Origin: Candidatus Calescibacterium sp. | Lineage (GTDB): Bacteria > Calescibacteriota > Calescibacteriia > Calescibacteriales > Calescibacteriaceae | Length of the DNA stretch: 64,000 nucleotides | Assembly: GCA_032249135.1 (NCBI GenBank) | Contig: JAVVGL010000003.1 | Span: forward strand, 62,893 to 126,892 | Reading direction: 5' to 3' | Shown: one piece after another, positions 1 through 64,000 of the stretch | Layout: every line of letters begins with the position of its first letter | How positions within the stretch are numbered: position 1 is the stretch's first letter | Made by a program: the position numbers and the translations under genes | The notes under the pieces: generated by a model | Database searches by the model: none | What the model was told of the DNA's origin: nothing | The model's input: only the letters and a program-made list of their open reading frames with translations

Positions 1-1062
1 TAGGACTGAACTTTTTACATTTTCAAGCTCTTTTTGTGAAATTCCCAGAAACTTTACTTTTCTCAACTCTTCAACTACTATATCATATATCTTTTTTATG
101 TTTTCACCTTTTGCTGAAAAAGAAACACTAAAAACTCCAACTCCCACGGGATTCCAATAATCAACATCAATAGAATTTGCAAGTATCTCTTTTATTCTTG
201 TTCTCTCATAAAGCCTTTTTTCAAGAATTTCAGCTAAAATGTCAAGATAAACGGATTTTGTTATAGAGAATGGATAACCTAAAAATCCAACTATAACCTT
301 AGCCTCTTTTTCTTTGCCAGAAATGAAAAATGCAGATGGACCTGAAAAATCAGGGTATTTTTTGACATCTTGTTTTTCAAATAAATTTTTCCTTTCACTT
401 TTTACTTTACCGAAAACCTCTTTTATTTTTTTCTCTACAATTTTCTCATCAAAATCACCTGCAACAACAACAAAAATGTTCTCCGGCGAATAAAAAGAAG
501 AATGAAATTTTAAAGTGAGATCAGAAGAAATAGACTTTATAGTTTCTTCGTATCCAATAACAGGATGTCCATATGGATGATTTTTGTAAAGCTCTTCAAA
601 AAATTTATCAAAAAGTCTATAATCAGGAATGTCACGACCTCTTCTCCATTCTTCCAAGACTACTTCTTTTTCAGTTTGAAATTCTTCCTCTGAAAAGTTT
701 GGTCTGAAAACTATATCACCTATAACTTCAATAGGGATATGTATATTTTCTGATGGTATTATTGACCAATAGACTGTGTTATCGTAAGATGTCCATGCAT
801 TTATGTATCCGCCAGCTCTTTCTATTGCATCCGCAACTTCGCTTACTCCTCTTTCTGGACTTCCCTTGAAAACTATATGTTCAAGGATGTGAGCTCCACC
901 GAAAAATTCAGGAGGTTCATCCGCCGCGCCAGATTTTACCCAAACAAAAACTGCCGATATTTTACTTCCGTCTTTTTTCGGAATAAAAATAACATCAATA
1001 CCATTTTTCAATCTGATTTTTTTTACTTCAATTCCTCCAACATATTTTTTCCTCTTTGCCAT
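1..1062 (-). CDS. M16 (pitrilysin) family zinc peptidase, 3' end beyond window start
   Basis: Not in ORF track; manual translation from ATG 1062 (AGGAGG RBS upstream) gives MAKRKKYVGG...GGAHILEHIVFKG...GGYINAWTSYDNTVY, the HxxEH inverzincin motif. Confidence 0.9.
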   Translation of the reverse strand, partial: MAKRKKYVGGIEVKKIRLKNGIDVIFIPKKDGSKISAVFVWVKSGAADEPPEFFGGAHILEHIVFKGSPERGVSEVADAIERAGGYINAWTSYDNTVYWSIIPSENIHIPIEVIGDIVFRPNFSEEEFQTEKEVVLEEWRRGRDIPDYRLFDKFFEELYKNHPYGHPVIGYEETIKSISSDLTLKFHSSFYSPENIFVVVAGDFDEKIVEKKIKEVFGKVKSERKNLFEKQDVKKYPDFSGPSAFFISGKEKEAKVIVGFLGYPFSITKSVYLDILAEILEKRLYERTRIKEILANSIDVDYWNPVGVGVFSVSFSAKGENIKKIYDIVVEELRKVKFLGISQKELENVKSSVL

Positions 1063-1306
1063 ATCTTTTTCCTCCTTTTTATCTTTTTGACCAATTTTGA
1101 TTTTTTTCAAGTCTATTTTTAAAGCCTTTACATCCCCAACAAAAATAAGATGAGACAATAAAAGAAAAGAGAGAAAAATAAAAATGTGCATTTTTCTTTC
1201 TTTTTTTTCAAAAAATGGCAACATATCTCAAAAAATATTTAAACGGAGAAATAAATTTCAAATTTTTCAGTTTTCACGGCTGAAAAAAGTTTTTAAAATT
1301 CAAAAA

Positions 1307-2236
1307 GTGGAGGAATTTCAAAAAATACTTAAAGATTTTGAAAACTATCTTTATTTTGTTTTAGGGAGAAGTAAAAACACATGCGAATCGTATATAAAAG
1401 ATCTGGAAGAAATATATAATTTTTTCAGAGAAAGAGGAAAAGAAATTTTTGATATTTCAGAGAGCAATATAGAAGAGTTCATAAACACATCAAAAAATAT
1501 TTACGACATAACAAGTATAAATAGGAAACTTTCTTCATTAAGAACTTTCGCTAAGTTTCTTGCGAGAAAAGATGAAAAATATTCTGGGTTGTTGAAAACT
1601 ATAAAAAATGTAAAGAATCTGAAAGACACAAGAGAACCTCCTTGTGTTCCAGATGAGAACGAAGTTATATCAAAAATAGAGTGTTTGAATTTGAACTCAG
1701 ATAAATTTGATGAGATAAGAGATAGAGCTATATTGGAGCTACTTTATGGCTCTGGTTTGCGTGCTTCGGAACTTATAAATCTTAAATCAGAAAATATTCA
1801 TTTAGATAAAGGTTTTATAAAAGTAGAGGGCAAAGGAAAAAAAGAAAGGTTCGTCCCCATGAGTACAAAAGCAAAGGAAGCAATAGAAAAATACATGAAA
1901 ATAAAACAAAAATTTTTCAGAGGGAAACTAAATCAAGATTTTGTTTTCGTAAACAAAAGAGGGAAAAAACTCACAAGACAAGGTCTTTGGTTTATTCTTA
2001 AAAAGTATGGATTTTACCCTCATCTTTTGAGACACTCTTTCGCTACCCATCTTATATCAAAAGGAGCAGATTTGAGGTCAGTCCAGATAATGCTCGGACA
2101 CTCAAATCTATCAACAACACAGATATATACAAAAGTTTTTCCATCAGTTCTCCAAGAAACCATAAAAAAATTTCATCCACTTGAATTTCTGACAGAAAAT
2201 AGGAAAGAAAAAGAAAAAGAGGAGAAAGGAAAATAA
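1307..2236 (+). CDS. xerD: Tyrosine recombinase XerD/XerC
   Basis: RDRAILELLYGSGLRASEL, GKGKKER, HLLRHSFATHL, GADLRSVQIMLGHSNLSTTQIYT; likely GTG start at 1307 within ORF 1184..2236. Confidence 0.85.
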   Translation: MEEFQKILKDFENYLYFVLGRSKNTCESYIKDLEEIYNFFRERGKEIFDISESNIEEFINTSKNIYDITSINRKLSSLRTFAKFLARKDEKYSGLLKTIKNVKNLKDTREPPCVPDENEVISKIECLNLNSDKFDEIRDRAILELLYGSGLRASELINLKSENIHLDKGFIKVEGKGKKERFVPMSTKAKEAIEKYMKIKQKFFRGKLNQDFVFVNKRGKKLTRQGLWFILKKYGFYPHLLRHSFATHLISKGADLRSVQIMLGHSNLSTTQIYTKVFPSVLQETIKKFHPLEFLTENRKEKEKEEKGK

Positions 2237-2299
2237 TAGGATAAGACAGGAACAAGAAAAGAGAAAAAGAAAAAAGAGAATTTTTTATCTCTGAAAATT

Positions 2300-2716
2300 T
2301 TACTTTAAGAATTTATTTTTGATTATAGATATTATCTTTTTGTCAGAGTCATAAGTGATAAGTTTTTCAGCTTCTTCAATTGGGAACCAACCTAAATCAA
2401 TAATTTCTCCGGGCGTTTTTATATTTTTGCTATCATCTTCTGGCTCCATAAGAAACCAGAAAACAGTTTTTTTGACGACTCCGCCATCTTTATCTTTAAA
2501 AAAATAAGTGAAGTCCCCTATTTTATCTTTTATTTTTGCCCTCACTCCGGTTTCCTCTTCAACTTCCCTCAAAGCAGCCTGTTCTTTTGTTTCACCTTTT
2601 TCTATATGTCCCTTCGGAAATGTCCAAACTTCTCTTCCAGAAAGCGTTCTTACCTTTATCATAAGAACTTTTCCATCTTTCAATACAACTCCCCCAGCAG
2701 AAAATTCTCTCTTCAT
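2300..2716 (-). CDS. NUDIX hydrolase (Ap4A hydrolase-like)
   Basis: Nudix box PKGHIEKGETKEQAALREVEEETG; N-terminal SAGGVV. Confidence 0.9.
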   Translation of the reverse strand: MKREFSAGGVVLKDGKVLMIKVRTLSGREVWTFPKGHIEKGETKEQAALREVEEETGVRAKIKDKIGDFTYFFKDKDGGVVKKTVFWFLMEPEDDSKNIKTPGEIIDLGWFPIEEAEKLITYDSDKKIISIIKNKFLK

Positions 2717-2880
2717 TTCATTAAGATTATAAAGTTTGTTTTTGAATTGGGATTTTTTAAATTTGGTATTTTCCCTATATGATAAAATGAAACCCGACGG
2801 TAAAACCAGAAAATAACATCAAAGAAAATAAATACTTAAAATTTATAGAGCTTAATAAAAAAGTTCAACAAGAATTGAAA

Positions 2881-3327
2881 ATGGAAGAGAAACCAGAACT
2901 TTTCTTTGAGGTGCTATCATGCAACATAGATTGGGAAATAGACTATGAAAGCATGATTTTTGGGTGCAAAGCAAAAATAAAAGTTAGAGTTGGGAATAAA
3001 ATAAAACTCGGATACTCAACTTCAAAAGACGGACAAATTTATGCATTTGACATGGCTCTCAAAAATATTTTGCAAGAGCTTTATCCAGAAATATTAAAAA
3101 TAAAACTTACTGACTACAAAGCTGAAATTATAGAAAAAGAAAAAAGGAAGGGAACGGCTTCCTACATCAAAGTAAGAATAGAGGTTGAAATTGAAGATAT
3201 AGGAGAAAAAATAATTACAGAATCTGTTGGAGCAGATCTTGTTGCCGCATCAATAGAAGCTCTATCACAAGCTTACAATACATCCCTACAAAAAATTTTC
3301 AGTAGATCTGAAACGGTAATTGTGTAA
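2881..3327 (+). CDS. Stand-alone 2-isopropylmalate/citramalate synthase C-terminal regulatory domain protein
   Basis: DGQIYAFDMALKNILQELYPEILKIKLTDYKA...GTAS...LVAASIEAL resembles the LeuA/CimA allosteric domain; no catalytic domain. Confidence 0.7.
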   Translation: MEEKPELFFEVLSCNIDWEIDYESMIFGCKAKIKVRVGNKIKLGYSTSKDGQIYAFDMALKNILQELYPEILKIKLTDYKAEIIEKEKRKGTASYIKVRIEVEIEDIGEKIITESVGADLVAASIEALSQAYNTSLQKIFSRSETVIV

Positions 3328-3343
3328 TAATAAAACTTTTTTT

Positions 3344-4723
3344 ATGGGCGTATCTATATTCAAAACAATAAGGTCTCCTGTTGCCAAACTTACATATCTT
3401 ATTCTTGCGGCTGCTTTTTTTATAGGGTTTGGAATACTTACATCTATATCTCCAAAAAATAGTATGAGGTCAATAAAAGTAGATGGTAAAAAAGTTTTTC
3501 AAGATGAGTTCTACCTTATGCTAAAAGAAGTTGAAAGGACAAAAGAAGAATTTGAAAGTGCTGAGAACCTTCAAAGACAAGCATTTGAACTTATGGTTGC
3601 AAGAAAATCAATTAGCTCAGAAGTAGAAAAATGGGGATTTTCAGTAAATGCAGAAGACATAATCGGTCTTATCGGTAATGCAGCTGGGATAAGAACCAGA
3701 AGAGATTACCTTAATTTCCTCAGACAAACAGGAGCAACAGAAAAATCATTTGAAAACTACCTGAAAGACTCTTACTTTTTCTCAAAATTTCAAGATATAA
3801 TAGTTAGGACAGAAACATCAGGTAATTTCAGAGAATTTCAAGACTTCATTTCAAATATAGCAGGTATAAGAACTCTAAAAATAGCAGAAATTGATAAGTC
3901 AAAGTTCAAAGTAAATGTAGATCAAAAGGAGATAGAAAGATATTACATAATAAACAGGAATGAATTCAAAATAGGAGAAAAGAGAGAACTGTGGATAGCA
4001 AAATTCCCATCTGAAACCACAGCTCAAACTTTCTTTTCTAAATACTCACAAACACAACCTAAAACATTTGAAGAATTTGAAACCAAAGCAAATGAAGAAG
4101 GAGGTAAAGCTACATCAGTAATTTTAGGTAAAGAAGCAGGATCTTCTAATCCTACTTTTGCTCCCTTCTTTTCAGAAAAAGCAACAGAAGGTTCAGTAGC
4201 TCCTCCCATAAATGTAGGAAATGAGTGGTGGGTAGTAAAAATAGCCAAAATTTTCCCAGAAAGATTTGCAGAACTCAAAGAAGTTGAAGGAACCATAAAA
4301 GAAAGATTAATAGGTAAAAAAGTCAGAGAAAAAGTTGAAAATATATTGGAGCAGAATAAAAACATAAGTTCAGAGGAAGAATTTGAAAAAGTTTTCTCAA
4401 AATACTCGGTGGAAATAAAGAATGATTCCTATCCTGCATACCTTGATATTTTTCCGGGATTAGAATATCAGCCCGAGCTTGGATTAGCCATATCAGATAC
4501 AAAAAGAGAAAATTTTGTATTTGAAAAACCAATAGAGGTGAAAGGAAGGGTTTTCGTTGTATTTGTTGGAAAACTCTTCCCATCTCCTGAAAAAGCAACA
4601 GATTTTGTGTATTATGATGTAGAAAGAGTTATAAAAGGTTTTATAGCAAGGAAAATGGCAGATTTGAAAATTGAACCTGCATCGCGCAAGGAAGCAATTG
4701 ATATACTCACAGGAGCAAAATAA
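3344..4723 (+). CDS. PpiD/SurA-family periplasmic chaperone
   Basis: N-terminal membrane anchor, SurA_N-like helices, EIERYY..N..EF motif, degenerate parvulin region. Confidence 0.65.
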   Translation: MGVSIFKTIRSPVAKLTYLILAAAFFIGFGILTSISPKNSMRSIKVDGKKVFQDEFYLMLKEVERTKEEFESAENLQRQAFELMVARKSISSEVEKWGFSVNAEDIIGLIGNAAGIRTRRDYLNFLRQTGATEKSFENYLKDSYFFSKFQDIIVRTETSGNFREFQDFISNIAGIRTLKIAEIDKSKFKVNVDQKEIERYYIINRNEFKIGEKRELWIAKFPSETTAQTFFSKYSQTQPKTFEEFETKANEEGGKATSVILGKEAGSSNPTFAPFFSEKATEGSVAPPINVGNEWWVVKIAKIFPERFAELKEVEGTIKERLIGKKVREKVENILEQNKNISSEEEFEKVFSKYSVEIKNDSYPAYLDIFPGLEYQPELGLAISDTKRENFVFEKPIEVKGRVFVVFVGKLFPSPEKATDFVYYDVERVIKGFIARKMADLKIEPASRKEAIDILTGAK

Positions 4724-4746
4724 AAACCAAAATAAAGAAACAAAAA

Positions 4747-5898
4747 TCAATAAAGAGAAGAGAAATTATATGGGTATCTGAAAATACCTTTTTCAGTTAT
4801 TATAGCTGAGATAAGATGAGGAGGTGTTATATCAAATGCAAAATTAAAAACTGGAACACCATCTGGCAAAATCCTGCAACCAAAAATTTCTCTAACCTCT
4901 CTTGGATTTCTTTCTTCTATTGGAATTTGATCTGACTCTGTATCTATTGTCGTTGAAGGAGCAAGAACATAAAATGGGACCTCAAAATATTTTGCAGAAA
5001 TTGCAAGTGTAAGTGTACCTATCTTGTTTGCAGTTGTTCCATCTTTTAAAATTCTATCTGCTCCCACAACACAACATATTTCCTTTCCCTTTTCTTTCAT
5101 TTTTAAAATAGAGAAAGCAGATGATGAATCAACTATGATGTGGAATGGAATTTTATTTTGCATAAGCTCCCAAGCCGTAAGTCTACTTCCTTGCAAAAAA
5201 GGTCTCGTTTCAAGAGCAATAACTTCTATGTTTTTCCCGACCTTATTTGCAAACTTTATGGCAGAAAAAGCTGTTCCCCATCCCCCCGTTGCGAGCGCCC
5301 CAGTATTGCATATTGTAAATACAACGCTACCATCTTTGATGAGTTCTGCTCCGAACTTACCTATAATATAACAGTATGCAAAATCATAAAACCAGATCTT
5401 TATTGCTCTATCAAAAAGCTTTTGCAAAAGTCCGTCTTGATCTTTTTCGTTTGAACTCAAAAATTCTTTCTCCATATCATCAAGAGCTTTTTTTAAATTA
5501 AAAGCTGTGGGTCTTGTTCTTTCAAGCTCTGATTTAATTTCAGAAAAGACACTCTGAGTGATTTTGATTTTGTTTTTCAATCTTTTTTTTATTCCATAGA
5601 CTATTCCGAAAGCAGCTGATATACCTATTGCGGGAGCTCCTCTCACAATCATTTCTCTTATTGCGTGGGCAACATCCTTCTCATCCTCACACCTTACCCA
5701 ATTCTCTTTTGCGGGCAGGAATCTTTGATCCAAAAATTCAACATAATCGTCAAAAAGACGAAACCATGTGTGTTTTTTCCCACCATCAGTTTCAACTTCA
5801 AAAACTGTGAGAACTTCATTTATGTCAAAGTTTATACCTTGATTTCTCAATTCTACCTCTAACAACTTCAAAGAGCTCAAGTTTCTCCCCTGAAACAT
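4747..5898 (-). CDS. mtnA: S-methyl-5-thioribose-1-phosphate isomerase
   Basis: LDQRFLP, MIVRGAPAIG, RPTA, CNTGALAT, ETRPFLQGSRLTAWEL, GADRI, ANKIGT, FDITP. Confidence 0.95.
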   Translation of the reverse strand: MFQGRNLSSLKLLEVELRNQGINFDINEVLTVFEVETDGGKKHTWFRLFDDYVEFLDQRFLPAKENWVRCEDEKDVAHAIREMIVRGAPAIGISAAFGIVYGIKKRLKNKIKITQSVFSEIKSELERTRPTAFNLKKALDDMEKEFLSSNEKDQDGLLQKLFDRAIKIWFYDFAYCYIIGKFGAELIKDGSVVFTICNTGALATGGWGTAFSAIKFANKVGKNIEVIALETRPFLQGSRLTAWELMQNKIPFHIIVDSSSAFSILKMKEKGKEICCVVGADRILKDGTTANKIGTLTLAISAKYFEVPFYVLAPSTTIDTESDQIPIEERNPREVREIFGCRILPDGVPVFNFAFDITPPHLISAIITEKGIFRYPYNFSSLY

Positions 5899-5941
5899 AA
5901 TCTAATGAATAAGATAAAAAGATAATAGATAGAAAATAAAC

Positions 5942-7159
5942 TTATCTTAGAGCTGAAATTCCCGGTAGTTCCTTGCCTTCAAGGACCTCTAAAAATGCTC
6001 CACCACCTGTTGATATATATGAGATTCTGTGTTGTTCTCCTGCTTTTGAAATTGCAACATCGGTATCTCCCCCACCAACAACTGTAAAAGCAGTAGAGTT
6101 AGCAAGAACAGATACCATAGAATATGTTCCTTTTGAGAACTGCTCTTTCTCAAATACTCCCATCGGACCGTTCCAGACTATTGTTCTTGCATCGGAAAGA
6201 GCTTCTGCAAAAAGTGTTATTGTGGCAGGACCTATGTCAAATCCGGCATAATTATCTGGAATTTCATAAACTGGTACAATTTTTATATCTGTGTCATCTA
6301 ATGATTTTGCGACCACACAATCAACGGGCAAATAAACCTTCACGCCTATTTTTTTTGCCTCCGCCAATATCTCGCTTGCAACCTCAATATAATCCTTTTC
6401 AACGATGGATTTTCCAGTTCTTATTCCCTGAGCTTCAAGAAAAGTGAAAGCCATGGCACCCCCTATGATAAGTTTATCTGCAATAGATAAAATATTTTTC
6501 AGAGCTCCTATCTTATCTGATACCTTTACTCCACCAATAACTGCTGCAAACGGTTTTTTAGGATTAAACAGCAACCTTTGCAGTGAAAGGAGCTCTTTTT
6601 TCATAAGTATTCCTGCAAATTTTTTTTCTTTTTGGAAAAGCAGAGGTAGAGCATAAACTGATGCATGTTTTCTATGTGATACTGCGAAAGCATCGTTTAT
6701 ATAAATATCTGGTTGGACCGAATCTATGAGTTCTTTTGCGAAATTCTCGTCATTATTTGTTTCACCTTCATAAAATCTCAGATTTTCAAGCAAAATGACA
6801 TCAGCTTTTGAGTTAACAGCATTTTTGACTTTCTCTCCTATGCAATCATCAACAAATAAAACATCTTTTTCCAAAAGTCTTGAAAGCCTTCTTGCAACAG
6901 GAGCCAAGGAGAGTCTTTCTATTCTCTTTCCCTTCGGTCTCCCCATATGTGAAATTAGAACAACTTGACACCTTTCATCAAGGAGGAAGTTTATTGTGGG
7001 TAAGACTGATCTTATTCTTCTATCATCTAATATTTGTCCGACCTCATCAACTGGCACATTAAAATCAACTCTCATCAGAACCCGAGCTCCATAGATATTG
7101 TTTTCATCTACAAACCTTATACCTTCTATTATTTTTAAGTTCTCGTAAACACCAGCCAT
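5942..7159 (-). CDS. pgk: Phosphoglycerate kinase
   Basis: RVDFNVP, SHMGRP, LLENLRF, WNGPMGVFE, GGGDT, STGGGA. Confidence 0.98.
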   Translation of the reverse strand: MAGVYENLKIIEGIRFVDENNIYGARVLMRVDFNVPVDEVGQILDDRRIRSVLPTINFLLDERCQVVLISHMGRPKGKRIERLSLAPVARRLSRLLEKDVLFVDDCIGEKVKNAVNSKADVILLENLRFYEGETNNDENFAKELIDSVQPDIYINDAFAVSHRKHASVYALPLLFQKEKKFAGILMKKELLSLQRLLFNPKKPFAAVIGGVKVSDKIGALKNILSIADKLIIGGAMAFTFLEAQGIRTGKSIVEKDYIEVASEILAEAKKIGVKVYLPVDCVVAKSLDDTDIKIVPVYEIPDNYAGFDIGPATITLFAEALSDARTIVWNGPMGVFEKEQFSKGTYSMVSVLANSTAFTVVGGGDTDVAISKAGEQHRISYISTGGGAFLEVLEGKELPGISALR

Positions 7160-7240
7160 TAAAGAACCCTCCCTCCTTTTTTATTTCTTCACATCCTTCT
7201 TCACTTTTTCCTCTCTACTTTTCCAATTTTTCTTAATTTT

Positions 7241-8017
7241 TTACGTTTTGAATTTTTTCAGCTTTCTTAAAAATTTGAGATCTTCTTTTGTATCTACTGG
7301 AAAAAGCTTCTTCTTCCCGACAACGACTTTTATTTTCATTCCATTATCAATTGCTCTAAGTTGTTCAAGTTTCTCTAAAACCTCATTTTTAGACTGAGGC
7401 AAATTTGAGAATTTCAAAAGCTCATTTTTCCTGAAAGCATATATACCACCATGTATTATAAATTTCTTTGCACCATAAGGTATAGGAGCCCTTGAAAAAT
7501 ATATTGCATACCCATTTTGCGACACAGCAATTTTTACCCTGTTTGGATTTTTGAATTCATCCGCATCAGAAGATAAAAATCCATATGTAGATATGCTTGC
7601 TTCTTTATCTTCCTCTAATGCTTTCACAACTGCATTTATTATTTTTGGAGAGATAAGAGGTTCATCACCTTGAACATTCACCACAATTTCCGGCAAATTC
7701 TGATCTTCATCTTGTAAAATTTTTATAAGTTCTGATACTCTATCAGTTCCTGATTTTATATTTTTACCTCTGATTATTCTGACAAAAATTTTGGCTTTCT
7801 CTGATTGAGAAAGTTTTTTTGTTTTTAAAACAGAAGTTTCAACCTTTTCTTTTATTCTTTCAGAATCTGTGGCCAAAAACACTTTTTGAGCGTCAGATTT
7901 TGCACAAGCACATAAAACATGGAAAACAACAGGTTCTCCCCATAAATCTTCAATGAGCTTTCCCGGGAATCTCGTAGAACCTTCCCTTGCCGGAACTACA
8001 CATATAAAATCTATCAT
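7241..8017 (-). CDS. kdsB: 3-deoxy-manno-octulosonate cytidylyltransferase
   Basis: PAREGSTRFPGK, SGTDR, VNVQGDEP, YFSRAPIP, EKLEQLRA. Confidence 0.95.
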   Translation of the reverse strand: MIDFICVVPAREGSTRFPGKLIEDLWGEPVVFHVLCACAKSDAQKVFLATDSERIKEKVETSVLKTKKLSQSEKAKIFVRIIRGKNIKSGTDRVSELIKILQDEDQNLPEIVVNVQGDEPLISPKIINAVVKALEEDKEASISTYGFLSSDADEFKNPNRVKIAVSQNGYAIYFSRAPIPYGAKKFIIHGGIYAFRKNELLKFSNLPQSKNEVLEKLEQLRAIDNGMKIKVVVGKKKLFPVDTKEDLKFLRKLKKFKT

Positions 8018-8233
8018 TTTGGTAAAATTAATCAAATTATAAATTATATTTTATAGAATATTCTGATCTGCACAAAAATAAAATTACAAAGCAAATAAGT
8101 TAGAACAAAAACTGTTGACTTTCTTAAAGTTGCTTTTCCAGATTCCCAAATCTTTAATGATAAAGATCATAATGTAGAAAAAAAATCCCGTAAAAAAAGT
8201 TTTCTTTGAATTGATGGATAAATACATTAGATT

Positions 8234-8539
8234 ATGCCAAGATCTTTGAAAAAAGGACCATTTGTTGATGAGCATTTGCTTGAAAAAATTGTTGCGCTCC
8301 GCCCTCGCGTTTTGAAGGGAGAGAAAGTTGTAATAAAAACATATTCAAGGAGATCAACGATAATACCAGAAATGGTCGGTTTTACAATAGCTGTTCACAA
8401 CGGAAGAACTTTTATCCCTGTGTATATAACTGAGGAGATGGTTGGTCATAAACTCGGAGAATTCTCTTTCACCAGAACCTTCAGAGGACACCCAGACAAA
8501 ACAAAAAAAGTAGAAATAAGAAAGCCTGGGCAAAAATAA
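8234..8539 (+). CDS. rpsS: 30S ribosomal protein S19
   Basis: [12 protein letters not shown]...VHNGR...MVGHKLGEF. Confidence 0.99.
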
Positions 8540-8580
8540 ATAAAATTTGGAAGTATATAATGTGATTGGAGGTATATAAT

Positions 8581-8937
8581 ATGAAAGGAGTGCAAGCAGA
8601 TGCTTATGCAATTTTGAGGTATGCAAGGTGTTCTCCAAAAAAGACGTGGTTTGTTGCTTCTGCTCTTCAAGGTAAAAAAGCATTAGAGGCTTTGGAATTG
8701 CTCAAATTCATAAGAAAAAAGCCTGCAAGATATATAGAAAAAGCTTTGCGGTCAGCAATAGCAAATGCTGAACATAATCACAACATCCCCGCTAACCAGC
8801 TTTATATAAAGTCAATAGTGATAGGAAAAGGACCTTACATGAGAAGATGGAAACCCTCTGCTTACGGAAGAGCTTTACCAATATGGAGAAAGACCACTCA
8901 TATTTTCGTTTATCTTGAAAGAAAATTAGAAGATTAA
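8581..8937 (+). CDS. rplV: 50S ribosomal protein L22
   Basis: SAIANAEHN, GPYMRRW..GRA, TTHI; between rpsS and rpsC; GGAGG RBS. Confidence 0.97.
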   Translation: MKGVQADAYAILRYARCSPKKTWFVASALQGKKALEALELLKFIRKKPARYIEKALRSAIANAEHNHNIPANQLYIKSIVIGKGPYMRRWKPSAYGRALPIWRKTTHIFVYLERKLED

Positions 8938-8967
8938 ATTAAAAAGAAAATTAGAAGATTAAATTAA
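8918..8967 (+). repeat. Perfect 25-bp tandem duplication of the rplV 3' end
   Basis: aaagaaaattagaagattaaattaa at 8918-8942 and 8943-8967. Confidence 0.9.
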
Positions 8968-9003
8968 ATAGAAGATAAATAAATAAGGAGGAGGATATAA
9001 TTT

Positions 9004-9660
9004 ATGGGACAAAAAACACATCCGATAGGTTTTAGGTTGGGAATAAATAAGAGTTGGAACTCAATATGGACAGCCCCAACAAAGCAGGATTACTCTCGCC
9101 TACTTCATGAAGACCTAAAAATAAGAGACTGGATAAAAAAAACATATTATAATGCTGCAATAGAGAAAATAATAATAAAAAGAATAATGGACAGAATATT
9201 CATTGAAATACACTGTGCAAAAATTGGAGTAGTTATAGGTAAAAAAGCTGCGGGCATAGAAAGGATTAAAAATTTTGTCTCTCAAGTTGCAAAAATACCA
9301 AAAGATAACATTTCCATCGACATAATAGAGATAAGAAATCCTGACATTTCCGCTCAACTTATAGCTGAAAGTATAGCATCGCATATGGAGAAAAATATTC
9401 CATATAGACCTGCAATGAAAAGAGCAATCGCTGCTGCTCTTCGTGCTGGTGCAAAAGGTATAAAAATAAACTGTGAGGGAAGACTGGGAGGTGTAGAACT
9501 AGCCAGAGCAGAATGGATTTTACAAGGGAGATTGCCTCTACAAACAATAAGAGCTGATATAGATTACGGTTTTGCAGTCGCAAAAACTAAATGGGGAACA
9601 AACGGGGTCACAGTTTGGATATTCAAAGGAGAAATTCTCGGAGGCGGAGTCGTAAGATGA
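9004..9660 (+). CDS. rpsC: 30S ribosomal protein S3
   Basis: MGQKTHPIGFRLG, GRLGGVELAR, PLQTIRADIDY. Confidence 0.99.
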   Translation: MGQKTHPIGFRLGINKSWNSIWTAPTKQDYSRLLHEDLKIRDWIKKTYYNAAIEKIIIKRIMDRIFIEIHCAKIGVVIGKKAAGIERIKNFVSQVAKIPKDNISIDIIEIRNPDISAQLIAESIASHMEKNIPYRPAMKRAIAAALRAGAKGIKINCEGRLGGVELARAEWILQGRLPLQTIRADIDYGFAVAKTKWGTNGVTVWIFKGEILGGGVVR

Positions 9661-10814
9661 AAAGTTTTATTTTTAACCTCAGGACCAAAGTCGTAGTCGG
9701 TAAAAATTCAATAAATGAAATCCCAACAGAACTTGATAAATTAGGTGTAAACAAAGTCCTCATAGTAACAGACAAAATCATTTCTGAAAAAACAGATATA
9801 ATAAAGAGGATAAAAGAAGTTCTTGATGGAAGAAAAAAATATGTTGTGTTTGATGATGTCAAACCTGATTCTGAGTGTTCAATAGTAGATAGGGCTTTTG
9901 AGATAGCAAAAAGTGAATCAGTAGATGGACTTTTGAGCGTTGGAGGCGGTTCTTCAATAGATACAGCAAAAGCAGTTGCCATACTTTTTGAAAAAGGAGG
10001 AAATATAAGAGATCATACGGGGGTTTATATTTTGACTAAACCAACTCTGCCTCATATTGCTGTTCCAACAACTGCTGGAACAGGCTCAGAAGTCTCTCAT
10101 GTCGCAGTAATAAAAGATGAAAAAGAAGGAAGGAAACTTGTTTATGTTGACTGGTATATTATGCCACATGTTGCAATTTTAGACCCTACTTTAACCGTAT
10201 CTATGCCTCCGTCTGTTACTGCTCACACAGGTATGGATGCTCTAACTCATTGTATAGAAGCTATTCACTCAACAGAAAATAATCCTGTTTCTGATGCGTT
10301 CGCTATGCACGGAATAAGGCTCATAAAAGAGAATTTACCACGAGCCATTGAAAATCCGCAAGATTTAGAAGCTCGCCAGAATATGCAAGTCGCCGCGATG
10401 ATGGGAGGAGCAGCTTTTACAAACGCACAAGTTGGTATCGTTCACGCCATAGCTCACTCTATCGGAGCTATGTATGGAATACCTCACGGTTTGGCAAATT
10501 CTTTAATTTTGCCCTATGGTATGATGTTCAACTTACCTGAGTGTCCAAGATATAAACTTGTGGCAGAAGCATTTGGATTGAGTGATTCGGATGAAAAAAG
10601 ACTTGCAAGAAAAGCAATAGATGAAGTTTTGAAATTTATAGAGAGGTTGGGTCTTCCAAAAACTTTAAAAGAAGTTGGAGTGAAAAAAGAAGATTTCCAG
10701 AAAATAGCGGAGCTTGCAATTGGAGATCCATCTATAATTTCAAATCCAAGATTTGCTATAATGCCGGAGGCAATTTTAGAAGTTCTTGAAAATGCATATG
10801 AAGGAAAAATATAA
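9657..10814 (+). CDS. Iron-containing alcohol dehydrogenase
   Basis: GGGSSIDTAK, PTTAGTGSE, DALTHCIE, HAIAH, HGLAN; ATG overlaps rpsC stop (ATGA). Confidence 0.95.
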   Translation: MKSFIFNLRTKVVVGKNSINEIPTELDKLGVNKVLIVTDKIISEKTDIIKRIKEVLDGRKKYVVFDDVKPDSECSIVDRAFEIAKSESVDGLLSVGGGSSIDTAKAVAILFEKGGNIRDHTGVYILTKPTLPHIAVPTTAGTGSEVSHVAVIKDEKEGRKLVYVDWYIMPHVAILDPTLTVSMPPSVTAHTGMDALTHCIEAIHSTENNPVSDAFAMHGIRLIKENLPRAIENPQDLEARQNMQVAAMMGGAAFTNAQVGIVHAIAHSIGAMYGIPHGLANSLILPYGMMFNLPECPRYKLVAEAFGLSDSDEKRLARKAIDEVLKFIERLGLPKTLKEVGVKKEDFQKIAELAIGDPSIISNPRFAIMPEAILEVLENAYEGKI

Positions 10815-10831
10815 TTTTTTTCCTCTAAACC

Positions 10832-12157
10832 ATGAAGGGGAAAAATAGTTTTTTTCTCCTAAATCTTGGATGTCCAAAAAATCTTGTTGATTCAGAAAAT
10901 CTTTCACTTGAACTTATGAAAATTGGTCTTTCTCCTTCCTCTGACCCCCAAGAAGCAGATTTTATAATAGTCAATACTTGTGGATTTATTGAAGAAGCAA
11001 GAAAGATGAGTTTAGAGTATTCTAAAGAACTTTCTTCTTATGGGAAAAGGGTTATTGTTTTTGGTTGTCTGCCAAAAAGAATAGGAGTAGATAAAGTCAA
11101 AAAACTTGTCGGAGCGGATTTTGTTCTGAAAGATAAAGAAGATGTTATTAATTTGATTTCTCTTAACTTGCAAAAGAACGGTTCAGCAAAATGGAGAGAT
11201 TTGAATTTAAAACTTCCTCCTCGCCTTAATACGCTCTCTCCTTTTTCAGCTTATGTTAAGCTTTCAGAAGGGTGTTCCCGAAAATGCACTTTCTGTTCAA
11301 TTCCTCTCATAAGAGGAGTTTTAAAATCAAGACCAGAAGAGGAGATATTGAACGAAATAAAGTATCTTGCAACCGAAGCCGGAGTAAAAGAGTTTATCCT
11401 TATATCTCAGGATACAACTATGTGGGGAGTAGATCTTGGGAAAAAGAGAGAAGAATTTTTCAAGCTTCTGGATAAAATATCCGAAATAGATGGAGTTGAA
11501 TGGATAAGACTTTTTTATGTTTATCCTGATAGCTTTGCTGAAAAACTTATAGAGTACATAGCTTCTAACCCAAAGGTAGTCAGATACATTGAGATGCCAT
11601 TCCAACATATAGATGATGAAATTTTAAGTGCTATGGGTAGAGCAACTCGTGAAGCAACAATAAATAAAATAATGGACAAGGTCAAAGAGATTTTACCTGA
11701 ACTTGAAATAAGAACCGAGTTTATTGTTGGTTTTCCCGGCGAGACAGAGGAAAAGTTTGAAAAACTTTTGAGCTTTGTTGAAAAATACAAGTTCTCTTGG
11801 CTTGGAGTTTTTTCATTTTCACCAGAAATCGGAACGCCCGCCTTTGAGTTGTGGAAGAAAAACCCTGTGAGCAAGAAAACTCGTGAAAGAAGGAAAAAAG
11901 AGCTTATGGAGCTTTGGACAAAAATTCTTTTAGGAAAGCAAAAAGAAAGATTGGGGAAAGTTTTCAGGTGTATAAATCAAGGCGATAGAAAATTCAGAAC
12001 TTATTTTCAAGCTCCCGAAATAGATGGTGAAGTTATTCTGAAATTTGATAAAAAAGGAAATTTTTCCCCAATTTTAGACTCTCCATTTTGTGAAATAAAG
12101 ATCATAGATTTTGATGGTCCCGACCTCATAGGAGAACCTACATCTATAATCTACTAA
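10832..12157 (+). CDS. rimO: Ribosomal protein S12 methylthiotransferase
   Basis: LGCPKNLVDSE, NTCGFI, CxxxCxxC (GCSRKCTFC), QAPEIDG. Confidence 0.95.
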   Translation: MKGKNSFFLLNLGCPKNLVDSENLSLELMKIGLSPSSDPQEADFIIVNTCGFIEEARKMSLEYSKELSSYGKRVIVFGCLPKRIGVDKVKKLVGADFVLKDKEDVINLISLNLQKNGSAKWRDLNLKLPPRLNTLSPFSAYVKLSEGCSRKCTFCSIPLIRGVLKSRPEEEILNEIKYLATEAGVKEFILISQDTTMWGVDLGKKREEFFKLLDKISEIDGVEWIRLFYVYPDSFAEKLIEYIASNPKVVRYIEMPFQHIDDEILSAMGRATREATINKIMDKVKEILPELEIRTEFIVGFPGETEEKFEKLLSFVEKYKFSWLGVFSFSPEIGTPAFELWKKNPVSKKTRERRKKELMELWTKILLGKQKERLGKVFRCINQGDRKFRTYFQAPEIDGEVILKFDKKGNFSPILDSPFCEIKIIDFDGPDLIGEPTSIIY

Positions 12158-12199
12158 CTTTTTTTTCTACTTTTTCCTTCCGAATTAATTTTTATTATA

Positions 12200-14287
12200 A
12201 TGGATGATATTCTCAAACTCTATTTTAATGAAACGGAAGAACTTATTGATCAGATACTTGATGATATTGATTTGTTAAAAAACGAACCATCGGTAGACGT
12301 TATAAATGAAATTTTAAGGAAGTTTCATACAATAAAAGGGAGCTCATATAGCGTAGGCTTTAAGAAAATAGGTGATTTAGCCCATAAAATTGAAGATTTC
12401 TTCGTGAAAATAAGAGATGGAAAAGAAGAATTAAACGACGAAATTATCTCAAATTTAATATCTGTAGTTGAAAAACTTCGGAATTTTGTAGAAACCATTT
12501 CGTCTCAAGAATCACCGCAGGATACCGGACTTGAAATTGATTTTGAAATTGGAGAATATGATAGGGACACTCACAAACCTCCCACCGCATCCTCTGAAAT
12601 ATCTTACTCCCCACAAACATCTTATACCCTCCAAATCCCCGGTCAAGTATCAGATAAACAACTCATAAGAGAGCAAGTAAAAGAAAAGTTAAGCGATAAA
12701 TCTATTGTTGATTATCTCTCTGACTCTGAAATAATTCAGTTGAAAAGGTATATTGATGAGCAAAGAGATTTATATCTCGGTTTTTTAAAATTATCCTTTG
12801 ATAGCGAATATGATAAGGAAGGTAGAAACGTAATGCAGACCATAAAAGATAAAGGTTTTGAGATAATATCCACAATCACAAAAATAGAAGGAGATTTTAT
12901 AATATTCTGTTTCATAATTTCACCAACAAGAGATGATGCAAATATAGAGGAATTAAAGAAAATAATAGAAGTTCAAAAAATCCTTTCTTTTACCAAAAAG
13001 GTAAAATCCATTGCTCAACCTTCCAAGATTTCGCTCAAAGTAGATATATCTGAAATTGAAAAAATAATGAATATAATCGGGGACCTTGTGACTATAAAGA
13101 ACTCTCTTCAAATCCTTCTTGAACCTCTGTTCGCATCTTTCGGAATTCAACAGCAGGAACTAATACAAAAGATAAGAGATAATATGTCGGAAGTGGAGAG
13201 AAAAATAAGAGATATACAAGATATAGTCCTTGAAATAAGAATGTTCTCATTAGATGATATATTAAAGCTTGTTGAAAGAGATATAATTAGTACAGCAAAT
13301 GAGCTTGGAAAAAAGGTTGAAGTAAGAAGGGAAGGAGAAAGTATCTCAATTGATACAGAGATAGCTCGCAGGTTAAGAAATTCACTCCTGCACATAGCAA
13401 GAAATTCCGTTACTCATGGGATAGAACCACCAGAGGAGAGAAGAAAATTAGGAAAAAATGAGGTGGGCAAGGTTATAATAAGAACAAGACAAAAGGGAAG
13501 ATATATAGTTACAGAAATAATAGATGACGGAAAAGGTATAGATCCAGCTTATGTTGTGCAAAAATACCTTGCGTGGAAACAATCAAATCCAATTCTTGCA
13601 AGAAAATATGATTTCGGTGAAACAGAAAATGATTTTAAATTGCCAGATGGTTCATGGAATAAGGAAAAAGTTTTCAAACTCCTCTTCCTACCAGGTTTTT
13701 CTACAAAGGACTCAGCAGATAAAGGTGCCGGTCGCGGAGCAGGACTATATGAGGTCAAAAGAGAAATTGAAGAATTTATGGGTGGAAGAATATATGTAAG
13801 GTCTGAACCTGGTGAAGGAACAACATTCTCTATACAAATTCCAACTGCAAGGATAGTCGTTGAAACCGTCATATTTCAATGGAAAGGAAAAAAATACGCC
13901 CTCCCATTATCTTCAATAACGAAAACCGAAATTTTTCCTGAAAACAAAGATATTATTATAAAGGTCTTACAAGGAAGAAAAATAGTAGAAATATCAGGAA
14001 GGGAATATCCTCTTCTGACCCTTGAAGAAATATTTGAAAACCGTATATCTGAACTTCCAGAAAGATTCTATATATTCATCGTAGAATCAGAAGAAGGTAA
14101 ATATTCTGATATAGGACTCGTAGCAGACGAAATATTAGACATAAGAGATGCTGTTATGAAAAATTTAGATAAGAATATTCTAAATTTAAAAGGAATCTCA
14201 TCTGTAATAGAAGTTATAGGGGAAGAAGGAAAAAAGGAAATAATTCCTGTCATAGATGTAATGAGAATTCCAGAACTTATATCCTAA
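12200..14287 (+). CDS. cheA: Chemotaxis histidine kinase CheA
   Basis: Hpt FHTIKG, HIARNSVTHGIE, DDGKGID, LFLPGFST, GRGAGL, C-terminal CheW-like domain. Confidence 0.93.
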   Translation: MDDILKLYFNETEELIDQILDDIDLLKNEPSVDVINEILRKFHTIKGSSYSVGFKKIGDLAHKIEDFFVKIRDGKEELNDEIISNLISVVEKLRNFVETISSQESPQDTGLEIDFEIGEYDRDTHKPPTASSEISYSPQTSYTLQIPGQVSDKQLIREQVKEKLSDKSIVDYLSDSEIIQLKRYIDEQRDLYLGFLKLSFDSEYDKEGRNVMQTIKDKGFEIISTITKIEGDFIIFCFIISPTRDDANIEELKKIIEVQKILSFTKKVKSIAQPSKISLKVDISEIEKIMNIIGDLVTIKNSLQILLEPLFASFGIQQQELIQKIRDNMSEVERKIRDIQDIVLEIRMFSLDDILKLVERDIISTANELGKKVEVRREGESISIDTEIARRLRNSLLHIARNSVTHGIEPPEERRKLGKNEVGKVIIRTRQKGRYIVTEIIDDGKGIDPAYVVQKYLAWKQSNPILARKYDFGETENDFKLPDGSWNKEKVFKLLFLPGFSTKDSADKGAGRGAGLYEVKREIEEFMGGRIYVRSEPGEGTTFSIQIPTARIVVETVIFQWKGKKYALPLSSITKTEIFPENKDIIIKVLQGRKIVEISGREYPLLTLEEIFENRISELPERFYIFIVESEEGKYSDIGLVADEILDIRDAVMKNLDKNILNLKGISSVIEVIGEEGKKEIIPVIDVMRIPELIS

Positions 14288-14352
14288 AATAGTTGTGAAA
14301 ATCAGATTTATTCAAATTTATTCAATCTTTACTTTAATATTTTTATTTCATA

Positions 14353-15471
14353 ATGGAAGATCGTCAAGAAAAAAGTGAAAGAATAAAAAAAGGTAAATTA
14401 AGATATGGGTGGACAACAGGAACCTGCGCATCAGTATCGGCAAAAGCAGCAACATACGCTCTTTTGGGTAAAAATATATCTGAAATAAAAAAAGTAGAAG
14501 TTTCATTACCAATAAAAGATCAGAAAGCATGCCTTGAAATATTCAAAGTTGAAAAATCAAATGGCGAAGCATTTGCTTTAACAATAAAAGACGCAGGAGA
14601 TGACCCAGATGTCACTCACGGTGCTCAAATAGGAGCCAGAGTAAGATTCGCAAAAGAAAAAGGCATAAAAATTTTAGGTGGCGAAGGCGTAGGAAAAGTG
14701 ACAAAACCAGGACTTGGACTTGAACCAGGTGAACCAGATATAACTCATGTTCCAAGAAAAATGATAAAAAATGCAGTCATTTCTGCTGCTGTGGAGATGG
14801 GATTTAGAGAAGAAGAGCTGTGTCTTGAAGTTGAAATTTTTGTTCCTGATGGAAAAGAGAGAGCAAAAAAAACTATGCTTGAGCGCCTTGGAGTTATCGG
14901 AGGTATAGGAATTCTTGGAACTTTGGGAATAGTAGTTCCATATTCTACAGGGGCTTGGAAAGCTTCTATTGGTCAGCAAATTTCAGTTGCAAAAGAAAGC
15001 GGAGTTGATACAATAGTTTGCACAACAGGAAGACAAAGCGAAGAACTTGCAAAAAAATTGTTCCCGGAACTTCCTGATGTTGCATTTGTTGATGTTGGCG
15101 ATTTTATAGGATTTACGGTTCGCTTTGCATCACAGAAAAAAATTCAAAGGATTATCCTTGCTGGCTTCATAGGTAAAATATCTAAAATCGCAAAGGGAGA
15201 AGAATACACACACGCTAAAAAATCAAGCGTAGATATTGATTTTCTCGTGGAAACAGCAAAGGAGTATGCTTCACCTGAGATTTTGGAATTGCTTTCTAAT
15301 GCAAATACTGCACGGGAGTTTGCTCAAATTGCAAAATCTTTCGGATTAACTGAAATTTTCAAAAAAGTTGCGCAGCTTGCCAAAAAAAAATTAGAAGAAA
15401 TTTCCGGAAGTCACATTGAAGTTGTAATTTTTGATTTAGAGGATGGGGGAGTCCTCGCTTATGAAAAATAA
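14353..15471 (+). CDS. cbiD: Cobalt-precorrin-5B C1-methyltransferase
   Basis: LRYGWTTGTCA, KDAGDDPDVTHGA, GGEGVGKVTKPGL, RLGVIGGIGILGT, GDFIG. Confidence 0.96.
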   Translation: MEDRQEKSERIKKGKLRYGWTTGTCASVSAKAATYALLGKNISEIKKVEVSLPIKDQKACLEIFKVEKSNGEAFALTIKDAGDDPDVTHGAQIGARVRFAKEKGIKILGGEGVGKVTKPGLGLEPGEPDITHVPRKMIKNAVISAAVEMGFREEELCLEVEIFVPDGKERAKKTMLERLGVIGGIGILGTLGIVVPYSTGAWKASIGQQISVAKESGVDTIVCTTGRQSEELAKKLFPELPDVAFVDVGDFIGFTVRFASQKKIQRIILAGFIGKISKIAKGEEYTHAKKSSVDIDFLVETAKEYASPEILELLSNANTAREFAQIAKSFGLTEIFKKVAQLAKKKLEEISGSHIEVVIFDLEDGGVLAYEK

Positions 15472-15488
15472 CAATGATGACTCCCCCA
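15444..15488. terminator. Inverted repeat between convergent cbiD and ahpC (possible terminator/RNA hairpin)
   Basis: TGGGGGAGTC (15444-53) and GACTCCCCCA (15479-88), 25-nt loop containing the cbiD stop; no clear U-tract. Confidence 0.35.
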
Positions 15489-15497
15489 CCTTCAATT

Positions 15498-16109
15498 TTA
15501 TTTCAGAACTTCTCCGACTCTTCCAACTATATCTGGTCCCGGTTTTAATGTTTTCTTACCAGGTTCCCACTTTGCAGGGCAGGCTTCATCTGGGTGTTTG
15601 TAGACATGTTGAAATGCCTTTATCTTTCTCACAAGCTCATCAGCGTTTCTTCCTACCGGGTAGTGATTTACTTCTGATCCTACCAATATTCCATCTGGAT
15701 TTATTATAAATGTTCCTCTCAAAGCAAGACCTGTATTTTCATCGTATACTCCGAATATTCTTGATATTGTTCCTGTTGGATCTGCAGCCATTTTCCATTT
15801 GAAGTCTTTCATAAGAGGTTCATCTTTGCACCATGCAAGATGAACATATTGAGTGTCTGTTGAGCATGCTATAACTTCTACATTTGCTTTTGTGAGATCA
15901 TCATACTTTTCGTTAACATCTGCAAGTTCTGTTGGACATACGAAAGTGAAGTCAGCCGGATAGAAGAAAAACACTACCCATTTACCTTGCTGTAAAAGGT
16001 CATAAAGGTTCATTTGACCAAAACCTTTTTTCTGCGGATCATAATATGTTACTTTAAAGTCAGGTACTTTCTGTCCTACTTTTATTTCCTTTATGCTTCC
16101 ATCTACCAT
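15498..16109 (-). CDS. ahpC: 2-Cys peroxiredoxin
   Basis: FYPADFTFVCPTE, ALRGTFIINP, EACPAKW. Confidence 0.95.
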   Translation of the reverse strand: MVDGSIKEIKVGQKVPDFKVTYYDPQKKGFGQMNLYDLLQQGKWVVFFFYPADFTFVCPTELADVNEKYDDLTKANVEVIACSTDTQYVHLAWCKDEPLMKDFKWKMAADPTGTISRIFGVYDENTGLALRGTFIINPDGILVGSEVNHYPVGRNADELVRKIKAFQHVYKHPDEACPAKWEPGKKTLKPGPDIVGRVGEVLK

Positions 16110-16349
16110 ATTTTTTCACCTCCTCTTTTATTTTTGTTTCATTTTTACATTATTCATTTGATTTCGGGTTGTGGTAATTTCAAAAAATTTTTAGATGCAA
16201 AAAATTTGCAAGTAAAACAAAAAAAATTTTTTCACTCTCAATCTCTGCATTCATAATAAATAAGTTTTTTTAGAATTTATTTTCTTTTTTTTCTATTTTA
16301 ATAATATGTATTTCTGTTTCAAATAATTAGCAAATTGTGTTGAAAACAT

Positions 16350-17111
16350 ATGCAAAGCATGACCGGATATGGAATAGAGTATGCGGATATTCAAGGAGAG
16401 AAGTTCGTTTGCATAATAAAATCTCTCAACAGCAAATACCTTGATATATTTTTTGACTTACCAGATGAGATTATTCCTCTTGAACCTAAGATGAAAAAAG
16501 AGATAAAAAAGAGGATAAACAGAGGAAAAATAGAAGTTATAATAAGGAAGCAGTCAAGATCAAAACCGATAATAAGCTTTATCTTCAGGGTAAGAAATGA
16601 AGAGAAACTCAAAGATGAGATTTTCTCCTTATTTTTATCAGCTCTCGCAAAGCTTGTGGAATCAAGGGAAGAAGAAGGAGAAGCAATAAAAGATGAAATA
16701 GAAGATAGGATAAAGAAGCTAAAAGATATAATCTCAGAAATAGAGATAATTCATAGAAACTTCCCATCAATCATAAAGAACAATCTCAAGGAAAGGATCA
16801 ATCAGATAAAAGAAGAATTAGGGATACAAGATATTCCAGAGAGTGTAATAGATTCCGCAGGTGTTGTCCATATTGTGAGAAAAGCAGACATATCGGAGGA
16901 AATATCAAGAATAAAAGCACACATCAATTCTTTTGAGGAAGAGTTAAAAGGGGATGGAGATGGCAGAAAACTTATGTTCATATCTCAGGAGATTTTGAGA
17001 GAATTCAATACCATAGGTAGTAAATCTCTTGACATCAAAATAATTGAGAAAGTAATAGAAGCCAAAATGGAGATAGAGAGAATAAGAGAACAACTTCATA
17101 ATATTGAGTGA
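16350..17111 (+). CDS. YicC/YloC family endoribonuclease
   Basis: SMTGYG, RGKIE, DISEEISR, GRKL.F..QE..RE.NTIGSK, REQ..NIE. Confidence 0.93.
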   Translation: MQSMTGYGIEYADIQGEKFVCIIKSLNSKYLDIFFDLPDEIIPLEPKMKKEIKKRINRGKIEVIIRKQSRSKPIISFIFRVRNEEKLKDEIFSLFLSALAKLVESREEEGEAIKDEIEDRIKKLKDIISEIEIIHRNFPSIIKNNLKERINQIKEELGIQDIPESVIDSAGVVHIVRKADISEEISRIKAHINSFEEELKGDGDGRKLMFISQEILREFNTIGSKSLDIKIIEKVIEAKMEIERIREQLHNIE

Positions 17112-17163
17112 ATTGTTGGAAGAGATTAGGAATTGGAAAAAAGTTATCACAATAATTTTTACA

Positions 17164-18600
17164 TCAGAACTCACTTATGTCTTTGATTTGCTCCAATTTT
17201 CTTGTTATTCCTTCTCTGATAGCTATTGCTGCAACAGCATCAGCAACGGTATCAACAACCCTACGATCAAAAATAGAAGGAATTATGTACTCTTCATACA
17301 GTTCTGAGTCATCTATAAGATTAGCAATTGCATATGCGGCGGCAATTTTCATATCATCTAATATTTTCTTAGCTCTTACACTCAAGACCCCCTTGAAAAA
17401 GCCAGGGTAAACAAGAGCATTATTTATTTGATTCGGAAAATCTGACCTTCCAGTAGCCACTATTCTTGCATACATTTCAGCTTCAATTGGATTCACCTCC
17501 GGTATTGGATTTGCCAAGGTGAAAACTATCGCATCTTTTTCCATAACTTTCAAATCTTCTCCTTTAAGTATGTTCCCAACAGAAAGACCTATAAAAACAT
17601 CTGCTCCCTTGAGAGCTCCCTTTAAATCTCCCTTATAATTATCTGGATTTGTGTATTGTGCAACATCTGCTTGATATTCGTTTAGAGCATTTTCTCCATC
17701 ATTTCCTATTGCTCCCTTCTTATCACACAAAATTAAGTTCTTTACCCCCATTTTAAGAAGTAGTTTTGCAGTTGCAAGCCCAGCAGCACCTGCACCATTT
17801 ATGACTATTTTTACATCTTGGAGACTTTTGCTAACGATTTTTAAAGAATTCAAAAGGGCAGCAAGGATAACAATTGCTGTTGCGTGCTGATCATCGTGCA
17901 TAACAGGAATGTCAAGCTCTTCCTGTAACCTTCTTTCCACCTCAAAGCATCTCGGAGCTGATATATCTTCAAGATTTATAGCTCCAAAAACAGGAGAAAT
18001 CATCTTTACCACTTCAACTATTTTATCAACATCTTGTGTGGCAATACATATGGGAAACCCATTTACGCCTGCAAATTCTTTCAATATAGCAGCTTTTCCT
18101 TCCATCACAGGTATTGCAGCATAAGGTCCTACATTTCCAAACCCTAAAACTGCGCTACCATCTGTCACAATAGCGACCGTATTTGACTTTATGGTGTGTG
18201 TAAAAGCAATGTCTGGAATTTTCTCTATTGCCTTAACAACCCTTCCTACCCCTGGTGTATATATTCTTGCGAGGTCTTCTGTTGTAGTAATTCTTCTTTT
18301 TGATACAACTTCTAATTTCCCGTGAAGATGAGCAAGAAAAGTTCTATCTGAAACAAATTCAACGGAAACACCATCAACACTTGAAAGCTCTTTTATTATT
18401 TCCTTTGCATGATTTCCATCTCTGACATTGACATGTATATCTCTGATAACCCAGTATCTACTTGTCTCAACGAGTTCAACGCCTCTGACTTCACCTCCCA
18501 TCCTCGTTATCACAGATGTTATATTTCCCAGCATTCCTGGAATATTTCTGAACTTCAATCTGATAAAAATCGTATAAGTAGGAGAAGAAGTAAAAAACAT
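17164..18600 (-). CDS. NAD(P)-dependent malic enzyme with N-terminal ACT domain
   Basis: YTPGV, TDGSAVLG, MEGKA, INLEDI, HDDQH, GAGAAG, ATGRSDFPNQINN. Confidence 0.95.
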   Translation of the reverse strand: MFFTSSPTYTIFIRLKFRNIPGMLGNITSVITRMGGEVRGVELVETSRYWVIRDIHVNVRDGNHAKEIIKELSSVDGVSVEFVSDRTFLAHLHGKLEVVSKRRITTTEDLARIYTPGVGRVVKAIEKIPDIAFTHTIKSNTVAIVTDGSAVLGFGNVGPYAAIPVMEGKAAILKEFAGVNGFPICIATQDVDKIVEVVKMISPVFGAINLEDISAPRCFEVERRLQEELDIPVMHDDQHATAIVILAALLNSLKIVSKSLQDVKIVINGAGAAGLATAKLLLKMGVKNLILCDKKGAIGNDGENALNEYQADVAQYTNPDNYKGDLKGALKGADVFIGLSVGNILKGEDLKVMEKDAIVFTLANPIPEVNPIEAEMYARIVATGRSDFPNQINNALVYPGFFKGVLSVRAKKILDDMKIAAAYAIANLIDDSELYEEYIIPSIFDRRVVDTVADAVAAIAIREGITRKLEQIKDISEF

Positions 18601-18740
18601 GTTTTTATAAGTAAAAATTGGTGATGCTTAACATCTATTGCCAAAAACACAACAATTTTCGGTAATTTTTGAAATTAAGCTCCCCCAACCTTTTCAAAAT
18701 TGAAACTATAAATTTTTCCTGCTTTAAACTATTATTTTCT

Positions 18741-19889
18741 ATGCCCGAAAGGTTTGTATATCTTGATTATAACGCTACAACTCCAATGAGAGATGAAGTT
18801 GTAGAGGAGATGATAAAGGTTATAAATGCAGGAAATCCTTCTTCACCACACTGGTCAGGTAGAGAGGCAAGAGCTTTTTTAGATTCTGCAAGAGAGAAAG
18901 TAGCAGAAATCTTGGGAACAGAAGCTTATGAAATAATTTTTAACTCAGGAGCAACAGAGGGTAACAACACAGTTATAAAAGGCATAGCTTTCTATGAGAT
19001 GAAGAAAAATAGAACTCCGTTTTTCATTTCAACATATGTAGAACATAGCTCTGTTTTGAGACCCCTTGAATTCGTAAGAGAGCTCGGAGCAAAAGTTGAA
19101 TTTGTAAAAGTAGATAATTACGGTATCCCTGATCCGGATGATTTTAGAAAAATTATAAAGAAAAATGGGAAACCATCTTTGATATCTGTTATGTATGTGA
19201 ATAATGAAACAGGAGTTATTTTGCCTTTGGAGGAAATAATAAAGATAGCAAAGGAGTATGAAGTTCTTGTACATTCAGATATAGTTCAAGCAGTAGGTAA
19301 GCTGGAAATAAATTTAAGGAAACTTGGAATCGATTTTGCAACATTTTCGGCACACAAAATATATGGTCCGAAGGGAATCGGTGTTCTTTATGTTAAAAAA
19401 GGGACTCCGATTGAACCATTAATACATGGAGGGAAACAAGAAGACGGGTTGAGGGCAGGCACACAAAATGTTGCAGGTGCAGTTGGACTTGCAAAAGCTC
19501 TTGAAATTTGTACAAAAGAAATGAAAGAAGAAAACAAAAGATTGAGAAAAATTCAGGAGCTCTTTGAAAGAATGGTTCTTGAAATAGATGGGACAAAAAT
19601 AAATGGTCATCCGGAATTTAGAATTCCTACAACCTCAAATGTTCTCTTTAAAGGAATAGAAGGAGAAACATTAATGATATCGCTTGATCTTGAAGGTATA
19701 GCCGTTTCCATGGGATCGGCTTGCTCTGCGGAATCAAAAACTCCCTCACATGTTCTCACAGCTATGGGAATGACCGAAGAAGATGCAAAAAGTTCAATAA
19801 GATTTTCCTTCGGCTTTTACACAAAAGAAGAAGATATATTCTACACAATTGAAAAACTAAAAGAAATCATAAAAAAGTTGAGAGATTAA
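18741..19889 (+). CDS. iscS: Cysteine desulfurase (IscS/NifS)
   Basis: YLDYNATTP, GNPSS, SGATE, SAHKIYGPKG, RAGT, SMGSAC. Confidence 0.93.
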   Translation: MPERFVYLDYNATTPMRDEVVEEMIKVINAGNPSSPHWSGREARAFLDSAREKVAEILGTEAYEIIFNSGATEGNNTVIKGIAFYEMKKNRTPFFISTYVEHSSVLRPLEFVRELGAKVEFVKVDNYGIPDPDDFRKIIKKNGKPSLISVMYVNNETGVILPLEEIIKIAKEYEVLVHSDIVQAVGKLEINLRKLGIDFATFSAHKIYGPKGIGVLYVKKGTPIEPLIHGGKQEDGLRAGTQNVAGAVGLAKALEICTKEMKEENKRLRKIQELFERMVLEIDGTKINGHPEFRIPTTSNVLFKGIEGETLMISLDLEGIAVSMGSACSAESKTPSHVLTAMGMTEEDAKSSIRFSFGFYTKEEDIFYTIEKLKEIIKKLRD

Positions 19890-19893
19890 ATAA
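19859..19893 (+). repeat. 35-bp direct repeat, copy 1 (iscS 3' end)
   Basis: aaaagaaatcataaaaaagttgagagattaaataa; one mismatch versus copy at 20948-20982. Confidence 0.9.
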
Positions 19894-19998
19894 TTCTTAT
19901 GTACCATCAAAACTTTTCTGCTCGAGATGGTCGAGAAATTTTAACAACAGACCGATAAGTAAAATTTAATTTTGACAAATAAAATTGTAAAGGATGGA

Positions 19999-20892
19999 AT
20001 GAAGAAAATAAGAAAGCACCAAATAGAGAAGGAAGAGAAATATAAAAAAGAGTTAAGAAGGTTTGACCCTATTTTGAAAGAGATTTTCTCAAAAGCAGCT
20101 AGAAAACTTATATCAATAGCCACTGGTGAGAAAATCAATAAAGAACTTGAAGACATAACAACTGAAATAGAATTTGTTAAATCTCTCCGTCCTGACATGG
20201 TTTTCAGAGCAGGGGAGAAAATTTTTCATATTGAAATTCAAGTTCAGCAAGACAAGGATTTGCCCGAAAGGATGCTGATATATTCTCTGGCAATTAAGGA
20301 AAAATTCGGACAAAAACCTGTGCAGATTATCTTGTTTGTGGGAAAAGGAAATCCTCCGTCTCCCTTTTTCAAGGATGAATTCACAATTCACAAATTCATT
20401 GTTTTAGATATGAAAAAAATAAATCCTGATGAGTTCATAAAGAGTGATAAACCCGAAGAGGTCATCGTTGGAATTTTAGCTGGCAAATTCAAAGATAAAC
20501 CCGAAATAATAGAAAAAGTCAAAAAAAGAATTGTAGAAATTGTGAAAAGCGAAAAAGAAATTGCTAAATATATAGATAGTATAAGCTTTTTAGCTGGGCT
20601 ATTTGATGTTAAAATAGAGGTTAAACCTATGCCGATTGAGGTAGACATAAGAAAAACTTTCCTTTATAAGTGGGGAAAGGAGGAGGGATTAAAAGAAGGA
20701 TTAAAAAAAGCAATCTTGTTGGACATCAAGTCAAAATTTGGTTTCTCAAAGGCAAAACGAATTAAAAACATTTTAGATAAGATAAATGATACAACCCGAT
20801 TGAAAAAGATAAAGAGAGAAATAATAAAAGCAAAAACTTGGGATGATTTTGTCAGATCTATCAAAAACTCAAATCTAAAAAACAAAATTTAG
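19999..20892 (+). CDS. Rpn/YhgA-like PD-(D/E)XK nuclease (putative transposase family)
   Basis: LRPDMVF, FHIEIQ, DLPERMLIY, C-terminal GKEEGLKEG; paralog of 51719..52639. Confidence 0.8.
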   Translation: MKKIRKHQIEKEEKYKKELRRFDPILKEIFSKAARKLISIATGEKINKELEDITTEIEFVKSLRPDMVFRAGEKIFHIEIQVQQDKDLPERMLIYSLAIKEKFGQKPVQIILFVGKGNPPSPFFKDEFTIHKFIVLDMKKINPDEFIKSDKPEEVIVGILAGKFKDKPEIIEKVKKRIVEIVKSEKEIAKYIDSISFLAGLFDVKIEVKPMPIEVDIRKTFLYKWGKEEGLKEGLKKAILLDIKSKFGFSKAKRIKNILDKINDTTRLKKIKREIIKAKTWDDFVRSIKNSNLKNKI

Positions 20893-20947
20893 CTGATCCA
20901 GCTCCCCCGGAAACTCCAATAAAGAAGGTGAAAAAGAAAAAGTTCAC

Positions 20948-20982
20948 AAAAGAAATCATAAAAAAATTGAGAGATTAAATAA
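20948..20982 (+). repeat. 35-bp direct repeat, copy 2
   Basis: aaaagaaatcataaaaaaattgagagattaaataa. Confidence 0.9.
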
Positions 20983-21008
20983 ATAAAAAATTTTTTAAAA
21001 TCTCCTCT

Positions 21009-21869
21009 GTGAAGGAAATAAAGATAAAAAGTTGGGATGGAACTACTCTTACAATCTACGATACCGAAAAAGGTTTGGTAAATGCAGTTTTATCTAACGG
21101 ACTCGGAGGAGATATAAGAGCTTGGAGACCGATTATAGATTATTTCAAAGATAAGATAAGGTTCATCTCATGGGATTATAGAGGGTTGTACAAAAGTGAA
21201 AAACCAAAGAGCGGGTTTTACAAAATTGAACACCACGCAAAAGACCTTGAAACAATTTTAGAATATCTCAACATAAATAAAGCAGTATTTTTTGGATGGA
21301 GCATGGGAGTTCAAGTAAACCTTGAGTTCTACAAAATGCACCCAGAAAAATTTATAGCTTTTATTCAAATCAATGGTGTTGCCGGAAAACCTTTCAGAAA
21401 AGCATTTTATGGGAGATTTCCAAATTGGTTTTGGAAACTTTTTTTCATTTTTATGCAAGATGGGATGAGATGCTTCTTTCCTCTCGCAAGGATTCTTGCA
21501 AAAAAAAGCATCCTACTTAAAATTGCATCAAAGCTTGGTTTATTTACATTAAGTGAGTACAAAGATATAGCAAAAGAACTTGTTTTATCTTGGCTCAATC
21601 TTGATATGAAAGAATATGTAAAAAATTTTTCAGAACTTGGGAAACATGATAGATAAGATATTCTCACAAAAATTGAAGTTCCGACGCTAATAATTTATGG
21701 AACACGAGACCTTTTTACCCCGGCAAAATTTGCAATAGAAATGGCGGAGAGAATCAAAAACGCGGAAATTTTCGCGGTAGAAAATGGCTCCCACTATACT
21801 CCCCTTGAATTTCCCAACAAAGTAAATCAAGCAATAGAAAAGTTCCTACGGAAAAATAATGTAATATAA
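21009..21869 (+). pseudogene. Alpha/beta hydrolase interrupted by in-frame TAA at 21654-21656
   Basis: GWSMG nucleophile elbow before the stop; same frame continues DILTKIEVPTLIIYGTRDLFTP...GSHYTPLEFP to TAA 21867-69. Confidence 0.85.
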
Positions 21870-21926
21870 ACTTTATATCCCCAAAATCCATTACATCCAG
21901 TTTAACATCTTATTTTTATTTATAAT

Positions 21927-22445
21927 ATGAAAATTGGGTTTTTGGGATTGAATATTCTTTATAGTCTTTCCTCATCAGCGATCAGGAGAATTTACATCTT
22001 TATAAGAAGGAATATAAGAACAATTCTGTTCATTCTGCTTGGAACAATTTTTATATTAGTGGGAGCTTTTGGACTGATTCTACCTGTTATCCCCGGAATA
22101 CCACTTATTATTTTGGGAATTGCTTCATATATGAGAGCTTTTGGGAAAATAGGCATTATTATTATGAAGACTCCTGCAAGAAAACTAATAAACAAACAAA
22201 TTCCATCAAAAGCAAAAATTGCGATATTGATATTTATCTGGCTGTACTTATTTGCTCCTGCTGTTATTTTTACGAAAAATCAGTGGGTATGGATAATTTC
22301 TGCCTCAGTCTGTATAGTACTAACCGGATACATTATGAAGGTAAAAAGTTTCGCAGAAATCATAGGTTTAGAAGAGAAAGGAAAATCTAATTCACAAATT
22401 AAATCAGCAAAAAAAGAAAAGAAAGATAAGAGTTATAAAATATAA
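21927..22445 (+). CDS. YbaN/DUF454-like inner membrane protein
   Basis: LG..FILVGAFGLILPVIPG.P motif, IPSKAK, further hydrophobic helices. Confidence 0.6.
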   Translation: MKIGFLGLNILYSLSSSAIRRIYIFIRRNIRTILFILLGTIFILVGAFGLILPVIPGIPLIILGIASYMRAFGKIGIIIMKTPARKLINKQIPSKAKIAILIFIWLYLFAPAVIFTKNQWVWIISASVCIVLTGYIMKVKSFAEIIGLEEKGKSNSQIKSAKKEKKDKSYKI

Positions 22446-22458
22446 GACTAAATATAAG

Positions 22459-24843
22459 ATGAAAAAGAAGGAAGAAAAAATTTCGGAGAGCGTGCACATA
22501 ATAATAAAAAAGAAAAAGGAGGAAGAGCCGACGGAGAAACTACAACCTCAACCAACCGAACCACAAGAAAAAAAACAAGAAATAGACAAAGAACACAAAA
22601 GAGAGAAAGAAGAAAAGTATGAAGAAAAACACGAAAGATGGAAATTCAAAAAAGAAAGAAAAAAGGAGTTTAAATATGAGCGCAAATTTGAAAAAAAATT
22701 TGGTGAAGAAAAGGATAAATTCCAGAAAGCTAAATTCAAACCAGAGGAAACAACAAAAGAACCAAAAATAAAAGAAAAAGAATTTGTAGAAAAAAGAGAA
22801 GAAGAACCAAGAATAGAAAAAGGAATAGTAGAAAAAAAATCAGAAAGTATAGAACAACAACTAAAAGAAGATGAGAAAATCCAAATCAAAAAAGAAATTG
22901 CCCCCGAAATAGAAGAAGAAAAATTAGAGAAAGAAGAAGAAACGAAGGAACAACTCCCAAAAAAAGTAGCTGATGAGATAGAAGTCTTCGGCGAAGCCGA
23001 ATTCATAATACCTTTTAGACCGAAATATACTTTCAGAAAAAAAAGAAAATTCTGGAAAAAAGAAAGAGAAGAACAAAAACAAACAGTCCAACAAGAGACG
23101 GGTCCCAAAAAAATTAAAATACCTGAATTCATAAGAATAGCAGATCTCTCCAAAATCACAGGAATAAAAGCATCAGAGATAATATCAAAACTTATCTCCT
23201 ACGGTAAAGAGGTAACTATAAACAACACAATCTCCGCCGATGAAGCAGAACTGGTTCTCGCAGAATTCGGGATAGAAGTTGAAAGAGAAGAATTTGATGA
23301 AAGCTTATACCTTGACCTATCCCCTGATCCTGAAGATAAACTCAAACCTCGTCCTCCCGTCGTAGTTGTTATGGGACATGTTGATCATGGAAAAACAACA
23401 TTACTTGACGCTATAAGAAAAACAAAAATTGCAGAGCAAGAAATAGGAGGAATAACACAAAGCATAGGAGCTTATACTGTTGAGCTTGAAAAAGGTGTCA
23501 TAACCTTTATAGATACCCCAGGACATGAAGCATTCACGGAAATGAGAGCAAGAGGAGCTAAGGTTGCAGATATAGCGGTTCTCGTTGTTGCAGCAGATGA
23601 AGGAGTAAAACCACAAACAGAAGAAGCAATCTCACACGCAAGGGCAGCTGGGGTTCCTATAGTTGTCGCAATAAACAAAATAGATAAAGAAGGAGCTAAT
23701 CCTCATCTTGTAAAAAATCAACTCGCACAGCTTGGACTTATACCAGACGATTGGGGAGGTGATACCTTGTTTGCGGAAATATCTGCAAAAAAAAGAATAG
23801 GAATAGATGATTTACTTGAGAAAATTCTCATTCAGGCAGAGCTCCTTAATCTCAAAGCAAATCCAGATAGACCCGCTGAGGGTGTGATAATAGAATCAAG
23901 TATAGATAAAGGGCTCGGAAATATAGCTACAGTAATAGTACAAAGAGGAACTTTAAGAAAAGGAGATGTATTCGTAGCGGGACATACTTTCGGTAGAGTC
24001 AGAAATATATTCTCTGATAAAGGGAAAATTATAAAAGAACTTCTTCCCGGATTTCCCGGAAGAATTGTTATAAGTTCAGAAGAAATACCACTTGCAGGAG
24101 ATAAACTATATGTCGTAAAAGATGAAGAAACAGCGAAAAAGATAGTTGAAGAAAGAAAGAAAAGGGAGGTGAAAAGAGGCTCAATAACTCTGGAGGAAAT
24201 ATATGATAAGCTCATGCAATCGGAAGATAAGATAATTCTTCCACTGATTTTGAAAGCCAACTCAAAAGGAGCATTAGATGCTCTCGAGAAGGAAATAGCA
24301 GAAATAAAAGTTCCTCAACTTGAAATAAGGATAATACATAAAGGAATAGGAATTATATCCCAGAGCGATATAAATTTAGCGTCAGCATCAAAAGGAATAG
24401 TTATAGGATATGGTGTGGGAATAGAAAAGCAGGCACAGAACCTTGCAAAAATGCAAGGAGTCCAAGTAAGGCTATACAAAATAATATATGAGATAGTTGA
24501 TGACATAAAAAAAGCTGTAAAGGGAATGCTAAAACCGAAGGAAAAAGAAGTTATTGTTGGAACCGCTCGGATACTGAAAATATTCAAATTATCTGTTGGT
24601 AAAGTTCTCGGATGTGTTATTGAAAAAGGTAAAGTTCAACTCGGGCTTAACGCAAGAATAAAAAGGAATGGAGACGTAATCCACGAGGGCAAAATAATAT
24701 CTCTCAAAAAATTTAAAGATTCAGTAGTTGAGGTAAAAGAAGGTGAAGAATGTGGAATTCTTATAGAAGGTCTTCAGGATGCAAGGGAACAAGATTTACT
24801 TGAATGCTATAACATAATCAAAGAAGAAATAAAAATAGACTAA
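22459..24843 (+). CDS. infB: Translation initiation factor IF-2
   Basis: [40 protein letters not shown]; charged N-terminus. Confidence 0.98.
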
Positions 24844-24872
24844 CAGATAAAAATAGATTAAAAGAAAAAGAC

Positions 24873-25163
24873 TTACTTCAAGAAATCTCCTTCTGCTGTT
24901 TCTATAATTCTAGCAGAGAAATTTTGAGATGTAACTATGTCAGATTTTATTCTTGCCTGCTGGCTCTTTGAAAGTATGAGCATAGCCTGCGGCTTTATAA
25001 CCCTTTGCCTTATGACAAGCTCCTTGATACGAATAACCCTTGGTTGCTTTTTCTTACCTATTTTTTGAGCAAAAAGATCTGGAACAACAAAAAGAAAATT
25101 TATAAAGGAAATAAAAGCAAAAACAAAAAGAAAAAATACAAATTTTTTCTTAAAACTCATCAT
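24873..25163 (-). CDS. Small secreted protein, GltF/CglF-like
   Basis: Signal peptide ending LFA-Q; PRVIRIKELVIRQRVIKPQAMLILSKS...NFSARII recalls myxobacterial GltF-family pattern. Confidence 0.45.
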   Translation of the reverse strand: MMSFKKKFVFFLFVFAFISFINFLFVVPDLFAQKIGKKKQPRVIRIKELVIRQRVIKPQAMLILSKSQQARIKSDIVTSQNFSARIIETAEGDFLK

Positions 25164-25273
25164 AATTCACAAAACTTTTCCTTCCTGATTATATTTTTAC
25201 TTATAAAAAACTGAATTTGTCTAATATATTAATATTAATCATGAAAAGATTTTTTTGTTGAAATGTAAAAAAT

Positions 25274-25786
25274 ATGGGGCGGAAAATTCCTTTGAAAAAT
25301 ATAATAAAGTATTCTTTGAAATATTGCGGGAACGATTACAGAAAACTAAAAGCATTATATGAGTTCATCAACTTGCTTTTGGAAGAAAAAATAGAGAAAA
25401 TAGAAAAAGGAATAGAGGATATAAAATTTCCTTTCGGTTCACAAAAAAAACTTGAATTAAAGTTAGACGAAAAAGTACTGGCATTTCTGAAAGAAGCTGA
25501 AAAGATGGGGAAATCGGCAAGCAGTCTTTTGTGTGAAATCCTTTGTAAAACATACAACATAAACTACAATTTTACAAGCAGAAAGCCAAAACAAAAAAAA
25601 CTAAAAGGGACTGTCTCCTTAAAAATACCTTCTTTTATTTGTGCAGTTATTGAAAGAAAAGAAAGAAATCAGGATTTATCAAAAATTTCAAGAAAAGTAA
25701 TAAGTGAATTTTTAGAAGGCAGAATAAAATATGAAGAAAAAGCTATAAACTATGAAAATAATTTACAGCAAGCTAAAATGAAATAA
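25274..25786 (+). CDS. Hypothetical protein, possibly two ribbon-helix-helix modules
   Basis: KLELKLDEKV...GKSASSLLCEIL and TVSLKIPSF...LSKISRKVISEFL patterns. Confidence 0.45.
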   Translation: MGRKIPLKNIIKYSLKYCGNDYRKLKALYEFINLLLEEKIEKIEKGIEDIKFPFGSQKKLELKLDEKVLAFLKEAEKMGKSASSLLCEILCKTYNINYNFTSRKPKQKKLKGTVSLKIPSFICAVIERKERNQDLSKISRKVISEFLEGRIKYEEKAINYENNLQQAKMK

Positions 25787-25867
25787 AGGAACAAAAAATA
25801 GAATAGAAAAGAATAGAAAAAAAAGAAAAGAAAAAAATCAGCAGTTAAAAAGTGAAGAGAGAATAAA

Positions 25868-26161
25868 ATGAAAACGGGAAAGACGAAAATCATAAAAAGA
25901 GAAAAAAATGAAATGAAAAGAAGAAAAAGAAAAGGAAAAATTTATGAAATTTATGAGAAGAAAATTGAAAGTGAAATTTCAAGAAATGGGTATATATGTG
26001 GAACATTAAAAGAACTTGCAGAACTACTACAAATCCCTTTGAGCTCATTCAGGAAGTCTATAAACTCCCAAAAGTTCAAAAAAGAAAAATTGAGGCAAAG
26101 CCGACAAATGTTTTACTTCATCTCTCTCGCAAAACCCAATAGAGAAAAAAAGAATCTTTAA
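25868..26161 (+). CDS. Small basic hypothetical protein, possible HTH
   Basis: TLKELAELLQIPLSSFRKSI; start uncertain. Confidence 0.35.
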   Translation: MKTGKTKIIKREKNEMKRRKRKGKIYEIYEKKIESEISRNGYICGTLKELAELLQIPLSSFRKSINSQKFKKEKLRQSRQMFYFISLAKPNREKKNL

Positions 26162-26172
26162 AACACAAAAAA

Positions 26173-26805
26173 TCACTTACGAAAAAAATCACATAAATCC
26201 GAAAAAGGACAAATCTCACATTCCGGATTTTTTGCATGACATATTTTCTTTCCGTGCCTTATTAAAGCAAAAGAAAATCTCGTCCAATCTTTCTCTGGGA
26301 CTACCTTTTTAATTTCTTCTTCCACTTCCTCACGGTCCGCACTTTTACTCACAAGCCCTAATCTTTTTGACACTCTATCAAAATGTGTATCTACTATGAT
26401 TGCAGGCTTTCCGAAAGCTCCACCCAAAATCATATTTGCAGTCTTACTCCCAACCCCCTTTATTTTCATAAGTTCCTCCTTTGAATCCGGAACTTTACCG
26501 CCGTAGTTTTCAATCAAAAATTTTGAAGCATCAATTATTGCCTGTGCTTTTTTATACCAGTAATTTATTTTTGAAATGAATGGTTCAAGATCTTCGGGTT
26601 TGAGTTTTGAAAAATCTTCTGGTGTTTTATACACCTGAAAAAGTTTTTCTGTTACTTGATTTACAACCTCATCTTTGGCTTGGGCAGCGAGTATAGCAGC
26701 AACCAAAAGCTCAAAAGGAGAACTAAATTTCAAGTCTAACTTTTCAGCAGGATAGACTTCAAGAATTTTATTTATCAGCTTTTCAACTTTACTATAATGT
26801 TTCAT
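26173..26805 (-). CDS. nth: Endonuclease III
   Basis: FELLVAAILAAQ, HhH GVGSKTAN, VDTH, CHAKNPECEICPFSDLC. Confidence 0.95.
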   Translation of the reverse strand: MKHYSKVEKLINKILEVYPAEKLDLKFSSPFELLVAAILAAQAKDEVVNQVTEKLFQVYKTPEDFSKLKPEDLEPFISKINYWYKKAQAIIDASKFLIENYGGKVPDSKEELMKIKGVGSKTANMILGGAFGKPAIIVDTHFDRVSKRLGLVSKSADREEVEEEIKKVVPEKDWTRFSFALIRHGKKICHAKNPECEICPFSDLCDFFRK

Positions 26806-26830
26806 CTGCAAACTTTCTGTGTTATTTACT

Positions 26831-28330
26831 TCAAATTATACTTGATAAGAAATTTGCAAAATCTAACTCATTTGGAGTTTTTTTATGAACAGGATAAATT
26901 TTTTTCTCCTCTCCTTCGAAAGTATAAGTTCCTTTTTTCTCATAGGGTAAAGTTGCAGGGAAGAACAGAGCTTGTACTTGTACCTTTTGTGGAGGGAAAT
27001 TATCCATAACTATAAGAAATTCTGACTTTATCTTTGATGCATCAAATTTAGTTTTGTCTGCACCAAGAGAATATAAAATAACAGCATCATATTCACCAAG
27101 CATAGCTTTCCTTATTATATCCTCATTTATACCCCCCAATATTTTCTCCCCACCTTTGAAATTAGGAGCTCTTGTAGGTTTCAACAGTATATTATCTCCT
27201 TCTTTTATTATTGGGTAGATAAGAGAAATATCTGAACCAGATTTTTCAGCGAGACTTTTGAAAGCTTGCATTTCTTCATTTGTAGCAAATGGGGTGATAA
27301 ATATTGCTCTCTTCTTGAAAGCAAAAAATCTTTTTGAAATTTCTTTGAACGATTCCCAATCTAACTTTTCAGCTTTACTATCTGATAAAGAGTAAAAGTT
27401 CTCATCGCGAGGGAAAAAGAACTCCCTCCATCCCCATCTTCCAACATCACATATTATCAAGTCCTCCGTATAGAGTTTATCATACGAATGCGCTCCAATT
27501 TCTTCTATTCCCTCAATTTCCTGATAGGCAGGCTGAATCAGCTCCTCATTTTTTGTGTAAAGATGTTCTTCTGCTTTGTCTAACATATTATCAAATGTTT
27601 TTATTCTTACGATTTTACCCTTCCACGATTCAACAACGATTCTACAACCCTTCTCACATAATGGACATCTTGTAAGAGCTTTCTTAGTTCTCCACGCACG
27701 CGGAAGATACACAGTAGCTTCATCAACAAGCGCTCCAACTGGACAAAGATCAACTATATTTCCTGAATAATTACTATTTACAAATTTTTCTGGGAATATA
27801 ACAAGATCTGATAAAAATCCGCGACGGGAAACTGTTATACCACCAACTTTAACAAAGTCTTCAAGGAATCTTACACATCTTGTACAAAGAACGCATCTTT
27901 CCTTGAAAAGCAAAATCTTTTCAGAAACTCTTGACCAACCTTTCAACCTTCTTTTTCCATCATATCTTTTCTTTTCTGGACCCCATATATATGTGAAATT
28001 TTGAAGGTCACATTCACCGGAACGAGGACAAACAGGACAATCAACTGGATGATGCTGCAAAAGCATCTCCAAAGCTAAATTTCTCAATTTTCGGACCTTT
28101 TCATCTTTTGTATCTACAACCATATCTTTGTCAACTGTTATCGTGCATGCAGTAGTTGGTCTTGGCATACCTTCAATTTTCACAAAACACATCCTACACT
28201 GAGCTACAACTGGTAAAAGCGGATGATAGCAGTAGTGAGGTATATAAACCCCCGCTTTCAAAGCTGCAATAATAAGATTTGTACCCTTTTGAACCTCTAT
28301 CTCTTTACCATCTATTTTTAGTATAGGCAT
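26831..28330 (-). CDS. nuoG: NADH-quinone oxidoreductase subunit G-like (short form)
   Basis: IPHYCYHP, QCRMC, HPVDCPVCPRSGECDLQ, RCVLCTRCVRF, DLCPVGAL, CPLCEKGC. Confidence 0.85.
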   Translation of the reverse strand: MPILKIDGKEIEVQKGTNLIIAALKAGVYIPHYCYHPLLPVVAQCRMCFVKIEGMPRPTTACTITVDKDMVVDTKDEKVRKLRNLALEMLLQHHPVDCPVCPRSGECDLQNFTYIWGPEKKRYDGKRRLKGWSRVSEKILLFKERCVLCTRCVRFLEDFVKVGGITVSRRGFLSDLVIFPEKFVNSNYSGNIVDLCPVGALVDEATVYLPRAWRTKKALTRCPLCEKGCRIVVESWKGKIVRIKTFDNMLDKAEEHLYTKNEELIQPAYQEIEGIEEIGAHSYDKLYTEDLIICDVGRWGWREFFFPRDENFYSLSDSKAEKLDWESFKEISKRFFAFKKRAIFITPFATNEEMQAFKSLAEKSGSDISLIYPIIKEGDNILLKPTRAPNFKGGEKILGGINEDIIRKAMLGEYDAVILYSLGADKTKFDASKIKSEFLIVMDNFPPQKVQVQALFFPATLPYEKKGTYTFEGEEKKIYPVHKKTPNELDFANFLSSII

Positions 28331-28554
28331 GCGAATTTATTTTAATTTGATAATATCTCTTTTAATTTGATAATACCCAAAAAATTTGGAAATTATACTG
28401 AAAACTTTATTCCAAAACAAATTGACCAAAAAAATTGAAAACCCGTTGTTTCCCAAAAATCCAACATTTCTCAACTTAAATCCAACATTTACCAAATTCC
28501 TGAAAGAAAAAAGAAAAATGCATTGAGGAAAGAAAATATATAAAAGTAAAGCTT

Positions 28555-29514
28555 ATGAAGTCAGCTTACTTTGAAAAATTTGGGATAACTAATCTTGAAG
28601 TAAAGGATTTAGAGGAGCCTAAACAGGACAAAGATCACATATTAATCAGAGTTGAGTATGCAACTGTAAATCCAATTGATTATTTTACTGTTGAAGGGAG
28701 AAGAAAGGTTCATCCTCTACCGCACATACCCGGAGTTGAAATCTTCGGAAGCGTAGCAGAAGGAGAAAATAAAGGAAAAAAAGTAGTTGTGTATCCAAGG
28801 CTTTTTTGCGGGAGCTGTTATTTATGCGTATCAGGGAAAGAGATGTTGTGTTCTGGGGAGTTATTCGGAGTTTCATCAAACGGAGGATTTTCTGAATTAG
28901 CATTAGTTCCTAAAAAAAATGTTTTCTTTATTGAAGAAAGCATTTCAGAAGAAGTTGCTTCAAGTCTTGGAGTAGGAGCACTAACGGCGTATCACGCTAT
29001 GAAATTGGTGGAGCCGGGAGAAAATGTTGCTATATTTGGAGCAACGGGACACACCGGAATGTTCCTCATACAATTTGCAAAAATGAGAAGCTGCCATGTT
29101 TTTGCTGTAACAAGGAAAAAATCAAGGTGGCTGAAAGATTTTGGAGCAGATGAAATTTTATCTCCGGAGGAAGCTTACGAAAAGTTAAAGGGAAAATGCA
29201 CAACCGTAATAGATCCACTTGGCTCACAAACTTTTTCCCTTTCATTTCCATTAGTATCAAAAGGAGGAAAATTTATAACTTTTGGTATCCTGACAGGTGA
29301 TAAAGTTGAGCTGAGTTTATTCACTACTTATTCAAATGAAATTTCAATTTTTGGAGTAACAGGAGGAACAAGGAAAGAGATGTTTGAAGTAATAAAACTT
29401 GCTCCCCGTCTTAAAGTCAGAGTATGGAAAGAATTCAAACTTGAAAAAATAAAAGAAGCTTTCTCAGAACTTATGAAACCAGAAAGAGAAGGGAAAATAT
29501 TACTGAAAGTTTAG
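28555..29514 (+). CDS. Zinc-binding (MDR) alcohol dehydrogenase
   Basis: PHIPGVE, CGSCYLCVSGKEMLC, GATGHTG. Confidence 0.9.
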   Translation: MKSAYFEKFGITNLEVKDLEEPKQDKDHILIRVEYATVNPIDYFTVEGRRKVHPLPHIPGVEIFGSVAEGENKGKKVVVYPRLFCGSCYLCVSGKEMLCSGELFGVSSNGGFSELALVPKKNVFFIEESISEEVASSLGVGALTAYHAMKLVEPGENVAIFGATGHTGMFLIQFAKMRSCHVFAVTRKKSRWLKDFGADEILSPEEAYEKLKGKCTTVIDPLGSQTFSLSFPLVSKGGKFITFGILTGDKVELSLFTTYSNEISIFGVTGGTRKEMFEVIKLAPRLKVRVWKEFKLEKIKEAFSELMKPEREGKILLKV

Positions 29515-30780
29515 TCTCCTTGAAACAAACTCAGCAATAGAGGTTATTGGATCTGGGAATTTACAAACTTCGGGCTGATAAGAAAGTTCAAATCTTCTTA
29601 TCTCATCAATCTTTATTTTCTTTTTTATGCAGATATAGAATATGTCAAGAAGATGTCTTATTTCTGATCTCAGATTTGAAAAACCCTGGACATCTACGAT
29701 ATTTCCTTTATCATCAACCTCAACTGAAACTACCATTCTATCATCAGCAGAAAAAGGCAAGACTTTCAAGTCAAGTGTAAATGTTGATGTTTTTTCTGGT
29801 TTATTTATTATTGCTACTTTACCTATTTCAAATCCGAAAGCCTTTATAAGACAAGGAGCAACCATTTTTTCATATTTTTCTGATGGTTCTTTACCCTGAA
29901 TTATAGCCCACATGTTTCTTGCCGCAACTCTTGCTTGTTCAGCAGCAATCGGAGCAACTCTTGGAACATCAAAATCTTCAATACAATCTCCCGCAGCAAA
30001 AATATAATCATATGAAGAATTATCTCTCTCATTCTTTACTCTCATATATTCATCCACTTTGATTTTATGCGGAAGTGGGTTATTAGGTATAAAACCAACG
30101 GAAAATATTACGAAGTCTGAATCAAGATTTTGAGGATTTTCTACTTTTTGTCCAAAGTGAAATTTCACAGGGTGTTTTTTTTCTTCAACTATCTTTTTTT
30201 GTATATATTCAAGGAGTTTTTGAGAGAGGTCTTTTTTTAGGAACCTCGGAAGAATCTGATCTCCCATTTCAAAAACTTCAACTTCTGAATGAGTAGATAA
30301 AGCACTTGCTAACTCAATCCCCAATATACCTGCTCCTATTATAAAGATATTTTTTGCATTTTGAAGTCTTTTTTTTATCTCAACAACATCTTCGTATTTT
30401 GTAGCTTTGAAAACTTTGTTTGAAAATTTTTGATCTTTTGGGATTGGTGTTTCACCTCCTGTGGCTATGAAAATAAAATCAAAGCTCATTTTTTCTACCC
30501 CACCGTCTTTTAAGAATGATATTTCCCTTTTTTCTGGTTCAACTTCTAAAACTTCCGCTTGAATAACTTTTATATCTTTGAGATTTATAGGTTCTATCAA
30601 ATCTTCTGGATTTATTTTCCCTTCCAGTGCTTCTGGGATTGAGCATGGATGGAAAATTTTTGCTCCTCTTTTTTCAAACAGAGTTACATCACACTTCAAA
30701 TTAGCTTTAAGTCTTCTCAGCTCGGTTATAAATGTTATACCTGCCGTTCCGAGACCTAATACTGCAACTTTTACTTTCAT
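29500..30780 (-). CDS. FAD-dependent pyridine nucleotide-disulfide oxidoreductase (NADH oxidase/CoA-disulfide reductase-like)
   Basis: GLGTAG, HPCSIP, IATG, GAGILGIE, IFAAGDC, SYQP..DP. Confidence 0.8.
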   Translation of the reverse strand: MKVKVAVLGLGTAGITFITELRRLKANLKCDVTLFEKRGAKIFHPCSIPEALEGKINPEDLIEPINLKDIKVIQAEVLEVEPEKREISFLKDGGVEKMSFDFIFIATGGETPIPKDQKFSNKVFKATKYEDVVEIKKRLQNAKNIFIIGAGILGIELASALSTHSEVEVFEMGDQILPRFLKKDLSQKLLEYIQKKIVEEKKHPVKFHFGQKVENPQNLDSDFVIFSVGFIPNNPLPHKIKVDEYMRVKNERDNSSYDYIFAAGDCIEDFDVPRVAPIAAEQARVAARNMWAIIQGKEPSEKYEKMVAPCLIKAFGFEIGKVAIINKPEKTSTFTLDLKVLPFSADDRMVVSVEVDDKGNIVDVQGFSNLRSEIRHLLDIFYICIKKKIKIDEIRRFELSYQPEVCKFPDPITSIAEFVSRRLNFQ

Positions 30781-30806
30781 GACCTGAAAATTTAATTACA
30801 CTTTGA

Positions 30807-30989
30807 TCATTTTTTGAATCTATCCAAGGATTCTTGTAAAGCTTTATTTTCATCTCTTACAACAATCTGCCCCAGTTGTTCGGCTATTTCATAATGTTTA
30901 TGCGTATCCTTCACAACTTTTATAACCTCGTTCATATCAAATGTGTCTGCTTCATATTTTTCATCATCAACTATTAAAACCTTAGCCAT
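30807..30989 (-). CDS. 60-aa internally deleted paralog of the upstream response regulator
   Basis: MAKVLIVDDEK joined in frame to FDMNEVI.VVKD.HKHYE...VVRDENKALQESL. Confidence 0.6.
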   Translation of the reverse strand: MAKVLIVDDEKYEADTFDMNEVIKVVKDTHKHYEIAEQLGQIVVRDENKALQESLDRFKK

Positions 30990-31070
30990 ACTTACAATTT
31001 ATTATTTTTTTCTTTTTTGCTTTTTTTAGCTTTTTAATTCCTTTGTTAAAAAGCGGGAGCTATTTTAATG

Positions 31071-31541
31071 TCACTTTTTGAGAATCTCCAATGTTTTTCT
31101 GAGCCTCTCTAAAGATTCTTGTAAAGCTTTATTTTCATCTCTTACAACAACTTGTCCCGACTGTTTGGCTCTTTCATAATGTTTATGTGCATCTTTTACA
31201 ACTCTTATAACCTCGTTCATATCAAAAGGTTTTTTAAGACATGCGTAAGCTCCTGATTTTATAGCTTCCTTAAAAGCTTCAAGAGAAGGGTAGCCAGTAA
31301 CGAGAACTATTTGTGCATAAGATTTCAAATCATTCTTTGCTCTCTTAATAAAATCAAGTCCACTCATTCCTGGTAAGTTCTTGTCTAATAAAACAACTGC
31401 TATATCTTTATCAAGTTGAAGTTTTCTCAATCCAATCTCCCCAGTTGGTGCCCAATCCGTCTCATATCCTGCAAGTTGGCATATCTCTGCTAAAACATCA
31501 GCTACATCTTTCTCATCATCAACTATTAGGACCTTAGCCAT
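31071..31541 (-). CDS. Response regulator (receiver domain plus C-terminal coiled coil)
   Basis: VLIVDDE, LLDKNLPGMSG, VTG, KPF. Confidence 0.93.
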   Translation of the reverse strand: MAKVLIVDDEKDVADVLAEICQLAGYETDWAPTGEIGLRKLQLDKDIAVVLLDKNLPGMSGLDFIKRAKNDLKSYAQIVLVTGYPSLEAFKEAIKSGAYACLKKPFDMNEVIRVVKDAHKHYERAKQSGQVVVRDENKALQESLERLRKTLEILKK

Positions 31542-32280
31542 CTTTTACCACCTCCTTGGGCAAGATTATTTCGAAAATCGTTTTCATATTTTCAAGGTTT
31601 TCTTTTATAATATAATCTTTTTTTTTCATAAATTTATTCAAATGATTGCTATTGAGCAACCTTATTTTTCCACCAATTCTTGATAAAATTTTCTTCACTA
31701 TATATAGTCCCATTCCAGTTCCTCCCTCTTTTGTTGTAAAGAAAGGATCAAATATCTTTTTTCTTATATCATCCGGGATCCCAGGACCGGAATCAGCAAT
31801 AAAGATAGAAAGTTTATTGTTTTTTTCTCTGCAAAATATTTTTATTGTTTTTTCTGGGGAATTTTCAAGAGCATCTGCAGCGTTTGATATGAGATTTATA
31901 AAAACCTGATCTATTAACTTCCTTTCACCTTTTAACTTTATTTCAGGTATATCAACTTCAAAATTTATTCCAGAAAGCTTTTTTCCAAGAATTTTTCTGG
32001 CGAACTCAACTGAATCACTTATGTAAAAATCCTCCTGCCCCAAATCTCCTTTAGCTTTATAAAGTTTTCGGAAAGCTTCTACCATATCAGATGCCTGATT
32101 TACAAGCTCAACAATTTTCAAAAATTTGTCTTTTGCTTTGCTATCGATTGTTATTTGAGCTCCTATCTCAGCATTCCCTTTTATAGCAGTAAGATAGTTT
32201 CTTATATCATGAATTATAGAAGATGTGAGCAAAGATAATCCGGCCAATTCTTCTAACCTTCTTTTTCTTTCCTTATTCAT
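31534..32280 (-). CDS. Histidine kinase (HisKA + HATPase, no sensor domain)
   Basis: HDIRNYL, QVFINLISNAADA, DSGPGI, FDPFFTTK, GTGMGL; ATG 32280 with AGGGAG RBS. Confidence 0.9.
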   Translation of the reverse strand: MNKERKRRLEELAGLSLLTSSIIHDIRNYLTAIKGNAEIGAQITIDSKAKDKFLKIVELVNQASDMVEAFRKLYKAKGDLGQEDFYISDSVEFARKILGKKLSGINFEVDIPEIKLKGERKLIDQVFINLISNAADALENSPEKTIKIFCREKNNKLSIFIADSGPGIPDDIRKKIFDPFFTTKEGGTGMGLYIVKKILSRIGGKIRLLNSNHLNKFMKKKDYIIKENLENMKTIFEIILPKEVVKDG

Positions 32281-32401
32281 TTGAATAAACTCCCTTGAAA
32301 TTTTTAAATAAATGAATAATTTAATCTTAGGTGAGCGTTTTTTCACGTCTTGCGATAAATAGGGAGAGGTTTTATTCTTTACTCTTAAGTTTTTACATCC
32401 A

Positions 32402-33454
32402 TCAAATTTTTCCTTCAATTTTCTCCTTTATTTTTCTTTTGACCATCCCCTTTTCCAGAAAATATCTTATCGCATCTTTTACTGCATCTTCAATAGGAGA
32501 TATTGTATATCCCAATTCCTTTATCGCTTTTTCTGACGAGTAAAATAGATTAAGAAGAGATGCTCTTGCCTGTGCACGGGTTATCAATGGTGGATTTCCC
32601 GAAATCTTTGCCCACAATTCAAGAATAAATCCAACAATCTGTCCTAAAAAAGAAGACAAATGGCGAGGTAATTTCAAAGGTTTTCTCAATCCGGTTATAC
32701 GAGAAAGAATATCAAAAAATTCAGATAAAAATATGTTATGTCCCCCGAGAATATAAATCTCACCTTTTTTTCCTTTTTCAAGAGCAAGAACATGCCCCCG
32801 AGCAACATCTTTTACATTCACAAAAGAAAACCCTACATCTGAATAAAAAGGAATTTCCCTGTTGAGAAATTTGAGTATGAGAAGTCCCGTTGGAGTTGGC
32901 TTGTAATCTCCCCAACCTATTGGAGCAGAAGGACAAACTATCACAATATCAGCTCCCTCCTTTATTTTTCTTATAACCTCTTTTTGAGCCAAAATTTTAC
33001 TCCGAGCATAATGATCTCCCAAATTCCATGGGTCAAAATACCATTTTGGCGGATTTTCAAGTGCAGTTTCATCTATGGGATTTGAATCCCGTGATAATCC
33101 TATTGCTCCTGTTGTACTTGTATAGACTATTCTTTCAACGCCAGCTTTCAAAGCTTCCTCAATTACATTTAATGTTCCTTTGATGTTTGTTTCATAAAAC
33201 AAATCTGTATTTTTTGCCCAAAAAAGATATGTTGCTCCAACATGAAAAACATAATTTATACCACGCATAGCCTTAGAAACTGAATCTCTATCTCGCAGAT
33301 CTCCCTCTCTTATTTCTATTTCAAGACCTTTTAAATTTTCAAGACTTGTATTTGGTCTTACGAAAGCTATTGGATTATACCCATTTTCTATTAGGGCTCT
33401 TATAACATTTGCTCCCACGAAACCATTTGCCCCGGTTACAAGGCATCTTTTCAT
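32402..33454 (-). CDS. NAD-dependent epimerase/dihydroflavonol reductase-like (HpnA-like)
   Basis: TGANGFVG, GDLRD, YARSK, PIGWGDYKPTPTG, DVARGH. Confidence 0.88.
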   Translation of the reverse strand: MKRCLVTGANGFVGANVIRALIENGYNPIAFVRPNTSLENLKGLEIEIREGDLRDRDSVSKAMRGINYVFHVGATYLFWAKNTDLFYETNIKGTLNVIEEALKAGVERIVYTSTTGAIGLSRDSNPIDETALENPPKWYFDPWNLGDHYARSKILAQKEVIRKIKEGADIVIVCPSAPIGWGDYKPTPTGLLILKFLNREIPFYSDVGFSFVNVKDVARGHVLALEKGKKGEIYILGGHNIFLSEFFDILSRITGLRKPLKLPRHLSSFLGQIVGFILELWAKISGNPPLITRAQARASLLNLFYSSEKAIKELGYTISPIEDAVKDAIRYFLEKGMVKRKIKEKIEGKI

Positions 33455-33602
33455 CTACTATCTATTTAAATACGGCAAAATTCTCTTTTGAAAAACCAAA
33501 AAACACATAAAAATACATAACTTTTTTATTACTTTTTTACTTTTTATTACCTTTTTTATTTTTATACTTTTCCCTTAATAAAGGGAAGGAGGAAAAAATG
33601 AG

Positions 33603-34520
33603 GTGGAGAAGACAGAATTTATTTGGTTTGATGGGAAATTTGTAAAATGGGAAGAGGCAAAGATACATGTTTTGAGCCACACCCTACACTATGGACTTGG
33701 AGTATTTGAAGGAATAAGGGTATATGAAGTCAATGAGAGGTTATCTGAAATTTTTTGTCTCAAAGAGCACATAAAGAGGCTACTTGATTCCGCAAAAATA
33801 GTCGGAATAAAATCTCCATTCAGTCAAGAACAATTAGAAAAAGCTGTTATTGAAACTGTGAAAATAAACAGGGTAAGGTCAGGATACATAAGACCAATAA
33901 TTTTTATAAGAGATGGAGAGATGGGACTATACGCTTATACAAATCCTGTAAGTGTTGCAATAGCTGCCTGGCCTTGGGGAACATACCTTGGAGAAGAGGG
34001 GGTGAAAAATGGAATAAGAGCTAAAATTTCATCTTTCCAAAGACATCATATTAACGCATCAATGACGAAAGCAAAAGTATGTGGTTACTATGTCAATTCA
34101 ATTCTTGCAAAAAGAGAAGCAAAGGAACTCGGATATGATGAAGCTATTTTGCTCGACACAGAAGGCTTTGTAGCAGAGGGTGCGGGAGAAAATATTTTCA
34201 TAGTCAAAGATGGAAAAGTTATCACACCACCACCTTACTCAATTTTACCAGGAATCACAAGGAAAGTCGTAATGATGTTTCTTAAAGAATTTGGTATAGA
34301 ATGTGAAGAAAGAAGATTCACAAGAGATGAGCTTTATACAGCCGATGAAGCTTTCCTCACAGGAACAGCAGCTGAAATAACTCCAATAAGAGAAGTAGAT
34401 GGAATAAAAATAGGGAACGGTGATTTCAAAATAACGAGAAAAATTCAAGATAAATTCTTCAAAGTCACAAGAGGACAAGACGAAAAATACCTAAATCTAC
34501 TCACATTTGTGGAAATATAA
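33603..34520 (+). CDS. ilvE: Branched-chain amino acid aminotransferase
   Basis: LHYGLGVFEGIR, YIRP, KAKVCGYYVNS, EGAGEN, ILPGITR, GTAAE. Confidence 0.97.
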   Translation: MEKTEFIWFDGKFVKWEEAKIHVLSHTLHYGLGVFEGIRVYEVNERLSEIFCLKEHIKRLLDSAKIVGIKSPFSQEQLEKAVIETVKINRVRSGYIRPIIFIRDGEMGLYAYTNPVSVAIAAWPWGTYLGEEGVKNGIRAKISSFQRHHINASMTKAKVCGYYVNSILAKREAKELGYDEAILLDTEGFVAEGAGENIFIVKDGKVITPPPYSILPGITRKVVMMFLKEFGIECEERRFTRDELYTADEAFLTGTAAEITPIREVDGIKIGNGDFKITRKIQDKFFKVTRGQDEKYLNLLTFVEI

Positions 34521-34558
34521 TCATAGGAAATATAATCATACACCTCAACCAAGTAATT

Positions 34559-35080
34559 CTATTTTTCTCTTGAAACATCAATTTCAAGTGGAATAGGATT
34601 AGTTATACAATAAACAGCTGGACATCTTTTAATTGCGATTTCTTTCACAAGATTTATTTTTTCTTGTGGTTCATCTGACTTTATATGAACCGTCATTTTT
34701 ATCTTCTCAACAACTGGATCGTCAGAAAGCCCCAAAGGTCGCCTCAAATTCACCTCGTTTTCTGCTACTACTTCTATTGAATCAACTTTGAGATTGTGTT
34801 CAGCTGCAACCGCTGCAAAAGTTCCAAGAAAGCATGAAGCCATACCAAAAAGACAGAATTGAATTGGATTAGGAGCTCTACCTCCTCCACCTGCAAACGG
34901 AGCCCCATCGCATTCTATTTTCACTTTACCTTTTGGAAACTCAAGCTCAGAAAACATCTGAGGTAGGTTTTCATCAAAGTTCCACACAACTTTGACCTGC
35001 ATTTTTCTTCTGAGCAACCCTTCATCCTGTTTTGCGTCCTCAAGAAACTTACTTATAGCTTGCAGATTTACATTCTTCAT
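34559..35080 (-). CDS. OsmC family protein
   Basis: GGGGRAPNP..ASC and RCPA redox cysteines. Confidence 0.85.
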   Translation of the reverse strand: MKNVNLQAISKFLEDAKQDEGLLRRKMQVKVVWNFDENLPQMFSELEFPKGKVKIECDGAPFAGGGGRAPNPIQFCLFGMASCFLGTFAAVAAEHNLKVDSIEVVAENEVNLRRPLGLSDDPVVEKIKMTVHIKSDEPQEKINLVKEIAIKRCPAVYCITNPIPLEIDVSREK

Positions 35081-35173
35081 ACCAGAAAATATATTAAGCA
35101 AGGAGTAAAATTTTTCAAGATTACTGGAAATTTCAAATTACAGAAATTTTTACAGATCAAAGAGAAAATTCAT

Positions 35174-35608
35174 TTACCTTTTTTTGATTTGTTTTTTTAG
35201 ACTTTCATACCATAACTGCAATTCTTGCTCCGGAATTTTTGTTCTGAGCTGAGTGAGCCACTCTGCAAGCTCATCAAGCTCTTTCTCATCTCCTTTCCAT
35301 TTAATCTTGTGTTTTTTGCCTTTTTCGTTTGTTATTTCTTTTTTCAACCATTTTTTTATCCAATCTTTATCTCTTGTCAGACCAACATCCGAGTGGTCTT
35401 TTATCTTCCTATCTTCAAGCAAAGACTCTTCAAGAGGCTTTATATCCTCCGATTTTATTGAGTGGCATTTTATACACCTTTGCTCTATAAAAATCTGTTT
35501 TGGATCAGCAAAACTAAAAGAAGGAACTAAAAAAAAGAAAAAAAGAAAAGAAATAAAAAAACTTGCAATCTTTACTCTTTCAGTAATTTTTCCCATGTAA
35601 AAGTTCAT
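35174..35608 (-). CDS. Monoheme c-type cytochrome
   Basis: Signal peptide (SFA-D) followed by CIKCH. Confidence 0.8.
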   Translation of the reverse strand: MNFYMGKITERVKIASFFISFLFFFFLVPSFSFADPKQIFIEQRCIKCHSIKSEDIKPLEESLLEDRKIKDHSDVGLTRDKDWIKKWLKKEITNEKGKKHKIKWKGDEKELDELAEWLTQLRTKIPEQELQLWYESLKKQIKKR

Positions 35609-35636
35609 TTTGTCTTAATCTTAACATCTATAAAAT

Positions 35637-38519
35637 TCAATTTTCTCTTCCACAGCATTTTTTGTATTTTTTACCTGAACCACAGGGACAAGGATCGTTT
35701 CTTCCTATCTTTGTTCCGCGAACATAAGGGGAATGAGATGAATAAGATGCAACAGATTGAGAAGGTTCAGCCGACGCCGAAATTTCAGCCCCCATGCCCG
35801 CTCCAACCAGTACTCCTCCTGATATAGGAGAAGATCTTAAAACTCTAATATTTCTTTGAGAGCGCCTTGCCATTGTGTTCCACGCAGCAGCTAATTCCTC
35901 CTCTTCTTTACTTTCCTCCTCTATTCTGAAAGCAAAAAGTTTAGATAACGCAGTTTTTCTGAATTTTGACATCATATCAAGGAAGAGGAAAAATCCCTCT
36001 TTTTTGTATTCAACGAGAGGATCAAGATGACCATATCCTCTCATACCAACGGCATCACGGAGCTGATCCATAGCATAAAGATGTCTTCTCCACATAGTAT
36101 CAAGAGTGTTGAGGAGAAGAAAGGTTTCTATCATATGAGCTACACCTTCATCCATCAAAGAGATTTTTTCTTCGTACTTTTGTATCAGAAAAGATACAAG
36201 CTCATCTTTCACCTGCTCAACATCTGAAAAATCTGAGATTTCAGGAAAAGGCAGATTAAATATACTTTCAAACTCCTTTGCTAATCCTTCAATATCAGAT
36301 TCACCTTTTTTCGGGATATACTTTTCAAAAAGACTTTCAATTTCTTCACGAATAATCGAGAAAATAATTTCTCTTACATTATTGCCTTCAAGGATTTTTC
36401 TTCTGAGAGAGTAAACAGTCATCCTTTGCTTGTTCATAACATCGTCATATTCAAGCAGGTGTTTTCTTATTTCAAAGTTATATGCTTCAACTCTCTTTTG
36501 AGCATTCTCTATTGCTTTTGTGACCCATTTGTGCTGTATCGGTTCTCCTCTTTTCATCCCGAACCTCTGCATAAGCGGAGCTATTCTATCTGAGCCAAAA
36601 ATACGCATAAGGTCATCCTCTAATGAGACATAAAATCGTGAAGAACCAGGATCCCCTTGCCTTCCCGCTCTTCCCCTCAACTGATTATCAATCCTTCTTG
36701 ATTCGTGTCTTTCCGTTCCTATTATATGAAGTCCGCCAAGCTCAATAACTTTTTTTCTCTCTTCCTTGCAAATTTGCTCATATTTTTTGAGAGCTTTTTC
36801 GTATTCCTCCGGAGTGGCATCCCATCCTACTTCCTGACGCGCAAGCATCTCAGGGTTCCCACCGAGTATTATATCAACTCCTCTTCCTGCCATGTTTGTA
36901 GCAACAGTTACAGCCCCCAATCTTCCCGCCTGAGCTATGATGTAAGCTTCTCTTTCGTGATTTTTTGCATTCAAAACCTGATGAGGAATTCCCCTCCTTT
37001 TGAGCATCTCAGATAGCTTCTCATTTTTTTCTATTGATGTTGTTCCAACAAGAACAGGTCTCCCAACTTTCCAACACTCTTCTATCTCTTTCACAACAGC
37101 TTCAAATTTTTCTTCCTGAGTAAGATACACGACATCGTCGTAATCAATTCTTATCATAGGTTTGTGAGTTGGGATAACAACAACATCAAGGTTGTAAATT
37201 TCTTTGAACTCTGCGGCTTCTGTTTCAGCAGTTCCTGTCATACCTGCAAGTTTTTTATACATTCTGAAAAAGTTTTGAAATGAAATTGAAGCGAGTGTTT
37301 GAGTCTCTGCCTCTATTTTTAGTCCTTCTTTCGCTTCTATTGCTTGATGAAGACCATCTGACCATCTTCTGCCCGGCATAAGTCTTCCTGTGAATTCATC
37401 TACGATTATAACCTTTCCATCTTTTACTACATAGTCAACATCTCTGTGGAAAAGATGATGAGCTCGCAGAGATTGAATGAGATGGTGGAGTATTTCTATA
37501 TTTACTGGGTCATACAAGTTATGAACTCCTAAAATCCTTTCAGCTTTTGATATCCCACTTTCTTTTAAAATAACTTGACGGGTTTTCTCATCAACTTCAA
37601 AATCTTCACCCTTTTTCAGGAGCCTTGCGCATCTGTCAACTTGATAATAAAGTGATATGTCTTCTTCTGCTGGACCAGATATTATAAGAGGAGTTCTTGC
37701 TTCATCTATGAGAATTGAATCAACTTCATCTATTATTGCGTAGTAAAGCTCTCTTTGAACCATATCCTCTATTGAATATTTCATATTATCTCTGAGATAA
37801 TCAAAAGCGAACTCATTGTTTGTACCATAAGTTATATCACATAAGTAAGCTTGTTTTCTTGTTGTTGAAACCAAAGTTGTCTGAAAAGCACTTATAGCGT
37901 CCATATTTATTTTTTCAGGTGGTAGAGGATCATTTATTATGTGTCCGGGAGGCCAGGCTCTTATGTTCTCTTCAATTGCTTTCTGAACAAGTTCCGGAAA
38001 CTGCCACTCAACTTTATATGAGACTTCAAGCTGATTTATAACACCTACTTCTAACCCCAAGAATTTATAAATTGGACCCATCCAAGTTGCGTCACGCCGA
38101 GCAAGATAATCGTTAACAGTTACGAGATGACAGCCTCGTCCCTCAAGGGCTCGGAGAGCAAGAGGTAAGGTAGCAACCAAAGTTTTACCTTCTCCCGTTT
38201 TCATTTCAGCTATTTTCCCCTCATAAAGAACGACCCCACCTATTATTTGGACATCAAAATGTCTTTTCCCTAATACTCTTTTTGAAACTTCTCTCACAAG
38301 AGCAAAATACTCCGGCAATATATCATCCGGTGATACTTTATCTTCAATAACTTTTCTTTTGTATTCAAGGGCAATTTCTCTCAATTTTTTGTTTGGAAGT
38401 TTGTCAAATTCTTCCTCGGCAGCAAGTATATGGCTGAAATACTTATTCTTTATTCTTTTTACTTCTCTTTCGCTTTTCGTTCCGAGTATCTTTGAGAAAA
38501 ATTTTTCCCATATCCCCAT
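35637..38519 (-). CDS. secA: Preprotein translocase SecA
   Basis: [69 protein letters not shown]. Confidence 0.99.
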
Positions 38520-38602
38520 AAGATATTAAAATAAACTTTGATTTTTATAAGGGAGAAAAAACAAAACTAAACAATAAGATTTACAATTTTATAAAGATTT
38601 AT

Positions 38603-39559
38603 TTACACCTTTATAAGATTTACAACTGGACCTGGTTCAGCTTTTATTTCAAGGATATCTGCCTCAAGGATCTCTCCATCATAGTTTATACCTGCATTAT
38701 AGGCTTTTATTATCACTTCTGACGCAATATCGCTGAAAGAATGGGGAGGTCTTTTTTTCCCGGTAGCATAAGTTCTAAAATTTCTCAAAGCAGTCCAAAC
38801 ATCTCCAGAATATACAAAAAAGAAAAAGCCATGTTTATATTTATCAACTTCTGCAAATGGGCTGAAAAACAAGGCAGGTTCCCTGAAAACAGATCCGACA
38901 ACAACATAGTGCTGCAAATAAGGATATTTTTGTCCGTCTATAAAAAATTCAGCTTTTATTTTCTTCAAGAACCTATCTTTTTCCTCTCCTATTACAAACT
39001 TAGCGATTATGGTGTAAATAGTTTGTAGAATTTTTGCCTTGGATTTTAATCTGTCTTCTATTATTTTTTTAGAAATAAGGAAAGGAACTCCCATAAAAAA
39101 AGTAAAACAAAGTTCTGGTTTCTCTTTTCCTTTTATATGTAGCTTTATTGTGCTAAATTTTCTTATGTTGTCTCGTGGTATAAATGAATTATCTTTTATA
39201 GAATCAAGAAGATCTCTAAATCTTATCATTATATCATCTAAATCTCCTTTCAGAGGTATTTTATCTGGGATAGCATTCAACGATCCTGCTTTTCCGTGCA
39301 ATATAGGAATTTCTAGTTCGTTTTTCATTCCAGATTTATACCAAAGATGATTTATACCCTTATTTAGTGTTCCATCACCTCCAACAAAACACCATAAATC
39401 AACTTTTCTGAAGTTTTCGTCTATTATTTCAACTACTTCTTCCAGATTCTTTGTTTCCGCTATTACAACAACCCTATCTTTAAGTATAGATTTTATTCTC
39501 TCACTTATTCCACGAGAAACTCTCTGAGCATTAGCATTACATATTACTCCTATTTTCAT
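38603..39559 (-). CDS. Diacylglycerol/lipid kinase family protein
   Basis: N-terminal ICNANA, GGDGT, AGSLN, YDGE. Confidence 0.75.
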   Translation of the reverse strand: MKIGVICNANAQRVSRGISERIKSILKDRVVVIAETKNLEEVVEIIDENFRKVDLWCFVGGDGTLNKGINHLWYKSGMKNELEIPILHGKAGSLNAIPDKIPLKGDLDDIMIRFRDLLDSIKDNSFIPRDNIRKFSTIKLHIKGKEKPELCFTFFMGVPFLISKKIIEDRLKSKAKILQTIYTIIAKFVIGEEKDRFLKKIKAEFFIDGQKYPYLQHYVVVGSVFREPALFFSPFAEVDKYKHGFFFFVYSGDVWTALRNFRTYATGKKRPPHSFSDIASEVIIKAYNAGINYDGEILEADILEIKAEPGPVVNLIKV

Positions 39560-39641
39560 CGGATGGAATCAAATCTCATTCAACACTTTCTTTCTAATTC
39601 CTTCTCAAAACGCAAATATAAAAGTTTTTAACATAAAATTT

Positions 39642-40124
39642 TCACAACAACTCAACAAGCCTTTCATCCGTTTTCCTTAACCTCATACTAATTATTTTTA
39701 CAATATTTTTCAGAAGAGCATATGATATTTCTTTATTTTCTTTTTCAAGTTTTTCAAAGTTTCTCCTTGGGAAAATAAAAATTGTACAATTTGTTTCGGC
39801 GACACAACTTGCAGAGCGAGGGAAATTATCAAATATAGCAAGCTCTCCAAAAGTTTCCCCTTTGCTAACTTCTCCAATTTTTTGTCCTAATTCATCTGTT
39901 GCAATACCAGGTTTTACCGTATCTTTTTTCCTCTTATATACACCAACAATACCCCGTAGGATAAAATAGAGTGAGTCGGCTATTTCCCCTTCCCTTAATA
40001 TCACCATTCCTTTTTTGAATTCAAACTTGTGCATATATTGTAGAAGGTATTTGATCTGCTCTGTAGTGAGACCCCGAAAAAAATTACTTATTACAAGTTC
40101 ACCTATAATTTTCTCATCGTTCAT
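39642..40124 (-). CDS. Cyclic nucleotide-binding domain protein
   Basis: GETFGELA...PRSASCVA. Confidence 0.9.
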   Translation of the reverse strand: MNDEKIIGELVISNFFRGLTTEQIKYLLQYMHKFEFKKGMVILREGEIADSLYFILRGIVGVYKRKKDTVKPGIATDELGQKIGEVSKGETFGELAIFDNFPRSASCVAETNCTIFIFPRRNFEKLEKENKEISYALLKNIVKIISMRLRKTDERLVELL

Positions 40125-40248
40125 CCAATTTAAAAATGTAAGAAGAAATTACAAATTTTTAGGATTAAAGAGAAAAAAATATCTTACCATTTTTCAAAAA
40201 ATAGCGAAATTTTATTTTTCTTCTCTTACCAGAATAAATTATACTACT

Positions 40249-40338
40249 ATGGAATATGCACCATATGTTATTTCTGCATATGCGATTTTTTGGATTTCAA
40301 TTATATCGCTCACAATCTATGTGATTATGAAAAAGTAA
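40249..40338 (+). CDS. CcmD-like small membrane peptide (possibly truncated)
   Basis: MEYAPYVISAYAIFWISIISLTIYVIMKK; YV.xAY pattern of heme exporter protein D. Confidence 0.45.
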   Translation: MEYAPYVISAYAIFWISIISLTIYVIMKK

Positions 40339-40446
40339 TATGAAAAAGTAAATAAAAAATTAAATTTTTATATTTTATTAAATCGGCTTGAGCAAAGCAG
40401 ACCTGAAAAGTAGATATCACAAAAATTTCATAATCTCAGTCAGATC

Positions 40447-40854
40447 ATGTCAAAAAAAGAGATAGAATTTTTGAAGGAAAGAAGTAGAAAATTTTTTCTT
40501 AATGCACTATATCTTTTCAGAAAAGGACATTATGATCTTTGTGCTTTTAATTTAGAGCAGTCATGCCAACTTTACCTCAAATATTTGATTGCAAAGAAAA
40601 TAGGAGATTGGCCAAAAACTCACTATCTTCATGAACTCATCAAAAGACTAAGTGAAGTTTATGAAAAACCCGAAATAAACAATTACTTATTAGAAAATGA
40701 AATATTTTTTGATGACCTAACAGATGCCTATTTTACTTCACGATATCTGCCGAAAACATTCAATAGGAATTTAGTGAAGAAAATGGTTCAGGAATACAAA
40801 AAGTTTCTAAAATTCATAGAAAAAACTTTAAATGAAAAATTAATTGAAAAATAA
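40447..40854 (+). CDS. HEPN domain protein
   Basis: AFNLEQSCQLYLK, PKTHYL, YFTSRY. Confidence 0.9.
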   Translation: MSKKEIEFLKERSRKFFLNALYLFRKGHYDLCAFNLEQSCQLYLKYLIAKKIGDWPKTHYLHELIKRLSEVYEKPEINNYLLENEIFFDDLTDAYFTSRYLPKTFNRNLVKKMVQEYKKFLKFIEKTLNEKLIEK

Positions 40855-40868
40855 AAAATTGATGTGAT

Positions 40869-41228
40869 ATGAAAGATTTTGTATCAATAGAAAAAAAGAT
40901 TTGGGAGGAGAAAAAAAAGTATTTTGAGAACTATTTAGAATGGGGAAAAATAATAAAAGATATCTCACAGAAATTTTTAGGCAGGAGGGTAAGAGTTTTA
41001 ATTTTCGGATCAGTTGTGAAAGGAGAATGGGCTCCAAACAGCGATATAGATGTGCTGATCATATCACCAAAACTTTCAAAAAACTGGATAAAAAATCGCA
41101 AAATAAGAACAGAAATCAAAAAATTTATTGACCCAACCTCACCATTTCAGATACATCTTGCTCACCCAGATGAATTCAAATTATGGTGGAAAAAATTCAT
41201 CAAGAAAGATTATATTGAGATCAAATGA
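40869..41228 (+). CDS. Minimal nucleotidyltransferase (MNT)
   Basis: FGSVVKG....SDIDVLI; adjacent to HEPN gene. Confidence 0.9.
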   Translation: MKDFVSIEKKIWEEKKKYFENYLEWGKIIKDISQKFLGRRVRVLIFGSVVKGEWAPNSDIDVLIISPKLSKNWIKNRKIRTEIKKFIDPTSPFQIHLAHPDEFKLWWKKFIKKDYIEIK

Positions 41229-41336
41229 AATCAAAAAAAATAAAAGCAAAAACGAAAAGGTGAAAAAAAACGAAAATAAAAAAGAAATTAAATTGGAAAA
41301 TAAAAAGTGTAAGGAAAATAAATTGAAAATATTATT

Positions 41337-42308
41337 ATGATGAAAAAACAAAAAGTATTGCTATTTTCTTCGTTTTTATTTTTCATTTCAGGGTGTTTTT
41401 TTAGTGTGAATCTGCCGTCTGGACGCTACAGACCATTAGAAGAAGTTACAATTTTTGGAAAGGGAAAAGACAAAATTTTAATCACCAATATATCTGGTGT
41501 TATATCGTGGGAAGATATAAGGGATAGCAGAGGGTTTTTCTCTACTTCTGAACCATCTATTGTATCAAGAATAAAGGAGGAACTTGAAAAAGCATCAAAA
41601 GACGAAAATGTAAAAGCAGTAATATTTAAAGTTTCATCTCCGGGAGGTTTAGTCTCCGCTTCCGAAGCTATTTACAACGAGATAAAAAAATTCAAAGAAA
41701 AAAAGAAAGTTCCAATAGTAGCCTTTATCTCAACTCTCGGGGTTTCGGGATCTTACTATGTCATCTCTCCTGCCGATGTTATTATTGCAAGTCCCGGATC
41801 AACCGTAGGTTCAATTGGAGTTTATCTTATGAAATTAAATGTTGAAAAACTTTCAGAGAAGGTTGGAGTGGAATTTGAGGTGATAAAAGGAGGTTCTCAC
41901 AAAGATATGCTGCTTTTCCACAGAAAAATGACAGATGAAGAAAGAGCAAAAATTCAAAAACTGATTGACTACTATTTTTCACTTTTCAAAAGTCGTGTTT
42001 CAGAACATAGAGCTAATAAACTTAAAAAAGGAATAGATGAAATAGCAGATGGTTCGGTTTTCTCACCAGAAGAAGCTTTATCAGTTGGACTTATTGATAA
42101 AATCGGTGATATATATTCAGCAATAGATGAAGCAGTAAAACTTGCTGGTCTGAAAGATTGGAAAGTAATAGCTTATGTGAGGGAGGGAGAGAAACTCCCA
42201 ACAATTTGGGCTGATACTTACGGCTCCCAAGATATGAATCTTATTTTACGCAAAATTCTACCTTCCGGAGAATTTATGATTCTTTATCTTTGGCCAGGAG
42301 AGATGTAG
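41337..42308 (+). CDS. sppA: Signal peptide peptidase SppA (36K type, lipoprotein)
   Basis: Lipobox ISGC, SPGG, SGSYY, GSIGV, KD, GLID. Confidence 0.92.
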   Translation: MMKKQKVLLFSSFLFFISGCFFSVNLPSGRYRPLEEVTIFGKGKDKILITNISGVISWEDIRDSRGFFSTSEPSIVSRIKEELEKASKDENVKAVIFKVSSPGGLVSASEAIYNEIKKFKEKKKVPIVAFISTLGVSGSYYVISPADVIIASPGSTVGSIGVYLMKLNVEKLSEKVGVEFEVIKGGSHKDMLLFHRKMTDEERAKIQKLIDYYFSLFKSRVSEHRANKLKKGIDEIADGSVFSPEEALSVGLIDKIGDIYSAIDEAVKLAGLKDWKVIAYVREGEKLPTIWADTYGSQDMNLILRKILPSGEFMILYLWPGEM

Positions 42309-43030
42309 TTAAGAAATTCTCTTATCTTTTTGATGGCTTCATCTACTCTTTGTGATTCAATAACCTTCCTTATTATTGCACTTCCTACTATTATACCATC
42401 TATATGGTCTTTTAGTGAAATAACATGCTCTCTTTTTGATATTCCAAAACCTACAAATACATCTTTTTTAGATATTTTTTTTACCTTTTTTATGTTTTCT
42501 ATTATATCATCTGGTAATTTTTCTCTTTCTCCTGTTGTTCCTGTAACTGATATATAGTATATGAAACCTGTTGTTTTTTCTGCTATTTTTTTTATTCTTT
42601 TTTCCTTTGTTGTTGGAGCAACAAAATTTACTGTTTTTAATCCGTATTTTTCCATAATCTCAAAAATTCTATCACCTTCTTCCGGAATAAGGTCCGGAAC
42701 AACTATTCCATATACTCCGGAATCTTTTGCTCTTTTTATAAACTCCTCTTCTCCTTTTCTCATTACTATGTTGTAATATGTCATTAAAAGTATTTCCTTT
42801 TTTGGAAACATAGATTTGAGTTTTCCAGCTATTTCAAATGCTTGCGATACTCTGAATCCACTTTCAAGAGCTTTCGCTGATGAAAATTGAATAGTTGGAC
42901 CATCAGCAATTGGATCAGAAAAAGGAATACCTATTTCAAGCATATCCACAACTTCTAAAATTTCCTTCATTATAACGAAAGATGATTCAATATCCGGAAA
43001 TCCGCAAGTAAAATATGCACAGATTTTCAT
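42284..43030 (-). CDS. trpA: Tryptophan synthase alpha chain
   Basis: EIGIPFSDPIADGPTIQ, PDL, GFIYYISVTGTTG, VGFGIS, VGSA. Confidence 0.97.
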   Translation of the reverse strand: MKICAYFTCGFPDIESSFVIMKEILEVVDMLEIGIPFSDPIADGPTIQFSSAKALESGFRVSQAFEIAGKLKSMFPKKEILLMTYYNIVMRKGEEEFIKRAKDSGVYGIVVPDLIPEEGDRIFEIMEKYGLKTVNFVAPTTKEKRIKKIAEKTTGFIYYISVTGTTGEREKLPDDIIENIKKVKKISKKDVFVGFGISKREHVISLKDHIDGIIVGSAIIRKVIESQRVDEAIKKIREFLNYISPGQR

Positions 43031-43129
43031 AGCAAAACAAATTTCAATTTATAGATTATTTTTCTTTTTATAGATTATTTTTCTTTGAAAAAAACTTTCC
43101 AAATAAATAAATTCCAAAATTAAAGTAAA

Positions 43130-43708
43130 GTGAGTGGGAGAGTTTCAAGTATTGAGAAGAAAACGAAAGAGGTAGAAGTTCGTATTTCAGTAAATATAGA
43201 TGGTAAGGGGGAAAGGAAAATCAGCACATCAATAGGTTTCCTTGATCACATGTTGGAAATATTTTCAGAATTTTCCTTATTTGATATTGAAGTTGAAGCA
43301 AAAGGAGACACAAATGTAGATTATCATCATCTCACAGAAGAGATTGGTATATGTTTTGGTAAAGCAATAAGGGAAGCGTGCGGAGATGATATAGAAAGGT
43401 TTGCAGATGCAAAGGTCCCCCTTGATGAAGCCTTATGTGAGTTCGTTCTTGACATATCTGGGAGACCTTATTTCTTCATACATAATTTTAATCTCATAAG
43501 AGAATCTTACTATGCAAATATTTTGCATGTTTTTTTTGATGGTGTAGCTCGTGGCGGAGGATTTACCCAACACTGTATAATAAATTATGGTATGAATTCA
43601 CATCACATAGTAGAAGCATGCTTTAAGGCTGCTGCTTTATGTTTTAGGAGAGCAACAAGAAAAAGAGATTTGAATAAACCCTCTTCAACAAAAGGTTACA
43701 TCTTCTGA
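43130..43708 (+). CDS. hisB: Imidazoleglycerol-phosphate dehydratase
   Basis: GFLDHML, DYHHLTEE, PLDEA, SGRP, NSHHIVEACFKA, SSTKG. Confidence 0.96.
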   Translation: MSGRVSSIEKKTKEVEVRISVNIDGKGERKISTSIGFLDHMLEIFSEFSLFDIEVEAKGDTNVDYHHLTEEIGICFGKAIREACGDDIERFADAKVPLDEALCEFVLDISGRPYFFIHNFNLIRESYYANILHVFFDGVARGGGFTQHCIINYGMNSHHIVEACFKAAALCFRRATRKRDLNKPSSTKGYIF

Positions 43709-43821
43709 TTGTTCTATTGACTTTTTCTGTCTTCCGGTACATTCAAATTTTTAAGTCCAAAAAAGTTTCCGAATTTTTTGATTTTCTGATCTATCTTTTT
43801 GATTTGAATAATGCTTTTTAT

Positions 43822-44337
43822 ATGCTTGCAGAAAAATATGCGAAAGCATTGATTTTTGCGGCGAAAGAAAAAAATTTACTTGAAAAAGTTTTTGAGGATA
43901 TGAAATCTTTTCAAGAGCTCTTCTCTTCTGAACCAGTAAATTTCCTTATAAAGTCCCCTGCGTATTCAAAGCAAAGAAAATTAGAGTTTATAGAATCAAT
44001 ATCAAAGCAGAAAAATTTTTCTGATATTTTCTCTAATTTTTTGAAGCTGATCATAAGAAAAAAAAGAGAATTCATCATAGATGACATAATAAAATATTTT
44101 TTCTTTATATATTTTAGGGAGGTAGGTATAGAGAATGTTACAGTAATTTGTGCCGATGAACCAGATCCGACTTGGATAGACCAAATAAAAAGGACACTTG
44201 AAGAAAAGTTTAGGAAAAAAGTAAATATAAACTTGAGAATAGATAAAAAGCTCATCGCAGGATTTGAGATAGTGGGAGATGGATGGAGAATATCATCATC
44301 TGTCAGAGATTTCTTTCAAAATTTATTAAAATCGTAG
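43822..44337 (+). CDS. atpH: ATP synthase F1 delta subunit
   Basis: AEKYAKAL, SP, NFLKL, IDKKLIAGF, SSV. Confidence 0.8.
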   Translation: MLAEKYAKALIFAAKEKNLLEKVFEDMKSFQELFSSEPVNFLIKSPAYSKQRKLEFIESISKQKNFSDIFSNFLKLIIRKKREFIIDDIIKYFFFIYFREVGIENVTVICADEPDPTWIDQIKRTLEEKFRKKVNINLRIDKKLIAGFEIVGDGWRISSSVRDFFQNLLKS

Positions 44338-44395
44338 GAAATATATGTATCAGCAGATTAGGTATCAGCAGATATTAAGCGTTTGCAGTAGCTAA

Positions 44396-44590
44396 TCATT
44401 CAGGTGGGAAAAAGGTATAACTTACCCATATAAGTATTCCGAGAAGAATAATTCCGATCGCTATGCTCCATAATACAAGTTTCTTTTCAACCGGGAGCAT
44501 CTCTTCATATTCCATCTTTTCCAATTCTTCCGATATTTTTGTTTTCTCTCTTTGATTTTCTTCTCTTTTGAGTTTTTGCTCCTTTGCCAT
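44396..44590 (-). CDS. Small single-pass membrane protein, partner of YeiH-like transporter
   Basis: EYEEMLPVEKKLVLWSIAIG..; GGAGG RBS. Confidence 0.65.
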   Translation of the reverse strand: MAKEQKLKREENQREKTKISEELEKMEYEEMLPVEKKLVLWSIAIGIILLGILIWVSYTFFPPE

Positions 44591-44613
44591 TTATTTATTA
44601 CCTCCTCGTTTAA

Positions 44614-44914
44614 CTAGTCACTAATTACCGGAGGTTTTACCCCGTGGAAAAATATCCATGAAATCAGAAGTCCTATCCATATTATGAACCCAAATAAGCA
44701 TACAAAATAAGCAAGTGCAAGTTTTCCTATGCGCTCTTTCCAAAGATTTTTGAAGTTTGACACAACACCGATAGTGAAAAATGTGAATAAGAAAAATAGA
44801 ACCCTAAACATTAATATCTGCAAAATTCAGCAAAGATACTGCAAAGAACAATATTGCTAACCAGAATGCTAACCAATCCTCATTTAATAATGATCTGTTC
44901 CTTTTTTCTCTCAT
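44614..44914 (-). pseudogene. YeiH/putative sulfate exporter family gene with large internal deletion
   Basis: N-terminus MREKRNRSLLNEDWLAFWL (ATG 44914) joined out of frame to C-terminal FRVLFFLFTFFTIG...FFHGVKPP. Confidence 0.6.
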
Positions 44915-45128
44915 ATTTAAGCAATACAGTCAGGTTAGCTCTGACCATATAGGAAAATTCACTATAATTTCCGGAAAAATAAATCTCAATTCTTCAAAAA
45001 ACTTCAAAAGACTGACCTATTAGAGCTCGCCTATATTCCCCAAACTTTTAAGCCAAAGCAAAAAGTAAATGAATGAAAAAAAATTCTTATCATAACACAA
45101 ATAAAATCCGACTTACTTAAAATTAAGT

Positions 45129-45380
45129 ATGTCAAAAATAAAAGTAGATGAAAAAGAGATTGAGAATAAATTGCGAAAACTCCCCGAAAATCTAAAAAAA
45201 GAAGTTTTAGATTACATTGAATTCTTAATCAAAAAGTATAGAAGAGAATTAAATAAAAAAGAAAAAGGAAAAGAAAACAAAGTAAAAGGATTTAAATTTG
45301 ACTGGGAGGGAGGACTTGCAGACCTAAAAGATAAATTTACATCTGTTCAATTACAGCATAAAGCATCAGATTGGAGATAA
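45129..45380 (+). CDS. DUF2281-family putative antitoxin (orphan)
   Basis: LPENLKKEVLDYIEFL, FDWEGGL, SVQLQHKA; followed only by overlapping ATG TTT TAG. Confidence 0.75.
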   Translation: MSKIKVDEKEIENKLRKLPENLKKEVLDYIEFLIKKYRRELNKKEKGKENKVKGFKFDWEGGLADLKDKFTSVQLQHKASDWR

Positions 45381-45451
45381 TGTTTTAGATTCAATTTAAA
45401 AATTCTTACGATAACACAAACTAAATTCAAACTACTTAAAATTGAATTGCT

Positions 45452-46651
45452 ATGGCGAAAATAAGAGTAGAAGACGGGAAACTCATAGTTCCTGACGAGG
45501 TTGATATACCTTTCATAGAAGGAGATGGAACTGGACCTGATATTTCTCGTGCGGCAAAAATTGTATTTGAAGCTGCAGTGAAAAAAGCTTATGGTGGGAA
45601 ACGAAAAGTAAATTGGATAGAAGCTCTCGCAGGTGAAAGTGCTTTCAAAAAAGTAGGAAAATGGCTACCAGAAGAAACAATTGAACTCATAAAAGAACAT
45701 ATCGTTGCAATAAAAGGACCACTCACTACCCCAGTCGGTGGAGGAATAAGATCTATAAATGTCACATTAAGACAAATTTTTGACCTTTACGCTTGCATCA
45801 GACCCGTAAAATATTTCAAAGGAGTTCCCTCCCCTCTCAAATATCCAGAAAAGGTTGACACAGTCGTTTTCAGAGAAAATACAGAAGATGTTTATATGGG
45901 AATAGAATGGAAATACGATTCCGAAGAAGCTAAAAAAATAAGAAAGTTTTTAAAAGAAGAATTCGGAATATCTTTGAGAGATGACGCAGGAATAGGAATA
46001 AAACCAATATCTGAATTCGGAACAAGAAGGCTCATGAGAAAAGCTATAAAATATGCTCTTGAAAACAATAGAAAAAGCATAACAATAATGCACAAAGGAA
46101 ACATAATGAAATACACAGAGGGAGCTTTCAGAGAGTGGTGCTACAAAACAGCAAAAGAAGAGTTCGGAGATAAAACTATCCAAGAAGCAGAACTCGCAGA
46201 AGGGAAACCACAAAACGGCAAAATAATAATAAAAGATAGAATAGCAGATAATATGTTCCAACAAATACTCACAAGACCAGATGAATACGACATCATAATA
46301 TGTCCAAACTTGAACGGAGATTATATCTCTGACGCATTAGCAGGACTTGTCGGTGGTCTCGGAGTAGCTCCCGGTGCTAACATAGGAGATTACTACGCAA
46401 TCTTTGAAGCAACTCACGGAACAGCTCCAAAATATGCAGGTCTTGATAAAGTCAATCCAACATCCCTAATCCTTTCAGGAGCTATGATGTTTGAATACAT
46501 AGGTTGGCATGAAGCTGCGAAAATCATTTACGATGGTATAAGCAGAACTTTCTCTAAAAAAATATTCACTTACGATCTCGCACGACAAGACCCAGAAGCC
46601 AAAGAAGTAAAATGCTCAGAATTCGCAAAAGCAGTAGTTGATAATATGTAA
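45452..46651 (+). CDS. icd: NADP-dependent isocitrate dehydrogenase
   Basis: [52 protein letters not shown]. Confidence 0.98.
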
Positions 46652-46738
46652 ATTAGAAAGATAAGCATAAATAAACAAACAAAAGAAATTACTTTATAAA
46701 AACTTATTTAAACTTAAACTTGTTTTAAACTTAAACTT

Positions 46739-47992
46739 GTGAGAAAAATTCAAGTTTTGCTCGTATTAGGAGCTCAGTGGGGAGATGAAGGAAAAGGAAA
46801 AATAGTAGATTTCCTATCTAAATACTTTGATTACGCTGTAAGATTTCAGGGAGGACCTAATGCAGGTCATACAGTAGTATTTGACGGCAGAAAAATAGTT
46901 CTACATACAATACCATCGGGGATCTTAAGAGAAAATTGCTGCGCTGTCATGTCAAATGGAGTTCTCATAGATATAGATGTTCTCGAAAAGGAATTCAAAT
47001 CTCTAAAAGATTTAGGAGTAGATTTTAAAGGGAGACTTTTCATTTCAAACCTATGCCACATAATTTTACCCCTACACAAAAAATTGGACGCTCTTTTAGA
47101 TACCAGACAAAAAATAGGAACAACAAAAATGGGAATCGGTCCAGCAGTTGAGTTCAAAGTCGCAAGACACGGAATAAGAATAAAAGACCTTTTCTCGCAA
47201 GAAATTAAAACACTTCTGAAAGAAAACATTGAATATGCTCAAAAACTTATAAAGAGCTTCAATCATACCGATCACGAAAACGATATCAATTTTGAGGAAC
47301 TTTATAGCAAGCTTATGAAATTTGCAGAAAAAATACACGATTTCGTTACAGATACCCAAAAACTTCTCAGAAAAAAAATAGAAGAAGGAAAGAAAATTTT
47401 ACTTGAAGGAGCTCAAGGAATACTTTTAGATATTGATTTTGGAACCTATCCATTTGTTACCTCAACAAACACATCCCCGGGTGGTTCAATTTGCGGAACT
47501 GGGATTAATCCCAAAAGTATAGATGCTATTTTGGGAGTAGTAAAAGCTTATACAACACGGGTTGGCGGTGGTCCTTTCCCCTCTGAAATTAAAGACGAAA
47601 ATGAAGCTCAAACTTTGAGGGAACTCGGAGGTGAATACGGCTCCACAACAGGAAGACCAAGGAGAGTTGGATGGTTAGATATCCCACTTTTGAAATACTC
47701 AAAAAACATAGCTTACTTTGATTTTTTAGCTCTAACTAAAACAGATGTACTTGAAAAACTTGGAAAATCCTTTTATGTAGAAAAATATTTATACAGAGAT
47801 GTAGAAATATATGAACCAGATACAACAGTTGATATAAGCCAAGTAGTTCCCGTGCTTTGTGAGGTAAAAAGGAATTCTGAGATAAAAAATATAATTGAGG
47901 GTGAGCTCGGATTGAAAGTTGTGATAAATTCATTTGGACCAGACAGAAGTAAAATTGAAATTGATGAAAATTTCCTCTCACTCATCCAGTAG
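46739..47992 (+). CDS. purA: Adenylosuccinate synthetase
   Basis: GAQWGDEGKGK, QGGPNAGHT, EGAQG, GTYPFVTS, TTGRPRRVGW. Confidence 0.98.
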   Translation: MRKIQVLLVLGAQWGDEGKGKIVDFLSKYFDYAVRFQGGPNAGHTVVFDGRKIVLHTIPSGILRENCCAVMSNGVLIDIDVLEKEFKSLKDLGVDFKGRLFISNLCHIILPLHKKLDALLDTRQKIGTTKMGIGPAVEFKVARHGIRIKDLFSQEIKTLLKENIEYAQKLIKSFNHTDHENDINFEELYSKLMKFAEKIHDFVTDTQKLLRKKIEEGKKILLEGAQGILLDIDFGTYPFVTSTNTSPGGSICGTGINPKSIDAILGVVKAYTTRVGGGPFPSEIKDENEAQTLRELGGEYGSTTGRPRRVGWLDIPLLKYSKNIAYFDFLALTKTDVLEKLGKSFYVEKYLYRDVEIYEPDTTVDISQVVPVLCEVKRNSEIKNIIEGELGLKVVINSFGPDRSKIEIDENFLSLIQ

Positions 47993-50861
47993 GATACCCA
48001 AAATAACAAAAATAACAATTCTATCTTTTTTTTATTTTTTCTTCGTAATCCATCAACTTTCAGCTTATGCTGACTGCGAAGGTGAAAAATTCAAATTCAT
48101 AATAGTAAATAGTTTACACAATGCAAAAATAACTTGTGAAAACTTGAAAGATAAAAACAAAGAAAAAGAAAAAGTAAAAGAAACCATTTCCCCAGAATAT
48201 AGTTCAAGACTTCTTGATTTTATATGTAGTCTTGAAGAAAAATGCCTCAATACAATTCAAATCCAAAACATTTTAAAGAACTTAACATCCTCCAAAATCA
48301 TAAACAACTTCAAAATAGAGGACAAAGTGGTATCAATCTTTCCCAACATAATGATAAAGAAAGTAAATATTACACACGACAAAACGATGGAAAAACTCAA
48401 AGAATTGCAAGAGATAAAAACAAAAATCAAAAATGAGTTTGAAGGTAAATTTATATCAGATATAAAAACAGAAGAAAAAATATGCGAACAAATCCTAAAA
48501 GAAGAAGGACTGATTGATCAAAAATGCTCAATAGAACTCAAAAGTATAAGGTTTGAAGAATCAGAACTCAATATAAAAATATCAGGTAGATTTCAAAAAA
48601 TAAACGAAATCAAAATAAATGGAGTAAGTCAGGAGGAAAAAGAAGAATTATTGAGGAGGTTAGAGAAAAATTTTAAGGGTAAAGTGATGAAAGACAGCAA
48701 CATAAATTCAATTGAAAAAGAAGTAAAAGAATTTATGTATGAGCTTGGTTTTTACAAATTTGAAGTAAAATTAGAAAAAAAAGATAGTTCAATTGAAATA
48801 TCAATAAAACCAAATAAAAGGCACACAGTTTTTTTGAATATAGAGAGAGAAAAGGAGTTAGGAATAAATTCAAGAAAAATCCTTTCACAAATTCCGAAAC
48901 TTCAATTCATATCCGAAAGATCTATAAAGAACCTAATAGCAGAATCGCTCAGAAAAGATGAAATACCAGTAGATAGCGTAGAATACAAGGAAATTGATCT
49001 TGAAGACATAACAATTTTGAGTATAGATGTAAAACTTGCAAAACTCTATTATCTCACAGACTTCAAAATATATGGACTTGAAAAACTTGACGAAGACGAA
49101 ATAAAAAGAAAAATCGGAGTAAAAACCAAAGGCATAATAAATATTTTCTACATAAGATATGCATTATACACGGAAAAACAAATTGACAATTTTATATATG
49201 AAATCGTAGGATATGCTAAATCAAAAGGTTTTGACCAGTTCAGAATAGAAAAAGTTCAGAAAACAAAAATTCAAGATGAAATAAAAGTAGAGGTATATGC
49301 AAAAGAAGGAGAAAGAACTGTAATTTCAAAAATTCGGGCTCTGAATTTCCCAGAAAATGTTGAAAGTATTATTCCTAAAACTCCTATGTTCTATGACTTT
49401 GAAAAAATATCGGACCTAAAAGATAATCTACAAAAATATTTGGAAGATAAAGGTTATAGAAACTTCAAAATAGAAGTTATAGAAGAGAGGGAAACAAAAA
49501 TTTTGAAAAACATCTATCTTGTTTATGTTGGAGACGAACAAAAATCCGAGCTTGGTCAAATTTTTATATACACTGAAACCTCTCCCGAATACATAAAGAA
49601 AATCGCAGATATAAAAGAAGGTAAAACAATATCCGGCAAATATTTAGAAAGAATAGAAAATGAAATCATAAGGACTCAATATTTCAAACATTTTCAGATA
49701 AATCTCTCAGAATTAGGAGAATCGGAAATACACAACGAAAAAAGCAATAGCATATCTGAATTTACGAAAGATAACAAAAATAATAAAAACAAAATTCTCC
49801 AACCACCCCCAACAAAAAAGTATATGCTGACAATACAAGGATATGAGAGTGATCTAAATGAGGTAGAGGTATCAGGGGGATTATCAACCGTAGAAGGTGT
49901 AAGAGGGAGGATACAATACACAAGAAAAAATATATTGTTTTCAGGTATAGATTTCAGAACAAATTTCAGAACAGCTTACTGGATTTTTCCATTTGGAAGA
50001 GATTTCGGTATAACATTCCTTGGTGCAGGTGCAGAAATAACAAGAAGAAAACTTATTGGAGGTTTTGACTCATCTTTGCTTTTCTCTCCATTCTACACGA
50101 GTACATTCTTATTTACAATACAAAAACCTGTTTTCTCATCAGCGACTTTATCTCAATCTCACGAGAAAATAAAAATTTCAATCCCAATATCTTTTGAGCT
50201 AAGAGAACTTCTCTCGTGGGATACTAATGCCTTTAAGATAAGACCTGAAAACGCAGGTCTAAGAGAAATATTTGTAATATTCCCTTCAATATCTTTTACT
50301 CAAACATTCAGCAAGAGCAACCAATTCAAAATCGGAATAAAATCAGAATTCATAAAACCCATAAGTAAAAATTTCTCATCAAAGATTGAAATAGGAGGAG
50401 AGTATTACAACATAGGAAGATTCGGAGGATTCGGACTAGCAGCATCCATAGGCAGAATAATGCTATATGAAAATCTTTATGATGTCCCGATAGAAAGGAG
50501 ATTTTTTATAGGAGGGATGAACGGTCCGCGAGGATATCAGGAGATATCAATTTTCCCTCAAAAATTGTATTCAAAGGAATATTTGGAAGTAAATCCAGAA
50601 AAATTAAAAACGGCAGAAAATAAAATCGTGTTATTATCAGAAATATATGCACCAAAAATCTTTTTTGCAACACCTTACTTTTTCTTTGATTTGGGAAATG
50701 TATTTCATGACGGAGATAAATTAGAATTTTTCAAGGGAACTGGTCCAGGAATTATGTTAGATACACCTTTCGGAATTTTCAGGTTTGAATTAGGATATGG
50801 AATAGAAAGAAAAACATTTATAATTCACTTTTCAGTAGGTTTTATGCGAAACATAATTTAA
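47964..50861 (+). CDS. BamA/TamA (Omp85) family outer membrane protein with multiple POTRA-like domains
   Basis: Signal peptide (AYA-D), RFFIGG..GPRGY, FFDLGNV, TPFGIFRFELGY, C-terminal barrel. Confidence 0.8.
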   Translation: MKISSHSSSRIPKITKITILSFFYFFFVIHQLSAYADCEGEKFKFIIVNSLHNAKITCENLKDKNKEKEKVKETISPEYSSRLLDFICSLEEKCLNTIQIQNILKNLTSSKIINNFKIEDKVVSIFPNIMIKKVNITHDKTMEKLKELQEIKTKIKNEFEGKFISDIKTEEKICEQILKEEGLIDQKCSIELKSIRFEESELNIKISGRFQKINEIKINGVSQEEKEELLRRLEKNFKGKVMKDSNINSIEKEVKEFMYELGFYKFEVKLEKKDSSIEISIKPNKRHTVFLNIEREKELGINSRKILSQIPKLQFISERSIKNLIAESLRKDEIPVDSVEYKEIDLEDITILSIDVKLAKLYYLTDFKIYGLEKLDEDEIKRKIGVKTKGIINIFYIRYALYTEKQIDNFIYEIVGYAKSKGFDQFRIEKVQKTKIQDEIKVEVYAKEGERTVISKIRALNFPENVESIIPKTPMFYDFEKISDLKDNLQKYLEDKGYRNFKIEVIEERETKILKNIYLVYVGDEQKSELGQIFIYTETSPEYIKKIADIKEGKTISGKYLERIENEIIRTQYFKHFQINLSELGESEIHNEKSNSISEFTKDNKNNKNKILQPPPTKKYMLTIQGYESDLNEVEVSGGLSTVEGVRGRIQYTRKNILFSGIDFRTNFRTAYWIFPFGRDFGITFLGAGAEITRRKLIGGFDSSLLFSPFYTSTFLFTIQKPVFSSATLSQSHEKIKISIPISFELRELLSWDTNAFKIRPENAGLREIFVIFPSISFTQTFSKSNQFKIGIKSEFIKPISKNFSSKIEIGGEYYNIGRFGGFGLAASIGRIMLYENLYDVPIERRFFIGGMNGPRGYQEISIFPQKLYSKEYLEVNPEKLKTAENKIVLLSEIYAPKIFFATPYFFFDLGNVFHDGDKLEFFKGTGPGIMLDTPFGIFRFELGYGIERKTFIIHFSVGFMRNII

Positions 50862-50953
50862 CAGTCAGTTGTTAAGTTAAAAATTTAGTATTCTAATCCT
50901 TACCCATACCTGATGAGGACCTAAAAATTGTTCAATTTTAACAAAATAAAAAA

Positions 50954-51653
50954 ATGATAAGAAGAAAAGAGGTTAAAAGGGCTTTTCCTTCTATTAGTAA
51001 GCATTACGGTATTTTTCCGGGTTATCATCGGCAGGATGTAAGAAAAAATCTGCTCAAACAGGACTGTCAGGTTCCCAAAGCTCAACAGGGGGACAAGTAT
51101 ATCCAAGCACATCAACAACACAGCAAGTATATCTCAAGGCTCAACTTCCGCTAAAACTATCGGTGGGAGGAGTACTTTTGATACAGCTAATTCAATCATC
51201 CAGAGTAGTGATAGAGGATATGTTGTTGCTGGTAAAACTTGGAGTTTTGGAGCAGGTGGGGCTGATTTTTATGTAGTGAAGTTAGATGCTAATGGGAATG
51301 TATGTTTTTCTCAAAATATTACAAATTACTCTGTATCATCAACCGTACCTAGTTTTTCATCTCCATCAACGGTCGCAATTTCACAATCTCCTACGGTTAA
51401 TTCTGTATCTCCTACTGTAAGTTATGGGGGTTCTGTGTCAGATGTTTGTGCATTGGCATCAGCTCCGCATATATGTTCTGAAAGTCAAGATTGTGGTTTC
51501 GGCTCCGCAATCGCAAGCGGAGAAAAAGAAGATGTTAAATCTTATGGGTGTTCGGTAGGCAGAATTTTTTTAAGATTTCTCATTCCTGCTTCTACGCTAA
51601 TTGTTTATGGTTGGTTGAGAAAGAAGAGGAAGAAAAAGAAAGATGGAATTTGA
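50954..51653 (+). pseudogene. Degraded lipoprotein/surface protein with one beta-propeller-type repeat and GCS-TM-basic C-terminal tail
   Basis: Signal peptide and lipobox (SAGC) split across frames; KTIGG...SIIQSSDRGYVVAG.T.SFGAGGADFYVVKLDANGN; YGCSV+hydrophobic+RKKRKKKK. Confidence 0.6.
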
Positions 51654-51718
51654 TGTTTTTGAGTTTGAGGTTTTTAGAGATTTGACAAAATCCTCCCAAG
51701 TTAGACTTCACTTTTATT

Positions 51719-52639
51719 TCACTTATGGTTTCTGAAAACTTTGACAAAGTCCTCCCAATTTTCTGATTTTATTACTTCTTTTTTTATCTTTTCCAACCTG
51801 TTTATATCATTTATTTTATCTAAAAGGTTTTTGATTTGTTTTGCCTTTGAGCTACCAAACTTAAACTTAATGTCAAGAAAGATTGCCTTTTTTAGACCTT
51901 CTTTAAGACCTTTTATAAGTCCCCTTCTTTCTCCTCTTTTTTCTCCCTCTCTTTCCCCCCATTTATAAAAAAGAGTTTTTCTTATATCTATTTGTATTGG
52001 CATAGGTTCTGCTTTTATCTCAACATCAAATAAACCGCCTAAAAAACTTATATCTTCCATATATTTTAAAAGTTCTTTTTTGTTTTTGACAATTTTTGAA
52101 ATCTTTCTTATTACTTTTTTGAATACTTCTTGTTTCTCTCTGTATTTTCCGGCTAAAACTCCCAAAATGACTTCTTCTGGCTTATTACTTCCTAAAAATT
52201 CATCAGGGTCTATTTTCTTCAAATCAACAACTTTGAATTTAAGGAATTTAAATTCTGACCTGAAATAAGAAGGAGTAGGATTTCCCTTACCCACAAATAA
52301 AACTATCTGTACAGGTTCTTTGCCGAACTTCTCTTCAATAACAACAGAATATATAAGCATTCTTTTGGGTAAAGTTTTATCTTGTTGAGCTTGGATTTCA
52401 ATATGGAAGATTTTATCACCGGCTTTAAAGAGCATATCTGGTCGGAGGGATTTGAGGAACTTTACTTCCTGAGTTATATCTTCAAGTTTTTCCTTTATTT
52501 TCTCACCAGTGGCTATTGAGATAATTTTTCCTACTGCCCCTGAGAAAATTTCTTTTAAGACAAGGTCAAACCTTCTTAATTCTCTTTTCCGCTTATATTT
52601 TCTTTTTTCTCTTTGACGTTCTCTTTTATTCTTCTTCAT
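51719..52639 (-). CDS. Rpn/YhgA-like PD-(D/E)XK nuclease (paralog 2)
   Basis: LRPDMLF, FHIEIQ, LPKRMLIY, GEREGEKRGERRG repeats. Confidence 0.8.
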   Translation of the reverse strand: MKKNKRERQREKRKYKRKRELRRFDLVLKEIFSGAVGKIISIATGEKIKEKLEDITQEVKFLKSLRPDMLFKAGDKIFHIEIQAQQDKTLPKRMLIYSVVIEEKFGKEPVQIVLFVGKGNPTPSYFRSEFKFLKFKVVDLKKIDPDEFLGSNKPEEVILGVLAGKYREKQEVFKKVIRKISKIVKNKKELLKYMEDISFLGGLFDVEIKAEPMPIQIDIRKTLFYKWGEREGEKRGERRGLIKGLKEGLKKAIFLDIKFKFGSSKAKQIKNLLDKINDINRLEKIKKEVIKSENWEDFVKVFRNHK

Positions 52640-52999
52640 CCCAAAATTTTATTTTGCATTTCACTTATTGCGGAATAAAGTATCTGGTTTATTAATTAAT
52701 TTTGCTTTTTTTGTTTTAGTGGCTTATATCATTTGTTTTATCTCAAAAAGCTTTTTGATTTGTTTTGCTTCTGAACCCAGATTTCGCATGGGCAATCCCA
52801 GAAATTCCTCTTTTTATTTGAAATTACAAAGTCTATGCAATTTTAACAATAGACTGTTAATCCTGATTTTAGCTCTTGCTCATTTTAGCTCCCGTTTCAG
52901 TGGCTCTTTTATTTTCATCACAAAATCCAAAAAATTTGAGTGATTTTTTAATACATAATCCAAATAACTAAATTTGGAGTAGGAAAATCGTAAAAAAAT

Positions 53000-54667
53000 A
53001 TGATAAGCCTTGAAAGCTTGATCGGTATAGCTGAGTTTCTTCTTCTTCCATTAATTTTCGGAGTTATATTCTACTTTCTTATTTCCAAAATATCAAGAAC
53101 TGAACTCAATTGCGTCAGTCCAACACCTGCGATAGAAAAATATGATAGAACGGAATACATCCCAGAAAAGCTAATTTTTCCTTTGAGCTATCTTTTGGTT
53201 TCAACAATAGGAATACCATCAATATTAAGCGTGTATTTTGGATTAAAGTTTGGGATCAGAGCACTACTGCCTTATATTGTCTTTGGATCAATCTTTATAT
53301 CTTTTATAACAAACTACATATCACTTTTTGTATCAGTAAAAAATGAAGGAAAAGACCTAATAAGCATTCTAAGAAAATACGCAGAAGAAAGAGCAGGAAA
53401 AATTTTTTTGATTTTCAGCATAATAAATTTGCTTGCACTGTTCTTCATATTAACCGATGCAGTCTCCGGAATTTTTTTAAAGTATCCTCAAATATTATAT
53501 TCTGTTGGAATATCAGTGTTCCTCTACGCAATACTTGGAATAATAAGGCAAACCTCTCAAACACTTTTAGGAATATCAATTATCCTATCTATTTTGGTAT
53601 TTGCAATTTCCTTTATTATGGGGCAAATTATCTATCATAATATCCCTTATCAAAATAAGATATTAGGTTCTGAAACGATACAAATTCTTATCATTCTCTA
53701 CATATTAACTATATCACTTATACCCTATTGGGGTGGAACCAAAATAAAATCAACTTCACATCTCATTTCGCTTGCAGCAGTAATATTAATAGGATGTATT
53801 GTGGCTATAAAAAATATTCTAAATACTCCTCAAATATTCACAGAAAAAATTTTAGAACCTATTACACTATATCAGAACGATGTATTTCCTTCAATTTTTG
53901 TTTTAGCAATATCAGCATCTTGGGGAGGATTTAACTCATTAATTCTCTCATCAATAGTTTCAAAGAGAATAAGATCATACTGCAATATACCAAGCATATC
54001 GTTTTTAGGTTCAATTGCGGCAATGCTCTTCGCAATAGCGGTAATAATAACAACTATACCTTTTGATAACCTATTTAAACAGCCATCAGCAGAAAAATTC
54101 ATTTTAAGTTTTATACCAGCACTTTTTGAATCGCTTCCTCAAAACCTCAGATATAAGGTAATAGAAGAGTTTTTAGCTTATTCTCTCATATCTTTTACAA
54201 TACTATCTCAGGAAACCATCGGTAGATCTTTAAGGTTGATATTAAAAGAAAGTTTGAGTTCAGGAAACGAAAAAAAGAAGGATAAAAAATCATCCAAATG
54301 GAATATAAACTTTATAAAAACGGAGACATTTACCTTCCTCATAGCAGTAGCTTTTTTCCTTATTGAGAGAGAAAAAATAGATAAAATATGGATCATATTC
54401 GGAACATCAGGGTATCTTGTTCTATTACTTTCCTTCATTACAAGCTATATATTTTTAAGAAAGGAAAAATCTTCTCTCTTTATCAGGGCACTCAAATTAT
54501 TCTCCATTCTTCTTTTTATCTTCTCATCAATTGTAATATTTTCTTTTTTGATGGTAGGAATAAAAAATTATGAAGGACTATCTGTACTATTTCCGGCAAT
54601 AACTCTAATCTTAACCTTGTATGTTATATCAGTTATAGCGAGAGCGATTCGTATGAAGGAAAGCTGA
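53000..54667 (+). CDS. Divergent carbon starvation CstA-family transporter
   Basis: TPA....D..EYIP motif, many TM helices, SVKNEGK, GGFNSL. Confidence 0.6.
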   Translation: MISLESLIGIAEFLLLPLIFGVIFYFLISKISRTELNCVSPTPAIEKYDRTEYIPEKLIFPLSYLLVSTIGIPSILSVYFGLKFGIRALLPYIVFGSIFISFITNYISLFVSVKNEGKDLISILRKYAEERAGKIFLIFSIINLLALFFILTDAVSGIFLKYPQILYSVGISVFLYAILGIIRQTSQTLLGISIILSILVFAISFIMGQIIYHNIPYQNKILGSETIQILIILYILTISLIPYWGGTKIKSTSHLISLAAVILIGCIVAIKNILNTPQIFTEKILEPITLYQNDVFPSIFVLAISASWGGFNSLILSSIVSKRIRSYCNIPSISFLGSIAAMLFAIAVIITTIPFDNLFKQPSAEKFILSFIPALFESLPQNLRYKVIEEFLAYSLISFTILSQETIGRSLRLILKESLSSGNEKKKDKKSSKWNINFIKTETFTFLIAVAFFLIEREKIDKIWIIFGTSGYLVLLLSFITSYIFLRKEKSSLFIRALKLFSILLFIFSSIVIFSFLMVGIKNYEGLSVLFPAITLILTLYVISVIARAIRMKES

Positions 54668-54701
54668 AAAATCTTTTTGGCGATTATTCAAAATTTTCCG
54701 C

Positions 54702-55202
54702 TTAAAAACTATAACCTAAATATAAGCCCATAGCAGGGGTTACTAAAAAAGGTACCGCCTTACTTATATTTCTATTTTCCTTATCTTTGCTGTGAAATGC
54801 TTTCAATCCCAAAAAAATGTCAGCCGTAAATTTATTATCTTTTCTGATTCCTTTGGAACCTAATGTCAGCACTAATATTGGAAATTCCCTTTCCACAGCA
54901 GCAGCTACCCCTTGATAGATATAAACTCCTTCAAACTCTTTTAGCAAATACTCCCTAATTCCTACCTCAAATTCTACTGGAATTATAAAAAACACATTAT
55001 TTAACTCAAAATTTAAAGAAAGCTTACCTAATGCTCTTAATTCAAAATTTATACCAGGAGTGGGAACAATCAAAACCCCTCCATGCCCTGCCCCTTCAAT
55101 AGCAAAAGATAAAGGATTAACAGATATGGTATATTTGTACTCAGTTTCTGAACCTCTATCATGAACTTCTGAAATTAACGCAAATATTAAAATTAGAAGC
55201 AT
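54702..55202 (-). CDS. Small outer-membrane beta-barrel (DUF3575-like), array paralog 7
   Basis: YTISVNP, PGINFE, GIREYL, C-terminal GLYLGYSF. Confidence 0.7.
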   Translation of the reverse strand: MLLILIFALISEVHDRGSETEYKYTISVNPLSFAIEGAGHGGVLIVPTPGINFELRALGKLSLNFELNNVFFIIPVEFEVGIREYLLKEFEGVYIYQGVAAAVEREFPILVLTLGSKGIRKDNKFTADIFLGLKAFHSKDKENRNISKAVPFLVTPAMGLYLGYSF

Positions 55203-55288
55203 AAATTATCACTCTCAACTCAAACCACACTTAATTTTTTCACCAAATATATCCCAAAATTAAAATAGCCTTGTTTCTTATACAAAAC

Positions 55289-55816
55289 TTACCATGTATA
55301 ACCCAAATATACTCCTAAATCTCGCCAAATCCCAAAAGGACCGAGTTTAACATCGCCAAAAAATCCATATGCTGCTCTCAAACCTAAAAATGGGTCTATG
55401 GTAAAACCACTTCTGAAAACATATTTATAACCACCTACCAATATCAAATTAGGTATATACCTTGCAATCTTTTTATATCTTTCTTCTGGCAAGAATAGTA
55501 GATTAATCCATCCCCACGCTATTCCTTGATAAAAATAAAATCCTCTAAATTCTTTTAGCAAATATTCCCTAATTCCTACCTCTATTTCAGTAGGAATAGG
55601 AAATGGAAATATTACATTAATTTCAAAGTTAAATGACCAATTACCTCCTCCTTTCGCCTCAAAATTTATTCCAGGATTTGGTAAAATTATTCCCCCCGCA
55701 TGACCTGCACCCAAGATAAAAAAAGCTAAGGGATTAACACCAAGGGAGTATTTATGTTCCAATTCTTTTTCTGAAGTTTCAGATATCAGTAAAAGTAGTA
55801 AAAAACCTAATAGCAT
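55289..55816 (-). CDS. Small outer-membrane beta-barrel, array paralog 6
   Basis: YSLGVNP, PGINFE, GIREYL, GFTIDPF, GVYLGYTW. Confidence 0.7.
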   Translation of the reverse strand: MLLGFLLLLLISETSEKELEHKYSLGVNPLAFFILGAGHAGGIILPNPGINFEAKGGGNWSFNFEINVIFPFPIPTEIEVGIREYLLKEFRGFYFYQGIAWGWINLLFLPEERYKKIARYIPNLILVGGYKYVFRSGFTIDPFLGLRAAYGFFGDVKLGPFGIWRDLGVYLGYTW

Positions 55817-55922
55817 ATTCGTCATAGGAACCCTTTTCAAGTATGTTTATATTCTATTTTTGTGTAGGTTTTCTAAATTTTTACCGTAAACTCACAAAAT
55901 TACCACACAAATATTAGAAATT

Positions 55923-56979
55923 TTACTGGCATATATATGCTCCCACTTGGAAGCAAAACGAAGTTAAATAAGCTTTAGTTGCTTGTATTGCCTTGTTTCT
56001 GACATCCCAGTAAACATTTTTTTGAATACTATCTGGACCGCCACAATCGCCAGGCCAATCACCCTGATCACAAGCACTCATACAATCTCTGTCCGGGTTT
56101 CCCGCCGAATCCTTATTTAGCATGCAATGAGTCATAATCTTCTTTTTAACATTACATGGAGGATAGTCATTTAATGTGAAACCAGAAAACCACCTCGTAC
56201 AAGCAAAATCAGCAGCCGTTGACCATCCTCCTGCCCCGTATAAGCCAGAAAAGAGTCCCCACCCTTCAGCCTCTGTTCCAGAAGGTATATAGGTATTCGG
56301 AAATTTTACTTCCACATTATACTCAGCACATTCCCAATCCAAGCAAACAATAGCCCAGCTAACACACTGCACTCTCTTACAGTTTGGAACAAATATGGAA
56401 TTAGAATGGGACCAAAAATCTTGAACGGGCTGAATCAACTCACCTATAGTGCCATAATCAGTATATCCATAGTATGCAATAGGGTTAGTTCTGAACACAC
56501 AATAACAGCTGTTCTGGGATGATTTTCTGATTAACCTCTTATCAGCGACTGAACATCCTATTCCTCCTCCTCCACCTACTCCATATGATGGAGGTGGATA
56601 TGTTGGAGGAGGTGTAGGAGATGGAGATGTAGGAACACATGAACAGGATACTGGATTTGATTTAACCGGATCTGTTAACACCTGAGCTTTCCCATAGCAA
56701 CCACTAAAATTGCTATTATCACAATGGTAAGAAGAGTCATTTGAGAAGAGACAATCAGCTACATTTGCACCATTTGCTACTGAAGCAGAATCATATGTCC
56801 TACACCAAACTAAACCGCTCACCAAAGGAGGACCGCTATCCCAATTATTATACCTAAAGCCATATTTATATAGTTTAGGATAAAAACTCTGAAGCTGACT
56901 AATGGCTGTCTCTGTGATCTCCTCATGTATAGGCTCTCCTATGAAACACGGAAACTACCATAGATTTTATCCCATACAT
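55923..56979 (-). pseudogene. HET-C/VWA7-like C-terminal cassette 4 without RHS core, frameshifted near 5' end
   Basis: MYGIKSMVVSVFH (ATG 56979), then shifted frame GEPIHEEIT...ADC...HCDN...QDFWSHS...HCMLNKD. Confidence 0.65.
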
Positions 56980-56982
56980 AAT

Positions 56983-57509
56983 TTACCAACTATAACCCAA
57001 ATATAATCCTAAGATTGGAAATAGAAAAAAAGGCATCCAACTTAACGGTCTTTTTTCTCTTTCTTTTACATAAACTATTCTTAATTCCAAAAATGGATCT
57101 ATTGTAAAACCACCTTGATTATCAATATATTTATAGCCTGTACCCAATACTAAATATGGATAATTGACTTTGGTTAAGGTCTCAATATCGAGCTTATCTA
57201 TCCATCCCAACTTTCCACCTTGATAAAGATAAACACCTTGAAATCTTTCTCTCCCTTGTAAATATTCTCTAAATCCGAACCCAAATTCTACTGGAAGTAT
57301 AATCAGAGCACTGTTTAGAGTGAAATTTAATGAAAAATTATTTTTAACTCCAATCTCAAAATTCATTCCCAAAGATGAAAAAATAATTTTTTTTTCTCCC
57401 TAATATCTATAATAACGGAAGCAGGACAAATTCCAAATGTATATCTGAAATTTTTGATTTCTGAAACATTAAATGATAAGATAAACAAAAATAAAAAATT
57501 ACCCAACAT
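56983..57509 (-). pseudogene. Small outer-membrane beta-barrel, paralog 5, frameshifted at A9 tract
   Basis: ATG 57509 MLGNFLFLF..RYTFGICP; one extra A at 57387-57395 restores frame to GMNFE...GLYLGYSW. Confidence 0.75.
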
Positions 57510-57530
57510 ATGTAAAACTATTTTACTATC

Positions 57531-58013
57531 TCAAAAAGCATAACCCAAGTATAATCCTAAAGCCGGTAAAAATCCAATAGGTTCAATACCAAAAGATCCT
57601 CCACCGTACATTAGTCTTAATCCCAAAAATGGATCTACCACAAAACCTCTCTTTGAAATACTTTTGTATCCAAGTGTTAATATCAAACATGGTATATATT
57701 TTGCAACTTCCCTATATTTTTTATCTGGTCCCCAAATATTTAACCATCCCCAGGCTAAACCCTGGTAAAGATAAAAACCTTCTAATGCTTTATCTTCTTC
57801 TAAGTATTCCCTTATTCCTACTTCACCTTCAAGAGGCTCAATTAACAATTTGTTATTTACTTCGAAATTCAAAGAAAAGTTTCCTTTAAGTCCTAATTCA
57901 AAATTTATTCCAGGAGTTGGGAGAAAAAGGAAGGGTGTGATAAAAGAAAAAGGATTAATTTCCAATGTGTATTGTTTTGATACTAAAAAAAATATAATAA
58001 AGGCTAATAGCAT
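57531..58013 (-). CDS. Small outer-membrane beta-barrel, paralog 4
   Basis: YTLEINP, PGINFE, GIREYL, DPFLGLR, GLYLGYAF. Confidence 0.7.
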   Translation of the reverse strand: MLLAFIIFFLVSKQYTLEINPFSFITPFLFLPTPGINFELGLKGNFSLNFEVNNKLLIEPLEGEVGIREYLEEDKALEGFYLYQGLAWGWLNIWGPDKKYREVAKYIPCLILTLGYKSISKRGFVVDPFLGLRLMYGGGSFGIEPIGFLPALGLYLGYAF

Positions 58014-59326
58014 ATGCTTGCGTCTACAAAGCAGAAAGTTAATAGATAATGTTTGGTTGAAGCTACAGCCATTTCCTTCGCATCATTATGAGCAAATTTC
58101 TGAACATTTCCTGCTCCTTTAATACTACATTCACTATCACAACTTGACCAACAATAATCCCCTCCCGGTTCATCTTTATTCAATATACAATGAGCTTTAC
58201 ATGGAGGCCAAGAACAGGCAAGATCTTCTAACCAACTCCAACCACCTGAATCATATTTCCCAGATTCAAGTCCTTTATTACTTGCCTCAACAGGTGTAGG
58301 TAGTGAGGTATATGGCCAATTGTTCTGTATAGGATAATCATATACTGGACACAATCCACTCGGATCAATAGAACAAGGAACTATCATCACAAGGACTGGT
58401 TCAACAAAAAACGCTGTTGAGTGTGACCAAAAATCCTGCACGGAATGAAGCAATCTACCTAATTTTTCAAAATCCATTCCTTCGCTTCCACTACCATATT
58501 GGAATGTTCCAAACGAACAAGAACAATATGAGGGAGATTTCTTTTTTAACCTTTGATTTGCAACTGAACATGCAGGTAATAATCCTTCTATTAATTCTCC
58601 TAGAAATTTGCCTAATTCACTCCCATAACCGTGCCAATTCCATGTATCACTTCCTTCCTCATCATAACAGTAACAAGTTATCAGTCCCGAAGCAACAGGC
58701 TTTTCTAACTTACTAGCGTTGTCGTAACAACCTCCAAAATTATTATTATCACAATGGAAAGAAGAATCGGTTTCATAAAGACAATCCGCTATATTTACAC
58801 CATGAGCAACTCTATTTTCATAGCTCCTGCATCGTAGTATATCAAATGCATATGGTCCTTCCCATCCACATTCATCACATCTTGAACCATGCTCACATAT
58901 TTTACGTGATGGGAATTGACCACATGAAAAAGTTTCATTAATCGCCCTCTCGGTTATCTCTTCATGGATGGGCTTTCCTTCGTGCCAGGTGCCAATAAAT
59001 GTTTTAACAACTTGCAGCTCTGTTTTAAACATTCCCACCGGATCAACTAAATCATGCGGCGAATTATTCGCATATGCATACAAGTTCAAGTCAGATACGG
59101 GGTCAGGTTGCAAATATCTTCCTACTCTCCAATCATAATATCTCCTCACATTATAATACAAACCTGTTTCTATATCCCTATACATCCCATACAGCCTAAA
59201 TGGAATGTAGTTGCTTACAACACCTCTTTCATACAAAGGCTCCCCAAATGGACCAAATTCTGCTCTCCATACCTCCTTTCCTGCCTCATCATATATAACT
59301 CTCGGTATCCCTCTCCAATTCATCAT
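58004..59326 (-). CDS. Orphan RHS core-end + Cys-rich HET-C/VWA7-like domain (cassette 3)
   Basis: ETGLYYNVRRYYD..GRYLQPDP, NSP..VDPVG; HEEIT, HCDN, LGRLLHSVQDFWSHS, LNKD. Confidence 0.85.
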   Translation of the reverse strand: MMNWRGIPRVIYDEAGKEVWRAEFGPFGEPLYERGVVSNYIPFRLYGMYRDIETGLYYNVRRYYDWRVGRYLQPDPVSDLNLYAYANNSPHDLVDPVGMFKTELQVVKTFIGTWHEGKPIHEEITERAINETFSCGQFPSRKICEHGSRCDECGWEGPYAFDILRCRSYENRVAHGVNIADCLYETDSSFHCDNNNFGGCYDNASKLEKPVASGLITCYCYDEEGSDTWNWHGYGSELGKFLGELIEGLLPACSVANQRLKKKSPSYCSCSFGTFQYGSGSEGMDFEKLGRLLHSVQDFWSHSTAFFVEPVLVMIVPCSIDPSGLCPVYDYPIQNNWPYTSLPTPVEASNKGLESGKYDSGGWSWLEDLACSWPPCKAHCILNKDEPGGDYCWSSCDSECSIKGAGNVQKFAHNDAKEMAVASTKHYLLTFCFVDASICY

Positions 59327-59352
59327 AGCAGCTCAGTCCTTCCGCTTGAAAC

Positions 59353-59919
59353 TTACCAGCTATAACCTAAATATAAACCTAGGGCTGGCAGAATTCCAAA
59401 CTTAAAGGACCCAAATGAGAAATTTCCTATAAGAAAACCTCCTCCATATATTATCCTTAAACCTGAAAACGGATCTATTGTAAAACCTTTCTTTGAGATA
59501 GATTTGTTTCCCAAAGTTAATATTAAATTTGGCACATACTTTGCAAGCTTTCTATAACGATTTTTCTCTGAATTTTCTTCAAATTCTGCAGAAGTTGCAA
59601 TATTTATCCATCCCCATGTTAATCCTTGATAAAGATAGGTACCTCTAAATCTTTCTTTTCCCAAATATTCCCTAATTCCTAACTCTACCTCGACAGGAAA
59701 TATAAACCACACATTATTTAACTCAAAATTCAACGAAAGCCTATCTTTAACTTTCATCTCAAAATTTATTCCAGGAATTGGTAGAAAGAATTCGGGAGCA
59801 TGTCCACCACCTGTGACGAAAGGTAAAGGATTAATCTCCAGTGTATATTTATATTTATATCCTAGATTCTCTTCTAAGGTCTCTGAAAACAGAAAAATTA
59901 CAAAAAATACTAATAACAT
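59353..59919 (-). CDS. Small outer-membrane beta-barrel, paralog 3
   Basis: YTLEINP, PGINFE, GIREYL, GFTIDPF, GLYLGYSW. Confidence 0.7.
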   Translation of the reverse strand: MLLVFFVIFLFSETLEENLGYKYKYTLEINPLPFVTGGGHAPEFFLPIPGINFEMKVKDRLSLNFELNNVWFIFPVEVELGIREYLGKERFRGTYLYQGLTWGWINIATSAEFEENSEKNRYRKLAKYVPNLILTLGNKSISKKGFTIDPFSGLRIIYGGGFLIGNFSFGSFKFGILPALGLYLGYSW

Positions 59920-61397
59920 AAATTTGGAGCTTCTTGACAAAAAGAAAATAAATAATGCACAGTTGATGCTAATGCTCTATTTCTGGCATCCCAGAAAGCA
60001 TACCTTTGTACATTATCGTCACCTCCACAGTCGCCCGGCCAATCGCCTTGATCGCAAGCACCCATGCAATCTCTATCGGGTCCCACATTATCATCTTTAT
60101 TTAACATACAATGCGTAAAGACTTGTGCCTGAAGATCACACGGAGGCCAACGACTACCAATGAAAGATATCGCCTTTTGACATGAAATATCATCTGAAGC
60201 CGACCAGCTATATTCCCACTTACTTCCACCATATAGACCGGATGTAAGGTAATAAAAGTGAAAAAGAGAATCTGGTATTTTATGCAGGATGTAATACGAA
60301 ACTACCTCATACTCCGCACATTCCCAGTCAAGACAAATTCCTAAAAATGATGATGCACATATTCTGTTCCCACATATTGAAACAAATACTGCATTAGAAT
60401 GGGCCCAGAAGTCTTGAACGGGATGAAGATACCTTCCCAAAGTTTCATAATCTTCTGGTACTCTAAAAGAGCACTGCAAAATCGGTCGTAAAGTCTTTTC
60501 CTTTAATCTTTGGGTTGAAACAGAATACTCTCTTTCATTATCTTCTCTGGGTCCGATTGGTGATCGGTATGGCGGTGTTTGTGAGCCTTTAGAACAACCC
60601 CTTTTCTCGCTTTCTCCAGGTCCACTTGGTGGTGGGTATGACGAGGGTTGTGAGTCTTTGCCAGAAGAACAACCTCTTATCTCGCCTTTTCCGGGTCCGC
60701 CCCCATCTGGTGGAGGGTATGTTGGTGGTGGGTTTGACGGTGGTTTTGGTGGTGGGTTTGGTAGTGGTTGGTCGCAATTAGCAACACACACACATGCTAC
60801 CACTCCCCTTGATTTAGGGAATTCTACCCTTTCTGTCACCTTACGACATACTTCAAAATTATCATTGTCACAGTGGTATGAAGAATCGTCTTCATAAAAA
60901 CAGTCTGCCCTGTTCGCACCTTGTGCTAATTTATTTTTATATCCTCTACACTGTGCAACTGAATAAAGCCACGGACTATCTTTAAAACTCCAATAATCTT
61001 CCGCTGGTCCAAACTGCCTGAGAATTGAATATCCAAGATTGTTAACGGCATCTTCTGTTATTTTTTCGTGATGAGGATAACCAACATGATGAGGGAAACC
61101 TAGCGGTCGCATAGTAGTTTTAAACATCCCCAAAGGATCAACTACATCATACGGTGAATTACTTACATACGCATACAAATTTAAGTCAGAAACAGGGTCA
61201 GGTTGCAGATACCTCCCTACCCTCCAATCATAATACCTCCTCGCATTATAATACAATCCTGTTTCAATATCCTTATACATCCCATACAGCCTAAACGGAA
61301 TGTAGTTGCTTACAACACCTCTTTCATACAATGGCTCCCCAAATGGTCCAAACTCTGCTCCACAGTACTTTTCTACCGATGTATTAACAAGATACAT
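59910..61397 (-). CDS. Orphan RHS core-end + Cys-rich HET-C/VWA7-like domain (cassette 2)
   Basis: RHS core with VDPLG; HEKIT, HCDN, LGRYLHPVQDFWAHS, LNKD; AGGAGGA RBS. Confidence 0.85.
   Translation of the reverse strand: MYLVNTSVEKYCGAEFGPFGEPLYERGVVSNYIPFRLYGMYKDIETGLYYNARRYYDWRVGRYLQPDPVSDLNLYAYVSNSPYDVVDPLGMFKTTMRPLGFPHHVGYPHHEKITEDAVNNLGYSILRQFGPAEDYWSFKDSPWLYSVAQCRGYKNKLAQGANRADCFYEDDSSYHCDNDNFEVCRKVTERVEFPKSRGVVACVCVANCDQPLPNPPPKPPSNPPPTYPPPDGGGPGKGEIRGCSSGKDSQPSSYPPPSGPGESEKRGCSKGSQTPPYRSPIGPREDNEREYSVSTQRLKEKTLRPILQCSFRVPEDYETLGRYLHPVQDFWAHSNAVFVSICGNRICASSFLGICLDWECAEYEVVSYYILHKIPDSLFHFYYLTSGLYGGSKWEYSWSASDDISCQKAISFIGSRWPPCDLQAQVFTHCMLNKDDNVGPDRDCMGACDQGDWPGDCGGDDNVQRYAFWDARNRALASTVHYLFSFCQEAPNLCY
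61183..61337 (-). repeat. 155-bp RHS-core segment identical to 63748-63902 (diverged third copy near 59085-59245)
   Basis: Base-by-base comparison by eye. Confidence 0.9.
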
Positions 61398-61420
61398 AGC
61401 TCAGTCCTCCTATTTAAAAT

Positions 61421-61957
61421 TTACCAACTATAGCCTAAATATAAACCTAAAACTGATGATAAATATGCAAAAGGGCTAATATTATACATAAAAGGAGAAC
61501 GACCACTCATTATTCTTATACCAAAAAAAGGATCTAAAGTTAATCGAATCTTTCCGATAAGTTTGTATCCAACGGTCAATATAAAGTGTGGATACTTTCC
61601 TGCAATTTCCCAATCTCTTGTTTTTAATCCCCCTACTGCTATCCCTTGATAAAAATATAAACCTTGGAAATCTTTCTTTTTTCTTAAATATTCTCTAATG
61701 CCTACTTCAATTTCAACTGGATAAACAAAAAACAAATTATTTATTTCAAAATTGACTGAGAATATATTCGGAAACTTTATCTCAAAATTTATCGCAGGAG
61801 TTGGTAAATATTCAGTTAAAATAAGTGGTGGTTCTTTCTCCTCAACGAAAATCATAAAAGAAAAAGGGTTAATGGATATAGTATATTTGTATCTTCCCTC
61901 TTGCTCTTCAGCTGAAAACTCCGAAATTAAAGTAAACAATAAAAACCACAAAAACAT
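61421..61957 (-). CDS. Small outer-membrane beta-barrel, paralog 2
   Basis: YTISINP, PAINFE, GIREYL, DPFFG, GLYLGYSW. Confidence 0.7.
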   Translation of the reverse strand: MFLWFLLFTLISEFSAEEQEGRYKYTISINPFSFMIFVEEKEPPLILTEYLPTPAINFEIKFPNIFSVNFEINNLFFVYPVEIEVGIREYLRKKKDFQGLYFYQGIAVGGLKTRDWEIAGKYPHFILTVGYKLIGKIRLTLDPFFGIRIMSGRSPFMYNISPFAYLSSVLGLYLGYSW

Positions 61958-61968
61958 AAAGTTATTAT

Positions 61969-62553
61969 CTAATAGTTCCAACTATACCCCAAATAAACAC
62001 CTATAGCTGGGAAAAAATCAACTTTCCCAAATCCTAATCCATACCCTAACCCATATACTATCCTTGAACCTAAAAATGGGTCTATTGTAAAACCACTTCC
62101 TGAAATATATTTATACCCACATAACAATATCAAATTTGGTACATATACATATTTCGTTGTTCTCTCAAAATTTTCTACACGAGTATAAAAATTTACAATT
62201 CCCCAACTTAATCCCTGATAAATATACAATCCATAAAACTTTTTGCCTTCTTGCAGATATTCCCTAATACCCAACTCCAACTCAGCTGGAATTATGCTTC
62301 CGAAAAAGGTCATATTATTGATTTCAAAATTTATTGATACCTTCCCTATAATTTTTACTTCAAAGTTTATCCCAGGACTTGGAACAACTACTAATTTTCT
62401 TCCGGGATGAAGTTGTAAGATGGAAAAACCGCTATCAGAAAGCATAAAAGGTAAAACAGAAGTTGGATTAATAGATACAGTATATTTGTATTTTTCTCCT
62501 AAATCACCAGTTGATTCCATTATTAAGACAAAAACTAAAAATCCTGCGGGCAT
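61969..62553 (-). CDS. Small outer-membrane beta-barrel, paralog 1
   Basis: YTVSINP, PGINFE, GIREYL, GFTIDPF, GVYLGYSWNY; alternative GTG start at 62568. Confidence 0.7.
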   Translation of the reverse strand: MPAGFLVFVLIMESTGDLGEKYKYTVSINPTSVLPFMLSDSGFSILQLHPGRKLVVVPSPGINFEVKIIGKVSINFEINNMTFFGSIIPAELELGIREYLQEGKKFYGLYIYQGLSWGIVNFYTRVENFERTTKYVYVPNLILLCGYKYISGSGFTIDPFLGSRIVYGLGYGLGFGKVDFFPAIGVYLGYSWNY

Positions 62554-62600
62554 AGAGCTAATCCTCACTCTTTTCTAAAAAATTACGAAAATCTAAAAAT

Positions 62601-64000
62601 TTAGTCATTAAGCCTCAAACATAAGTCACCTCCACTCCTACAAAAAATATCTAAGTAGTGTTTGGTTGAATCTTTAGCTCTACTTTCTACCTCAAAATAA
62701 GCGTCCCTTTGAACACCCTTGGCACACGGATCAGTTGTTGTACGATCCAAACCTCCCCACGAATCTTTATTCAATACGCAATGAGCATCACAACGAGGGG
62801 GAAATCCTTTAGGATTAGCAGTACTAAATGGTCCCTTTCTACACAGGAAATCTTCAATATCGGTCCAGCCATCAAATATAAATACACCAGATATTATTCC
62901 TCTACTTTTTGCATCGTTTTCGTTTGGTAAAGTAGTTTCATCCCACCTTACTTCTCTATAATATTCCGTGCAGCCTCCGCTTACATACCTTCTACAGCCT
63001 GAGACATATATAGCGGTTGAATGGGCCCAGAAGTCTTGAATGGGATGGAGCAATCTTCCCAATTTTTCATAATCCATCTGCTCCCGAGGTATATCGCTTG
63101 AAGGGATTCGTGCTCCAGGAGGAAAGCCACGCATTGTAACTCTGAACCAAACACTAAATGTACCAAAGCTACAGCTGCAAAGATCAAATGATCTTTTCTG
63201 TAACCTTGGTATTACTGAACATCCTCTACCCCCACCTCCAGTTTCAGTTTCACGTTTTGTTCCAATAATGGGGAGAATAATAGGGCTAATGTCAGCGCAA
63301 CTACAGTTTATTAAATCATAAATAGCTGGCCTAGATATTTCCCATGCTATATCATAACAGCCAGCAAAATCACTATTATCACAATAGAAATAAGATTTAG
63401 TTGCATAAAGGCAATCAGCTCTATTTGTACCCTGAGCCACTGTATTTGCATATGTTCTACATCTCAGACAAAATTGGTCATAAGCAAAACAAACCTCCGG
63501 TCCCATATCCCAATTTTCTACTCTATCTTTATGGCGGCAGATGCTTCTTTTTGCTCCATCAGTCGTAAAACACCAAAAAGCTTCATTGATTGCATTTTCA
63601 GTTATACGTTCATGTATTGCATGCCCCTCGTGCCAACTATCAGTTGGCGGAGACCAAACGGTTTTGGTGACCCTCATTGTAGTTTGAAACATCCCTACCG
63701 GATCAACCAAATAATAAGGTGAATTATTCACATACGCATACAAGTTCAAGTCAGAAACAGGGTCAGGTTGCAGATACCTCCCTACCCTCCAATCATAATA
63801 CCTCCTCGCATTATAATACAATCCTGTTTCAATATCCTTATACATCCCATACAGCCTAAACGGAATGTAGTTGCTTACAACACCTCTTTCATACAATGGC
63901 TCTCCAAACGGACCAAATTCTCCTCTCCATATCTCCTTTTCAAATTCATCATATATAACCCTCGGCACACCTCTCCAATCCGATATTATATATCCCTCCT
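62601..64000 (-). CDS. RHS repeat protein, 3' part (5' end beyond window), with Cys-rich HET-C/VWA7-like C-terminal domain 1
   Basis: Frame open to window edge (EGYIISDWRGVPRVIYD); RHS core ending NSPYYLVDPVG; HERIT, LGRLLHPIQDFWAHS, LNKD. Confidence 0.88.
   Translation of the reverse strand, partial: EGYIISDWRGVPRVIYDEFEKEIWRGEFGPFGEPLYERGVVSNYIPFRLYGMYKDIETGLYYNARRYYDWRVGRYLQPDPVSDLNLYAYVNNSPYYLVDPVGMFQTTMRVTKTVWSPPTDSWHEGHAIHERITENAINEAFWCFTTDGAKRSICRHKDRVENWDMGPEVCFAYDQFCLRCRTYANTVAQGTNRADCLYATKSYFYCDNSDFAGCYDIAWEISRPAIYDLINCSCADISPIILPIIGTKRETETGGGGRGCSVIPRLQKRSFDLCSCSFGTFSVWFRVTMRGFPPGARIPSSDIPREQMDYEKLGRLLHPIQDFWAHSTAIYVSGCRRYVSGGCTEYYREVRWDETTLPNENDAKSRGIISGVFIFDGWTDIEDFLCRKGPFSTANPKGFPPRCDAHCVLNKDSWGGLDRTTTDPCAKGVQRDAYFEVESRAKDSTKHYLDIFCRSGGDLCLRLND
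63748..63902 (-). repeat. 155-bp RHS-core segment identical to 61183-61337
   Basis: Base-by-base comparison by eye. Confidence 0.9.

Follow-up and report, generated by a model that had tools for sequence, protein, structure and literature searches.

Seven paralogous genes for small, predicted outer-membrane β-barrels lie on the minus strand at positions 54702-62568 of the window, i.e., the whole stretch of 64,000 nucleotides that we analysed, where they are interleaved with four Rhs C-terminal toxin modules (CTs), which are rich in cysteine and homologous to one another. We propose that the barrels are cognate and orphan immunity proteins that reside as integral barrels in the outer membrane, and that the array forms the distal end of a polymorphic-toxin locus of the Rhs type, carried by a Calescibacterium-like diderm of low GC content. 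For this explanation as a whole, we consider the chances to be about even. It builds on gene order, paralogy, repeats, overlapping junctions, a predicted fold and a conservation pattern, from which we infer immunity, toxin binding and localisation.

Table 1 Features of the toxin and barrel array, in the direction of transcription
Feature	Positions	Strand	Basis and remarks
Main Rhs gene, 3' end: Rhs core end + CT7	62601..64000	-	TIGR03696 60.0 bits; CT family HMM E 1.5e-212; 21 Cys in toxin part; leaves window
Barrel B7	61969..62568	-	199 aa; family HMM E 1.3e-67; first gene after CT7
Barrel B6	61421..61981	-	186 aa; family HMM E 1.6e-64; second barrel after CT7
Orphan cassette: Rhs core end + CT5	59910..61397	-	TIGR03696 63.6 bits; 22 Cys
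Barrel B5	59353..59940	-	195 aa; family HMM E 1.1e-71
Orphan cassette: Rhs core end + CT4	58004..59326	-	TIGR03696 62.2 bits; 23 Cys
Barrel B4	57531..58013	-	160 aa; family HMM E 1.3e-63; start overlaps CT4 stop by 10 nt
Barrel B3, interrupted	56983..57509	-	Two frames; C-part HMM E 4.1e-41
CT2, 5'-truncated toxin-domain fragment	55923..56954	-	CT HMM E 3.1e-132
Barrel B2	55289..55840	-	183 aa; family HMM E 1.6e-65; first gene after CT2 fragment
Barrel B1	54702..55202	-	166 aa; family HMM E 7.9e-64; last array gene, orphan

Of the four toxin modules, one closes the main Rhs gene, two are complete orphan cassettes and the fourth is a fragment truncated at its 5' end (Table 1). The YD-repeat shell of the main gene lies outside the window. 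The fragment, CT2, covers only positions 140-456 of the CT profile in a frame that is open from a stop at 56955-56957, and it has neither an Rhs core end (no TIGR03696 match) nor a start codon ahead of the domain. The seven barrel genes were found where a preliminary description of this DNA had placed them, as minus-strand ORFs of one family. For B7, the probable start is the ATG at 62553, at which that description ended, and near-identical public proteins start at MPAGF. B6, an orphan without a toxin of its own, overlaps the end of B7 by 13 nt as listed. B5 probably starts at the ATG at 59919, giving 188 aa and a 10-nt overlap with the CT5 stop, and in B1 an in-frame stop directly before the ATG sets the protein start at MLLILIF. 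B3 was listed as an ORF of 129 aa (56983-57372), while its N-terminal part, with a family-like N-terminus, runs in another frame from an ATG at 57509 to a stop at 57363. The two frames meet at or near a run of nine A (57387-57395). By its sequence, B3 is a paralogue split by a frameshift, not a short one.

Searching 995 stop-to-stop segments of at least 30 aa from the six frames of the window, the family HMM matched only the seven paralogues, with E values (1e-41 to 1e-72) far beyond chance, and no eighth copy was found in these 64 kb. Identity to B1 in the 7-way alignment is 46-51%, and 31 columns are invariant. All the motifs named in the preliminary description (YTxxINP, PGINFE, FSLNFE, ExGIREYL, GxYxYQG, LILxxGYK, GFTIDPF and GLYLGYSW/F) are present in this alignment. 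The description's picture of conserved strands separated by variable loops was likewise upheld, as the mean entropy per column ranged from 0.43 to 1.03 in the eight strands versus 1.6-2.15 in the connections, with the short L2 (1.18) as the exception. Across 33 sequences, insertions and deletions were confined to L1 (14-31 aa), L3 (6-32 aa) and L4 (6-19 aa). The turns T1, T2 and T3 measure 2, 5-7 and 4-5 aa, and these short turns vary in sequence (entropy 1.8-2.2), though not in length.

Both ends of the proteins are distinctive. In all seven, the N-terminus consists of 10-13 hydrophobic residues, after which comes S, SE or ES, in agreement with the short hydrophobic N-termini noticed earlier, and B1 and B4 open directly with MLL and have no basic residue and no n-region. 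This signal is atypically short and often lacks a basic n-region; the BamA-like protein encoded in the window has a classical one. Each barrel contains at most one cysteine (0-1), none of them at a lipobox position. At the other end, the last residue is F, W or Y in 32 of the 33 aligned members, following ..LGLYLGYS (consensus L-G-L-Y-L-G-Y-S-W), with hydrophobic residues at positions 1, 3, 5, 7 and 9 from the C-terminus. In the β-signal recognised by the BAM machinery, the chain ends in an aromatic residue and is hydrophobic at positions 3, 5, 7 and 9 counting back from the C-terminus, a pattern that the barrels show.

An AlphaFold2 model of B5 (mean pLDDT 73.8, pTM 0.70) predicts a hydrophobic N-terminal helix at residues 3-18, ahead of eight strands that span 6-16 residues each and whose pLDDT blocks lie at 78-93. 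In six of the eight strands, residues of one parity are hydrophobic (mean KD 1.4-3.5) and those of the other polar or Gly, and conservation is higher on the polar face in strands b1-b5 and b7 (entropy 0.00-0.80 versus 1.09-1.31). Hydrophobic alternation is weak in b6 and b8. Judging from this conservation, the polar, Gly-rich face probably points inward, as in a membrane barrel. The best Foldseek matches in the PDB were OmpA-short/OmpA-TM, OmpW, Ail and designed transmembrane barrels (9fzc, 2mhl, 2f1t, 2n2l and 3qra; E 0.009-0.04, TM ~0.43-0.49), none of them at E ≤ 0.001 (best E 8.9e-3), and soluble avidin-family barrels came close behind, with a probability of 0.97-1.00 and TMt 0.55-0.64. 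Together, the modelled strands, the face pattern, the aromatic C-terminus and the weak fold matches to outer-membrane proteins lend computational support to the membrane-type barrel of about eight strands suggested at the outset, and we predict that the proteins are BAM-assembled eight-stranded outer-membrane barrels. Given that the indel-rich L1, L3 and L4 lie at the end opposite the termini, they would face outward by the usual topology rule for outer-membrane proteins.

None of the seven barrels matched a Pfam entry above cutoff or any NCBIfam entry, and the family profile returned no match at E ≤ 10 among PDB sequences. OMP_b-brl_2 was hit by one of 41 family members, below threshold (17.6 bits against a cutoff of 27). 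Membership in DUF3575 (PF12099), raised in the preliminary description, was not borne out, with no match in the seven paralogues at E ≤ 1 or in the 41 members at E ≤ 10. In the language-model feature search of the Atlas, DUF3575 clusters appeared at 0.96, sharing 156-167 features, below the guide value of 170. A word-index search retrieved 30 proteins of the family and an exhaustive search 34 representatives among 1.84 billion. No fused forms turned up, since no representative exceeds 194 aa. A search of genome contigs confirmed one of 97 pattern matches, which was a poor contig end. On sequence grounds, the family is real, narrow and lineage-restricted. The CT family is very narrow as well, and each of the two has a member whose source is named as Candidatus Calescibacterium. 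The source organism of the window is a hot-spring bacterium.

The toxin side of the array carries a clear Rhs signature. The TIGR03696 profile (Rhs_assc_core) was detected in three of the four CT ORFs, well above its cutoff of 32.5 bits, and was absent from CT2; the core-end profile also matches this region in Rhs and Tc proteins of known structure. At the DNA level, the core end forms a 298-nt direct repeat present three times and 80-88% identical to the reference copy, which lies in the CT4 cassette (59022-59319); the copy in the CT5 cassette (61117-61414) is 80% identical to it. The toxin domains themselves form one family with 21-23 cysteines each.

The motifs of this family suggest a type of toxin. 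Tox-HET-C, as presented in the portion of Zhang et al. 2012 (PMC3482391) drawn on here, has a predicted Zn-dependent phospholipase C / S1-P1 nuclease fold, a conserved series of H, [DE], HxD and HxxxDxxxH, and no listed immunity family. The same residue order (H, E, HxD, HxxxDxxxH) recurs in the CTs. An H..HE block is invariant in all 12 members of the toxin family. HCD occurs in 11 of 12 (in CT7, the His of FHCDN is Y), and HxxxDxxxH in 10 of the 11 sequences covering that segment (CT2 has Q for the first His); CT4 bears all three. For the Nxx[DE] and [ST]G motifs of Tox-HET-C, there was no confident placement. VWA7_N matched at HxxxDxxxH in 11 of 12 members, below threshold and over ~18-20 residues (best 22.1 bits versus 27.5), and the Atlas look-alikes of the toxin, at 0.93, were VWA7_N, HET-C-related and CinY clusters. 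Unlike Tox-HET-C and Het-C, the CT domain is rich in cysteines, and no Pfam score in the toxin members reached cutoff, with no match to Het-C (PF07217) among them. Its AlphaFold2 model, of low confidence (pLDDT 63.8), is mixed α/β, unlike the all-α Het-C fold, and a Foldseek search with it found nothing (best E 3.4). We predict a Het-C-like toxin domain at the level of motifs only.

The arrangement of the two families agrees with the immunity-gene position that the preliminary description had assigned to the barrels. A barrel gene directly follows each of the four CT modules on the same strand, and no other ORF fits into the inter-module spaces (23-107 nt or overlaps), so that the barrels are the only ORFs after the toxin modules and the array offers no alternative immunity gene. 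At CT4/B4 and CT5/B5, stop and start share an identical 10-nt overlap, in which the toxin ends in ..CY* and the barrel starts with MLL. The gaps at the other two junctions are ~32-48 nt and 82-107 nt, depending on the chosen start. The strict alternation, the identical overlap at two junctions and the lack of a copy elsewhere in the 64 kb suggest that barrels and CTs are functionally coupled. Seven barrels stand against four CTs, with one beside the truncated CT2 and with B1, B3 and B6 lacking a toxin. Pairwise identity is 43-62% among barrels and 36-47% among CTs (toxin part). The four adjacent pairs showed no positive relation between the divergences of the two partners, although six pairwise values are too few for a real test. 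The most similar barrels, B4 and B5 (62%), adjoin CTs that are only 38% identical.

Immunity proteins to effectors that act in the periplasm are known as soluble or lipid-anchored proteins. In line with this, the barrels could be immunity proteins of avidin or lipocalin type that are soluble in the periplasm or tethered to the inner membrane by the short, uncleaved N-terminal segment and that neutralise the toxin there. The N-terminus without a typical n-region, the avidin-family matches and the lack of a sequence match to any outer-membrane protein family all point in this direction. Nevertheless, we regard it as unlikely. A soluble barrel with a hydrophobic core would show the reverse of the observed pattern, in which the polar, charged and Gly-rich face is conserved and the hydrophobic face varies. 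OmpA, OmpW and Ail head the fold matches, barrels of the avidin type would be expected to have shorter strands than the 9-16 residues predicted here, and the hydrophobic N-terminal stretch is too short for a membrane-spanning helical anchor. The near-universal aromatic C-terminus with its alternating hydrophobic residues also fits the BAM β-signal.

Two further readings accept the outer-membrane location and dispute the function. That the barrels are allele-specific receptors, anchors, release or display partners, or replacements of a targeted receptor by a non-targeted one, seems distinctly unlikely to us, even though an outer-membrane position with variable outer loops would suit recognition and Tox-HET-C has no immunity family to fill the role in the portion of Zhang et al. 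2012 (PMC3482391) used here. There is precedent in Bacteroides fragilis: protection from BSAP-1 goes with a variant outer-membrane protein whose gene adjoins the toxin gene and which the toxin does not target, according to the part of Roelofs et al. 2016 (PMC4999547) considered here. Against this reading, the surplus of barrels, including the toxin-less B1, B3 and B6, follows the pattern of orphan immunity genes, whereas additional receptors would raise susceptibility, and target replacement requires one replaced locus rather than a tandem set. The array would moreover be left without any candidate immunity ORF. Export would also need a lumen, which eight-stranded barrels lack. The last reading takes the barrels for ordinary variable surface proteins (adhesins or antigenic variation), interleaved with Rhs cassettes through a shared proneness to recombination and functionally unlinked to them; it appears very improbable. 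Small outer-membrane protein families with variable loops are indeed common, and the lack of positive co-variation in the four pairs would be in keeping with it. It is at odds with the strict alternation with CTs, the overlapping junctions and the confinement of the family to the array within these 64 kb, and also with the narrow distribution and Candidatus Calescibacterium members that both families have.

Orphan toxin-immunity arrays are reportedly known for Rhs and CdiA. In such arrays, a main gene is followed by cassettes of core end, CT and immunity gene. The locus described here resembles them in the threefold repetition of the Rhs core end (TIGR03696) as a DNA repeat, in the small same-strand gene that follows each CT after a short gap or overlap, and in its truncated CT remnants and extra genes in immunity position. 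It differs in that one toxin family is combined with one partner family instead of unrelated CT/immunity pairs, and in that the partner is a predicted integral outer-membrane barrel rather than a cytoplasmic or periplasmic protein or a lipoprotein. The barrels resemble the OmpA N-domain, OmpW, OmpX/Ail and DUF3575 of Bacteroidota in having eight predicted antiparallel strands, an aromatic last residue, and long loops on one side of the barrel with short turns on the opposite side. Unlike these small proteins, they have no sequence membership, fold similarity of only TM ~0.4-0.5 and an atypically short signal, and their genes sit inside a toxin array. The BSAP-1 partner, as far as the part of Roelofs et al. 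2016 (PMC4999547) cited here describes it, is a single-copy replacement of the receptor of a MACPF pore-former, in contrast to seven tandem paralogues beside Rhs-borne toxins that we read as neutralisers.

Returning to the preferred reading of the barrels as outer-membrane immunity proteins, the toxin would be disulfide-rich and Het-C-like, with a predicted metal-dependent phospholipase C or nuclease fold. It may act beyond the cytoplasm, either in the periplasm or at or through the outer membrane, and most likely on membrane lipid. The one or two barrel genes after each toxin module would be the cognate immunity genes, with B6, B3 and B1 as orphans. Their products may be exported by the minimal N-terminal hydrophobic signal and inserted by BAM through the canonical C-terminal aromatic β-signal, giving a barrel with a conserved polar interior and with the long, indel-rich L1, L3 and L4 on the face opposite the termini. 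The allele-matched barrel could then capture or block the toxin with its variable loops, and extra barrels would widen protection against the alleles of neighbours. The 298-nt core-end repeats may allow orphan cassettes to recombine into the main gene. In its most specific form, in which a barrel confers allele-specific immunity to an Rhs-delivered, Het-C-like, lipid-directed toxin by neutralising it at the surface or within the outer membrane via hypervariable loops, the proposal is tentative, with chances somewhat short of even. If true, polymorphic toxin systems would gain their first class of immunity proteins of the outer-membrane type and Tox-HET-C its first immunity partner, and this Rhs toxin would attack the envelope from outside rather than the cytoplasm. 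Among immunity proteins, an outer-membrane barrel would, if confirmed, be unusual. In keeping with the proposal, host machinery encoded elsewhere in the window comprises a BamA/Omp85-like protein, a SurA-like chaperone, SecA and a KdsB-like cytidylyltransferase.

The minus strand between 54702 and 64000 is a densely packed array of Rhs toxin modules and small barrel genes, the latter being the sole open reading frames between the toxin modules, and the 54 kb around it is ordinary chromosome with housekeeping genes. The array carries four Cys-rich Rhs C-terminal toxin modules (CT7, CT5, CT4 and CT2) and seven small genes in the immunity position (B1 to B7). When the 995 six-frame segments of at least 30 aa in the 64-kb window were scanned with HMMs of the two families, the barrel family was retrieved exactly seven times (E 1e-41 to 1e-72) and the CT family exactly four times (E 1e-132 to 1e-212), with no further copy of either in the window. 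The seven paralogues of the preliminary description were thus borne out, far beyond chance, with one correction: B3 is a full-length paralogue, but it is broken across two frames at or near a run of nine A at 57387-57395, which may represent a pseudogene, an assembly error or a slippage site. Neither promoter-like sites (31 versus 33.7 expected from shuffling) nor terminator-like sites (1 versus 6.3) were in excess.

Features of the Rhs array and of the gene that converges on its end
Feature	Position	Strand	Remark
CT7	62601-64000	-	3' end of a large Rhs gene that continues past the window edge
B7 barrel gene	61969-62568	-	probable ATG 62553
B6 barrel gene	61421-61981	-	
CT5 orphan cassette	59910-61397	-	Rhs core end and toxin domain
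B5 barrel gene	59353-59940	-	probable ATG 59919
CT4 orphan cassette	58004-59326	-	second orphan cassette
B4 barrel gene	57531-58013	-	
B3 barrel gene	56983-57509	-	two frames: 57363-57509 and 56983-57399
CT2 fragment	55923-56954	-	toxin domain without core end and without start
B2 barrel gene	55289-55840	-	
B1 barrel gene	54702-55202	-	
CstA-like membrane protein gene	53000-54667		convergent on the array end

Three of the four CT reading frames start with the end of the Rhs-associated core (TIGR03696, 60.0-63.6 bits; cutoff 32.5), and in a sequence search of the PDB the toxin profile also matched Rhs and Tc structures at their core ends. The core-end DNA is a direct repeat of 298 nt, present in three copies with 80-88% identity to the reference copy; it is through such repeats that orphan cassettes are usually exchanged into the main gene. 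Toxin and barrel genes are joined in a recurrent manner on the minus strand: CT4/B4 (58004-58013) and CT5/B5 (59910-59919) share the same 10-nt stop/start overlap, in which the barrel ATG lies 7 nt ahead of the toxin stop, the toxin ending in CY and the barrel beginning with MLL. Such an arrangement is suggestive of translational coupling. Its counterpart at the end of CT7 (about 62601-62625) has diverged to a terminal LCLRLND, and B7 starts further downstream. With its core-end repeats and overlap junctions, the locus is an Rhs orphan array of one toxin family and one partner family.

Downstream of the core end, the four CTs are mutually homologous, with toxin parts that are 36-47% identical and contain 21-23 cysteines each; their alignment has 71 invariant columns, 16 of which are Cys. 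The motifs follow in the order H..HE(x)ITE, F-H-C-D-N, H-x3-D-x3-H (LHPVQDFWSHS) and a conserved HCxLNKD block. As tabulated by Zhang et al. (2012, PMC3482391), Tox-HET-C is defined by 'H, [DE], HxD, HxxxDxxxH, Nxx[DE], [ST]G', has a predicted fold like that of zinc phospholipase C and S1-P1 nuclease, and carries a '-' in place of an immunity family. VWA7_N, which we read as the animal Het-C domain from the remark of these authors on an MHC class III cell-surface protein, matched the HxxxDxxxH segment in 11 of 12 CT family members, each time below threshold (best 22.1 bits; cutoff 27.5; Pfam). Look-alikes in a protein-language-model Atlas were VWA7_N, 'HET-C-related' and CinY clusters at 0.93, with a low recognition value (2038). 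For the toxin domain, AlphaFold2 yielded a poor model (pLDDT 63.8), and its fold search of the PDB came back empty, the best of 12 matches at E <= 10 having an E of 3.4; at the sequence level, the toxin profile found in the PDB only Rhs core ends and chance antibody chains at E >= 0.045. Because the Pfam matches are sub-threshold, the Atlas recognition low, and the model and fold search poor, the label is given at motif level: the CTs are candidate Het-C-like metal-dependent hydrolases, short of established family membership.

Two of the four modules may have lost activity. The toxin domain of CT7 (62604-63689) has Tyr at the HxD His that is kept in 11 of the 12 family members, among them P0063, a close public homologue of CT7. 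The CT2 fragment (55926-56954) has Gln at the first His of HxxxDxxxH and Phe at the His of the WHxG block. Judged by these substitutions, CT7 and CT2 are possibly inactive alleles. No full-length Rhs protein (771-2200 aa) with a CT of this family was found among 1403 candidates, which is weak evidence.

To the partner proteins, Pfam, NCBIfam and PADLOC assigned nothing above cutoff, and their profile had no match to PDB sequences at E <= 10. An AlphaFold2 model of B5 from a 33-sequence alignment (mean pLDDT 73.8, pTM 0.70) consists of a helix (3-18) followed by eight strands (b1 to b8: 32-37, 57-65, 68-77, 81-92, 100-110, 138-148, 153-165 and 179-194), with low-confidence connections at 42-51, about 111-137 and about 166-178. 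Foldseek returned no PDB match at E <= 0.001; the top match was OmpA-short (9fzc, E 8.9e-3, TM 0.43/0.49), the other best ones being OmpW (2mhl, 2f1t), FadL, Ail (2n2l, 3qra) and designed transmembrane barrels, with soluble avidins next in the ranking (TMt 0.55-0.64). A sub-threshold OMP_b-brl_2 match occurred in one of 41 members, the most divergent homologue P0051 (E 0.0043, 17.6 bits; cutoff 27). DUF3575, proposed as a check in the preliminary description, had no Pfam match in the barrel family; the Atlas feature search gave unnamed and DUF3575 clusters at 0.96. Two further identities were considered and rejected: a PagL/PagP-like enzyme, whose catalytic residues include a His/Ser pair, since no such pair is invariant among the 30 invariant columns; and a lipoprotein, since no Cys follows the hydrophobic stretch.

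Whether the barrel is of the membrane or the soluble type was approached through the family alignment. In strands b1-b5 and b7, residues of one parity are hydrophobic (mean Kyte-Doolittle 1.4-3.5) and variable (entropy 1.09-1.31), and those of the opposite parity are polar, charged or Gly and more conserved (entropy 0.00-0.80), as in the P-E-E-G-R-Y of b4 with zero entropy; alternation in b6 and b8 is weak. A conserved, polar, Gly-rich face opposite a variable hydrophobic one would be the pattern of a membrane barrel and the inverse of a soluble one, provided that the faces are correctly assigned as inward and outward. Moreover, 32 of the 33 sequences terminate in Phe, Trp or Tyr after a conserved L-G-L-Y-L-G-Y-S, an ending that fits the beta-signal of outer-membrane proteins. 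Cysteines number 0-1 in 31 of the 33 sequences and 2 in the remaining two, and a lipobox is absent. Among the public homologues, P0019 and P0028 have a short Cys-containing extension past the conserved LGYS with Phe still the final residue, and P0004 ends in a non-aromatic extension of four residues.

The window encodes a BamA/Omp85-like protein of 975 aa (47934-50861, plus strand, ~4 kb from the array), which matches the BamA model weakly (63.6 bits; cutoff 297), as fits a deep-branching lineage, together with a SurA-like chaperone, SecA and a KdsB-like cytidylyltransferase. The host is therefore a diderm with the machinery for an outer-membrane barrel. The weak point of the predicted outer-membrane reading is export. 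All seven barrels begin with a stretch of 10-13 hydrophobic residues, after which comes S, SE or ES, in contrast to the classical basic n-region of the BamA-like protein. B1 and B4 open directly with MLL, B1 having an in-frame stop just 5' of its ATG and B4 no upstream ATG, GTG or TTG. Taken together, we consider it quite probable that the small proteins are outer-membrane barrels.

Three connections account for the length variation among the 33 sequences: b1-b2 (14-31 residues), b5-b6 (6-32) and b7-b8 (6-19); the others are near-constant (b2-b3 always 2, b3-b4 3-6, b4-b5 5-7, b6-b7 4-5). As a rule, both termini of outer-membrane barrels are periplasmic, which would place the three long loops, L1, L3 and L4, on the outer face. 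Hypervariable loops, as first described, were indeed found, but sequence variability is not restricted to one face: in pairs below 60% identity, the proportion of differing columns was 0.87 in long loops, 0.74 in the short turns and 0.34 in strands. L1 (B5 residues 44-47) contains a semi-conserved G-x-G-H, with His in 48% of the 33 sequences; that this His might reach a metal site of the toxin is pure speculation.

Barrels outnumber toxins seven to four; B2 adjoins the decayed CT2, and B6, B3 and B1 are without any toxin. This surplus and the persistence of barrels without an intact toxin fit the accumulation of orphan immunity genes and are not what a receptor or display partner, the other option raised initially, would predict. 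Two comparisons leave the balance where it was: CT and barrel divergence showed no positive trend, in six pairwise values from only four pairs, and modelling the CT4 toxin domain and B4 residues 13-160 as a complex scored 0.00 in two runs without controls, which speaks neither for nor against binding. We regard the barrels as putative immunity proteins, a role that is rather likely.

If so, the barrel partner would be exported and then inserted by BAM, and at or in the outer membrane the toxin of the matching allele would be bound by its long outer loops and blocked. A Cys-rich toxin with an exported partner would be expected to act outside the cytoplasm and so to employ the Het-C fold as a phospholipase rather than as a nuclease. 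Extra barrels might guard against the alleles of neighbours. We give about even chances to this composite, in which exported outer-membrane barrel immunity proteins neutralise an Rhs Het-C-like toxin outside the cytoplasm. Were a BAM-assembled immunity barrel real, the site of neutralisation would lie in or on the outer membrane, the toxin's place of action would be indicated, with lipid favoured over nucleic acid as substrate, and the array would offer a compact system for how loop variation in a small outer-membrane protein encodes specificity. Were the barrels periplasmic instead, the immunity family would be new but the array itself of the ordinary Rhs orphan type.

The array type, with orphan toxin and immunity genes, is known; what is unusual is the predicted outer-membrane type of the immunity family together with the Het-C-like toxin. 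To our knowledge, the immunity proteins of Rhs, CDI and T6SS systems are cytoplasmic, periplasmic, lipid-anchored or located in the inner membrane. No outer-membrane barrel immunity protein was found in titles and abstract beginnings on Rhs, Het-C effectors and polymorphic toxins, a literature mostly outside subscription journals and hence no proof of absence, and the term 'Tox-HET-C' was found only in Zhang et al. (2012). The portion of PMC12419801 considered here gives BamE-like, jelly-roll and 4-TM immunity proteins and no such barrel. The nearest functional analogy found is BSAP-1, whose gene adjoins that of an outer-membrane protein variant which the toxin does not target (PMC4999547); that system works via receptor replacement.

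A word-index search identified 30 barrel family proteins, all unnamed or 'hypothetical', and an exhaustive search through 1.84 billion representatives found 34 at E <= 0.001. No fused form was seen among the latter, as none exceeds 194 aa. For the CT family, 10 proteins were found, of which 7 carry a YD-shell Pfam domain. Named sources of both families are MAGs of Candidatus Calescibacterium, a deep-branching, uncultivated and thermophilic lineage. Of 97 pattern matches for the barrels in species-representative genomes, one was confirmed. It lies at 336-665 of AWOA01000046.1, where a contig of Candidatus Calescibacterium nevadense begins that contains ambiguous bases; it matches the first 105 barrel residues in part, at 34% identity, and no ORF of at least 60 aa is present there. 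The GC content of the window (0.28-0.39) is in line with that of a Calescamantes-like population, reported as 35% (PMC4791363).

Between the BamA-like gene and an Rpn-like gene lies a 125-aa ORF (51276-51653, plus strand), Ser/Pro/Cys-rich with a C-terminal hydrophobic stretch and then a poly-Lys tail, to which neither Pfam nor PADLOC assigned a family. Two 306-aa paralogues, 64% identical, are located at 51719-52639 (minus) and 19972-20892 (plus); one has a weak match to the Rpn family of recombination-promoting nucleases/putative transposases (TIGR01784, 23.7 bits, below cutoff), and one copy lies ~2 kb from where the Rhs array ends.

Follow-up and report, generated by a model that had tools for sequence, protein, structure and literature searches.

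A locus at the end (positions 54702-64000) of the 64,000 nt stretch of DNA analysed here, hereafter the window, is in our judgement probably an Rhs locus of the classical, cassette-swapping kind, where a single toxin fold and a single family of exported, immunity-like beta-barrel proteins have diversified together. The window derives from a thermophilic, hot-spring bacterium, whose genome is 87% complete; the only organism name attached to homologues of these genes is Candidatus Calescibacterium. The ORF list contains four cassettes for Rhs C-termini (CT) together with seven small genes paralogous to each other, all on the minus strand (Table 1), and gene order and coordinates, from RHS-CT1 through OMP7, agree with those given in an initial annotation of the sequence. 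CT1 remains an open frame where the window stops, and the contig stops there too.

Table 1. Features of the cassette array within the window
Feature	Position	Strand	Description
CT1	62601-63998	minus	3' end of rhs gene, probably the main gene; ORF, TIGR03696 E 2.4e-16, motifs
CT1, RHS-core	~63693-63998	minus	followed by the PxxxxDPxG site
CT1, toxin domain	62604-63692	minus	Cys-rich
OMP1	61969-62568	minus	first barrel-family gene behind CT1, 199 aa
OMP2	61421-61981	minus	second barrel-family gene of CT1 cassette, 186 aa
CT2	59910-61397	minus	orphan cassette; RHS-core stub ~61128-61397, toxin domain 59913-61127
OMP3	59353-59940	minus	barrel gene of CT2 cassette; structure modelled
CT3	58004-59326	minus	orphan cassette; RHS-core stub 59033-59326, toxin domain 58007-59032 (modelled)
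OMP4	57531-58013	minus	barrel gene of CT3 cassette; start overlaps CT3 end by 10 nt
OMP5	56983-57509 (called ORF 56983-57372)	minus	second barrel gene of CT3 cassette, frameshifted in this assembly
CT4	55923-56942 (called ORF 55923-56825)	minus	5'-truncated orphan toxin cassette
OMP6	55289-55840	minus	first barrel gene behind CT4
OMP7	54702-55202	minus	last barrel gene, array end
RHS-core DNA repeat, copy 1	59022-59319		likely substrate of the recombination that swaps cassettes
RHS-core DNA repeat, copy 2	61117-61414
RHS-core DNA repeat, copy 3	63682-63979

The array had initially been set apart from generic Rhs loci, but its layout is the textbook one, with a main-gene CT followed by orphan cassettes carrying RHS-core stubs of about 300 nt. 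CT1, CT2 and CT3 match TIGR03696 (Rhs-associated core) above its cut-off, with E values of 2e-16 to 2e-17, and contain the PxxxxDPxG site; the same core and site precede the variable CT in Rhs/YD-repeat loci with orphan CT-immunity cassettes, of the enterobacterial rhs or Bacillus WapA type. As in those loci, orphan cassettes keep a core stub, the downstream partner lies on the same strand and overlaps the toxin gene, and cassette types change position between strains. At the DNA level, the RHS-core repeat is present in the window as three copies of 298 nt, 80-88% identical to each other, identities being 86-93% over 250-314 nt when a second array, found on contig C8 of the same genome, is included. 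This array, of order ToToToo (T, toxin domain; o, barrel gene), begins exactly at the core point where C3, the contig containing the window, ends; OMP6 is 67% identical to its counterpart there, and OMP7 54% identical to its last gene.

Cassettes are exchanged between strains, the same types being found at the main gene in some and as orphans in others. The CT3 type, an orphan in the window, is fused in locus L016 to an RHS body of at least 255 aa; the CTb type, an orphan on C8, is fused in L026 to one of at least 376 aa; the CT1 type, joined to an RHS body here, is an orphan in L017, preceded by a 27-aa stub only. The designation RHS-CT1 is not verifiable within the window: metagenome contig L014, which includes the last 60 bases of the window and extends 225 nt past them, keeps the frame open for 75 aa further, with RHS-body sequence. 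A full-length RHS protein with this CT family (1801 aa, matching Pfam RHS_repeat) is encoded in L019, where a lipoprotein-like DUF7305 gene precedes the rhs gene. In the genome under study, at 87% completeness, neither the body of the main RHS protein nor an export signal for it was found.

In Rhs orphan arrays, the toxins and immunity proteins are usually of unrelated families. Here, in contrast, all 47 full-length CTs examined are assigned to one toxin fold and all partners to one barrel family, probably exported; the array also differs from the known loci in the separate recombination of toxin halves, in the presence of DUF7305 before rhs in L019, and in that no gene for the T6SS sheath (VipB/TssC) was found in this genome.

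The four CTs form one disulfide-rich family, as had been proposed: they are 40-57% identical to CT1, and contain 21 (CT1), 23 (CT2), 23 (CT3) and 21 cysteines, the last figure referring to the 300 aa of the CT4 ORF. All the motifs originally quoted were found in the sequence. GxNxADC, [HY]CDN, [HQ]xxQDFWxHS, HCxLNKD and TxxYLxxFC are common to the four CTs, while HExIT is present in CT1-3 and, in CT4, lies only upstream of the called start, outside the ORF. The CT2 toxin domain contains a long Pro/Gly-rich insert. His, Asp and Glu are invariant at the motif positions of 27 aligned sequences, and the first His of HxxxDxxxH is kept in 45 of 47 family members; the two exceptions are CT4, where it is replaced by Gln, as read in L014 (the window's own metagenome contig), and an identical copy in L030. 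Toxins are mosaic, N- and C-terminal halves recombining separately. Both toxin and barrel genes are under purifying selection, with a median dN/dS of 0.34 for toxins (35 pairs) and 0.21 for barrels (31 pairs), and within a type barrels are more conserved than toxins, a point against the immunity reading.

The CT3 toxin domain was modelled with AF2 (pLDDT 76.0, pTM 0.78), and comparison of the model with the PDB by VIA-align points to the Zn-phospholipase C / S1-P1 nuclease fold, predicted for Tox-HET-C and VWA7_N domains. All six structures with Z of at least 5 are Zn-phospholipases C (1olp, Z 8.5, rmsd 4.2, 160 aligned residues; 1ah7, Z 8.1, 169 aligned; 8cqm, Z 7.6) or S1/P1 nucleases (3w52 and 8qjl, Z 5.8; 5fb9, Z 5.7), the next one scoring 3.5. 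A Z of 8.5 falls inside the range described by the tool as frequent among models lacking a true match; the assignment is made because all six belong to the superfamily predicted beforehand, and because of the gap below them. Matches to this group, which includes B. cereus PLC, the clostridial alpha-toxin N-domain and Listeria PlcB, are the best and only strong ones of the model, span residues 2-339 and agree with the conservation of His and Asp at the motif positions. In contrast, identity is 11-17%, large Cys-rich inserts distinguish the CTs and no match is seen at the sequence level; Foldseek of the model against the PDB (best E 0.83) and profile searches of PDB sequences with the toxin domain found nothing.

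The earlier attribution to a HET-C/Zn-PLC domain is supported by the motif set and by the predicted fold, but the Pfam cut-offs are not reached: a VWA7_N match on the HxxQDFWxHS helix is found in 13 out of 13 CTs at 12-22 bits, against the required 27.5, and Het-C gives no match. Links of the CT sequences to these Pfam families are thus below threshold, or pass through an intermediate protein, a Leptospira relative which exceeds the VWA7_N cut-off (34.3 bits vs 27.5) and is aligned by hhalign to the CT profile with a probability of 97.2%. Language-model look-alikes of the CT are clusters carrying VWA7_N or named HET-C-related (score 0.92-0.93). The motifs listed for Tox-HET-C (Zhang et al. 2012), VWA7_N (PF25107) and Het-C (PF07217), namely H, [DE], HxD, HxxxDxxxH, N..[DE] and [ST]G, are conserved in the CTs. 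HET-C-type domains occur in polymorphic-toxin contexts, and the Tox-HET-C table row gives neither an immunity protein nor RHS repeats (Zhang et al. 2012); both RHS and an immunity-like partner are present here. In the CTs, Cys is conserved in about 21 columns, and there are beta-hairpin inserts and one rich in Gly/Pro, all absent from the 7-Cys Leptospira relatives. The CTs are probably a branch, specific to this lineage, of the superfamily comprising Zn-phospholipase C, S1-P1 nuclease and HET-C-VWA7_N.

The seven small proteins, 43-51% identical to OMP1, had been described as outer-membrane beta-barrels, and modelling leads to the same picture. The AF2 model of OMP3 (pLDDT 78.1, pTM 0.74) features about eight long strands behind an N-terminal hydrophobic helix, and its best VIA-align matches include the OprF barrel (Z 14.3), CarO (13.6), OmpW (12.4) and PagL (12.3). 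Transmembrane barrels, seven natural outer-membrane proteins and a designed one, account for eight of the ten best matches, including the top five, with Z ranging from 11.8 to 14.3. Likeness to small eight-stranded outer-membrane barrels (OprF/OmpA N-domain, OmpW, CarO, PagL, NspA) reaches Z 11-14 over 112-136 residues, and extends to the N-terminal hydrophobic leader and the conserved aromatic C-terminus, YLGYSW (Y-L-G-Y-S-W/F). Substrates of BAM typically end in an aromatic residue. Unlike OprF/OmpW-type barrels, these proteins belong to no such sequence family, having no match in Pfam or NCBIfam, and are always found inside toxin cassettes, in multiple copies diversified by type.

The same proteins might be cognate immunity proteins but soluble, periplasmic eight-stranded barrels of the avidin, YceI or lipocalin kind, a quite unlikely reading in our view. 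Soluble barrels (designed ones, avidins, YceI) do match the OMP3 model, with Z of 8-12.6; Foldseek matches of the barrel model, at E 4e-3 or weaker, include PsbO and nitrobindin; and no outer-membrane-protein Pfam family is matched in 41 members. Immunity proteins of surface-acting toxins, moreover, are described as secreted or transmembrane by Zhang et al. (2012). Against solubility stand the predominance of transmembrane barrels among the best structural matches, the strict alternation of hydrophobic and polar residues in the eight strand-like stretches of the family alignment, the conserved C-terminal ending and, as a lead only, DUF3575 clusters among the language-model look-alikes. The small proteins model as eight-stranded closed barrels of the outer-membrane type.

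Linkage between CT and barrel genes, noted initially, is kept in every related locus found: toxins are followed by one or two barrel genes in 30 metagenome loci as well as in the second array of this genome. A full-length barrel gene lies directly behind 44 of the 47 full-length toxins, the other three being followed by a split or partial one, and profile matches of toxin and barrel overlap by 7 nt in 22 out of 36 unique modules. Linkage is also type-specific, in keeping with the allele-specific partners originally envisaged. In a Mantel test toxins correlate with the downstream barrel (r 0.57, a value reached in none of 2000 permutations) but show no correlation with the upstream one (r 0.01, p 0.375), all loci being from one narrow lineage and hence not independent; for second barrel genes r is 0.86 (n=19). 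Among 18 cassettes with a toxin matching that of a reference at 80% identity or more, 17 have a barrel at least 90% identical to the reference's own, the single exception being L022:5507 (toxin 83% identical to CTb, barrel only 42%). Identity of OMP1 relatives stays at 91-99% alongside CT1-type toxins of 84-99% identity, and OMP4 is 96-100% identical wherever the CT3-type toxin (91-95%) occurs. Barrels co-vary mainly with the C-terminal half of the toxin: no pair with toxin C-halves of 85% identity or more has barrels below 70% identity, while N-halves give nine pairs of this kind. Tight physical linkage alone could also produce such co-variation.

Co-variation with one toxin half is also expected of a receptor-binding region, and the barrels might be surface molecules that the toxins recognise, either replacement receptor variants which are not targeted, or partners marking "self" in kin recognition. 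The predicted outer-membrane fold would suit a receptor, and about 18 discrete, deep-branching barrel types are seen, whose stems are long and tips short. A precedent is offered by the Bacteroidales BSAPs, whose toxin genes adjoin genes for a replaced, non-targeted outer-membrane target, a variant that decides sensitivity (PMC4999547). BSAPs, however, form pores as diffusible MACPF proteins and have a single replaced target locus, while here PLC-fold domains are Rhs-borne and each cassette has its own barrel. Target replacement predicts allelic exchange at one locus, not a copy per orphan toxin; this genome has 11 matches to the barrel family, spread over two arrays with one or two for each stored cassette, and many receptors would widen rather than narrow sensitivity. 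The stop/start overlap with the toxin gene, in addition, is the usual toxin-immunity layout. We consider this reading unlikely, and the barrels are probably antidotes of their toxins, although two barrels in some cassettes are not accounted for by immunity. In the literature listings searched, no polymorphic toxin appeared with an outer-membrane barrel as its immunity protein.

In the mechanism we infer for such a toxin-antidote locus, the rhs gene, whose body is unassembled, would end in CT1, with stored orphan cassettes behind. Homologous recombination between RHS-core stubs (~300 nt, 80-93% identical) would move a cassette, made of the stub, a toxin domain of ~340-400 aa with 21-23 Cys and one or two genes for small exported eight-stranded outer-membrane-type barrels, onto the expressed gene. 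The Rhs protein, exported by Sec, possibly as or with the DUF7305 lipoprotein, would present the toxin to neighbouring cells; once released at the PxxxxDPxG autoproteolysis site, the disulfide-rich, putative metallo-hydrolase may act in the target's envelope, most likely on an outer-membrane or periplasmic lipid head group, nucleic acid being less likely. Siblings would be protected by the barrel of the same cassette, located in the outer membrane and binding or blocking the cognate toxin mainly via its C-terminal half.

That the CTs are instead secreted hydrolases (nucleases or phospholipases), devoted to nutrient scavenging or to host or surface modification, with the barrels serving to export or anchor them in the outer membrane of the producer, appears highly improbable. 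Their nearest non-Rhs relatives are indeed stand-alone secreted Leptospira proteins with no barrel or other partner gene alongside, and S1/P1-type nucleases are often scavenging enzymes. However, the domains follow an Rhs core, to which they are fused, and an autoproteolysis site, are stored as swappable cassettes and have diversified, along with a partner, into discrete types, the defining pattern of polymorphic toxin-immunity systems; an eight-stranded barrel, besides, is too narrow for protein export.

Two cassette components had been labelled as frameshifted. CT4 is instead 5'-truncated: its frame is open to ~56942, including HEEIT, with two in-frame stops just upstream; the RHS-core stub is missing entirely, and no start codon precedes 56825. 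The truncation recurs in L015, L016 and L030, where the match begins at toxin-profile position 16 with no RHS-core match ahead, while L028 contains a full-length version with its stub, 93% identical. OMP5 is truly frameshifted, its N-terminus lying in another frame at 57363-57509 and its barrel-family match having two internal stops. The OMP5 counterpart is intact in L015, L016 and L017; the frameshift is peculiar to this strain or to its assembly, because an additional base behind 57388 is seen at full depth in two independent DNA runs, X4 and X5. Elsewhere in the window, an Omp85/POTRA protein, in favour of the outer-membrane reading of the barrels, is encoded at 47934-50858.

The array at the end of the window probably represents a contact toxin system of the Rhs type, in which an envelope-acting toxin of the PLC fold and an immunity family of outer-membrane barrels would have co-diversified. 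Its minus-strand ORFs follow the order CT1, OMP1, OMP2, CT2, OMP3, CT3, OMP4, OMP5, CT4, OMP6, OMP7, where CT denotes a Cys-rich Rhs C-terminal toxin domain and OMP a small gene of a barrel family; this is the order proposed in the initial annotation, whose motifs, and cysteine count for CT4, were also all found in the sequences. The window (G000 contig C3:62893-126892) ends together with its contig, inside an Rhs core. The genome measures 2.1 Mb in 51 contigs, with a G+C content of about 34% and an estimated completeness of 87%. DNA runs containing array sequence are mostly labelled as hot-spring metagenomes, and Candidatus Calescibacterium is the only organism name attached to homologues.

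The Rhs-associated core (TIGR03696) was recognized in CT1, CT2 and CT3 with scores of 60-64 bits (cut-off 32.5; E about 1e-16 to 1e-17), while the same search found no match in CT4. At the junction between core and toxin the three domains carry a PxxxxDPxG motif, the predicted autoproteolysis site, which reads PYYLVDPVG, PYDVVDPLG and PHDLVDPVG, respectively. The core is also a DNA repeat, present in the window in three copies of 298 nt, 80-88% identical to each other and similar to the DNA with which three cassettes begin on contig C8 of the same genome (86-93% over 250-314 nt). The coordinates of the features discussed here are collected in the table.

Features of the window and of related loci
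Feature	Sequence	Coordinates	Strand	Remarks
Omp85/POTRA (BamA-like) gene, 975 aa	window	47934-50861	+	flanks the region downstream of the array
125-aa ORF	window	51276-51653	+	Ser/Thr/Pro/Val-rich; hydrophobic C-terminal stretch, then KKRKKKKD
306-aa ORF	window	51722-52639	-	about 2 kb beyond the array end; sub-threshold Rpn-family recombination-promoting nuclease / putative transposase
CstA-family membrane protein gene	window	53000-54667	+	flanks the region downstream of the array
Toxin/barrel array	window	54702-64000	-
Truncated CT4 cassette	window	55923-56942	-
OMP5	window	56983-57509	-
OMP4 start / CT3 end	window		-	overlap of 10 nt, from the ORF list
273-aa ORF before rhs	locus L019	4824-5645		lipoprotein-like leader
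Run of nine G	locus L019	5630-5638		between the two ORFs
rhs gene, 1801 aa	locus L019	5702-11107
Third rhs gene, 2224 aa	contig C39 (L046)	1556-8230

Two genes had been described as frameshifted. For OMP5 this holds in the present assembly; two other DNA runs lack the frameshift, having an extra base behind position 57388 at full depth, and the gene is intact in three related loci (L015, L016 and L017). CT4, instead, proved to be 5'-truncated: the reading frame extends upstream as far as about 56942 and encodes ...GEPIHEEITE...; both a core stub and a start codon before 56825 are missing, and immediately upstream lie two in-frame stops. The same truncation, from toxin-profile position 16 onward and with no RHS-core match in front, recurs in L015, L016 and L030, and a full-length counterpart preceded by a core stub is found in L028. 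In the CT4 of the window, moreover, Gln replaces the first His of HxxxDxxxH (H196 in CT3-domain numbering, a predicted metal ligand); His occupies this position in 45 of 47 relatives, the exceptions being the window CT4 itself, as read in the same metagenome contig (L014), and an identical copy in L030. The truncated cassette is still open-framed, with a dN/dS of about 0.53, and CT4 may be either a decaying remnant or a stored donor of C-terminal halves.

The long YD-repeat body of an RHS protein was found neither in the assembly of this genome (87% complete) nor in six other genomes of the phylum. The metagenome contig L014, however, includes the window end and 225 nt more, in which the CT1 frame stays open for 75 further residues of RHS-body sequence; because of this continuation, CT1 is probably the C-terminus of the expressed rhs gene. 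A second array, of the type toxin, barrel, toxin, barrel, toxin, barrel, barrel, lies on contig C8, which starts at the exact core position where C3 stops. A whole rhs gene was detected in locus L019, with matches to RHS_repeat (E 1.3e-9) and YD_repeat; the ORF before it gives a DUF7305 match just below the cut-off. Within the genome under study, the N-terminus of a lipoprotein of the L019 type lies at the end of contig C14, and a DUF7305 paralogue, scoring above the cut-off, is cut short by the end of contig C26; these two contig ends suggest that two DUF7305+rhs loci feed the two arrays. No gene for a T6SS sheath (VipB) was detected in the genome, which is 87% complete.

Between the DUF7305 and rhs ORFs of L019 lies a G run, and the rhs frame is open already from 5594, so that a one-base slip in this run would fuse both ORFs. 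Possible explanations are an error in sequencing, two genes that are simply separate, or phase-variable switching, by which the Rhs protein would gain a lipoprotein leader. A third rhs gene of the genome, on contig C39, carries at its end a toxin domain more distantly related to the family, in which the VWA7_N motif is recognized (E 3.5e-5) and which hhalign relates to the CT profile over 124 columns with a probability of 96.4%. The next gene encodes an unrelated protein of 473 aa matching no family, and is not a barrel gene.

The toxin family is rare, with 10 clusters among 5.8 billion proteins. A HET-C/Zn-PLC fold had been claimed for it; the claim is well supported for the fold, and not supported for membership of the corresponding Pfam families. 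VWA7_N (PF25107) matched the HxxQDFWxHS helix in 13 out of 13 CTs, but below threshold (12-22 bits versus 27.5), and a Pfam search of the CTs with Het-C (PF07217) gave no match; at the sequence level, membership of either family as defined is not supported. Foldseek comparison of the toxin model with the PDB returned nothing (best E 0.83), and profile searches of PDB sequences yielded the RHS core only with one CT profile (A4) and chance antibody rows with another (A5).

The fold is indicated, on the other side, by a distant bridge, by motifs and by structural comparison. The only relatives among 185,579 species genomes are two stand-alone secreted 259-aa proteins of Leptospira, beside which no barrel gene was found. 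One of them exceeds the VWA7_N cut-off (34.3 bits versus 27.5), shows a weak Het-C match (E 0.0099) and is aligned by hhalign with the CT profile with a probability of 97.2%, over only 68 N-terminal columns. Since a search with the Leptospira protein gave only 3 close relatives, no wider bridging profile was obtained. That the CT domains, carried in the array within Rhs cassettes, are themselves non-toxic secreted hydrolases is very improbable. Language-model look-alikes of the CTs are clusters bearing VWA7_N or named as HET-C-related (score 0.92-0.93).

As described in the available part of Zhang et al. 2012 (PMC3482391), Tox-HET-C is an all-alpha domain with the motifs H, [DE], HxD, HxxxDxxxH, Nxx[DE] and [ST]G, for which a Zn-PLC / S1-P1 fold is predicted. 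This motif set is present in the CTs: in CT3-domain numbering, 27 aligned sequences all share H23, D95, H196, D200, H204, H281, D287 and G258, with E24, H93 and N285 nearly invariant, and the N..D motif reads N-K-D. An AlphaFold2 model of the CT3 toxin domain, built on the 27-sequence alignment, reached a pLDDT of 76.0 and a pTM of 0.78, with a disordered Gly-rich stretch at 129-166. In an exhaustive VIA-align search with this model the top six chains were Zn phospholipases C (Z 8.5, 8.1 and 7.6) and S1/P1-type nucleases (Z 5.8, 5.8 and 5.7), with 147-169 residues aligned at an rmsd of 3.7-4.5 and the whole model spanned, all other chains remaining at Z 3.5 or less. A Z near 8 is no proof by itself; all six chains at Z of at least 5 belong to the superfamily predicted beforehand from the motifs, and the PLC/P1 fold, as predicted by the model, is well supported. 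Peculiar to the family are about 21 columns of conserved Cys, as well as beta-hairpin inserts, features which, together with the exported partner, argue that the toxin would act outside the cytoplasm.

The small proteins encoded after the toxins form a rare, unnamed family, which has 27 representatives in a set of 1.84 billion proteins, comprises 48 clusters when grouped at 90% identity, and is present in 2 of the 7 phylum genomes examined. No Pfam match was obtained for 41 members at E up to 10, and no relatives were found in NCBIfam or among PDB sequences. Their alignment features a hydrophobic leader, eight alternating hydrophobic/polar stretches and a conserved ...GLYLGYSW end, in which Y190 and G192 are invariant and W195 nearly so. 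The AlphaFold2 model (pLDDT 78.1, pTM 0.74) shows a hydrophobic N-terminal helix at 3-22, followed by about eight long strands, predicted to close into an eight-stranded antiparallel barrel: VIA-align superimposed it on the OprF barrel with Z 14.3 (rmsd 2.9, 115 residues), then on CarO (13.6), a designed transmembrane barrel (13.4), a Thermus outer-membrane protein (12.9), OmpA (12.8), OmpW (12.4) and PagL (12.3). Foldseek gave weak barrel rows only. Transmembrane barrels make up 8 of the top 10 VIA-align rows; soluble eight-stranded barrels also match, at Z 8-12.6, and for this reason the membrane location suggested by the model is likely but not proven. A reading of these proteins as soluble periplasmic immunity proteins is accordingly kept, as a quite unlikely one. 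The Omp85/POTRA gene near the array implies that the organism assembles outer-membrane barrels. First and second barrel genes do not separate into two clean subfamilies in the tree, where the label changes 11 times and 2 changes would be the minimum.

One toxin fold and one barrel immunity family would have diversified together within Rhs cassettes, and the linkage claimed for the window was recovered elsewhere. A metagenome scan identified 30 loci, each an array built from these two families; the highest number of toxin cassettes, nine, occurs in L017. Directly after 44 of the 47 full-length toxins lies a full-length barrel gene on the same strand, and after the remaining 3 a split or partial one, counts which are not independent replicates because all loci come from one narrow lineage. 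In 22 out of 36 unique modules (toxin domain plus following barrel genes) the toxin and barrel profile matches overlap by 7 nt.

The two families also vary together. Toxin identity correlates with that of the downstream barrel (Mantel r 0.57, with 0 of 2000 permutations as high) and of the second barrel (r 0.86, n=19), and not with that of the upstream barrel (r 0.01, p 0.375, n=24). Where a toxin is at least 80% identical to one of this genome, its barrel is at least 90% identical to the barrel of that toxin in 17 of 18 cassettes, L022:5507 being the sole exception. Toxin and barrel trees both consist of deep, discrete types with short tips, and within types selection is purifying, with a median dN/dS of 0.34 for toxins (35 pairs) and 0.21 for barrels (31 pairs), the pairs being non-independent. 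It is unlikely that the barrels represent variants of a receptor or identity molecule, in the manner of BSAP, a target-replacement system according to the available part of PMC4999547: every stored cassette brings its own barrel along, and this genome contains 11 matches, which weakens this explanation.

Within the toxin, the two halves behave differently. Comparison of the array with L015, L020 and L017 shows the toxin domains to be mosaics: N-halves (HExIT to HCDN) are exchanged between cassettes, while the C-half and the barrels stay together. In the 29 module pairs whose barrels share at least 90% identity, identity of the C-half never drops below 78%, whereas that of the N-half falls to 49-63% in 7 pairs; conversely, a half at least 85% identical beside a barrel below 70% occurs in 0 pairs for the C-half and 9 for the N-half. 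By sequence comparison, this fits a specificity residing in the toxin C-half, and also fits mere proximity to the barrel gene. A fuller version of the immunity reading, to which we give slightly less than an even chance, is that integral outer-membrane barrels confer type-specific immunity to a lipid-directed, disulfide-locked Rhs toxin of the PLC fold; the outer membrane would be the place where the attack is halted, specificity would come from the C-half, and the N-terminal catalytic half would shuffle freely between cassettes. Prediction of the complex between the CT3 toxin domain and its cognate OMP4, run without controls, gave ipSAE values of 0.00 and 0.00, which is evidence neither way.

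Stored and expressed positions are interchanged among loci. The CT3 type, an orphan in the window, follows an RHS body of at least 255 aa in L016, and the CTb type, an orphan on C8, follows one of at least 376 aa in L026; in L017 the CT1 type occurs as an orphan with a 27-aa stub, and the long rhs genes of L036 and L019 bear yet other toxin types. Cassette sets vary among strains: in L017 the CT3 cassette directly follows that of CT1. This pattern is the classical Rhs displacement mechanism, here shown as cassette exchange in an uncultured thermophilic candidate lineage.

Rhs arrays, Tox-HET-C and eight-stranded OMPs are each already known alone. What is new is the predicted RHS-borne, Cys-rich branch of the HET-C/PLC fold, the single-fold arrays with separately shuffling toxin halves, and the barrel family as a constant, putatively cognate partner. 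We know of no established mode of action for HET-C-type domains, either in bacteria or in fungal incompatibility. A literature search found no paper on Rhs in this lineage and no other paper using the term Tox-HET-C, whose table row in Zhang et al. 2012, in the available part of PMC3482391, gives neither an immunity protein nor RHS repeats. Protection by an outer-membrane barrel is suggested as possible, a location found described for polymorphic-toxin immunity neither in the literature search nor in that part of PMC3482391. If this is true, it would be an outer-membrane protein that confers immunity to a toxin delivered by contact, and a candidate immunity family would be available for the first time for the Tox-HET-C class. 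Judging from the trees, the locus is a natural panel of roughly 15-18 toxin/partner types; since these are built on a single fold, mapping of specificity by chimeras is directly feasible.

Promoter and terminator scans performed at or below chance, and scanning the window for Rfam families and tRNAs gave no match. In two hot-spring metatranscriptome libraries, X19 and X20, contigs 90-99% alike cover parts of CT1, OMP1/2, CT2, CT3, CT4 and OMP6/7, with depth in 24 and 21 of 30 bins, respectively, the uncovered parts being uninformative; contigs in an RNA library are no proof of transcription, and hint that relatives of the array are transcribed. Beyond the array end, the Rpn match of the 306-aa ORF has an E of 3.6e-5 (23.7 bits versus 52.1). 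The 125-aa ORF matched no family when searched, and its tail, judged by eye, looks like one of the sorting-signal type.
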